A stretch of DNA of 64,000 bases. It comes from the human T2T-CHM13v2.0 reference genome, Homo sapiens. The translations under genes were made by a program, and so were the position numbers. The notes under the pieces were generated by a model. It ran no database searches. It was not told the DNA's origin and was given only the letters and a program-made list of their open reading frames with translations. The stretch spans positions 18,432,001 through 18,496,000 of the forward strand of contig CP086569.2 in the NCBI GenBank assembly GCA_009914755.4, written 5' to 3'. Shown piece after piece: positions 1 to 64,000 of this stretch (positions are counted from its first letter, which is position 1; each line of letters begins with the position of its first letter).

Positions 1-904
1 CAGAATGGCTTCACGACTCTAAAAGATGGCCTGCTTGCCAGGTGATTGATTCTGTATGGATTGTTTTCCTTGGAGTGGGGGTCTTGTCTTGGTGTCCCTT
101 CAAGGTGTTGCTGAAAGATGTTGCTGGAAAAGAGGGTCCTGATACTGACCACAAAGTAGGATTCTTAGATCTTGTGTAGGAAAAAATTGAGGTGAATCAG
201 AGAGCACAGTGAAAGAAGCAAGATTATTATAAGTGACTCCATTGCAGAGTTGGGCATCGTCAGAAAACAAAAGCAGGAATGCATTGTCTTTTATGAGTAT
301 CTCTACTTATAAGTAAGTATAAAGAGAAACAGTTATTAATAAACTTGGAAGGTGCAGATGTATTCACTAAAGTCAGGAGCTATTGGTTTTAACAATGATC
401 ATTACCCCATTGACCTAAGCTAGCTCATTAATATTATCTTTAAGGAAAAAATGCTGCACACCTAGGATATTTATACATTTTTCAGGCTTGGTGGAAACTG
501 TCTTGTATGGCCATAAATACTCTGCAACTGTAATTTGTGGCCAGCTTAAAAATGTGGCTATTTTCAGACCATAAATATTAACCTTCTAGATGCTTTGTGA
601 GTACCTAGGTACTCATATTAAGATAGAGTATTCCAGTTATGTTTATTAAATTAGAAGCTTGGTAACCATGACTTCCTCTAACAAAGCAAGCCTACTGCTC
701 AAGGATAAAATTTATTTCTCAGGAATTTTGTGCATTTTGTTTGATGGAATTTGATATATTTACCAAAATGGCAGAAAAGAGTGAAATTAGTCCTCAAAGA
801 TTTCTCAGGATTAGATATAAAGTAAACAAAATGATTATAGTTAATATGCAAGTTGATACAATTGATATTCAAAAGAAATTTTGTTAGAAACATGAGATTT
901 TTAT

Positions 905-1212
905 TTATATTTATTTAATTATTGTTATTATTTTGAGACAGAGTCTTTCTCTGTTGCCCAGGCTGGAGTGCAGTGCACCGTCTCGGCTCACTGAAACCTC
1001 CGCCTCTGAGGTTCAAGTGATTCTCCTGCCTCAGCCTCTCAAGTAGCTACAATTACAGACATGCATCACCACACCCAGTTAATTTTTGTATCTTTAGTAG
1101 AGATGGGGTTTGTCTCTGTTGGCCGGGCTGGTCTCAAACACCTGACAGCAAATGATCTGTCCATGTTGGCCTCCCAAATTACTGGGATTACAGGCATGAG
1201 CCACCGCTTCCA
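905..1212 (-). mobile_element. Alu SINE (AluS-like), full length, antisense
   Basis: T-rich start, then the reverse complement of the Alu consensus (gagacagagtct...ggctggagtgcagtg...gggattacaggcatgagccaccgc). Confidence 0.9.
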
Positions 1213-2505
1213 GTCACAATGAGGTTTTTAAGTAATTCTAACTGATTTCCTGCTGTTGAGCAGGGAGCTGAGCAAATTCAACAGATCGTGAGCCTCAAGT
1301 AGGAGAAGACTGAGGCCAAACTCTGGAACACATGTGATTAATTACGTATAATTGAAACCAAATCAAATTTAATAAGGCTTTTAGTTTCAAGATGTTTCCA
1401 TCATTTTGAAATGTGGTGTTATTCAGTGGAAAAGAAAAATAATGTTTATCTCCAGAGTAAAGAACAGGGTTCCCTGCAGGGATTGATTAACTGAGAGCTA
1501 TGGCTCAGGATTAAAAATTCTTTTTCCCCTTATAAATTAAAAATTAATTTTTAAGCCTCCAGTCACCAAATGGACCCCTCTTCTTGGATAAGGACCTTCC
1601 AAAGTTAACCTGAAAAGCAAGTTCAAGCCATGGGTCACGCATACCTCATTATACTCTCCTCCCCTTGGTTTTAATTTTAATTTTGATTTTTAATTTATTT
1701 TTGTGGGTACACAGTTGGTGTATATATTTATAGGGGTACATGACATACTTTGATACAGGCATGCAGTGAGTAATACATAATAAAAAATGGGCTATCTATC
1801 CCCTTGAGCAATTATAGCTTGTGTTATAAAGAATCCAGTTATACTCTTTTAGTTTTTATAAAATGTATAGTTAAATTATTATTTACTGTAATCACCCAGT
1901 TGTGCTATCAAATACTGCCTTATTCATTCTTTCTAACAATTTTTTGTACCCATTTAGCATCCCCACTATCCTTCTCTTCCCCCACTGCCCTTCCCAGCCT
2001 CAGGTAACCCCCCTTATACTCTCTATCTCTATGACATCAATTGTTTCAAATTTTAGCAGTCACAAATAAGTGAGAACATGTGACATTTGTTTTTCCTGTG
2101 CCTGACTTATTTCACTTAACATAAAGACTTTCAGTTTCGTTTACGTTATTGCAAATGACAGACTCTCATTCTTTCTTATAGCTGAATAGTATTCCATTGT
2201 GTATATGTACCACATTTTCTCTAGCCAGTCATCGTTGATTGACGTTTAGGTGTCTTCCAAATCTTGGCTATTACCAGCATTTGTTTTTGACTGACTTCTG
2301 GATAAAAGCCACCTTACTGGAGTGAAATGATATCTCATTTTTGGTTTGATTTGCATTTCTATAATAATCAGTAATGTGGAGAATCTTTTCATTTGCCTGT
2401 TTGCCATTTGTATGTCTTCTTTTCATAAATGTCTATTTAAATTTTTTGTCCACTCTTTAATTAGGTTACTACATATTTTTCTATAGAATTTTTTTAACTC
2501 AATAT

Positions 2506-3192
2506 AATGTAGTGTATTAGTCTGTTTCTGCACTGCTATTAAAAAAAAAACAGAGACTGGATTATTTATTAATCTATTTATTCATTGAGATTAAGTCTTG
2601 CTCCATCACCCAGGCTGGAGTGAAGTGGTGCGATCTCGGCTCACTGCAACCTCCCCTCTGGGGTCCAAGCAATTATCTGCCTCAGCCTCCTGAGGAGCTG
2701 GGATTACAGGCACCAGCCACCATGCCCAGCTATTTTCTTTATTTTTAGTAGAGACTGTGTTTCACCATCTTGGCCAGGCTGGTCTTGAACTCCTGACCCT
2801 GTGATCCACCGACCTCGGCCTCCCAAAGTGCTGGGATTATAGGCGTGAGCTACTGTGCCTGGTGAGATTGGGTAATTTTTAAGGAAATAGGTTTAATTGA
2901 CTCACATGGCTGGGGAGGCCTCAGGAGACTTACAATCATGGCAGACAGGGAAGCAGGCACCTTTACATGACAGCAGGTGAGACAGCCTGTATGCGAAGCA
3001 AAAGGGGAAGAGCCCCTCATAAAACCGTCAGATCTCATGAGAACTCATTATCAGAAGAAGAGCATGGAGGAAACCACTTCCATGATCCAATCACCTTCTC
3101 ACCTTCTACCAGGTCACTCCCTCAACACCTGGAGATTAATTCAATATGAGATTTGGGTGGGGACACAAAGCCTAACCGTATCATGTGGTTAT
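2506..3192 (-). mobile_element. Solitary MaLR LTR (THE1/MST-like), antisense, split by a nested Alu
   Basis: Begins gtgtattagtctgtttctgcactgctat (reverse complement of the LTR end) and ends ..gggtggggacacaaagcctaaccgtatca (reverse complement of the LTR start tgatatggtttgg..). It is inserted in the L1 between ..atataatgta and tgtggttataaatt. Confidence 0.65.
2563..2862 (-). mobile_element. Alu SINE nested inside the MaLR solo LTR
   Basis: A/T-rich tail at 2563–2586, Alu body to gtgagctactgtgcctgg. Flanking TSD-like tgagactgg / tgagattgg. Confidence 0.9.
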
Positions 3193-4192
3193 AAATTGCT
3201 TTTCACATGGGTAATTTACAAATGTTTCCTCCTATTCTGTGGGTTTTCTCTTCACTTCGTTTATTGTTTCCTTCACTTTAAAAAAGCTTTCTGACTTGCT
3301 GTAATTCCATTTGTCCATGTTTGCTTTTGTGGTCTGTGCATATGGGGCACTACTTAAGAAATTTTTGCCCAAACCAATGCTTTAAAGAGTTTCCCCATTT
3401 TTTTGTGTGTGAAACTTTGATAGTTTGAGGTGTTAAGTTTAAATCTTTAATTATTTTAATTTGATTTTTTTATGTGGCAAGAAATATGGTTCTAGTTTCA
3501 TTCTTCTGCCTATGGCTTGCCAGTTTTCCCAGCCCTACTTATTACAGAAACTGTCTTATTTTTTGTTGTATGTTCTTAGCACTTCTGTTGAAAATAAGTT
3601 TAGTTTAGCTGCATGAGTTTGTTTCTAAGTTCTCTATTTCATTCCTTGGGTCTTTATGTTCTATTTTTATTCTAGCATCATGCTGTTTTAATTACTATAG
3701 CTTGATGGTATAATTTAAAACCAGGTAATGGGATTCCTCCATTTTTGTTTTATATACTCAGCATAGCTTTGACTATCATGGTGTTTTGTGGTTCCATATA
3801 CATTGCAGAAGTTTTTTCTATTTCTGTGAGGAATGTCATTGTTATTTAGATAGAGATGGCATGAAATGTATAGATTCCTTTGGATTGTATGGACATTTTT
3901 AAAAATACTGATTCTTCCAACCTGTGAACAAATAAATATCTTTCCATTTTTTGTGTCCTCTTTCATTTCTTTTATCAGTATTCTACAATTTTAATTGTTG
4001 AGAACTTTTATTTCTTTGGTAAATTCGCACACATTTTGTTTTATTTATGGCTGTTGCAAATAGGATTACTCTTCTGAATTCTTTTTCAGTTTGTTGATGG
4101 TTGGCATATAGAAATCCTACTGATTTGTATATGTTGATTTTGTATTCTGCAAATTTACTGAAGTTATCACTTCTAACAGTTTTTTGGTGGAT

Positions 4193-6652
4193 ATATTAGG
4201 CCATTCTCACATTGCTATAAAAATAGTTGGTGACTGGTTAATTTATAAAGAAAATAGGTTTAATTGGCTCATGTTTCTAGAGGCTGTACAGAAAGCATAG
4301 CCCTGGCCCCTGCTTCTGGGGATGCCTCTGACAACTGACAAGGTGAAGAAAAAATCCGGTGCTTGCACATCACATGGTAAGTGCAAAGGCAAAGGGAAAG
4401 TGCTACGCACTTGTAGATGACCAGCTCTCATGAAAACTTACTGTTGTGGGAATGGCACCAAAGCAAATGATGCCAAACTCTTCATGGAAATCCTGCCCTC
4501 ATGATTCCATCACCTCCCAACTAGGCCCACTTCCAACGTTGAGGTTTACATTTCAATATAAGATTTTGGTGGGAACACACACCCAAACTATATCATTTTG
4601 CCCCTGGCCATTTCAAATCTCATATCCTTCTCATATTTCAGAATACAATCATGACTTCCCAATAATCCCCAAAGTCTTAACTCATTTCAGACTTAACTCA
4701 AAAGTCAAAAGTCTCATCTAAGACAAAGCTAGTTCCTTCCTCCTATAAGCCTATAAAATAAAAACAAGTTAGGTAATTCGAAGACATAAATTGGGTATAG
4801 ACATTGGGTAAATATTCCTATTCTAAAAGGAAGAAATCAGTTAAAAGAAAGGGGCTGCAGGACCCATGCATGTCTGAAACCCAGAATGGGAGTTATTGAA
4901 TTGTAAGACTCCAAAATAATTATTTTTGACTCTGTGTCCCATTTCCAGGACACACTAATGCTTTGGGAAGTTTCAACCTTGTGTCTTTGCATGGTTTAGC
5001 CCCCATGGCTGCTCTCACGGGCTGTTACTGTGTGCCTCTAGCTTTTCCAGGTGCAAGGTGCAAGCTGTACAGGATCTACCATTCTGGAGTCTGGTGGACA
5101 GTGATCCTCTCCTCACAGATCTACTAGGTCATGCCCCATTAGGGAGCCCACATGGGGACTGTAACCCCACATTTCTTCTCTGCATTGATTTAGTAGAGGT
5201 TCTCCATGAGGGCTCCCCTCTGCAACATGCTTCTGCCTGCACACCTTGGCTTTTTCATACATCCTTTTTGAAATAAAAGTGGAAGCTCCAAATTCTCAAC
5301 TGTTGCATTTTGTACACCCACAGGCCTAACACCACATGAAAGCTAGCAAGGCTTATGGATTGCACCTTCTGAAGCAGTGAGTATAGTTGTAACTGGGCCA
5401 ATTTGAGCTACACCTGGAGCATGAGCAGTGGCCAGGATTCAGGGAGCCATGTTCCAAGGCTACTCAAGGCAGCAGGTGCTGGGTCTGATCTCAGAAACTA
5501 TTGTCTTCTTTTAGGCCCCAGGGTCTGTGATGGGGGGCTGGCTTTTAGAATTCTAAAATGCCTTCAATTCCTCTTTCCCATTGTCTTGGCTATCAACAAT
5601 TGCTTTTTTTTTTTGGGTTGTACAAATATCTCTAACAAGTGGTTGCTCCATAGCCTGCTTGAGTTCCTCTCTTATAAAAGCTATTTATTTTTCTGACACT
5701 TAACTAGACTACAAACTTCTCAAGCTTTTACACTATGCTTCCATCAAAAGTATAAGTTACAAATTTTTGTTTTGTTTTGTTTTTTTGCTCCAACATGTGA
5801 ACACAGGTTGATAGAAGCAGCCAGGACACATCTTGAATGCTTTGCTGCTTAGACATTTTTCCAACAGAAACCCTAAATCATCACTTTCAAATTCAAACTT
5901 CTGTATATCCCTAGGGCATGACAGACATTCAGACAACCATTTTGCTAAGATGACATGCATAACTTTTGCTTCAGACCTAATAAGTTTCTAATTTTCATCT
6001 GAGAACTCCTCAGCTCAGCCTTCACTGTCCAGATCACTATCAGCATTATGGTCACAGCCATACAACCAGGCTCTAAGAAGATCTCAACTTTCCCTAATTA
6101 TTCTGGCTTCTTCTGTGTCCTACAGACTCCTCCAACTTTTGCCTGTTTATCCAATAACAAAGTTAATTCCACATTTTCAAGTATTCTTATAATAATTTTC
6201 CACAATTTGGTGCCAATTTTCTCTATTTATCTATTTTTGCATCACTATAAATACCTGAGACTGGAAAATTTATTTTTAAAAAAGGAGGTTTAAGCGGCTT
6301 GTGTCTCTACAGGCTATAGAGAAGATATAGCACTAGCATACACTTCTGGGAAGGCCTCTGGAACTTTACAGTCATGGCAGAAGTTTAAGCAGAATCTTGC
6401 ATATCACAGGGCAAAAGGCAGGAGCAAAAAACAGAGAGGTGAGTTGTTACACACTTTTAAATAACCAGATCTTATGGGAACTCACTCACTATCATGAGGA
6501 TAGTACCAAATGGGATGGTGCTAGGCCATTTGTGAGTAATCCACCCAGATGGTTAAATCACCTTTCATCAGGCCCACCTCCAACATCGACAATTACATTT
6601 AAATATGAGATTTGGGAGAGGATACATATTAAAACTCTATCAGATGAGTCTT
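4193..6652 (-). mobile_element. Full-length MaLR LTR retrotransposon (THE1/MST-like: LTR, about 1.65 kb internal, LTR), antisense, nested in the L1
   Basis: Two same-orientation LTR copies at 4193–4595 and 6250–6652. Both begin ..ggttaatttataaag/..aaaatttatttttaaaa and end ..acccaaactatatca / ..aaaactctatca, and they bracket about 1.65 kb. The L1 sequence resumes on both sides (tttttggtgga | gtctttat). Confidence 0.6.
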
Positions 6653-7018
6653 TATATTTTTTCAAATATAAAATTATATCATCAGCAAAAAAGATAATTT
6701 GACTTATTTTCCAATTGGGATGGCTTTTATTACTTTCTCTTGTCTGATTGCTCCAGATAGGACTTTCAGAATTATGTTGAATAACCATGGTAAAAATGGA
6801 TATTCTTGTCATCTTCGAGATTTTAGAGGAAAGGCTTTTAGTTTTTTCCCCACCAAGTATGATACTAGCTGTGGGTCTGTCACATATAACTTTTATTATG
6901 TTGAGGTATCATTCCATACCCAGTTTTCAAAGGGCTTTTAATTATTAAGGAATGTTAAATTTTATCAAATGATTTTTAGCATAGTTGAAGTGATTATATG
7001 GGTTTTGTCCCTCATTCT

Positions 7019-7328
7019 GTTTTTTTGTTTTTGTTTTTGTTTTTTTTTTACGCCGTCTCCTTCTTTCACCCAAGCTGGAGTGCAATGGCATGATCTTGGC
7101 TCACGGCAACCTCCACTTTCCAGGTTCAAGTGATTCTCCTGCCTCAGCCTCCTGAGTAGCTGAAATTACGGGTGCCTACCATGGCGCCTGGCTAATTTTT
7201 GCATTTTTTGTAGATATGGGGTTTTGCCATCTTGGCCAGTCTGGTTTTGAACTCCTGACCTCAGGTGATTCACCCACCTCAGCTTCCCAAAGTGCTGGGA
7301 TTACAGGCATGAGCCACTGCACCTGGTC
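7019..7328 (-). mobile_element. Alu SINE, antisense, nested in the L1
   Basis: Poly-T, then the reverse complement of Alu through ..gggattacaggcatgagccactgcacctggtc. Confidence 0.9.
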
Positions 7329-7399
7329 GCTTCATTGTGTTTATATGATATATCACATTGATTAATTTGCATGTTGCACCATCTTTGCATGTCTGGGAT

Positions 7400-7500
7400 A
7401 AATCCCACTTGCCCATGATGGATTATCTATTATGTAATTATTATTATGTATATTATCTATTATGTAAATATATTATGTAATTATACATAAATATAATTAT
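7400..7500. repeat. AT-rich simple repeat (tatgtaattat-like motif)
   Basis: Repeated attatgtaa / tattatcta units. Confidence 0.6.
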
Positions 7501-10500
7501 TTATGTATTGTTTAATTCAGGTTTCCAGGTTTTTTGCAAATGTTTGCATCATTATTCTCATATATTGGCCCATAGTTTGCTCTTTTAATGTGTCTTTGTC
7601 TGGTTTTGATATCAGTTTAATACTAGCCTCAAAGAATGAGTTTGAAAATGTTCTTTCCTTCTCTATTTTATGCCTGGTCCTGCAGACTTTTTTATTATGG
7701 CTTTAATTTTGTTATTTATTATTGGTCTGTTCACGTTTTTTATTTTTTCCTAGTTCAATCTTGGTAAGTTGTTTGTGTCCAAGAATTGATTTCCTCTAGG
7801 TTTTCTAATTTGTTGGCATACAATTGCTCACATTAGCCACTAATGATCCTTTGATTTTCTGAAGCGTTACTTGTAATGTCTCTTTATCAACTCTGATTTT
7901 ATTAATTTGGTATCTTCTCAGTTCTTCAGTTAGCCTCTGTAAGTATTTGTCAATTGTTTTACTTTTCAAAAAAGTCAACATTTTGTTTCATTGATTTTTT
8001 GCATTGTTTTCTTCATTTTAACTTTATTTCCACTCTAATCTTTATTATTTCTTTGCTTCTAATTTTGAGTTTGGTTTGGCCTTTTTATTCTATTTAATTA
8101 AGATATATTGTTAGGTTATTTTAAGGTTTTCTAATTTTTATGTATGCACTTATAGTTTTAAATTTTCCTTTTTATTAGTACCTCTTTTACTATATTCTAT
8201 AGGTTTTGCCATGCTATGTTTCCATTATCATTTGTTTCAAGAAATTTTTCTACTTTCTTTTTAACTTTTTTATTGACCTACTGATTATTCAGTGGCATAT
8301 TGTTTAATTTTCAAGTGTTTGTATAGTTTCTGAAATTCTTTTTTTTTTTTTTATCGATTTCTAGTTTTATTCCATTGTGGTCAGAGAAAATCCTTGATAT
8401 TACTTCAATTTTTTGAATGTTTTTAGATACGTTACCTAAGTTATGGTCTACCCTTGAGATCAAACCATGTACTGAGGAGAAGAATGTGTATTCTGTAGCT
8501 GTTGGATGAAATTTTCTGTAAATATCTATTAGGTTAATTTGTACTATAGTGCAGATTAAGTCTGATGTTTCTTTGTTGATTTTCTGTCTGGAAGGTCTAT
8601 CCAATGACTAAAGTTGGGTGTTGAAGTGTCCAGCCATTATTGTATTGTGGTCTCTTTCTTTACATCTCTTATAATATTTGCTTCATTTATATAGGTGCTT
8701 TAGTGTTGGGTGCATATATATTTCCAGTTATTACATCTTCTTGATTAATTGACCCCTTTATTATTATATAATGACCTTCTTAATCTCCTCTTACAGTCTT
8801 TTGTTGAAATCTATTTTTGTCTGGTAAAAGTATAGCTATTTCTGCTTTTTTTGTTTCTATTGGCATGGAATAACTTTTACTATGCTTTTATTTTCAGTCT
8901 AAATGCATCTTTATAGGTAAAGTATTTTTTTTTAGGTCACAGATTATTGTCTTGTGCCTCTATCCATTAATCCATTATTTGTCTTTTGATTGGAGTATTT
9001 GGTTCATTTACATTCAAACTTAGTATTGATAAGCACTTACTCCTGCCATTTTGTTATTTGTTTTCTGATTGATTTTTGTCCTCTCATCCTTCTTTTCTTT
9101 CTTCCAGTCTTCCTTTTAGTGAGGGTGATTTCTCCTGTAATATAATATAATTTCTTCCTTTTTACTTTTTGTACAACTGTGATATGCTTTTTAATTTGAA
9201 ATTATGATTAGGCTTGAAAATAACATCTTATAACACATCGTTTTAGACTGTGAACAATTTAACCCTGATTGCATAAACAAAGAAACAAGCAGAGCAACTA
9301 ACAAAAACTTTACACTTTGATTTCATTGCCATTCTTTTAAACTTTTTGTGGTTTCTCTTCATTCCCGATTTTACTGTCTATATCTTGGAAATATCTTGTA
9401 GTTATTTTTGTAATTGGTTTATTGCTTACTGTTTCTATTTGAGATTTTTGCACAACATAATTACCATGTTATAATATTCTGTGTTTTTCCGTGTGCTATT
9501 ACTAGTGAGTTTTGTACCTTCAGATGATTTCTTATTGCTCATTCACTTTTTTTTTTTCAGGTTAAGAACTCCCTTTAGCATTTCTTGCAGGACATGTCTG
9601 GTGTTAATGAAATCCCTCGGTTTTTGTTTCTCCAGAAAAGTTCTTATTTCTCCATCAAGTTTAAAGGATGTTTTTGCCAGATACATTATTCTAAAGTAAA
9701 AGTCTTTTTTTCTCTTCAGGTTTTTAAAAATGGCATGCCATTCTCTCAGCCTGTAAATTTTCCCCTGAAAGGTCTGCTGTCAGATCTACTGGAGTTCCAC
9801 TGAATGTTATTTGTCTCTCTTCTCTCACTGCTTTTCGATTCATTTCTTTATCCTTAACCTTTGGGAGTTTAGTTAAGTGCCTTGAGGTGGTCTTCTTTGG
9901 GCTATATCTGCTTGATGTTCTGTAACTTTCTTTTACTCAAATGTTGATATCGAATGCTGGGAAATTGTTTAATATTATTTAACACTATTTCTTTAAATAA
10001 ATGTTTAACTCATCTCTTTTCAATCTCCTCTTTAAGGCCAATAACTCTTAGATTTGCTATTTTGAGGCTAATTTTTAGGTTTTGGCAGCATGCTTTATTT
10101 TTTATTCTTTTTTGTCTCCTCTGACTTTATATTTTCAAATAGTCTGACTTCAAGTTCACTAAATCTATCTTCTTCTTGATCAATTGTTTTAAGTAATTCT
10201 TCAGTATGACAACTGCATTTTCATTTCTTTTTTTTTTTTTTTTTGCTTTATTCTTTTTATTTCAATCTCATTGTTAAATTTATCTGATAGAATTTGGAAT
10301 TTTTCGCTGTGTCCTATTGCATTTCTTTGAATTACCTCAACCAGCTATTTTGGATTTCCTTTATGAAAGGTCACATATCTCTGTTTCTCCAGGATTTGTC
10401 CCTGGCACCTTATTTAGCTTGTTTGGTGAGGCCGTGTTTTCCTGGATGGTCTTGATACTTGTAGATGTTCATCTATATCTGGGCATTGAAGAGTTTCCTA

Positions 10501-12289
10501 CTGTAGTCTTGAAAGTCTGGGCTTGTTTGTGCCCATTATACTTGGGAATGCTTTCCAGGTATTCAAAGAGACTTGGGTCCCAACCGAATAACACAGTAGT
10601 TTATGTAAACACATACAGGTACTGCCTTGGTTGCCTTGGATTCACATCAGGAAAAATTCTCTTGATTTATCAAGTAGAGTCCCTTGTTCTCTTCCCTTAC
10701 TTTCTCTCAAACCAGCATAGTCTCTCTCTCTGTGCTTAGGCATGTGGAGCTGGTGTTGCAGCAACATGAGAAACCCTGTGGCCACCAGCACAAAGACTGT
10801 GCTGGTTCACATCTCAGGTAGGCACAGAACTTGAGTCTCACCCAAGGCCCATTCTAACCACTACTTAGCTACCATATAAGTTTACTCAAAGCCCTAGGAC
10901 TCTATGATTAATAGATGGCAAAGCCAGCCAGATTTGTGTCTCTGCCTACAGCGTGGCAAGTTCCCTGTAGCCATGAGGGGGTCCCTAGATGCTAGGGAGC
11001 CAGAGATTAAAGTATAGAATCTTCAAAATTTACCTGCTCTTCTATTTTACTGTAGCTAACCTGGCATTTAGGGCATAAAACAAAGTATTTTCTACCCTTC
11101 TTTCCTCTGTCTGCAGGCAGAGGAGTCTCTTCTATGACTGCCAACACCACCGGCCCATGGGGTAGTTCTGCCAAATCATCATCAATTTCTCACTTAAAGC
11201 CCAAGGACTCTTTAGTTAGCATGTGATAAATTCTGCAATGCCTGGGACTCGACCTTTGGCCCAGGGCAAGTACAGAAATGCTGACCAAGACCTTAGGTCT
11301 GGACTCAGGGACTCTACGAATCTGCTTGGTGCTCTAACCCACTGTGGCTGAGCTGGTATATGAGGTGCAACACAGCGTTCCCTTTACTTTCCCCCCTGCT
11401 TGTCTCAAATGGAAGAAGTCTTTCACCATAGCTACCACAGTTGGAAATGTGCTGGGTCACACCTGAAGTTAGCACTTCTCAGAGCCCTATACCCATGGTG
11501 TATCACTGGGTATTACCTGGGTATCACTGTTTTTTATTCTGGGTACAGAGGTTCTTTAGTCAGCAGGTGATGAATTCTGCCAGGTCTTTACTGACATGGC
11601 AGCACTGACTTTAATGTTAAGTCCTTCAGTCATTGTGCTCTTCCTCTCCCAAATTCACAAGTTTCTCTGTGCTGTGTGGCTGCTGCTGGGTGGGGGTAGG
11701 GGGAGTGGTATTGTGACCACTCCCTTAGCTGCTCTGACTGGTGTCTCAGTAGTCCACATTCTCCCCAGGCTCCACATTGCACTCGCTCTGAGCCAAGCTC
11801 AGCAGTATGACTTGCCTAATAATTGAAGTCCTTGTGGCCTAGACTGCCCCTTAAGTTCTCTTAGGGTCCAATAGCTCTTCGACTCATGTGGCAAGGCTTG
11901 TAAAGACTCAAGCTCCCAACATTGAGATGGGAGATTTTCATCTTGCTAGGGCAAATCAAAATGTTCTATTGGCAGATGTCAGCTGAGTACAATCTGGGTC
12001 TGCTTTTTACTGTGACAGGGTAGTACTGAGTTTATTTCAAAGCCTCACAATCTGTGCTCTCCCTTTCCCAAACATACAATCTCTGCACCACGTGGCCACT
12101 ACTGGTGGTTGAAAAAGAGGTGGCATCAGTGTTTCTAGACTGTCATTTTTTTGTCTTCTCCAAAGTCTCTTTCAGTGATATGAAGTTAATACCAGGTACT
12201 GTGATTGCTTGCCTCATTTTTGGTCCCTTTGATAGTGCTTCTTGAATATAATAAGTTGTGAAAATTTGGTGTTTGGGTATGGGGGACAA

Positions 12290-13130
12290 GTGACGTAGAC
12301 TTCTATTCTGTCTTCTTGGTCTCTGCCTTAAATTTTTTAGATTCAGGAAGTACTTTTGCAGGTTTGTTACATGGATATATTGTGTAATGCTGAGCTATGT
12401 GGGATATTACTGATCCCATTACCAAGGTAATGAGCATAGTACTCATAGTTTCTCACCCCCTGCCCTCCTCCTTCCCTCCTTCATCTAGTAGTTCTCAGTG
12501 TCAATTGCTGACATCTTTATATTCATGTTTAGATCCCACTTACAGGCAAGAACATGTGGTACTTGGTTTTCCATTCCTGTATTAATTTTCTTAGGATAAT
12601 GGCCTACAGATGCATCCATGTTGCTGCACAGGACTTGATTGTATTCTTTTTAATGTGTGCATAGTATTTTATGGTGTTGGATATTTCTATCCAATTTTTG
12701 ATTCACACGTAAGTTAATTTCATGCCTTCCCTAATGTGAATAGCAATATGATGACATACAAGTGCATTTGGGGTTTCTTTTTAAAAATTTTTTAATTTTC
12801 TTTTGGATATATGCTCAATAATGGAATTTGTGGTTTAATGGTACTTCTGTTTTAAATTCTCTGAAAAATCTCCAAACTGCTTTTCACAGTGGGAAAACTA
12901 ATTTACACCACAGTACATAAGCATTTTATTTTCTCTGAAGTCTAACCAGAATTTATAATTTTTTACTTTTTCTTAGTAGCCATACTGAATAATATGAGAA
13001 GTTATCTTACATTGATTTGCATTTCTCTGATTATTAGTGATGTTGAACATTAAGAAAACCATGCCATTAAAACATTGGCAAGGGACATAAGCAGACACTT
13101 CTCAAAAGAAGACATATGAGTGGGATTCTT
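12290..13130 (-). mobile_element. 5'-truncated L1 (older L1PA/L1PB-like) 3' fragment, antisense, with a 70-bp inverted 5' segment (twin-priming signature)
   Basis: 12290–13055 is antisense L1 3'UTR/ORF2 (ggtacttttgcaggtttgttacatggatatattg...ttgatttgcatttctctgattattagtgatgttgaacat). 13060–13130 is sense L1 (ccattaaaacattggcaagggacataagcagacacttctcaaaagaagacat, i.e. [18 protein letters not shown]) covering the L1 segment immediately upstream. Confidence 0.65.
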
Positions 13131-27646: not shown

Positions 27647-30600
27647 TTGTGAAGATAAACTTTTGATTAGAAAACTTATAAAGGCAAAAAATGTGTTTTA
27701 ATTTTTTTAAGTTACTTAAGGTTTCAAATTGAAGAAGTAAAAAATAGATACAACTAGATAAATAGAGAAAGTTGGGGGAAAATCTAAAGCATAGGCTCAC
27801 AAAAATCTGGGATTCAAAGATGACACATTTGATAAATTTATTTATAAAATTTTATTAAATGAACTTCAGAGGCCTGGTGTGGTGGGTCACTCCTGTAAAT
27901 AATAAAATTTTCTTGTCAACTGTGTCTATGAAAATTTAAAATCATTTCTACAGTAAATTGCTTAATTGTGAGGCATTTCAAATTCTGAAAACTTTACAAG
28001 CTTGCAAAATTATAGAATACTGTATCTTTAAGGAGTTTCATGAAAGGATGGAAAAGGTCCTGAGAAGTATTCTTGAATACAGATTTTTGACAACGTTAGA
28101 ATCATATCATTTGAACAGGGTAAGAATTCCCAGAACTTTAATGAAGACTGATTGGTTTATAAAACTACTACAGCAAACAGAGTAAAAATCAATTGAATAC
28201 CAAGAAAATAGTTTGTCAGATTTTCATGCCAAATCAGCCAGTACTTAAATTGTCTAGATAAAGTATTTGAATGAACTCTATATTCCAAGTCAAATTATCT
28301 ATGATAATCCCTGATTAGTCACTGTTATGCACCTAAGTTGAAGAAACAGTCCAATGTTAAACGTACAGAACCAGGACATCTTCTACGTCCTTCCTGGTTC
28401 TGAAAGCTTTTCTTATTGAAAGTTCTTCATTCTGATTCTTGGCTGCAAAGGTAACACAAGATGGCAGAAAGAAGGCTCCACTGATCTTCCCTCCTGCAAG
28501 GACACCAGATGCACAACTATTAACGTCTACATAGAAAATACATTCATAAGAACCAAAAATCAGTTGAGTACTCAAAGTACCTGGTTTTAACTTCATATCA
28601 CTGAAAGAGGCACCATTTCCTCACCACCAGCAGTGATGGCGTGGTGCAGAGATCAACTCTGGGTTCTGCAGGAGGGAGAACACAGAAATTTTAAGACATT
28701 GAACTCTGTGCTGCCCTGTTAGACCAGAAAGGAAAACCAAACCAAATGCAGCTAAAGCCCATCCACAGAGGGATTATTTAAACCAGCCCTGGCCAGAGGG
28801 GAATGAGATTTCGGTGGTTGGAACTTGAGCATTTGGAAATCTGGGTACTGAGGGCTCCAGAGCTCCATGTATCTAAGAAAACTTGAAAGGCAGCCTAGGC
28901 CATCAGGACTGCAACTCTTAGGTGAGGCCTAGGGCTGAACTGGACCCAGGAACAGTCAACTAAGGTGGGAGGTCATGCAACATACTGAGACACCAGCTGG
29001 GGCAGCCAAAGGGGTTCTGGAATTATCACTCTCCTAATACCAGGCTGCACAGCTTATAGCTCCAAAAGGGACCCCATCCTTCTGCTTGAGGAGAGGAGGA
29101 AAAAGAGTAGGGAGGACTTTGTCTTCCATCCTGGATACCAGCTCAACCACAGCAAGATAGTGCACTGGTCAGAGTCCTGAGTCCTCCTTTCCAGGCTCTG
29201 GCTCCTAGACATTCCAAGACACACCCCGGGCCAGAAGGAAACCTGCTGCCTTGAAGGAAAGAACCCAGTGCTGGCAGCATTTATCACCTGCAAACTTAAC
29301 AACCTTTGGGCCCTGAATAACCAGCAGCCATACCCAGATACTACATCAAGAGGCTTGTGTGAGCCTCATAGACTTACTAGATTTAGGTGAGATTCAGCAC
29401 ATTACAAGCTGTGGTATCTAAGGGGCAAAACTCCTTTTGCTTGGGAAAGGCAGAGGGAAAAGTAAAGGGGACTTTTTCATGCCACTTAAGTACCGGCAAG
29501 GCCAGAGGTGGGTAGAGCACCAAGAAAGGTTTTGGGATCCCTGATTCTAGGACTTGATTCTTGGTTGGCATATATGAACCTGCCCAGGGCCAGTGGGGAG
29601 ACCAGTGGCCTGAAAACGGCAAGTCCCAGTCCAGGCAATATTCATCACAAGCGGAAAAGAGGATTTGGGCCTTAAAGGAACAAAGGTGGTAACATGGCAG
29701 TACTCCTTGTGGCCTGGGGTGCTTGGGGCTACTCTGCCTTTGGAAAAGGAAAGGAGGTAATAGGAAGGGCTGTGTCTTGTGGTTTGAATGCCAGCTCAGC
29801 TGGAATGCAATAGAATGTCCGGTGGACTTCTGAAATTTTTGACTTTACTCCCTGACTTCCGAATGGCACTTCTGGACCCAGCCAGGGACTGAGGAAACTC
29901 GCTGCCCTGAAGGAAAGAGCACAGATATGGCTGGCTTTGCCACCTGCTAATTGCAGAGACCAAAGGCCTTGAGTGAACATAGACAGTTGTCAGAAAGTGC
30001 GTGCAGCAGGACTTGAGCAAGACCCGGTGCTATGCCAGCTTCAGGTCTGACCCAGGGCAGCCAGTGGTGGCGGCCAGGGGTGCTCGTGTCATTCTCCTCC
30101 CAACTTTAGGTGGCTTAGAATAGAGAGAAAGACTCTGTATCTTTGAGGGAAAATAAGGTTAGAGAACAAGAGTCTCTGGCTACTAATCCAGAAAATTTTC
30201 CTGGATATTGTCCAAGACTGTCAAGGTGGTACATCAATGAGACTGCAAAAATTACAGCACTATTGGGTATACGGTGCCCCCTAAAGCAGATATGGCTTAG
30301 ATCACAACACCTGCCTTTTCAAATATGTGGAAATCCTTCCCAAGAAAGATAGCTACGAATAACCCCACACAGTGAAGTCTACAATTAATGCTCATCTTTT
30401 TTTTAAAAAAAATCTTTTTTTCACATCTTATGTGGTGCTGCATGCCAAAGTTTTAATGTCCAGACACTGAAGAACATCTGCTAGCATTGTCACCATCCAG
30501 GAAAACATGACCTCACAAAGTGAATGAAGTAAGGCATCAGCGACAAATCCTGGAGAAAAAGAGATATGTAATCTTTCAGACAGAAAATTCAAAATAGCTG

Positions 30601-31438
30601 TATTTTTAAAAACTCACAGAAATCTAAGATAACAAAGTAAAGAAATTCCAAATTTTATCAGCTAAACTCAACAAAGAGATTGAAATAGTTACAACAAATT
30701 AAGCAAAAATTCAGGAGCTGGAAAATGCAACTGGCATGCTGAAGAATGCATTAAAGCCATTTAACAGCAGAATGGATCCAGCAGAAGAAATGGTGAACTT
30801 GAAGACAGGCTATGTGAAAATATATATTTAGAAGAGACAAAAGAAAAAGAATAAAAACAACAAATAATGCCTACAAGATCTGGAAAATAGCCTCACAAAG
30901 ATAGGCCTAAGAGTTATTGGTTTTAAAGAAGACGTATAGAAAGAGACAGGGATAGGAAAATTTATTCAAAGGGATAATAATAGAAAACTTCCAAACCTAG
31001 AGAAAGATATCCAAATCCAATCACAGAAATATTATAGAACATTAAACAGATTAAATTCTAAAAAGACTACTTCAAAACATTCCATAGCCAGTTTTCAAAA
31101 AGTCAAAGAAAAAGAAAAGTTCTAAAAAAGAAAGACAAAAGAAAGAAATAATATACAGGAGAGCTCCAACACATCAGGCAGCAGACTTTACAGAGGAAAC
31201 CCTGCCGGCCAGGAGAAAGAAGCAATAAATATTTAAAGCACTAAAGAAAATAGCTTTACCTTAGAATAGCATATACAGCGAAAATGTCCTTCAAATAATA
31301 AGAAGAAATACTGACTTTTCCAGACAAACAAAAGTTGAAGGATTTCATCAATACCATGACTGTCCTACAAGGAATGCTGAAGGGAGTACTTCAATCAGGA
31401 AGAAAAGGACATTAATGAGCAAGAAATAATCAACTGAA

Positions 31439-31441
<3 letters not shown>

Positions 31442-31473
<32 letters not shown>
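31442..31473 (+). repeat. Poly(A)32 tract inside the L1 inter-ORF region
   Basis: aaggt followed by 32 A residues. Confidence 0.95.
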
Positions 31474-31476
<3 letters not shown>

Positions 31477-31607
31477 TCATTGATAATGGTAACTATACAA
31501 AATAAAACAATATTATAACACTATAGCTGTGGTGTGTAAACTACTCATTCTAAGTAGGAAGACTGAATAATAAACCAAACAAAAGTAATAACTACAAGAA
31601 CGTTTCA

Positions 31608-32517
<910 letters not shown>

Positions 32518-33329
32518 GTCCTCCCCCTCCCTCCCTCTTTCCCCCTTTTGTCGCCATGCTTCACAAACTTCCCCTAACTCTGCTCCCACTTTTCCTCTCA
32601 CCTGCGGCCCCAAAGCAACCCGGGACCTCCTCGTGGGGTTCCACCGCTGCAGCACCGCCAGGCAACAGCATCCCACATCCTCCTTCTTGCTGCAGCCCCA
32701 CCAGGTGCCCGGCTCCAGCCGTGGCAGGACGGTATATGTTCCCTGAGGTGACCCGTGTCTTCACGCTCCCGGGACGCCCAGGCAATTCAATTTACTCATC
32801 TGGCACCATGCAATAGTTCAAGCCGGTGGGGGAAGTGGCGGCCAGGGACAGAGGTCCCACAGACACCATCCAAAACCTCTGCTCCTGGACCTATGGGCTG
32901 CTTTCCCCAGGGGAAGGACATTGCCTTCGCCAGTCACGAGGCAATCCGTCTCTGTGCACCCGGATTCCCATTGGCACCGTCTTCGTGTCAACTCCAGTCC
33001 TGAGGACACGAGAGAGACCCAGGCCTCGGCCCGGTCGGCACGCTCTGCGCCAGGGCTCCCACCAGAGGGAAGGACGCACTCTCCAAATCTCGGTGCCCAC
33101 TGCACCAAGAAGATAGGGAGTAGCCAACAAAAGGACCCTATGAAACGCACCCCAAAAGCAAGCAACCAATCCAAGCAAAAATACGTCTCAGGGTTCTGTT
33201 GGTCCTCTTGCATGGGCGGCCTGCCCACCTGTTCCCGCCAGGCTCAAGCACCCTCCACCCTACCCCTGCTGGAAGGAGCCCTGTCTACGAGAGCAGAGAG
33301 CTCCCTCTCCCAGGCTTTAATGCTCTGGC

Positions 33330-33510
33330 TCTCTAGTTCTGTCACCCTCTCTCTATTTCTCTCCTGCTCCCTCCATCTCATGCTCTTTCTGTCACCTTCT
33401 CTCTCTTTCTTTCTCCCTCTCATTCCTGTCTCTCTCTCTCTCTCTAGCTCTCTCTCCCTCAGTTTCTATCTCTCCATCCCTCTTTCCCTTGATCTCCTTC
33501 AAGCTGTCTA
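33330..33510 (+). repeat. Pyrimidine-rich (CT)n/(TC)n low-complexity tract inside 5S unit 1
   Basis: ctctctctatttctctcctgctccctccatctc...tctctctctctctctagctctctctccctc. Confidence 0.8.
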
Positions 33511-33935
33511 TCTGTATCTTTGTGTATCTGTGTGTGTCTCTGTGTGCCCGCGAGCGTGCATCCATGTGTGTCTGTGGGGGTGGGGGTGGGTTTCTTCTTG
33601 GTGCTGGTGAGGTGTGTCTGGCTGTCCATCAGCCTCTCTCTCCCGCAATCAGTCGGCTAGCTCCAGTGGCAGCGCGGGGCAAAGCAGCTCCCCCCACTCA
33701 CTTGGCCATGGGCCATGTCCTTGTCCGGACAAGCGACCCTGTTAGGGACGTTGTAAGAGAAAGGGCCCATGGGGCTAGGCCACCTGTTCACCCTTGAGCA
33801 GCCCTGGCAGCACTGGGTGGGTGAGGAGAGAGGGGGCCTTGCAGGAGGGGCGGCGAGGGAACCAAAACAATCCCTCCGTGGCAAGGAGGACAGAAGGGTA
33901 TCCCTGACTCCTGGGAGCACAAGCTCAGCAAGCCC

Positions 33936-34930
33936 GATGTGGTGGAAGCTTGGGAGTTCATGAGCCTGGGGAAGCCCTGAAGCGTCGGAGGAATGGAGAC
34001 CAACCAGAGAGCCCGAAGTCTGTGCAGCGGATGGACACCTCTGGCGTCCTCACTCAGCAGCAGGGCGGCGCCGAGATGGTCCAGTGCATGGCCTTGTCTG
34101 CTATGGCTGGAGCCCCTTGGAAGCCGGCAGAAGGTGCAGCGCGGTGGCCCACAGTGCTCCGGCGTGGAGGGGGAGAGCAGCCGAGCAGCAGGCGAGGAGT
34201 GGCTTAGAGTTGTCCCGATCCAAGCCGCGTGGCTTTGGAGTGGCGGTAATGCCTGGAGTCTGGCGGGCATGGTGGGCCAGGCTCTTGTGTCAGCCAGGTA
34301 TCACTGCGGGTGTCTAAGGCCTTACCGCCCTGAGACACCTGATCTCTGGCCTGTGACGCTAAGCAGGGTGGGGCCTGGTTCAGTACTTGGAAGAGAGACC
34401 GCCTGGGAATACAAGGTGCTGTAGGCTTTTGGCTTCCCGCTCCCTCTTTCTCCCTTTTGTGCCCTACTTCCCAACCACTCCCTGACTCTGCTACCCATTT
34501 TCCACCTGCCTGCGTCCCCACCGCACACCAGGACCTCCTCGTACACCGCCGGGCAGCAGCATCCCACCTCTTCTGCCTTGCTGCAGCTCCACAAGGTCCC
34601 CAGCTCTAGGCAGGGCGGGGCAGGCCAGCACCAGACCCCAAAGGCGCAGGCCCAGGTTCCCTGCCATGCTGGTTGTCTTCCTGCTCCAGGAAGGCCTAGG
34701 TAATTTAATTCACTCATCTGGCGCCGCCGCAAACGCCCGAGGCTGGGGAAGGGGTGGGCAGGGGCAGAGGGTCCCACAGACGCCAGCCAAGACCTCCTCC
34801 AGAACGCACGGGCTGCTTTTTCCAGGGAAGAACATTGCCTTTGCCAGCTACCAGGGAAACATCCTTGTGAACCCGGATTCCCATGGCCACCAACTTCGTG
34901 TAAACTCCTGTTGTGAGGACACGAGAGACA
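33936..34930 (+). repeat. 5S rDNA-derived repeat unit 2 (truncated after about 1 kb, where the satellite array begins)
   Basis: See unit 1. Homology to unit 1 runs from 33940 through ..gacacgagagacacccaggcctcagg (34915–34940). Confidence 0.7.
34312..34430 (+). pseudogene. 5S rRNA-like gene copy 2 (about 85% identity to canonical 5S; probable pseudogene)
   Basis: gtctaaggccttaccgccctgagacacctgatctctggcctgtgacgctaagcagggtggggcctggttcagtacttggaagagagaccgcctgggaatacaaggtgctgtaggctttt. Upstream gccaggctcttgtgtcagccagg parallels copy 1. It lies 1910 bp downstream of copy 1. Confidence 0.85.
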
Positions 34931-35190
34931 CCCAGGCCTCAGGCAAGGATTCCCTGGCTTGCACCCAGGGTGCCTGTCTCACCCACGGGGGCACCCTAAA
35001 GTGTCAAGAAGGCAGCGGGGGATGGGAGCTGGCTTTAAAGGGGACGTTGAGGCAGTCCGTGGAAAAACTTCTCAGGGAAGACAGTGCATTCCGGGCAGCC
35101 CCTGCGGCGGGCTGGGGGGCCCTGGAGTCCCTGTCTTGCACAAAGGTTGTGTGTCTCGCCCTCAGGGGGCACCCCATAGCAACAACAATT
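34930..35190 (-). repeat. Inverted block 1 of the satellite (about 1.3 monomers in reverse orientation)
   Basis: ccctggcttgcacccagggtgcctgtctcacccacgggggcaccc and gccctggagtccctgtcttgcacaaaggttgtgtgtctcgccctcagggggcacccc are the reverse complement of the monomer anchor. Confidence 0.75.
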
Positions 35191-37604
35191 CCCCTGGGGA
35201 AAAGTACCCCGCTTGAAAGACACGCCCCCTGGGTGCAAGCCAGGGACTCCACGACCACCCCGAGTCCGGCACAGACACTGCCGGGAAGGCACTGTTCTCC
35301 ATGGGATTGTTTTCCCTCCCGACTGCCTCAACGTCTCCTTTCAAGCCTGGCCTCCTGTTCCCTTCCCCCGCAGGTATTCATGCTGCCTTGGGGTGGCCCC
35401 CGTGGGCGAGACTCTTACCCTGGGTGCAAGCCAGGGACTCCATGAAACCCTCGGCCCGGCGCAGGGGCCGCCAGGAAGGCACTGTCGTCCGTGGGAGAAT
35501 CCCAGCCTCGAGGTTGTTTTCCCCGGGCTGCCTCAATGTCCCCCTTGAAGCCTGAAGTGCTGTCCCCTTCCCCCAGGGGACTACTTGCCGCTTTGGGGTG
35601 CACTTAGTGGGAGAGACACGCACCCTGGGAGGAAGCCAGGGACTGCCGGGAAGGAATTGCCATCATGGGAGGAAACCGGCTGGCCGCATTTTTCGCCGTG
35701 CTGCCTCAGCGTCCTCTTTAAAGCCTGGCGTCTTGTTCCCTTCCCTGGGAGGCCTTCTTACCACTTTGGGGTGCCCCTGTGGGAACGACACGCACCATGG
35801 GTGCAAGCCAGGGACTACACGATCCCTCCGGGCCCAGCGCAGGGGTTGCCGGGAAGGCTCTGTCGTGCGTGGGAAGACACCATCCCTCCTCTTTTTTTCC
35901 CGTACTGCTTCAACTATGCCTTTCAACCCTGATGTCCTGTGCCCTTCCCCCGGTGGCCTTCTTGCCTCTTTGTGGTGCGCCCCGTGGGTGAGACATGCAA
36001 GCTGGGTGCAAGCCAGGGACTCCACGCAGCTCCTGGGCCCACCGCAGAGGCTGCCGGGAAGGCAATGTCGTCCATGAGCGGACCCCAGTATCCCCGCTTT
36101 TTTCCCCGGGGCTGCCTGAACGTCCCCCTTCAAGCCTGACGTGCTGTACCCTTCCCCGGGGAACATTCTTTTCGCTTTGGGGTGCCCCCCATGGGGGAGA
36201 CACTCACCCTGGGTGCAAACCAGGGAATCAACAACCATCCCCATGCAGGGCAAAGGGGCTGCCAGAAAGGCACTGTCATCCGTGGGAAGTTTTTACCCCG
36301 GACTGCCTCAACGTCCCCTTTCAAGCCCGGCGTCCCGTTTCCTTCCCCCGGAGGCCTTCTTGAGGCTTTGAGGTGTCCCCCGTGAGTGCGACATGCACCC
36401 TGGGTGCAGCCAGGGACTCCACGACGACCCCGGGCCTGGTGCAGGGACTGCCGGAAAGGCACTGTCGTCTGTGGGACGTCCGCGGCCCGCTGCTTTTTTC
36501 CCCGTGCTACCTCAACGTTCCGTTTCAGGCCTGGCGCCCTCTTCCCTTCCAACAGAGGCCTTCTTGGTGCTTTGGGGTGCTTCCCGTGGAAGCGACACGC
36601 AACCTGGGTGCAAGCCAGCGACTCCAGAACCCCACTGGGCAGGGCGAGAGGCTGCCGCGAAGGCACTGTCGTTCGAAGGACCCTGGCTTACTGCTTATTT
36701 CCCTGGATTGCCTCAAAGTCCCCTTTTAAGCCTAACATCCTGTCCCCTTCCCCCGGGGACCTTCTTGCCTCTTTGGGGTGCCTCCTGAGGGCGAGATGCA
36801 CACTCTTGAGTACAAGCCAGGGACTCTACGACACCGCCAGGACCGGCGCAGGGCTGTCGGGAAGGCACTGTTATCCCTGGGATCACCTCAGCCTCGCCGC
36901 TTTTTTCTCTGGGCTACCTAAAGGTCCCCGTTCAAGGCTGATTTCCTGTTGCCTTCCACTGGGGGACTTTTACTGCTTTGGGGTGCTCACTGTGGGCGCG
37001 ACACGCACCCCAGGTGTAGGCCAGGGACTCCACGACCACCCCGGGCCCGGTGCAGGGGCTGCTGGGCAGACACGGTTGTCCTTGGGTGGACACTGGACCG
37101 CCGCTTTTTTCCGGGACTGCCTCAACTAAACTTTTCAACCCTGGCGTCTGGTACCCTTCCCCCGGGGCCTCCTTGATGCTTTGTGGTGCCACCCCTGGGC
37201 GAGACACACACCCGGGATGCAAGCCAGGGACGCCAAGACCTCCCCGGCCCAGCGAATGGGCAGCCAGGAAGGCACTGTCGTCCGTGGGAGAACCAGCGTC
37301 ACGGTTTTTTACCCTAGGCTACCTCAACGTCCCCCTTCAAGTCTGACGTGCTGTCCCCTTCCCCTGGGGGCCTGTTTGAAGCTTTGGGGTGCCTCCCGTG
37401 GGCGAGACACGCATCCTGGGTGCAAGACAGGGACTCCACGCTCCCCCAGGGCCCTACGCATGGGCTGCCAGGAAGGCACTGTCATCCATGGGAGGAACCC
37501 GGCTAGCCTCTTTTCTCTCCGTGCTGCCTCAGCGTCCCCATTAAAGCCTGTCTTCCTGTTCCGTTCCCCCGGAGGCCTACTTGCGACTTTGGGGTGCAAC
37601 CCCT

Positions 37605-38090
37605 TTGCCGGACACGGAGGGGTTGTTGAGTCCCAGTCTTACACCCAGGGGCCCATGGGGGGCACCCCAAAGCAGCGAGTAGCTTCTCAGGGGAAGGAGA
37701 CAGCACGTCAGGTTCGAAGGTGGACGTTGAGGCAGCCTGGGGAATAAAGAGGGGATGCTGGGGTTCTGCCATGGATAACACGGTCTTCCAGGCAGCCTCT
37801 GCGGTGGGTCTGGGAATATCGTGGAGTCCCTGGCTTGCACGCAAGGTGCCTGTCTCGCCCACAGGGGGCACCACAAAGCGGCAAGAAGGCCACCGTGGGA
37901 AGGATATGGGACGCCAGGGTTGAAAGGGATAGCCGAGTCAGTCCGGGGAAAAACGCCGCGGACTAGGGTCGTCTGAGGGCAGACAGTGCCTTGCCGGCAG
38001 CCCCTATGTTGGGCCGGGGTGGTCTTGGAGTCCCTGGCTTGTACCGAGGGTGCTGGTCGCGCCCATGGGGGCACCCCATGTCTAAGCGCG
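37605..38090 (-). repeat. Inverted block 2 of the satellite (about 2.3 monomers in reverse orientation), bounded by head-to-head and tail-to-tail palindromic junctions
   Basis: 37590–37680: ..ctttggggtgcaacccc | tttgccggacacgg..gggggcaccccaaagc. 38040–38110: ggagtccctggcttgtaccgagggtgctggtcgcgcccatgggggcacccc | atgtctaagcgcgacacgcacgctgggtgcaagtgagggactcc. Confidence 0.8.
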
Positions 38091-40025
38091 ACACGCACGC
38101 TGGGTGCAAGTGAGGGACTCCACGATTCCCCGGGGCCAGGCGCAGGGGCTGCCAGGAACGCAATGTCATCCATGGGATGACCCCGGCCAGCCGCTTTTCC
38201 TCCAGGGCAGCCTCAATGTCTCATTTAAAGCCTAGCTGCCTGTTCCCTTTCCCCGGGGGCCTTCTTTCCGCTTTGGGGTGCCCCCCATGGGGAAGAAGCG
38301 TATCCTGTGTGCAAGACAAGGACTCCACGACTCCCCCGGGCCCAGCGTAGGGGCTGCCGGGAAGGCACGACTGCCGGGAAGGCACTATCGTCCGTGGGAG
38401 GACCCCGGCCACCCGCGTTTTTCTCCGTGCCGCCTCAACGTTCCATTTCAAGCCTGGCGTCATGTTTCCTTCCCCTAAAGTCCTTCTTGCCTCTGGGGTG
38501 CCTCCCGTGGAAGAGAAGCGCACTCTAGGTGCAAGCCAGGGACTCAACAACACACACGGGTTCAGCGCAGGGGCTGCTGGGAAGACACTGTCGTCTGTGG
38601 GACTACCCTAGCCTCGCCGCTGTTTTCCCCAGGCTGCGTGAACGTATCCTTCAAGCCTGACATGCTGTCCCCTTCTCCCGCGGGCCTTTTTGCCGCTTTA
38701 GGGTGCTCCGCGTGGGCGCGACACGCAGCCTGGGTGCGAGCTAGGGACTCCACGTCCCCCACCCCCATGTTTCGGCGCAGCGGAGACCGGGAAGGCACTG
38801 TCAACCGTGCGGTGACTCTGACCCGCCGCTTTTTTCCCCGTGCTGCCTCATCGTCCGGTTTCAAGCCTGGCGTCCTGTTCCATTCTTTCAGAGGTTTTCT
38901 TGCCGCTTTGGGGTGCCTCCCCCGTGGGCACGACACATACCCTGGGTGCAAGCCAGGGACTACACGACTTCTCCGGGCGTGATGCAGAGGCTGCCATGAA
39001 GGCACAGTCCTCCGTGGAAAGTTTTTCCCGGTACTGCCTCAACGTCCCCTTTCGTTTCACTGGAGGCCTTCTTGCCACTTTGGGGCGCCCAGCGTGGGCG
39101 CAACACGCACATTAGCTGCAAGCCAGGGACTCCACGACCACCCCAAGCCCGGCGCAGGGTCTGCCGGGAAGGGACTGTCATCGGTGGGAGGACTGCGGCC
39201 CACCGCTTTTTTCCCCGTGCTGCCTCAATGTCCCCTTTCAAGCCTGGCATCATGTTCCCTTCCCCCACAAGCATTCTTGCCACTTTGGGGTTCCCCCGTG
39301 GGTGCGACACTCACCCTGGGTGCAAGCTAGGAACTCCATGACCGTCCCGGGCCAGGCACACGGGCTGGGGAAACGCACGGTTGTCTGTGGGAGTAAACCG
39401 GCCTGCTGCTTTTTCCCTCGTGCTTCCTCAACGTCCCCTTTCAAGCCTGGCGTCCTGTTTCGTTTTCCCGCAGGCCTACTTGCCGCTTTGGCGTGTCCCC
39501 ACTAGATGCGACACGCACCCTGGGTGCAAGCCAGGGACTTCACGACTTCCCCTGGCGCGGTGTTGGGGGGGCTACTGAAAAGGCACTGTAGTGCGCGGGA
39601 AGTTTTTCCCCAGCGTGCCTCAACGTCGCCTTACAGGCCTGGCATCCTGTTTCCTTCCCCGTGGGCCTTCTGGCCGCTTTGGGGTGTCCCTCTTCGGCCA
39701 GACACCCATCCTGGGTGCAAGCCTGGGACTCCGCGACCACCCGGTCCCGGCGCAGGGGCTGATGTTAAGTAAGGCACTGTCGTTCATGGTAGGACCCCAG
39801 CCTCGCCGCTTCTTTCCTCGGACTAACTCAACGTCCCCCTTCAAGCTTGATGTGCTGTCCCTTTCCCCCCGCCCCGGGGGCCTTCTTGTCGCTTTGGGGA
39901 GCCCCAGTGGGCGAGACACGCACCCTGGGTGCAAGCCAGGGACTCCACCATTTTCCCGGGCCAGGTGCACGCGCTGCCGGGAAGGCACTGTTGTTCATGG
40001 GAAGACCCCAGCCTCTACGCTGCAC

Positions 40026-40160
40026 CCAGGGAAGTCGTGGAGTCCCTGGCTTGCATCCAGGCTGAGTGTCGCGCCCACGGGGGGCACCCCAAAGCGGCAA
40101 AGAAGGCCTCCGGGGGAAGGAAGTTGGATGCCAGGCTTGTAAGGAGAGATCAACGGGGAA
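40026..40160 (-). repeat. Inverted block 3: in-situ inversion of about 135 bp within one monomer
   Basis: ..cctctacgctg | cacccagggaagtcgtggagtccctggcttgcatcc...ggggaaaaaagcggcg | aagccagggactcaatgac. The breakpoints sit in short cgccgc/gcggcg inverted motifs. Confidence 0.75.
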
Positions 40161-41894
40161 AAAAGCGGCGAAGCCAGGGACTCAATGACACAAGCAGGCC
40201 TGGAACAGGGGCTTCCGGGAAGGCCCTGCCGTCTGTGGGACAACCCCAGCCTCGCTGCTTTTATCCCCAGGCTGCCTCAACTTTCCCGTTCAGGCCTGAT
40301 GTGCTGTCCCCTTCCCCGAGGTCCTTCTTGCAGCTTTGTGGTGCTACCCATGGGTGAGACACGCACCCTGGGTGCAAGCCAGGGACTCCACGACCCTCCT
40401 CCCGACACATACACCGTCCCGATGCAGGGGCTGCGAGAAAGGCACTGTCATCCATGGGACGCCCACGGCTCGCCGCTTTTTTCCTCATGCTGTCTGAACT
40501 TCCTCTTTCAAGCTTGGCATCCTGTTTCTTTCCACCTATGGCCTACTTGCCGCTTGGAGGCACCCCCCCACCCCCCCAACTGTGGACGAGTCACGCACCC
40601 TGGATGCAAGCCAGGGACTCTACGACTTCCCTGGTTCTGGCACAGAGGCTGCTGGGAAGGCTCTGTCCTCCGTGGGAAGTTTTTTCCTGGACTGCCTCAA
40701 CGTCCCCTTTCAAGCCTTGCGTCCTGTTCCCTTCCCCTGGGGACCTTCTTGACGCTTTGGGGTGCCCCCCATGGGCAAGACACGTCCGCTGGGTGGCAGC
40801 AAGGTACTCCACGACCACCGGGCACTTGACTCGGGGGCTGCAGGAAAGGCACTATCGTCCGTGGGAGGACTCCAGCCTTACCACTTTTTTCCTCGGGCTG
40901 CCTCAATGTCCTCCTTCACGAAGACTGACATGCTCTCCCCTTCCTTCCGGGGCTTTCTTGACGTTTTGGGTTATCCCCGTGGGCGAGAAACGCACCCTGA
41001 GTGCACACCAGGTATCCACGGTCCCTCGGTTCCGGCGCAGAGGCTGCTGGGAAGACACTGTCGTCCGTGGGAGGATCCCTGCCCACCGCTTTTTCCCTGT
41101 GCTGCCTCAGAAGTCTTCTTTCAAGCCTGGCATCTTGTTCCCTTCCTTTAGGGGCTTTCGTGTTGCTTTGAGATGCCCCCCTTGGGCGTGACCCGCAGCT
41201 GGGTGCAAGGCAGAAGCTCCACCACTCGCCTGGCCCGGAGCAGGGTCTGCCAGGAAGGCACTGTTGCCATGGGAAGTTTTTCCTTGTACTGTCTCAACGT
41301 CCCCTTTCAAGCCTGGAGCTCTGTTCCCGTCCCCCGGGGGTCTTCTTGCCGCTTTGAAGTGCCCCCCATAGGCCTGACACGGACCCTGGGTGCAAGACAG
41401 GGACTCCACGACCACCCCGGCCCCAACACAGGGGCTGCCAGGAAGGCACTGCCATCTGTTGAACGACCCCGGCCCGCCTTTTTTTTTTTTTTTCCGTGTT
41501 GCCTCAATGTCCCCTATTAAGATTGGCGTCCTGTTCCCTTCCCCCAGAGGCCTTCTTGCCACTTTGGGGTGTCCCCATGAGCACGGCATGCCCCCTGGGT
41601 GCAAGTCAAGGACTCCACGACTTCCCAAATCCCGGCCCAGGGTCGGCTGGACAGGCACTGTTTTCCGTGGGAAGTTTTTTCCCGGACTGCCTCATCTTCC
41701 CCTTTAAAGGCTGTCCCTCCTGTTCCTTTCCCTCGGGGGTTTTCTTGACGCTTTCTGGTGCCCCTCGTGGGGGTGACACGCACCCTGGGTGTAAGCCAGG
41801 GACTGCACGACCCCCGCGGTTTCTGTTCTTATTTATGGTAAAAGTAGGGAACTCTGCTTATGCACATCAACGGAATCATTATTATACGCAGACG

Positions 41895-42062
41895 ATTTGG
41901 ACGTCGAAGGAGAGAAACCTTGGTGAGGGGTAGGGGATAAAACAGGAGGGGGAAGGGAAGGAGGCACAGTAGTTCACTCTGGAGTGTTTTCTAGCCTGGG
42001 GTGAGTGGGGCGACACGGAGGGCAACTCAGGAAACAAGCTGATTCCAGAAAAGACACCGGGC
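41895..42062 (+). repeat. Low-copy direct repeat, copy 1 (about 170 bp, about 90% identical to 45372–45548)
   Basis: cgaaggagagaaaccttggtgaggggtaggggataaaacaggagggggaagggaaggaggcacagtagttcactctggagtgttttctagcctggggtgagtggggcgacacggagggcaactcaggaaacaagctgattccagaaaagacaccg. Confidence 0.75.
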
Positions 42063-42135
42063 ATGATGGCGAGCGTCTGCAGTCCCAGCTACCCGGTGGA
42101 GGTGGGCGGGGGAGGCAGAAGAATCGCTTGAACCT
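42057..42135 (+). mobile_element. Alu right-arm fragment
   Basis: gggcatgatggcgagcgtctgcagtcccagctacccggtggaggtgggcgggggaggcagaagaatcgcttgaacc. Confidence 0.6.
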
Positions 42136-44289
42136 CATTGGCTCACCTTTCGAATTACCAGCGAAGGCTTTCTCACCAAGTTTTTGTCACACTCTTTCCC
42201 CACCAGTTACCCCTTCCTGAAGATTCGCTCATGGACCCCTGGGGAAGATAGTGGTCTGCCTTATGACCAAAAGACTGGAAAATTTTGAGTGCTTTCTATC
42301 AGGGCCGTTGCCTGGCATGCATGCACTCACCCCCAAAGTCCCGCTGTTTATCCACCTTTCTCTCTGGGGCAAAAGGCCTCTCCGAGGCCGACACAACACG
42401 ATAGTACACAGAATCTTACCGCACTCGCTCCTGCGTCGTGGGCGCACTTGGCAGAGTGAAACAAGGAACTTGGCGCTCAACAGAGGAGGCAGCATCTCTT
42501 ATCGAGTGGGAGGGACCTGCCTCACTCATCCGCCTCGCCCCGCTCAACGACCTCTTCAGGATGCACTTGCAAACACCGTGGTGGCGGTTATACGAGAGGC
42601 CACTTGGGGTTGGCACAACCCGCCACCATTTTGTCTCGGGCAGTCTGGAGCACTCCTGGATCACCACAAAGGCCCTGGTCGTGTCAACCCTCTCGCATCC
42701 CAGAAAGGGCAGCATGATGTTTGGTAGGGACATGCCCCATGGCCCCGGAGAGGTGCAGTGTCCACCCGCAAGGCAACAACCACAGGAAGCCAGAGCAAAG
42801 GTGCCCGCTGTGTCAGAGGACCCCACCAATCTTCTTGAAGTCACGAGGCTCAAGGCGTGAGGGCAGCGAGGTCACCGCAAATTCCCTGCCCCATGCCTCC
42901 CAACACACTACCCGTGAGTGGGGAAGAGAGACAAGGGGCCCGACAAGCAGAAGAAGAAGAACTCTTCCATTAACTGTGTATTTCCATCCTTTGCTTCTCG
43001 TGGCTTACTCCCAGCCTGGGAGAGCGTAAAGTCACCACATCCATCGTGAAAAGCCCAATAATGGGCGGTGGTTGAGCTGGGGTCAGTCTTGAAGAAACTG
43101 ATGAGCATAACAGCCCAGCCAGGCTCACTCCGGGATAGGGACAGCAGACAATTTAAGGTGGAATGCCTGACATTCACAGCGAAGAGCCAACAGAGTGGGG
43201 TTGTTCTGACCACCCTGTGCCCGCAGCCGGGAGCACACTGGTCACGGGAGCCCGAGCTGCCTTCCCTGCCAGGGTCAAAGGCCCAGAAACCTGGGGCACC
43301 ACGGACAGTTATGACACTAGGATGCGTGAGAGCAGGCACACAGGTCCCAGCAATCAGCTAAAACTGGAACAGGGCCGGTTAGCTGGGTTACCAGTATACC
43401 AGAGCTTCACACGCATCTAGAGGCCCAATGTAATTGCCAGGCAGCGTGTCAGCAACAACCTGGTGGCCCAAAATGTCGACTCAGAGTGAAAGATATACCT
43501 TGCCTGGTGGAGGGGTGTCGAGTCAGTGACCACACCACCTGAGCAGAAACGCGTGACCTGGACATCTTTCCCAAAAAAAGGCCACCATGGCAGCCAGACA
43601 CGGAACACCCAGGGCCCTCTGGTTGACCCCAGGACACACACAGGAGCAGCACTGGGCCAGGGACAAACTCCTGGTTACCCGTACAATGCAGGGGCTGGCC
43701 CATTTTTCCAGAGCTAGACTGGGAGTTATTTTTGGCTGGCCCCTAGCATGACTGGATCACATGAGGGACCAAAGCCTGGCCAGGTGCCACCTCTTGGACC
43801 ACATGCATGCTCAGGGACCGCTCTCCAACTCTGCATGGGGACTTCAAAAAAAAGATCAGGGCAGAGGGACTAGGGCTTGGCAGGTGCATCAGACCTGCAC
43901 TGGCCTGCCACTGGGCCGGGAAGGGCATCCCCAGCCACCAGCGCCATGCCCAATACGTCCTTGTGGATCTCGGGCCAAGCCTCAGGAGTTGTGGCATGCT
44001 GTTCGACCAGCCAGGGCAGCCCCACACTGCCCTGGGGCACGGAAGCACCGCGACAGCCTCCCCCAGCAAAGCCCTGGACTGCCAGCTCTGACTCACAAGT
44101 GACGCGCCAGAGTCCCAGATGGCAGGGCAGCCCATGACTGGGAAACCCAAACCATGAGTCGAAGTCTTTTTGAGGCCGAAAACGCAGCCCCTCCTCCCCA
44201 ACTTCACAGAAACCGTTCTCCAAACGTGTCTCTGCATAGACTGCGACTGAGTCAAAAGACAACCCGTGGCGCATGAGAGTTTGAAGATG

Positions 44290-45102
<813 letters not shown>

Positions 45103-45371
45103 TTAAGAAAGAAATGAAAGGAGAAAGATAGATGAAAAAAACTAAAAAAATAGTAAAACTATTTTTCTAAAAAACTCTAAAAAACTCTAAAAAAATAGCC
45201 GAGGGCGGTGGGGGGTGGGGTGGGTGGGGGATCGGTGGCTATGATGCACTTTCCACTTTACCAATATGCTGGCTGGGGAAAGACAAATATTAAACATAAC
45301 TTAACGGTAAAAACTGACTATGGCGGCTTAGCCAAGGTACTTGAGTTTCCCTAAGGAGGGAGGGAGAGAGG

Positions 45372-45548
45372 AAGAGGAAAGCTGCCGGCATGAAGGAGAG
45401 AAACCGAGGTGAGGGGGAGGGGACAAAACAGGACGGGGAAGGGAAGGAGGCACAGTAGTTCACTCTGGAATGTTTTCTAGCCTGGGGTGGGTGGGGGGAC
45501 ACGGAGGGCAACTCAGGAAACAAGCTGATTCTGGAAAAGACACCGAAT
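45372..45548 (+). repeat. Low-copy direct repeat, copy 2 (matches 41895–42062)
   Basis: gaaggagagaaaccgaggtgagggggaggggacaaaacaggacggggaagggaaggaggcacagtagttcactctggaatgttttctagcctggggtgggtggggggacacggagggcaactcaggaaacaagctgattctggaaaagacaccg. Confidence 0.75.
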
Positions 45549-46225
45549 TCATAGTGTTGCCATCCCTGCTTTGAAAGGTGTGAAGTGCATGCTGCTTCCT
45601 CCACACTCATTCAGTTAATCCTGAGAAATGTCTTTTAGTCCCAAACGCCTGACATCTACCTGCTTTCACAACATCTGGGGAGAATCAGAAAAGTCCCCAC
45701 TAAAGAAAAGGCCTAGGGTGGAACTGCCGTCTGTAAAACCCAGGCAGAAGAGTCCACGCGGGTCAAACACACAAAGAATAGGAAGCAACTGATGAAGAAG
45801 ATCAACAATCTGGCCCAGCCAGAATCTCCAGAGGTTTTCTAGGCAACGATGGAGGGGATGAACGGATGGAGGTAGGGCGGGCCTCTGAGGGTTGGGGTAG
45901 GACTGAGGGGAGCAGAGAGAAGACACACTCACCCCTTACCATGGGCGGGCGGCCACGGCATCCTGTGAGCCTCCTAGACTTCAAAAACGGTGACAGCTAG
46001 ATGACACGAGACGACAACGGATGGAAGTGTCAGCCCGGCGCCCTTTCAGGAGCTCCCAACAACTAATCCACCACAGCCCTTGCGGGGGAAGAAGCACCAT
46101 GGCTCGGGAAAACATGGAGAAACACATGTGCCTATGCACGTGCACACGCACACCATATCCCACAATATAGACACGTTTATACCGTGATAATGAGAGAGCC
46201 CATTTCTAGTGCAAAAGAAGCAGTC

Positions 46226-46551
46226 TGGGCTTGGCGGCCCAAGCCAGTAACCCCAGCACTTTGGGAGGCCAAGGCGGGAAGAACACCTGAGGTCAAGAGT
46301 TCCAAACCAGTCTGGTCAACATGGCAAAACCCCGTCTTTAAGAAAAACGCAAAAATTAGATGAGCATGGTGGTGGGCACCTGTAATCCCAGCTCCTCAGG
46401 AGGCTGAGGCAAGATACTCACTTGAACTCAGGAGGTGGAGGTTGCAGTGAGCTGAGATCTCACAACTGCACTCCAGCCTGGGCAACAGAGGAAGACTCCA
46501 TCGCAAAAAAAAAAAAAATAATAATAAATAATAAATAAATAAATAAATAAA
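46226..46551 (+). mobile_element. Alu SINE with (AAAT)n-rich tail
   Basis: gggcttggcggcccaagccagtaaccccagcactttgggaggccaaggcggg...cactccagcctgggcaacagaggaagactccatc, A-run, (ataa)n. Confidence 0.9.
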
Positions 46552-46769
46552 TTGATTCCACCTTTAAATGTATGCACTGTTAAGATTACGCAGATAGCTT
46601 AGAAGGTATATAAGCTTTATACACATTTGTAATTTTGAGTCAATCTGGTGATATTATCAGGCCGTCTCCCTGTAAGTGGTCACAGAAATAAAAACTCCCT
46701 TTTTTTAGTTCATCTGTATGTCATTATCAGGTCGGGAGAATAAGCAGCCCCACCCTCAGTTTGGTCTGG

Positions 46770-47035
46770 GAACAATTACACTCCAGCCTGGGTGACAGAG
46801 GGAGATTTTGTCTCAGAAAAGAAACAAGAAAACCATTTTTTAAAAAATCGAAGATAATTAGCGGGGCATTGTGCTGTGCTGTGGCTCATTCCCATGCCTG
46901 TAGGCCCAGCTACTCTGGAGGCTGAGGCAGAGGAATATTGCTTTGAGCCTAGCAGTTCAAGGTCACAGTAAGCTATGGTCCTACCACTGCATTCCAGCCT
47001 CGGCGACACAGGAAGGCCCCGTTTCTAAAAAATAC
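46770..47035 (+). mobile_element. Two Alu fragments (3' end at 46770–46830; right arm at 46860–47035)
   Basis: ..cactccagcctgggtgacagagggagattttgtctc.. and ..ggcccagctactctggaggctgaggcagaggaatattgctttgagcctagcagttcaaggtcacagtaagctatggtcctaccactgcattccagcctcggcgacac. Confidence 0.7.
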
Positions 47036-47482
47036 ATGAATAAATGAATAGATGAATGTAAAAAAATGCAAGGAGGTGGCAGAGCACGGGAAGGCTTGAC
47101 TCATTCCTAAACACTAGAGCAGAAAAACAGGACCATCCATGTGAGACATAAGCTATTCCAAATCACAGTGGAATAAGCAAGTGGAAGAGCAAGGCCCTGC
47201 CATTATCTGCAGATAACCATTCTTTCTATCCAGCTAGCCTCTGGCTATTAGTAGAAACCAAATGCCCAACCATGGGGCCACGAAGTTACCATGTGAGCTG
47301 AGCCGCTCATCACACACTGGGCGTAAGTGGGTGTGCACAGCAGCACTCCAGCATGACACAGAAATGCTGTGGACCTGATTGGGTCCGAACAGATCCTGAA
47401 GCACAAGTAAGTTCCATGAGAAAGTGGCCCAAATGCCCATGATGCCTAGTCAAGAAATGAGCCGAGTTAAGAAATTACACAT

Positions 47483-47530
47483 AGCCGGGCGCAGTGGCTC
47501 ATGCCTGTAATCTTATCACTTTGTGTTGGG
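47483..47530 (+). mobile_element. Alu 5' fragment
   Basis: agccgggcgcagtggctcatgcctgtaatcttatcactttg. Confidence 0.6.
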
Positions 47531-48067
47531 GAAACCAGCCCTACACCAGCCAGCAGGTACCACGAGTCCAGCAGAGACAAAGGAGTTGTAAAGAGAAAAA
47601 AATAAATGTTTAAAAGGCGGGTCCAGGGGACCGGAGCATCTGAGGCTTGTTCACAGCCCAGAGCTCTCGAGCTCTGCTGAATTTGTTGGTTTACAAGCTC
47701 TTTGTTCTTAGGGCAGATGGGAGGGGTAGAAAGGGATAAGGTAGAGGATTAATCAGTGTCACTCAATAAGATGTGTAGCAGCAGTTTTTTGTGAATTTCC
47801 TTGAGCAAAGGCGTGTGTCTAAACTACTCAAGATCTTTAACTTATCAGGACTGAAATGGGTGTGAGTGGGTTTCAGGAGGAGCCAACACGTTTGGTTATA
47901 CTCCACTGCTTCAAAGGAGGTATCTCCCTTGCCAACCTGTGGAATGCCTCTGAGCTGTTATGCTTTCAGGGCATAAAGACATGAAGGCAATAAGGAGATA
48001 TTTCTCCTCAGAGGCCACCCATGGCTCCACATGGATGTCTCATACAGGGGAGACCAACCCATCTGGC

Positions 48068-48370
<303 letters not shown>

Positions 48371-48392
48371 AAAGTACACGTAAAATTATACA

Positions 48393-48457
48393 TAGCTGGG
48401 TGCAGTGGCTCACACCTGTAATCTCAGCAATTAGGGAGCCTGAGACAGGTGGATCAG
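48393..48457 (+). mobile_element. Alu 5' fragment
   Basis: gctgggtgcagtggctcacacctgtaatctcagcaattagggagcctgagacaggtggatcag. Confidence 0.6.
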
Positions 48458-48589
48458 TTTGTAGCATCATTGCTGCCTTGAAAGGACAGAGAAGTATGTT
48501 TATGTCACTGTTGGTTTTATTTTTTTTTCCTTTTTTACCGGAAACACTTACTTTTTATATTATTATTATTATTATCATTATTATTATTT

Positions 48590-49181
<592 letters not shown>

Positions 49182-49982
49182 TGTATATTCATTTTTTTAA
49201 CTGATCAAAGAACAATCAGAACCACTCATCAGGGTGGCAATTCCCTTGGCAACAAGGGAGGGAGAAACTTGGAGGTGGGGGTGGGGGCAGTGGAGAAGAC
49301 ACAGCTGCCTTGGGCTGTGCCCAGGTGCCATGAGCTTTCTTCCTCCTTGAGGCCTCGGTTTTCAGAGTAACAATGGCTGCTAGGTGATGCCCATTAGGTG
49401 AATAGGGTGGCATATGCCAATGAGAGTGTCAGCCCGCAATGAATTGGCATCACCCGGAGTGGGGAAAGGAGGGGAAGGATGGAAGTCCCCACAGTACACT
49501 GGGTCACAGCACCCTCGCAGGCAGTCCCCATAACTAATCAACCAGGGCCCCTGGGGGGGGGACACAGCCTAAGTCCCCACCCATCAGATCATCTGGAACT
49601 TCCATCCAAATACCGACTGGAAATTCTCTCAGTCAAGCTCCAAACCTAAAAGAATCACTGCCACACCCACCAGGACTAACACAACTTTTAAAAGAATCAT
49701 TTCTGTGTTTTAGGTGCATCCGTGTATTTCTGTACAACAAAATTATTTATTTTAAATGTTACTAGTTTTTTGCTTCTTACGTGTACAGTCTCATGATAGA
49801 TAGACAAGGGGACTCTTCAGTCCAGAGTCCATGAGGCCAGAAGCTGACATCCTCAGTTCTTATTCAGAATGAATTTAAACAAGCCAGCCAAGCGCCCTGC
49901 CATGAAACTCCTGGAAAGACAAGCGATTAAGAAAAGAAAAGAAAAACAAAGTAAAAAACAAACAAACAAACAAAAAACAATG

Positions 49983-50130
49983 CCGTCAGGAGCAGTAGCT
50001 CATGCCTTTAATCCCCGCACTTTGGGAGCCTGAGAGCGGGTGGATTCCTTGATTCCAGGCAATCAAGACCAGCCTTGGCAACATGGTGAAACCTCATCTC
50101 TTCAAAAATACAAAAATTAGCTGGCTTCAT
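49983..50130 (+). mobile_element. Alu left-monomer fragment
   Basis: gtcaggagcagtagctcatgcctttaatccccgcactttgggagcctgagagcgggtggattccttgattccaggcaatcaagaccagccttggcaacatggtgaaacctcatctc. Confidence 0.7.
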
Positions 50131-50261
50131 AATTTGGACTCAAAATTAATAAATAAATAGTTTGAAATTTAAAATGTAAAAATATCTTAATTGCTGTATT
50201 CTGTTATTTTTGCATCCTATCGTGAGAAGGACATAATATAGGTATTATCTGTCTCTCTGTT

Positions 50262-50516
50262 TGCAACAGGGTCTCGCTCTGTCTGTAGCCCAGGATGGAG
50301 TGCAGTGACATCATCATGGCTCACTGCAGCCTCAACCACCCCAGGGTCAGGTGATTCTCCCACTTCAGCCTCCTGAGTAGCTAAGACCCCAGGCATGCAC
50401 CTCAGGTTTTGGCTGTGTTGTCCAAGGCTTGTCTCGAGCTCCCAGGCTCAAGAGATCCTGCCGCCTTGGCCTCCCAAAGTGTTGGGGTTTCAGGCTTGAG
50501 TCGCCGCACCCAGCCT
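50262..50516 (-). mobile_element. Old Alu (AluJ-like), antisense
   Basis: ..gggtctcgctctgtctgtagcccaggatggagtgcagtgacatcatcatggctcactgcagcctcaaccacc...cctcccaaagtgttggggtttcaggcttgagtcgccgcacccagcc. Confidence 0.8.
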
Positions 50517-51091
50517 GACTTAATACATCTGGTCTCACTACGTCCTGACTACATGCCCTTGAAGAACTCAAGAGAGTTAGCAAGAGACTTTCAGCATTCT
50601 CTCCATAAACCAGTGAGGTGGATGGCGGCTGAGTGTCCTGGGCTCCTGTGGTTTTAGGTGGCCATGCGTAGAGGATAGATTTCAAATGTTTCCAGAGAGG
50701 TGGGAGCCACAGTCATTCGGGGCATCCAAGCTTGGGATACAGTTTCTGACAGCATCTTAAGGGCCAGGAAGGGCCAGGATCTGCCAAGGCTGGTGTTCCA
50801 CGGTGGGGACAATGGAACCCAAGGTAGAGGGAGCCATCCATCCACACTGAGCTCCAGCCCTAGACCCCACCATGCAGATTAAGTCAGAAGGAACAGTCCT
50901 TCCTCCTACACGCCACATCCCTCCACTCAACTTGGGAGCAGATCTGTTTTCCAAACATGAGGTGACTCTCTGTTTGAAATGAATCACAAGGGGCCCAGCT
51001 TTCTTGAGTCGGCAGGATAAAGAAGTCATTCTGTGACATAGAATGAGATATGCCTCGAATCTAGACTCTCCAGTTAAAACCAATGATGGTG

Positions 51092-51365
51092 GCCAGGTGC
51101 AGTGCCTCATGACTGTCATCCCAGCACTTCGGGAGGTCAAGGCTGGCAGATCACGAAGTCAGGATTGTGAGATCAGCCTGGCCAATATGGTGAAATCCTG
51201 TATTTACTAAAAAAACAAAGGTTAGCTGGATAGGGTAGCACGCACCTGTAATTTCTGCTACTCGGGGGGCTGAGGCAGGAGAATCGCTGGAAGCAAGGAG
51301 GTGGAGATTGCAGCCAGCCGAGACCATGCCACCGCCTTGGCGACAGAAGGAGACACCATTTACCT
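51092..51365 (+). mobile_element. Alu SINE
   Basis: ggccaggtgcagtgcctcatgactgtcatcccagcacttcgggaggtcaaggctggcagatcacgaagtcagg...cagccgagaccatgccaccgccttggcgacagaaggagacacc. Confidence 0.85.
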
Positions 51366-51626
51366 AGAGGGATAAAAGAACAACAGGGTCCGCACCAGGA
51401 TGGAAGTTCCCTAGGCAGTGAGGGAGAGAGGGAGGGGCCTCCAGAAGGGAAGGAGAGAAAGCAGTTGCCCCAGGCTCTGTGAAGTGGCCAGGCGGCCCTC
51501 AGTGCCACCTTTAAATAACAGTGGCCACTTTCAATAACAGTGGCCTTTCAATAACAGTGGTCACTAGGTGATGACCTACTTTTAAAAAAAGCAAAACAAA
51601 ACATTTATTTTGAAAAATTGCAATTT

Positions 51627-51895
51627 AGGCTGGGCGCGGTGACTCACACCTGTTATCCCAGCACTTTGGGAGACTGAGGCAGGCAGATCCCTGAAGGTCA
51701 GCCTGGGCAACATGGTGAAACCCTGTCTCTACTAAAAAAACAAAAGTTAGGTGAGCAGGGTGGCATACACCTGTAATCCCAGCTACTCAGGAGGCTGTGG
51801 CAGGAGAATTGCTGGAACCAGGGAGGTGGAGATTGCAGCCAGCCAAAAAAACCCCACAGCCTGGGCTACAGAACAAGACTCTATTTAAAATAAAT
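51627..51895 (+). mobile_element. Alu SINE followed by an (AAAT)n-rich tail; the flank duplicates 47040–47160
   Basis: aggctgggcgcggtgactcacacctgttatcccagcactttgggagactgaggcagg... 51905–52025 (tgcaaggaaatggcggaactcgggaaggctcccctcattcctaaagaccagagcagaaaaacaggaccatcaag) matches 47040–47160 (tgcaaggaggtggcagagcacgggaaggcttgactcattcctaaacactagagcagaaaaacaggaccatccatg). Confidence 0.85.
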
Positions 51896-52329
51896 TAGTA
51901 AATAAATAAGTGAACGAATATATGTAAAAAGAAAAATGCAAGGAAATGGCGGAACTCGGGAAGGCTCCCCTCATTCCTAAAGACCAGAGCAGAAAAACAG
52001 GACCATCAAGTTCAGACACAGGCCATTTTGAATCTGTTGTCACCATGCTCAATTGGTGCCAAAGAAGGGTAGGCTTCTGTGCCACCCATCTGTCATCACC
52101 ACCCTTGTCAAATATAATTGCAGGGTCACGACTGCACAGAGATCTCTCAACCCACTGAATGCATCCGTATTTTTATGAGCCCCGTTGGGAGAATAAACAG
52201 GATATTTAGAAAAGTACTCATCGTGCGTTATTTGGTCTCCCATGTCTCTTGTGAAACCAAACAAATTTATGGGCCATTTTTTTTTCTTTCCAGCACTTGA
52301 CCATCCATACAGTACCTAAATAAAAGAAG

Positions 52330-52700
52330 AATGAATGCATTTTATGAAACAAGGAGAAAAACAACGAAGCGAAAGTCTCAGAGGCTTGTGATACACAGGG
52401 GTATACAGAATGAGGAGACTTCCAGAATCCAAACAAAGACAGACGGAGGGATGGGAGGAAACGAATTGAGAAAAGAGACACACAAAAAGATGAAGAAAAA
52501 TAAATGCAAAGAAAAAGAGACAGAGATGTAAAGGGAAGAAAGATAAAGAAAATAGAAAGACAGAGAAACAGAAAAAGAGAATAAGAAATGACAGAAAGAA
52601 GGGAGGAAGAAAAAGAGAGAGAAGAAAGAGAAAGAAAAGAAAGAAAATGAAAGAAAGAAAGAGGAAGAAAAAAGAAAAATAAAGGAAATAAAAAAGAGAG
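52330..52700. repeat. GA/A-rich low-complexity block (patchy similarity to 44290–44530)
   Basis: Dominated by agaaag/gagaaa motifs. The ORF-track ORFs here are compositional artefacts. Confidence 0.7.
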
Positions 52701-52704
52701 AAGT

Positions 52705-52885
52705 GCATCAAGGTTTACACCTGTAATCCCAACACTTTGGGAGTTTGACATGGAAGAATTGTTTGAACCCACCATTTTGAGACCAGCCCTGACAATACAG
52801 TGAGACCATGCCTCTACTTAAATAAAATAAAATAAAATAAAATAAAATAAAATAAAATAAAATAAAATAAAATAAAATAAAATAT
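52705..52885 (+). mobile_element. Degenerate old Alu fragment followed by (AAAAT)n microsatellite (52818–52885)
   Basis: caaggtttacacctgtaatcccaacactttgggagtttgacatggaag..gagaccagccctgacaatacagtgagaccatgcctctac, then (aaaat)n. Confidence 0.7.
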
Positions 52886-52889
52886 AATA

Positions 52890-53250
52890 ATGTTAGCCGG
52901 GCATGATGGCAGGCGCCTGTACTTTCAGCTCCTTTGGAGCCTGAGGTGGGAGCATCCCTTGGGCTCGGGAGGTGGAGGCTGCGTTGGGCCTTGGTCAGGT
53001 AATGCACTGCAGCGTGTTGTCCAGGCTGGTCTTGAACTCCTGAACTCTAGCCAACTGCCTGCCTCAGCCTCCGAAATTGCACCTGCCATATTCAACGGCC
53101 CTGGGGGTATCAGTGACAGACTTTAGTAAGCATGGTTGTTATGCCATATTGCCCAGGTTGGTCTTGAACTTGAACCCGGGAATTTGAGGCTACGGTGAGC
53201 CAAGGTCATGCCACTGTACTGCAGTCTGGGTGATAAAGCAAGACCCCATC
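52890..53250. mobile_element. Mosaic Alu with internal orientation switches (Alu-Alu recombination product)
   Basis: Sense right-arm start agccgggcatgatggcaggcgcctgta..gggaggtggaggctgcg switches to antisense ..gcactgcagcgtgttgtccaggctggtcttgaactcctgaactc..cctcagcctccgaaattgc.. then back to sense ..ggtgagccaaggtcatgccactgtactgcagtctgggtgataaagcaagaccccatctc. Confidence 0.6.
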
Positions 53251-53424
53251 TCTAAATATCTAATTAATAAAAACAATAACAATAATATAAACAATAATAC
53301 AAATAAATAACAAACAACAGCAATAATAATAAACAAACTAGTGAGAGTGAAAAATATAAAAATAAAAAAGGTAATTTAGATCACAATTAATTGCAGTAAT
53401 TTCAAGGAGTTATTTCTTTAACCT

Positions 53425-53640
53425 GTCTCTCTTACTTTCTGAAACAGGGTCTTTCTCTGTCACTCAGGCTGGAGGGCAATGGCGTGATCATGGCTCACTG
53501 CAGCTTCGACATCCCAGAATCAAGCTATTCCTGCAATCTCAGCCACTTGGAAGGCTGAGATGGCAAGAACACCTGCGGGAGCCCAGGAAGGTTGAGGCTG
53601 TGATGAGCCGAGAATGCAATCTCACACTCCAACTTTTCAA
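53425..53640. mobile_element. Fused inverted Alu pair (antisense left part joined head-on to sense right-arm end)
   Basis: gtctttctctgtcactcaggctggagggcaatggcgtgatcatggctcactgcagcttcgacatcccag.. (antisense) then ..cacttggaaggctgagatggcaagaacacctgcgggagcccaggaaggttgaggctgtgatgagccgagaatgcaatctcacactccaac (sense). Confidence 0.7.
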
Positions 53641-53879
53641 AAAAAAGAAAAGAAGAATTAGAAGGAGAAGAAGTAAACATAAAACAACAGCAACTTCAGT
53701 GTGTAGAAAGGGGAGTAAGAAAAGTAAAAGGAAAAAGAAAAACAAAATGAAGAGCAGCTGAAAATACTGTGGAAACAGTTGGAGAGGAAGAAATGACGTG
53801 GTGAAAGAGCAGCCTCTAGTGGATGCAGGTGGTAGTGCTGCTGACCAGAGTTACCCGTTCTACCTTAACAATCCCAAGT

Positions 53880-54480
53880 TGACGGTCAAGTCCAGCGCTC
53901 GCCGATGACATCTTATGGACCCAGGGCTCGCGGAAGGACCCAGTTGGAACTTTATCACACCAAGCCGGCCCACCTTTGCTGCCATCTAACTCCGCCGACC
54001 TGCCCGCAGTTCCCCACTCTCCGCTGGTTGACCGGGGCAGCGGAGAGAGGAGGAAAGCACAAAGGCAGTGACTGGTTCATATCCCATCGCCGCGCGCCTG
54101 GGGTGGGGAGAGGGGCCGTGACCCCATCGGCCACCACTGGGCACGCGTGAACACTACTCGGACAGGAACCGCAGGGGCACACCCTCGGACAACCACTCCT
54201 GAGTCATTCTCACCAGGCTCGGTGAATCCAATCTCAGCCCCTGGAGGAGTTCCCAGCGGGGTGCGAGGAGGAGGTGGAATCGGAGAGGTGGAAGGAGGAG
54301 CAGGGGAGCCACCTCTACCTCAGCAACCCCTGGCGCGGCACCTTGGAAAGCCCGAGGGTGGGGACGTGAGCCTCCCAATGCACAGCGGGCGCCGATGAGC
54401 TCTCGCGAGAGACACCCACTGCGTGATCCGGGGCTCAGGGGTGGGTGGGCATGAGCGGGCCAGGGAAGAGGTTCTCGGGA
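53880..54480. promoter_or_regulatory. CpG-island-like GC-rich block (dense retained CpGs), function unknown
   Basis: Many CpGs, e.g. gctcgcggaagg, ctccgccgacctgcccgcag, catcgccgcgcgcctgggg, agcgggcgccgatgagctctcgcgagag, in contrast to the CpG-depleted surroundings. Confidence 0.4.
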
Positions 54481-54574
54481 ACAGGAGAAAGGAAGGAAGG
54501 TATATGTCAAGGGCTGAATTACACAGGACACACCACATCACACACCACATCACCAGGTCCTCCGCACACGGGTG

Positions 54575-55185
54575 CAGAGAGCCTTGTGTGGAGGTCTGAC
54601 TTTCAATAGATAGCAGCGAGGGAGCTGCTCTGCTCCATGGAAAACCCTGACCCAGAAGCAGGACGTCTGCGAATAGTTTAGCATCAGGTTCCCCACAAAC
54701 ACGTTATGTGATGGGTCAGGGGGTGACCGCCTTTCTGGCAGCAGCCCGTTTCCCAGGATGGGGGTTTCTCTGCACCGGATCCCGGTTTCCGGAGCACGGC
54801 AGGACATGCGCCCAGCGCGGGGCGGAGCGGCACACCGGAGGGGACTGCAGAAGACTGCCTACCCGAGGCCAACAAAGGTTCCGTGGCGCTGCCTTATCAT
54901 TCCTCATGGGCGGGATTCTTAGAGTCCTTCAGTCCTAATCCCGCTTATAGTAGCTTTACCCCATTGGCTCCTCAGACAAGGACATACACCAAATGTCTGA
55001 ACCTGTGATTTCTCTACTAATGAGCAGGATTACCATGGGAACAACACATGGGCAACAACACATGGGGAACACACGCAGTAAAACTAACCTGTCTCACATG
55101 GGTCTAACCATAATGCTTTCCAGGGCATGCGCACCGCTCTCAGGTGAATCCATTCCAGTCTGCCTTGTCCTTCGCAAAGAAAAGA
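54575..55185 (-). pseudogene. 28S rRNA 3'-terminal fragment (last about 600 nt of 28S), reverse orientation, heavily CpG-decayed (rDNA-derived relic)
   Basis: Plus-strand ggtctgactttcaatagatagcagcgagggagctgctctgctccatggaaaaccctgacccagaagcaggacgtctgcgaatagtttagcatcaggttccccacaaacacg...gcctttctggcagcagcccgtttcccaggatg...ggcgggattcttagagtccttcagtcctaatcccgcttatagtagctttaccccattggctcctcagacaaggacatacaccaaatgtctgaacctg...aaaactaacctgtctcac is the reverse complement of the 28S 3' end (..GTGAGACAGGTTAGTTTT...CAGGTTCAGACATTTGGTGTATGTGCTTGGCTGAGGAGCCAATGGGG...GGGGAACCTGGCGCTAAACCATTCGTAGACGACCTGCTTCTGGGTCGGGGTTTCGTACGTAGCAGAGCAGCTCCCTCGCTGCGATCTATTGAAAGTCAGCCC), with many CG to TG/CA changes. Confidence 0.8.
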
Positions 55186-55195
55186 GAGCTCTGCA

Positions 55196-55590
55196 GGGGC
55201 GGTGGCTCATGCCTGTAATCCCAGCAATTTGGGAGGTTGAGGAGGGCCGATCATCTGAGATCAGGAGTTCAAGATCAGCTTGGCCAACATAGTGAAACCC
55301 TGTCTCTATAAAAATACAAAAATTAGCCGGGCATGATGGCGGGTGCCTGTAATCCCAGCTACCCAGGAGGCTGAAGTGGGAGAATCGCTTGAACCCGGGG
55401 AGGCGGATGCCTCCCGCTTGAACCCGGCAGGCGCACATGCCACCATGCTGGGCTAATTTTTGTATTTTTAGTAGAAACAGGGTTTCACCATGTTGGCCAG
55501 GCTGGTTTTGAACTCCTGACCTCAAGCAATCTGCCTGCGTTAGCCTCCCAAAGTGTTGGGATTACAGGCGTGAGCCACCGCACCCAGCGT
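55196..55590. mobile_element. Fused inverted Alu pair: sense Alu (55196–55400, 3'-truncated) joined to antisense Alu (55400–55590) through a recombinant junction
   Basis: ggggcggtggctcatgcctgtaatcccagcaatttgggagg...ggagaatcgcttgaacccggggaggcgga | tgcctcccgcttgaacccggcaggcgcacatgccaccatgctgggctaatttttgtatttttagtagaaacagggtttcacc...gggattacaggcgtgagccaccgcacccagc. Confidence 0.8.
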
Positions 55591-55662
55591 ATGTGTATAG
55601 AGCTCCTCGAGAGGAAAGCCTCTATTATTACCATTGCAACAGTAGAAAAAGTAAAGCTTTTT

Positions 55663-55955
55663 TTTTTTCTTTTGAGTAAGAGTTTCACTCTTGTTGCCCA
55701 GAATGCAGTGCAATGGCCTGATCTCAGCTTACTGAAACCTCTGCCTCCCAGGTTCAAGCTATTCTCCGGCGTTGGCCTCTCAGGAAGGTGGGATTACAGG
55801 CATGTGCCACCACACCTGGCTAATTTTGTATTTTTAGGAGAGACAGAGTTTCACCATGTTGGTCAGGCTATTCTCGAACTCCTGACCTCAGGTGATACAC
55901 CTGCCTCGGTCTCCCAAAATGCTGGGATCACAGGCATGAGCCACTGTGTCTAGCT
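55663..55955 (-). mobile_element. Alu SINE, antisense
   Basis: T-run, then gagtaagagtttcactcttgttgcccagaatgcagtgcaatggc...gggatcacaggcatgagccactgtgtctagc. Confidence 0.9.
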
Positions 55956-55984
55956 TTTTTTTCTTTTCTTTTTTTTTGAAATAG

Positions 55985-56316
55985 TGTCTCCATCTATTTC
56001 CTAGGCTGGAACACAGGGACATAATCCTAGTTCACTGCAGCATCAAACTCCTAGAGCTCAAGCAATCCTCCAGTCTCAGCCTCCCAAGGGCTAGGATTAT
56101 AGGTGCACGCCACTACACCTAGGTATTTTTTGTTTTTTGTTTTTTTTCTTTTTCTACACAAAAATGTCTCAACATGGATTTTTTTTTTTTCTTTTTTGGC
56201 AGAGATGCTGTCTCACTATGTTGCCCAGGGTGGTCTCAAACTCCCCGCCTCAAACCATCCTTCCACCTAAGCCTCTATAAGTGCTAGGATTACAGGCATG
56301 AGCCACTGAACCCAGC
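55985..56316 (-). mobile_element. Two partial Alus, antisense (55985–56125 and 56198–56316)
   Basis: ..gtctccatctatttcctaggctggaacacagggacataatcctagttcactgcagc..ggattataggtgcacgccactacacctagg and ..gctgtctcactatgttgcccagggtggtctcaaactcc..ggattacaggcatgagccactgaacccagcc. Confidence 0.7.
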
Positions 56317-56365
56317 CCCAATAATTTTTATTTTATTTTATTTTATTTTATTTTATTTTTTTTTT

Positions 56366-56661
<296 letters not shown>

Positions 56662-57519
56662 TAAAGGCACCTAGTGTCACAAGAACAGATAGCTAAACTG
56701 TATCTGAAAAAGTGGCTCAAGTGGGGAAATTTTTGGCAGATTTGGGGAAACTTAGGGCAAATTTTAAACATGAGGCCTTTTGTCAGATCACCTACATTCT
56801 TTGGATTCAATGTGGGTTTGTCACAGATGCTTGGTGTGACAAATTGCATGGCTTCTACCACTTCATTTGATCAGCCTCCTATTGACTTTCAGCTAAGTGC
56901 TGCAGAATTGCTTCTCAGATTGTATCTTTCCGCAAGACAAAGCTATTTCACAGTCTCTAACTGTCCCATTTTGTGGCTGTTAATTTATACTTACATGTTT
57001 TTCAACTACTTATTCTGGTTTTCTGTTTATGAAAGCTTTAACCTGTGCTATTTTGAGGGAAATACTGATGCATATCTAAACTTTAAGAGTGTTTTTCACC
57101 CTGGCTGCAGACACTTGGTGAATAATTTTTCAGGTGATAGAAAAACCCATCATCATGAGAATGTAGCAACTTTTATTTTGCAGTAACTGTTAAAACTGTA
57201 GCTGTGGTGCTCAGTAAAATGGGACCTTTCCCTTGTAGGTGTTTGGGGAGGAGTGAAGTCCTGTCCTCCATTTTGTTAGTAACCTGCTTATGGGTGGGCC
57301 ATTATCACCCAGAAAGGAAAGGGATACCATGGTATGCAGTTACACGGAGCTGCAGCAAGAGCAAAAAAAAGAAATTCCCTCATGTCTCCAATGCAGAGCT
57401 GGCATTTATACCTCTAACCCAGGCAGGGCCCACAAATCTCTGGCAGCTGTGAGCACCTGTTTTGTTTCTGCCTTCTTCCAGTTGGCAATTTTGGCTTTTG
57501 GGTTTTGGGTTTTTTTGTT

Positions 57520-57830
57520 TTTTTCTTTTTTGAGACAGAGTCTCACTCTGTTGCCCAGTCTGGAGTGTAGTGTAGTGATCTGGGCTCACTTCAAGCTCTG
57601 TCTCCCGGGTTCACGCCATTATCCTGCCTCAGCCTCCTAAGTAGCTGGGACTATAGGCACTCACCACCACGCCCAGCTAATTTTTTTTTTTTTTTTTTTT
57701 TTTGTATTTTTAGTAGAGACGGGATTTCACCATGTTAGCCAGGATGATCTCAATCTTCTGACCTCATGATCCACCTGCCTCAGCCTCCCAAAGTGTTGGG
57801 ATTACAGGCGTGAGCCACTGCACCCAGCCT
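57520..57830 (-). mobile_element. Alu SINE, antisense, with an expanded internal T26 run
   Basis: tttgagacagagtctcactctgttgcccagtctggagtgtagtg...cccagctaa, then 26 T, then gtatttttagtagagacgggatttcacc...gggattacaggcgtgagccactgcacccagcc. Confidence 0.9.
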
Positions 57831-58128
57831 TTTTTTTTTTTTTTTTTAGACAGACTTTCACTTCGTCACCGGGCTGGAGTGCAGTGGTGTGATCTTGGCT
57901 CACTGCAGCCTCTGCCTCCTGGGTCCAAGTAATCCTCTTGTTTCAGCCTCCCAATTAGCTGGGATTAAGTTGCGCACCACCACAGACAGCTGATTTTTGT
58001 ATTTTTAGTAGAGATGGGGTTTTGCCGTGCTGCCCAGGCTAATCTCGACTTCGTGATCTCAAGTGATCCGCCCACCTCAGCCCACCTCAAAGTGCTGTGA
58101 CTACAGGTGTCAGTCACCTTGCCTGGTC
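57831..58128 (-). mobile_element. Alu SINE, antisense, adjacent to the previous Alu
   Basis: T18, then agacagactttcacttcgtcaccgggctggagtgcagtggtgtgatcttggctcactgcagcc...gctgtgactacaggtgtcagtcaccttgcctgg. Confidence 0.9.
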
Positions 58129-58477
58129 TGTTGACAATATGGGGGGCATGTAAAATATCTGCAGCCCTTTAGCCAGTAAAACACAGAAGACTGTAGTATG
58201 TGGCTTCTCCATTCTCCCTCTTTCTCTGCTCTCCTAAATATTAAAGGGTTCTCCTTTTGCCAAGCCCAGTGGCAAAGCCTCAGGAAGGGTGGAGGTATCA
58301 GAAGCATCCAAAGGGATCCCATCAAGTAGCTCTAAGTCACTCTCATTCACCCCATTGGAAGTTCCTGCCATCCTGTATGCCCTGGAAGCTTCCTAATGCA
58401 GGCAGATAATATCCTTGGTGTGCTGTTAGTGTGGAGACTCCCTCATCTTTGCTCTTCTGCTTGAGAAAAAAAACTGA

Positions 58478-58834
<357 letters not shown>

Positions 58835-59149
58835 TCATCACCTAACTTCTAAAGCTACTTCTCTGGATGAAATTCTGGGCACTTAGGAGTCAGCAGTGGT
58901 ATATTGAGTGTATGGCTCTTGCTCACAGGTGCTTCTTTTCTGTCCCATGGCAGGCAGCACAAAATGAAGGCTCCTGCAAAGCTAAGAGCTCCTTTTGCCC
59001 ACGGATCAGGAGCAAAGTTTGCAGCTACACTGTCGGCTGTGTTTGGATGTTAGCAGTTAGTTTAGCTTTGCGTCTTCAGAACGATTGTTCTTAGCTACTT
59101 TAAAAAAAAAAAAAAGAAGAAAATGAAAGAAAAGAAAACTTAAAATGTT

Positions 59150-59940
59150 CTTCATTGATCATTCAGGAGCATACTGTTTAATTTCCATGTAATTGTACAA
59201 TTTCAAAAGTTCGCCTTGTTGTTGACTTCTAGTTTTATTCCACTGTGGTCAGGAAAGATACTCAATATAATTTCAATAATTTTAAATTTGTTGAGACTTG
59301 TTTTGTGGCCTAACATATGGTAGAATAGACCAGAATAGGGAGAATATCTCTTGTGCTGATGAAGGAATGTGTTTTCTGCATCTGTTGGATGAAATGTTTT
59401 GTAAATATCTCTTTGTTAGCCTAAAATGTAGTTGCTTTTTTTGTTTTTCTTTGAGACAGAGTCTCTGCTGCCCAGGCTGGAGAGCAGTAGCATGATCTTG
59501 ACTCAGTGCAACCTCCAGCTCCCACGTTCAAGCAATTCTCATGCCTCAGCCTCCCAAGTAGCTGGAATTACAGATGCCCGCCACCACACCCAGCTAATTT
59601 TTGTACTTTTAGTAGAGACAGTGTTTTACCATGTTGGCCACGCTGGTCTCAAAATACACAAAAAATATATATATTTTTTCCTTTCTTCCCCTCTTAATTG
59701 TTCATCCTTGTAATTTGGTGGATTTGTGTAGTGATAAAGTTTGATTCTTGTCTCTTTCTCCTTTGTGTATGTGTTCTACCGTTGAGTTTTATACTTTTTT
59801 TGTGTGTTTTCTTGATAGTAATTATCATTTCACTTGCAGATGTGGGACTCCCTTGAGAATTTCTTGTAAAGCTGGTCTAGTGGTGATGAATTCTGTCAGT
59901 TTTTGCTTGTCTGAGACATTTCAGGCCTTTAGCTTCAGGA
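59150..59940 (-). mobile_element. Old L1 fragment, antisense (ORF2 N-terminal region), interrupted by a truncated antisense Alu at 59443–59655
   Basis: ..gttgacttctagttttattccactgtggtcaggaaagatactcaatataatttcaata.. and ..gtaaagctggtctagtggtgatgaattctgtcagtttttgcttgtctgagacatttcagg.. are typical antisense L1. The Alu: tttgagacagagtctctgctgcccaggctggagagcagtagcatgatcttgactcagtgcaacctcc... Confidence 0.6.
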
Positions 59941-62065
59941 ACTGATTCTAGTTCCCTGTCCTGTGGCGACAAATAGAAACAGATCCCTGGTACCATTCTT
60001 AGGTACAAAGCCAGCTAGATATGAGCAGATAAGAAAATCAAATCCTTCTATTTTGCCAGGGATTAATTCATTCCCAGGATTGTAAATATTACATTTCACT
60101 TTTCATCTCACAGAACCGTGAGACTGGAAGTTGAGCTGGGCAGCCTGCCCAGCAAGACATTATGATGTATGCAACACAATGAACTACTAAAGAAGTGTCT
60201 TTAAAGGTATTTACAGCACATAGCTTTTTTTTCTTTTAATTTTGCTGCTCTTTATTTGCAGTAGCAGGTAAGGAATTAAGAAAGCAAAAATAAGTGCTTT
60301 GACTAGGTCTTTTGCCTTTGAAAGTAGCATTCGTAAAATCCCCTCTTCTTTTTTATTCGTATAAACTTCACCCAATTCAATCTGCCCCTCCCCCCAGCCC
60401 ATCTGTGTTCACATGCTGTTCTTGCTGCTCTCAGTTTTTAAAAGCTTATTCCAAAATTACATGAAAGTAACCACATTTTGACAAAATCAGAATTCTGGTA
60501 GGAATGGCTTACCACAAGGCTGTTGAAAGACGCCCAGCAAAACTTTAGTACTTTTTATTTCAACCTCTCTCGGTTAAACCTACAATTTGGTAGTTGATAT
60601 TATTACCTCCCTTTGGCAGGCCTGTGTCTCTGCCTTGGAGAAATAACAAAGTCCAAAGTAGTCTTCTCATTCAAAGATGTGGCAAATGAAGGCTGTTTTG
60701 ATCTTTATGTATTAGCATTTGGGTTTTAATCTTTCTGGGGCTCCTGACAGACTATTCCTTTAAATTTATTATATAATTCTAAAATATTGGACACATTTGT
60801 TTCAAGCATCTGTCAATATCCTTACTATTTTCATTCCACTTCCCACTGCCCTCAATAGTCATTAGGTCCTACTGATTTTTATCTCCTAAGTATTTGTCAA
60901 ATCTGTCTTCTCTGTATGTATTGTTCCTTATATAACTGCATCTCCATTGTCACTGTGCTGCTTTGGACTATCTTTTCTTGTCTAGATCAGTGCCTGAATT
61001 ATATTATGAGCTTCGTAAAGTTGTATCAATGAATGAATGATTCATAATCTGGGCACTGCATTCTAACACTTAACTGAAAAAAAATCTTAGATCTATCTTC
61101 CATGTAAAAGCATATCTAAAATGCAAATCTTAATTTGATAATCTCCAGCTTAATAAAACTCTTAGATGGCTCCCAGACGTCCCCCAAACCATCTCTCATT
61201 TCACTGATCAAAAAAAATTTAAAATTTTAAAACTAAAAAAAAATTGAACACTTTATTGGTCAAAAAACAAAAACAAAAATGATCTCGGAGCGTACCTCAC
61301 TCACACCCCACCCTGCTCTGTTCCCCTCTCCCACCCCCAGCCTACAGGGACCATCCAATAACCCCTTCTTTGCTACATAACCCTTACCCTCCTTCTTCAA
61401 TACTCATACTTTCTCCTTAGAAACCTCCCCCCCACTTCCGGGCAACAGTAGATTCTTTCTTGCTTATGTTTTTTGTAATGACATCAGCCATTTAGAACTC
61501 ATGATGTGCCTAGGCCCCACTATCTGCCTCTCCACAGATCTTGCTCAGACAATTCTTCAGGATTTAGTCACAGATCCAAAGTAAGGAGCTAGAAGGGAGC
61601 TTCAGGCTTGGTTTTTTTGGGTTGAAGCTAGAAAGCTAATCTATGTTGAATGCAAAACAAACCAAGTAATAGCCAACCTATACATCCTAGGAATATCGAT
61701 TGCTTTTTATTTTTGCTCCCAGCCATTCTCTCCACAGGACTCTCTCCTTCTTTACATTTCTTTTAAACACAGTATATTAACACAACACTGTGTGAGAAAT
61801 GGGATTCAGAAAACCAAGATACAGGTCTCCTTCCGCTATGCTATGAGTCAGCCATGAAAACTCTCTGGGCCTCACTGACTGAATTGTAATATCTGACTTT
61901 AATGAGGATTATATTCATTGAACTCTGAGGTCCTGTCCATTTCTTACACCCTGATGCAAAGACCGCAGAGAACTTCTAACCCAGATGTTTTTAACTAGGC
62001 TTCTTGTATGTCTGGGAAGATGATGAAAGAACTTCAAGGGGATCACGAGCTCCTTAAATTCTATC

Positions 62066-62430
<365 letters not shown>

Positions 62431-62499
62431 TCAGATGGCTGCATCACCTTGGCCCACGGAGGGGGTTTTCTTTTCTTTTTTTCTCTTCCAAGGTAATGA

Positions 62500-62930
62500 T
62501 AGTCTATAGCTCACTGCTGCCTTGGCCGCCTGGGCTCAAGCAGTCATCCCACCTCAGCCTCCTGAGTAGCTAGGATAAAAAGCACACTCCACCCTGCCCA
62601 GTGAATTAAAAAAAAAAAAAATGAAGCTGGGCACAGTGGTTCATGCCGTGAATCCCAGAATTTTGAGTGGCCAAGTCAAGAAGACTGATTGGGTCCAGGA
62701 GTTCAAGAAGCTGAGAAATATACAGACCCCATTTCTACTAGTAAAAAAATAAAAAATAAAAACATTAGTTGGGCCCAGTGGCATTCACCTGTAGTGCCAG
62801 CCACTTATGAGTCTGAGGCAGAGGATTACTTGAACTGAGCAGTTCAAGGCTGCATTGAGCTATGATTGTGGCTTTGGACTGAGCCTTGGTGACACCACAA
62901 GACTCTGTCAAAAAAAAAAAAAAAAAAAGA
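62500..62930. mobile_element. Partial antisense Alu (62500–62600) followed by an old sense Alu (AluJ-like, 62627–62930) with poly(A)
   Basis: ..ctcactgctgccttggccgcctgggctcaagcagtcatcccacctcagcctcctgagtagctagg.. then gctgggcacagtggttcatgccgtgaatcccagaattttgagtggccaagtcaag...gacaccacaagactctgtc, then 20 A. Confidence 0.8.
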
Positions 62931-63104
62931 GGCTACAGGTAAGAAAGTACTTGGATAACACTAAAAAGTTAAACTCGTGACATTGGACCTTATGAAATGT
63001 GTGTTACCCAGAGCTGTTTATAGTATGATAGGTCCCTCCTAGATAGTATTCAAGGTTTAATACAGAAACAGAGCAAGACTCTGTTTCAGAAATAAAATAA
63101 AGTA

Positions 63105-63270
63105 AAATAGCTGGCCATCGTGGCTTGCACCTGCAGTACCAGCTGCTCAGGAGGTTGAGGCAGGAGGATGTCTTGAGCCCAGAGAGTTAGGGGCTACAGT
63201 GAGCTATGATCATGCCACTGTACTCCAGCCTACATGACAGAGGAAGACGCTGTCTCTAAAAAAAATGATA
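63105..63270 (+). mobile_element. Alu right-arm fragment
   Basis: ..gctggccatcgtggcttgcacctgcagtaccagctgctcaggaggttgaggcaggaggatgtcttgagcccagagagttaggggctacagtgagctatgatcatgccactgtactccagcctacatgacagaggaagacgctgtctc. Confidence 0.7.
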
Positions 63271-64000
63271 ACAAAAGTAACTAAAAAAGAACTCTGGGCC
63301 CCACCTGAGAGATTCATATTCATTTGCTTTATCACAGGGTCATGGAACCTGTCCCAGTATCCTAAAAGCCGCCTCAGTGAGTTAACAAAAGTACTGGTAT
63401 TGAAAGAGATGTCAACATGCTGTGACAAAGAGAAGTCTCCTCTGTGAGGCTGGGAAGTGGGGCCAAATGAGGTTTTTTTTTTTTTTTGAGGAGCTGATTT
63501 AGGACAACTAAAATGGTTGTCAGAGAGCACAAGAATCTAAGGAAGGCTTGAGACCATGAAACTGTGGTGGCCTCAGCTGGTGCTTCTGTGCGCTTTCTCC
63601 TCTCTCAGCATGGTGGAATCAGAAGCAGAGAAGGCAGATGGCGGGATGACTCAAAGTTCGGGTTTTATCAGAGAGGAGGAGTAGGAGGAGAGTGTGTAAG
63701 GCAGATCAAGGAGTGTTATTAAGGGGCTCAGGTCCTAGACCGTGGGCCTAGCAGGTAGGCCATGAGGGTCATGAGGGATGGGGAAGATGCATCGCAAAGG
63801 GCCCTGAGAACCAGGGGAATATGCAACACCAGGGGCCTGGCAGTTCCAGGAGAGTAGAAGGTCTAGCAAGAATGCCCATGCACCTGTGAAGGAGAGAAGC
63901 AAGGCTAGGAGGCTGCAGAGAGTGAATAATTTAGAGGTGAACTTTCTACTGGACAGCAAATCCCTCAATGCCATCCCAATGGAGAACTAAGATAAAAAAT

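What the first reader, a model, noticed from the sequence alone, without database searches (positions are those of the whole stretch)
53800..55190. 28S rRNA 3'-end relic in reverse orientation next to a CpG-rich block, in the same window as 5S-derived units
54575–55185 aligns to the last 600 nt or so of 28S rRNA (reverse complement) with extensive CpG to TpG/CpA decay, so it is old. Finding 45S-rDNA-derived and 5S-rDNA-derived sequence within 20 kb is unusual, since the two gene families live on different chromosomes. If the adjacent lower-coordinate sequence (53800–54575, a CpG-island-like block) matches the rDNA 3'ETS/IGS, the fragment is a genomic rDNA piece of the kind seen near acrocentric or pericentromeric junctions rather than a retro-copy. 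If so, the Alu-rich stretch 44.5–54.5 kb could be decayed intergenic spacer.
Basis: partly seen in the sequence, partly recalled or inferred. Interest (0 to 1): 0.55.

Follow-up and report, generated by a model that had tools for sequence, protein, structure and literature searches.

The report
Decayed genomic rDNA fragment, not retrocopy
The 28S-like stretch is one end of a 13-kb, long-dead DNA-level copy of part of a human ribosomal RNA gene repeat (28S end, terminator region, spacer, promoter, start of the next unit), a known kind of genomic fossil with no sign of function.

Summary
Rfam and BLAST against real human rDNA (contaminant contigs I retrieved) place the last ~540 nt of 28S at 54582-55107 on the minus strand. 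One correction: 55115-55192 is 28S nt 2622-2700, so about 1.8 kb of 28S is deleted internally.

The interpretation also holds. There is no A-tail. Homology continues into the 3'ETS (53999-54364, alignment score 104 against 31±4 for shuffles), including a decayed Sal-box T1. It then runs colinearly through unique spacer segments (about 79% identity, E down to 1e-178), the T0 terminator and the promoter (Rfam pRNA hit), and about 1.5 kb of 5'ETS, ending near 42070. The relic is therefore about 13 kb (42.07-55.19 kb) and was copied as DNA.

It shares an AluJ with the active spacer. It lacks a later AluSx and AluY, and it has the empty target site of the ape-specific cdc27 retro-pseudogene. A diverged colinear copy exists in another genome, probably a monkey. 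I estimate the relic is tens of millions of years old.

It abuts a 204-bp GC-rich satellite and two equally decayed tandem 5S units. Degraded rDNA units that include spacer are already described in human (Robicheau 2017). This is an ordinary new member of that kind; the 5S neighbourhood is a curiosity. The chromosome could not be determined.

The parts
55115..55192 (-). 28S rRNA relic, nt 2622-2700. This is the upstream end of the relic and abuts an AluS starting at 55196.
   Evidence: BLASTN to L001, 79.7% over 79 nt, E 1.7e-12. No further homology to the transcribed unit in 55193-64000.
54582..55107 (-). 28S rRNA relic, nt 4532-5063 of 5070 (the 3' end). Contains a 14-bp x2.8 tandem duplication at 55034-55071.
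   Evidence: Rfam RF02543, 82.3 bits. BLASTN 78.5% over 493 nt, E 4e-115. TRF.
53999..54581 (-). Includes the decayed Sal-box T1 at about 54021-54036.
   Evidence: Smith-Waterman to human 3'ETS +78..+426: score 104 against shuffles 30.8±3.7. Controls score 31-43. The first 120 nt match only weakly (32 against 23±4).
53883..53925 (-). Possible relic of a further Sal-box (R-repeat) unit. Weak evidence.
   Evidence: 30 of 43 matches to human +646..+688, colinear, but the score of 35 against 27.6±3.5 is not significant on its own.
52537..52702 (-). (CTTT)n-type microsatellite in the position of the post-terminator microsatellite of the human spacer.
   Evidence: TRF. BLASTN to the (CTTT)n at the end of L009. 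Low-complexity sequence, so only positional support.
51019..51086 (-). IGS -10984..-10917. Ends in the unoccupied target site (51019-51034) of the cdc27 retro-pseudogene.
   Evidence: BLASTN 85%. The target-site duplication is present twice in the human IGS, flanking a poly-T plus the cdc27 copy, and once here.
50178..51034 (-). IGS -7124..-6330, including an AluJo (50266-50515) shared with the active human spacer.
   Evidence: A single HSP (79.1% over 612 nt, E 4e-152) crosses the boundary between unique sequence and the Alu.
49194..50159 (-). IGS -5632..-4710, including a shared Alu-monomer-like piece at 49989-50124. The human AluSx and AluY at -6316..-5637 are absent between 50178 and 50159.
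   Evidence: BLASTN 78.7% over 745 nt, E 1e-178, and 69.8% over 189 nt.
48597..49180 (-). Two AluS elements in the same order and orientation as human IGS Alus at -4505..-3844. Possibly orthologous.
   Evidence: Position and orientation only. Identity between the copies is no higher than expected for independent insertions.
45654..45856 (-). IGS -3604..-3394.
   Evidence: BLASTN 79.1% over 211 nt, E 3e-46.
43904..44484 (-). IGS -1336..-544.
   Evidence: BLASTN 70.4% over 402 nt (E 3e-52) and 74.5% over 212 nt (E 2e-30).
43454..43870 (-). Promoter region relic: T0 terminator (43612-43629), UCE and core. The position equivalent to the transcription start is 43453.
   Evidence: Rfam pRNA RF01518 at 43501-43590, 39.1 bits (gathering score 34). 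Alignment to the human promoter. T0 motif GGGTCAACCAG.
42068..43453 (-). 5'ETS relic, +1 to about +1527. The downstream end of the relic.
   Evidence: BLASTN -420..+1093, 66% over 1542 nt, E 4e-102. Smith-Waterman extension to +1527: score 139 against 30.5±3.6.
41906..42134 (-). Junction filler: a 154-bp, 94%-identical copy of 45392-45545 plus a 78-nt internal Alu fragment.
   Evidence: Absent from the colinear copy L114.
34945..41810 (+). Neighbour: GC-rich ~204-bp satellite, about 33 units, with short inverted stretches.
   Evidence: TRF and repeat families. Consensus is 72% GC; units are 75-86% identical to it; no similarity to rDNA or to the 5S units.
32029..34940 (+). Neighbour: two tandem decayed 5S rDNA-type units (genes at 32402-32514 and 34312-34427).
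   Evidence: Rfam 5S, 53-54 bits. The units are 68.7% identical over ~1 kb including both flanks. The genes are 81-82% identical to human 5S.

Best explanation
The 28S-like stretch is the upstream end of a ~13.1-kb non-functional fossil on the minus strand (55192 down to about 42070). The fossil was copied as DNA from a ribosomal RNA gene array.

What it contains. It spans one inter-unit junction: 28S (nt 2622-2700, then 4532-5070), 3'ETS with Sal-box T1, a shortened intergenic spacer, the T0 terminator, the UCE/core promoter, and the first ~1.5 kb of the next unit's 5'ETS.

What happened to it. It left the homogenising arrays in an early anthropoid ancestor. My estimate is roughly 40-60 Myr ago, and this is inferred. 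The bracket is: after an AluJ had entered the spacer, but before an AluSx, an AluY and the ape-specific cdc27 retro-pseudogene did. It has since decayed neutrally through CpG loss, deletions (1.8 kb of 28S and most of the distal spacer), Alu insertions and a small templated patch.

Function. It cannot make rRNA. It lacks 18S, 5.8S and half of 28S, and the promoter relic faces a satellite.

Shown: identity, extent, colinearity, DNA-level origin, relative dating by insertions, and the existence of a diverged colinear copy elsewhere.
Inferred: absolute age, ectopic transfer rather than in-situ array death, and absence of function.
For: The reference is real human rDNA.
- Contaminant contigs L001 and L009 carry 28S plus 1 kb of 3'ETS.
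- L060, L051 and L075 carry 11.4 kb of spacer, the promoter and 10 kb downstream. L060 and L051 are 99.3% identical over 13.6 kb.
- These contigs contain 18S, 5.8S and 28S and the cdc27 pseudogene known from the ape spacer.

Colinear minus-strand matches run from 28S to 5'ETS +1527. Independent curated models, Rfam LSU and pRNA, hit the two ends. T1 and T0 motifs are present.

There is no poly(A) at the 28S end.

Decay is uniform. Non-CpG identity is 0.91-0.94 in the 28S cores and the core promoter, with no conserved outlier.

Dating by insertions.
- A single HSP crosses into a shared AluJo.
- The human AluSx and AluY at -6316..-5637 are precisely absent.
- The cdc27 target-site duplication is present once here and twice in the human spacer.
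- The cdc27 copy is in apes but not monkeys (PMC6281188).

An old copy exists elsewhere. L114 carries the same junction from satellite to 5'ETS, promoter and spacer. It is 85-87% identical to the window but only 70% to canonical rDNA.

The window is human. Contigs from human oral and gut metagenomes are 100% identical to it over up to 6.4 kb.

The kind is already described (PMC5381670).
Against: - The 3'ETS match is only 55% identical. Its first 120 nt and the R-repeat part are not individually significant.
- My reference lacks about 18 kb of spacer (+1 kb to -11.4 kb), so 51.1-53.9 kb is assigned by position only.
- Orthology of the two AluS elements is unproven.
- Absolute age rests on rough rate assumptions.
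- The host of L114 is unknown, so it could be an old paralogue rather than an orthologue.
- Lack of function is inferred from structure and even decay, not measured.
Confidence: 0.9

Rival explanations
1. Vestige of an rDNA array (an extinct nucleolar organiser) that once sat at this locus. Only one unit junction survives after deletions. The neighbouring satellite would be the old array border, much as the ACRO1 satellite borders the proximal junction of today's arrays.
For: - The relic spans a unit-to-unit junction and ends against a tandem satellite inside the 5'ETS.
- The same satellite/5'ETS junction is kept in L114.
- Robicheau et al. consider former arrays as one possible origin of such relics.
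Against: - Less than one unit is present.
- No trace of 18S, ITS or the 5' half of 28S appears anywhere in the 64 kb.
- The left 31 kb is ordinary AT-rich DNA.
- Nothing distinguishes this reading from ectopic transfer of a single fragment.
Confidence: 0.2
2. Processed rRNA retro-copy: reverse-transcribed 28S inserted by L1 machinery.
For: Isolated LSU-rRNA fragments are common in the human genome. About 8% of 1-Mb bins have a 45S BLAST hit (PMC5865718).
Against: - No A-tail at the 28S 3' end.
- Homology continues through non-transcribed spacer, T0 and the promoter into the next 5'ETS.
Confidence: 0.01
3. The 5S units, the satellite and the 45S fragment arrived together as one composite. This could be by capture of several extrachromosomal circles or fragments at one break, or by duplication of an older mosaic.
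For: - All three are GC-rich and contiguous (32.0-55.2 kb).
- They show similar decay. Non-CpG identity of the 5S genes is 0.88-0.93; that of the 28S core is 0.88-0.94.
- The satellite-45S junction is ancient.
- 5S rDNA and satellites are known to form circles in human cells (PMC3225859, title only).
Against: - There is no evidence that the 5S part is present in L114.
- No target-site duplication or empty site has been seen for the block.
- Equal decay is also expected for separate events of similar age.
Confidence: 0.3
4. The relic retains a regulatory role, for example as a CpG-island promoter, a source of pRNA-like RNA, or a nucleolar tethering element.
For: - The pRNA model scores above gathering here (39.1 bits) and 77.6 bits in L114.
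- CpG o/e is still 0.5-0.6.
Against: - Identity is even along the relic. The core promoter (non-CpG 0.93) is no better kept than the 28S cores.
- Most core mismatches are CpG transitions.
- The residual CpG level is explained by a starting o/e of about 1.1 at 67-78% GC.
Confidence: 0.05

Closest known systems
Highly degraded, near-full-length rDNA units including IGS outside the arrays (HSA20 pericentromere, HSA2 vestigial centromere, HSA21; Robicheau et al. 2017, PMC5381670)
   Same: Both are DNA-level copies with coding and spacer parts in canonical order, pseudogenic, and not explicable by reverse transcription.
   Different: - This copy is shorter (~13 kb, less than one unit).
- It is more decayed (~78% identity). 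It is uncertain whether it would have been found by that study's megablast search (28-bp seeds).
- Its left 31 kb holds no satellite. A 204-bp satellite abuts its 5'ETS end.
- Its chromosomal position is unknown.
rDNA pseudogenes at the distal and proximal junctions of the acrocentric arrays (Floutsakou 2013, as analysed in PMC5381670)
   Same: Both are truncated rDNA units abutting non-rDNA tandem repeats.
   Different: - Junction copies differ from canonical by only 3-28 variants per kb. This relic differs by more than 200 per kb.
- TRF found no tandem array other than the 204-bp satellite and short simple repeats. By my recollection, DJ/PJ carry 138-bp, 147-bp and CER arrays.
rRNA-derived retro-copies and the 28S-derived SINE (PMC4994717, seen only as a title)
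   Same: Both contain a 28S 3' fragment.
   Different: Retro-copies carry no spacer, terminator or promoter sequence. This relic does.
Linked (L-type) 5S-45S rDNA units of yeast and some plants
   Same: 5S-derived and 45S-derived sequence lie within a few kb of each other.
   Different: - Here both are dead relics separated by a satellite.
- The 5S units are antisense to the 45S relic.
- Tight linkage of functional 5S and 45S is not known in animals (PMC5203791).

Membership tests
Degraded genomic rDNA unit fragment (rDNA pseudogene with IGS) | Significant homology to the rRNA coding region | tested here: met
   Rfam LSU, 82.3 bits. BLASTN E 4e-115 to human 28S.
Degraded genomic rDNA unit fragment (rDNA pseudogene with IGS) | Homology continues colinearly into non-transcribed spacer and the promoter | tested here: met
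   3'ETS. Unique IGS blocks with E down to 1e-178, promoter and 5'ETS, all on the minus strand and in order.
Degraded genomic rDNA unit fragment (rDNA pseudogene with IGS) | Pseudogenic: truncated and diverged beyond the variation seen within arrays | tested here: met
   Lacks 18S, 5.8S and 28S nt 1-2621 and 2701-4531. About 21% divergence.
Processed rRNA retro-pseudogene | Ends at the mature 3' terminus with an A-rich tail or target-site duplication; no spacer sequence | tested here: not met
   No A-tail at 54578-54581. 3'ETS and IGS follow.
DJ/PJ junction rDNA copy of an active array | Near-canonical identity (3-28 variants per kb) | tested here: not met
   78-79% identity in 28S and in unique IGS, compared.
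DJ/PJ junction rDNA copy of an active array | Adjacent DJ or PJ sequence on an acrocentric short arm | not testable with these tools
   No DJ/PJ reference or genome map was available. TRF finds only a 204-bp array.
Functional rDNA unit | Complete 47S transcription unit behind the promoter | tested here: not met
   The 5'ETS relic stops at about +1527 against a satellite.
pRNA (Rfam RF01518) | Sequence and structure match above gathering score | tested here: met
   39.1 bits against a gathering score of 34, at 43501-43590 on the minus strand. This reflects promoter ancestry, not a demonstrated RNA.
pRNA (Rfam RF01518) | Transcribed from an active spacer promoter and bound by NoRC | not testable with these tools
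   No expression data available.
CpG island (Gardiner-Garden and Frommer criteria, from my own knowledge) | At least 200 bp, GC at least 0.5, CpG o/e at least 0.6 | tested here: inconclusive
   53800-54575: GC 0.617, o/e 0.596. 54000-54500: GC 0.653, o/e 0.608. Borderline, and explained as residue of a 3'ETS whose o/e was 1.13.

The most novel reading that the evidence does not exclude
The 23-kb GC-rich block (two 5S units, a 204-bp satellite, and the 45S junction fragment) is a single block of one age. It would be a fossil of physically linked 5S and 45S rDNA, or of a mixed dead organiser, in an anthropoid ancestor. It might be related to the flank of today's 1q42 5S array, which is reported to have a ~20-kb self-similar block and an L1 just upstream.
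Probability: 0.08. Interest if true: 0.6.

Novelty: new member of a known kind. Interest (0 to 1): 0.3.

Why it matters
The 28S piece is not a retro-copy. It is part of a spacer-containing rDNA fossil whose true extent is 13 kb, not 0.6 kb.
- Such fossils freeze old states of the otherwise homogenised spacer. Here that state predates the cdc27 copy, an AluSx and an AluY, so the fossil can help order events in rDNA spacer evolution.
- For annotation, it explains a CpG-rich block and an Rfam pRNA hit that might otherwise be read as a promoter or a gene.
- It is also a possible source of mismapped rDNA reads.
- The adjacency to 5S relics and a satellite is uncommon but has no demonstrated meaning.

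Tried and rejected
- Two scans of viral contigs for rDNA patterns found nothing.
- BLASTN alone did not detect the 3'ETS. A transition-aware Smith-Waterman alignment with shuffles did.
- The R-repeat region (+421..+960) and the first 120 nt of the 3'ETS are not individually significant.
- I searched for more of the transcription unit to the right of 55192 and found none.
- I tested whether the 204-bp satellite derives from rDNA or from the 5S spacer. It shows no similarity.
- Its resemblance to gamma satellite in period and GC content is only a recollection. I could not check it.
- I looked for unusual conservation of the core promoter and found none.
- Pfam found nothing in the long ORFs. The 344-aa ORF is an L1 ORF2 fragment by my own recognition of its translation, and it is not on record in the contig index.
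- I tried to place the window on a chromosome through the literature and through contig look-ups. I could establish only 'human'.
- Orthology of the two AluS elements at 48.6-49.2 kb was considered but not accepted. Their mutual identity is no higher than expected for independent insertions.
- I ran no further search on recovering the true 5S rDNA unit.
Full report
**What is at the coordinates**

Rfam's eukaryotic LSU model matches 54578-55046 on the minus strand (82.3 bits, E 1e-17). The match covers model positions 3006-3399 of 3401, so it runs to the very 3' end of 28S.

To compare with real sequence I scanned the bacterial genome collection for the 28S 3' terminus. This recovered human rDNA as contaminant contigs. 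L001 holds all of 28S (5070 nt) plus 980 nt downstream. L009 holds 1010 nt downstream, ending in the (CTTT)n microsatellite.

BLASTN of L001 against the window gives three pieces:
- 28S nt 4572-5063 = 55049-54582 (78.5% over 493 nt, E 4e-115)
- 28S nt 4532-4561 = 55107-55078
- 28S nt 2622-2700 = 55192-55115 (80%, E 2e-12)

About 1.83 kb is deleted, and there is a 14-bp tandem duplication at 55034-55071. An Alu starts at 55196. Nothing from the transcription unit lies to the right of it.

**CpG decay and the CpG-rich block**

Of 58 reference CpGs in the 28S 3' part, 20 survive, 21 are TG or CA, and 17 are otherwise changed. Non-CpG identity is 88.5%.

53800-54575 has GC 0.617 and CpG o/e 0.596, against 0.14-0.18 in the window's flanks. 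The human 3'ETS it descends from has GC 0.78 and o/e 1.13. The block is a half-decayed remnant, not evidence of a protected island.

**Does homology pass the 28S 3' end?**

Yes. There is no A-rich tail. I used a local alignment that penalises transitions less than transversions. It aligns human 3'ETS +78..+426 to 54364-53999 with score 104. Two hundred dinucleotide shuffles give 30.8±3.7 (maximum 49), and other GC-rich parts of the window score 31-43. The first Sal-box terminator (GGGTCGACCAGCAG) aligns to CGGTCAACCAGCGG at about 54021-54036.

The first 120 nt and the R-repeat region match only weakly (z about 2), although they are colinear.

**The rest of the unit**

Rfam also reported a pRNA (rDNA promoter RNA) match at 43501-43590 on the minus strand, above gathering score. 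A metagenome scan for the human core promoter returned 93 contigs. From L060 (11.4 kb upstream) and L075 (10 kb downstream) I built a reference. L060 and L051 agree at 99.3% over 13.6 kb.

All matches are on the minus strand and in canonical order:

| Human rDNA (relative to TSS) | Window | Identity / E |
|---|---|---|
| IGS -10984..-10917 | 51086-51019 | 85% |
| -7124..-6530 | 51034-50447 | 79%, E 4e-152 |
| -6529..-6330 | 50357-50178 | 72.5% |
| -5433..-4710 | 49925-49194 | 78.7%, E 1e-178 |
| -3604..-3394 | 45856-45654 | 79% |
| -1336..-942 | 44484-44120 | 70% |
| -754..-544 | 44112-43904 | 74.5% |
| -420..+1093 | 43870-42418 | 66% over 1542 nt, E 4e-102 |

A further alignment extends the 5'ETS to about +1527 at about 42068 (score 139 against 30.5±3.6). 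The T0 terminator survives as GGGTCAACCAG at 43612-43629. The transcription start corresponds to 43453.

The relic therefore spans 55192 down to about 42070. In order it contains part of 28S, the 3'ETS, a spacer shortened from ~30 kb to ~11 kb, the promoter, and the start of the next unit. Non-transcribed spacer and a promoter cannot come from reverse-transcribed rRNA, so the copy was made at the DNA level.

**Age**

- One HSP runs from unique spacer into an AluJo (50266-50515) that the active human spacer also has. A monomer-like Alu piece at 49989-50124 is shared in the same way.
- The human AluSx and AluY at -6316..-5637 are precisely absent. 50178 to 50159 bridges -6330 to -5632.
- The human reference carries the cdc27 processed pseudogene at -9182..-7252 (tblastn with a recalled CDC27 sequence), and the window has no trace of it.
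- In human the pseudogene insertion is flanked by a ~15-nt duplication, (c)ACAGAgaGACTTCTTT, with the poly-T on one side. The window has that sequence once, at about 51019-51034. This is an unoccupied target site.
- Agrawal and Ganley report the cdc27 copy in apes but not monkeys (PMC6281188).

The relic therefore left the arrays after an AluJ insertion and before an AluSx, an AluY and the ape-stem cdc27 insertion. Non-CpG divergence of 6-9% in parts that the active genes keep constant (28S cores, core promoter) fits tens of millions of years. I estimate about 40-60 Myr, which is inferred.

Identity is even along the relic. The core promoter is no better preserved than the 28S cores, so there is no sign of constraint.

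**Species and other copies**

An ORF from the window (34666-35445) occurs exactly in contigs from human oral and gut metagenomes. Those contigs are 100% identical to the window over up to 6406 nt. The window is human.

A protein search with a satellite ORF found eight relatives. One, from JGI contig L114, sits in a colinear copy of the same composite. That copy has the satellite, the same junction (…TATACGCAGA…), the 5'ETS relic, the promoter relic (pRNA 77.6 bits) and the spacer relic.

L114 is 85-87% identical to window 42128-44548 (non-CpG 92%) but only 70% identical to canonical rDNA. It lacks the window's AluY at 44549-44863 and has an AluS of its own. Its marker ORF was seen in one sample only, whereas human ORFs were seen in 7-26 contigs. 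It is therefore probably an orthologue in a non-human primate, though an old paralogue is not excluded. Either way, the satellite-rDNA junction is ancient.

**Neighbourhood**

- *Junction filler.* Below the 5'ETS end lies a 154-bp, 94%-identical copy of 45392-45545 plus an Alu fragment (41906-42134). It is absent from L114 and looks like a later templated insertion.
- *Satellite.* Next comes a GC-rich ~204-bp satellite at 34945-41810. It has no similarity to rDNA or to the 5S units. A second all-satellite locus of at least 6.5 kb exists in human.
- *5S units.* At 32029-34940 there are two tandem 5S units, 68.7% identical to each other over ~1 kb including both flanks. Their genes are 81-82% identical to human 5S, with non-CpG identity 0.88-0.93, the same decay as 28S.

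The 5S and 45S relics are therefore ~7 kb apart and about equally old. Whether they arrived together is unknown.

rDNA-like hits are not rare. About 8% of 1-Mb bins have a 45S hit and about 15% have a 5S hit (PMC5865718). Spacer-bearing copies of both kinds side by side are uncommon, however, and functional linkage is not known in animals (PMC5203791).

That paper also describes a ~20-kb self-similar block and an L1 just upstream of the 1q42 5S array. I could not test whether this window, or the second satellite locus, is that region.

**Comparison with what is known, and verdict**

Degraded rDNA units that include spacer, lie away from the arrays and cannot be explained by retroposition are described for HSA20, HSA2 and HSA21 (PMC5381670). 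This relic meets every defining feature of that kind. It fails the tests for a retro-copy, for a DJ/PJ junction copy (78% identity against more than 97%), and for a functional unit.

The feature is a new but ordinary member of a known kind. Its modest extra value is as a dated snapshot of the spacer before the cdc27 insertion. The unexplained 5S/satellite neighbourhood is the only part worth a further look.

Noticed in passing
window 34945-41810: GC-rich (~62%; consensus 72%) ~204-bp tandem satellite of about 33 units, with short inverted stretches at 34945-35200, ~37820-38080 and ~40040-40095. It is unrelated to rDNA or to the 5S units. A second all-satellite human locus of at least 6.5 kb, 72-77% identical, exists (L110-L113, L117). 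I could not name the family.
   Followed up: partly
window 32029-34940: Two tandem 5S rDNA-type units sharing ~370 nt upstream and ~510 nt downstream of the gene (68.7% identical to each other). The second unit is cut at 34940 by inverted satellite units. The genes are decayed to the same degree as the 28S relic.
   Followed up: partly
window 41906-42134: A 154-bp patch with sharp ends, 94% identical to 45392-45545, lies next to a 78-nt internal Alu fragment exactly at the satellite/5'ETS junction. It is absent from the colinear copy L114, so it looks like templated filler from a later repair event.
   Followed up: yes
window 51019-51034: Unoccupied target site of the cdc27 processed pseudogene that all ape rDNA spacers carry. 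The ~15-nt target-site duplication is present once here and twice in the human spacer.
   Followed up: yes
L114 (JGI 3300032031, Ga0326364_1265811) 1-6529: Colinear copy of satellite, 5'ETS, promoter and spacer relic, 85-87% identical to the window. Its pRNA match is stronger (77.6 bits). It lacks the window's AluY at 44549-44863. The host organism is unknown.
   Followed up: partly
window 55034-55071: A 14-bp unit (CATGGGAACAACA-like) repeated 2.8 times inside the 28S relic.
   Followed up: no
window 14416-15450 (-): An open 344-aa ORF that is the C-terminal part of L1 ORF2 (recognised from its translation; no Pfam hit). The left 31 kb of the window is ordinary AT-rich, L1-bearing DNA.
   Followed up: partly
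window, many sites (e.g. 31740-31791, 55472-55588, 59545-59596): The sub-threshold Rfam matches to mir-1268, mir-3135, mir-1285 and Metazoa_SRP that I checked against my Alu map of 41-57 kb lie in Alu elements and are not genes. The rest look the same but were not checked individually.
   Followed up: yes
window 47030-47164 and 51900-52034: A 135-nt direct repeat (77% identical) within the spacer relic, each copy just after an Alu. Its origin was not examined.
   Followed up: no
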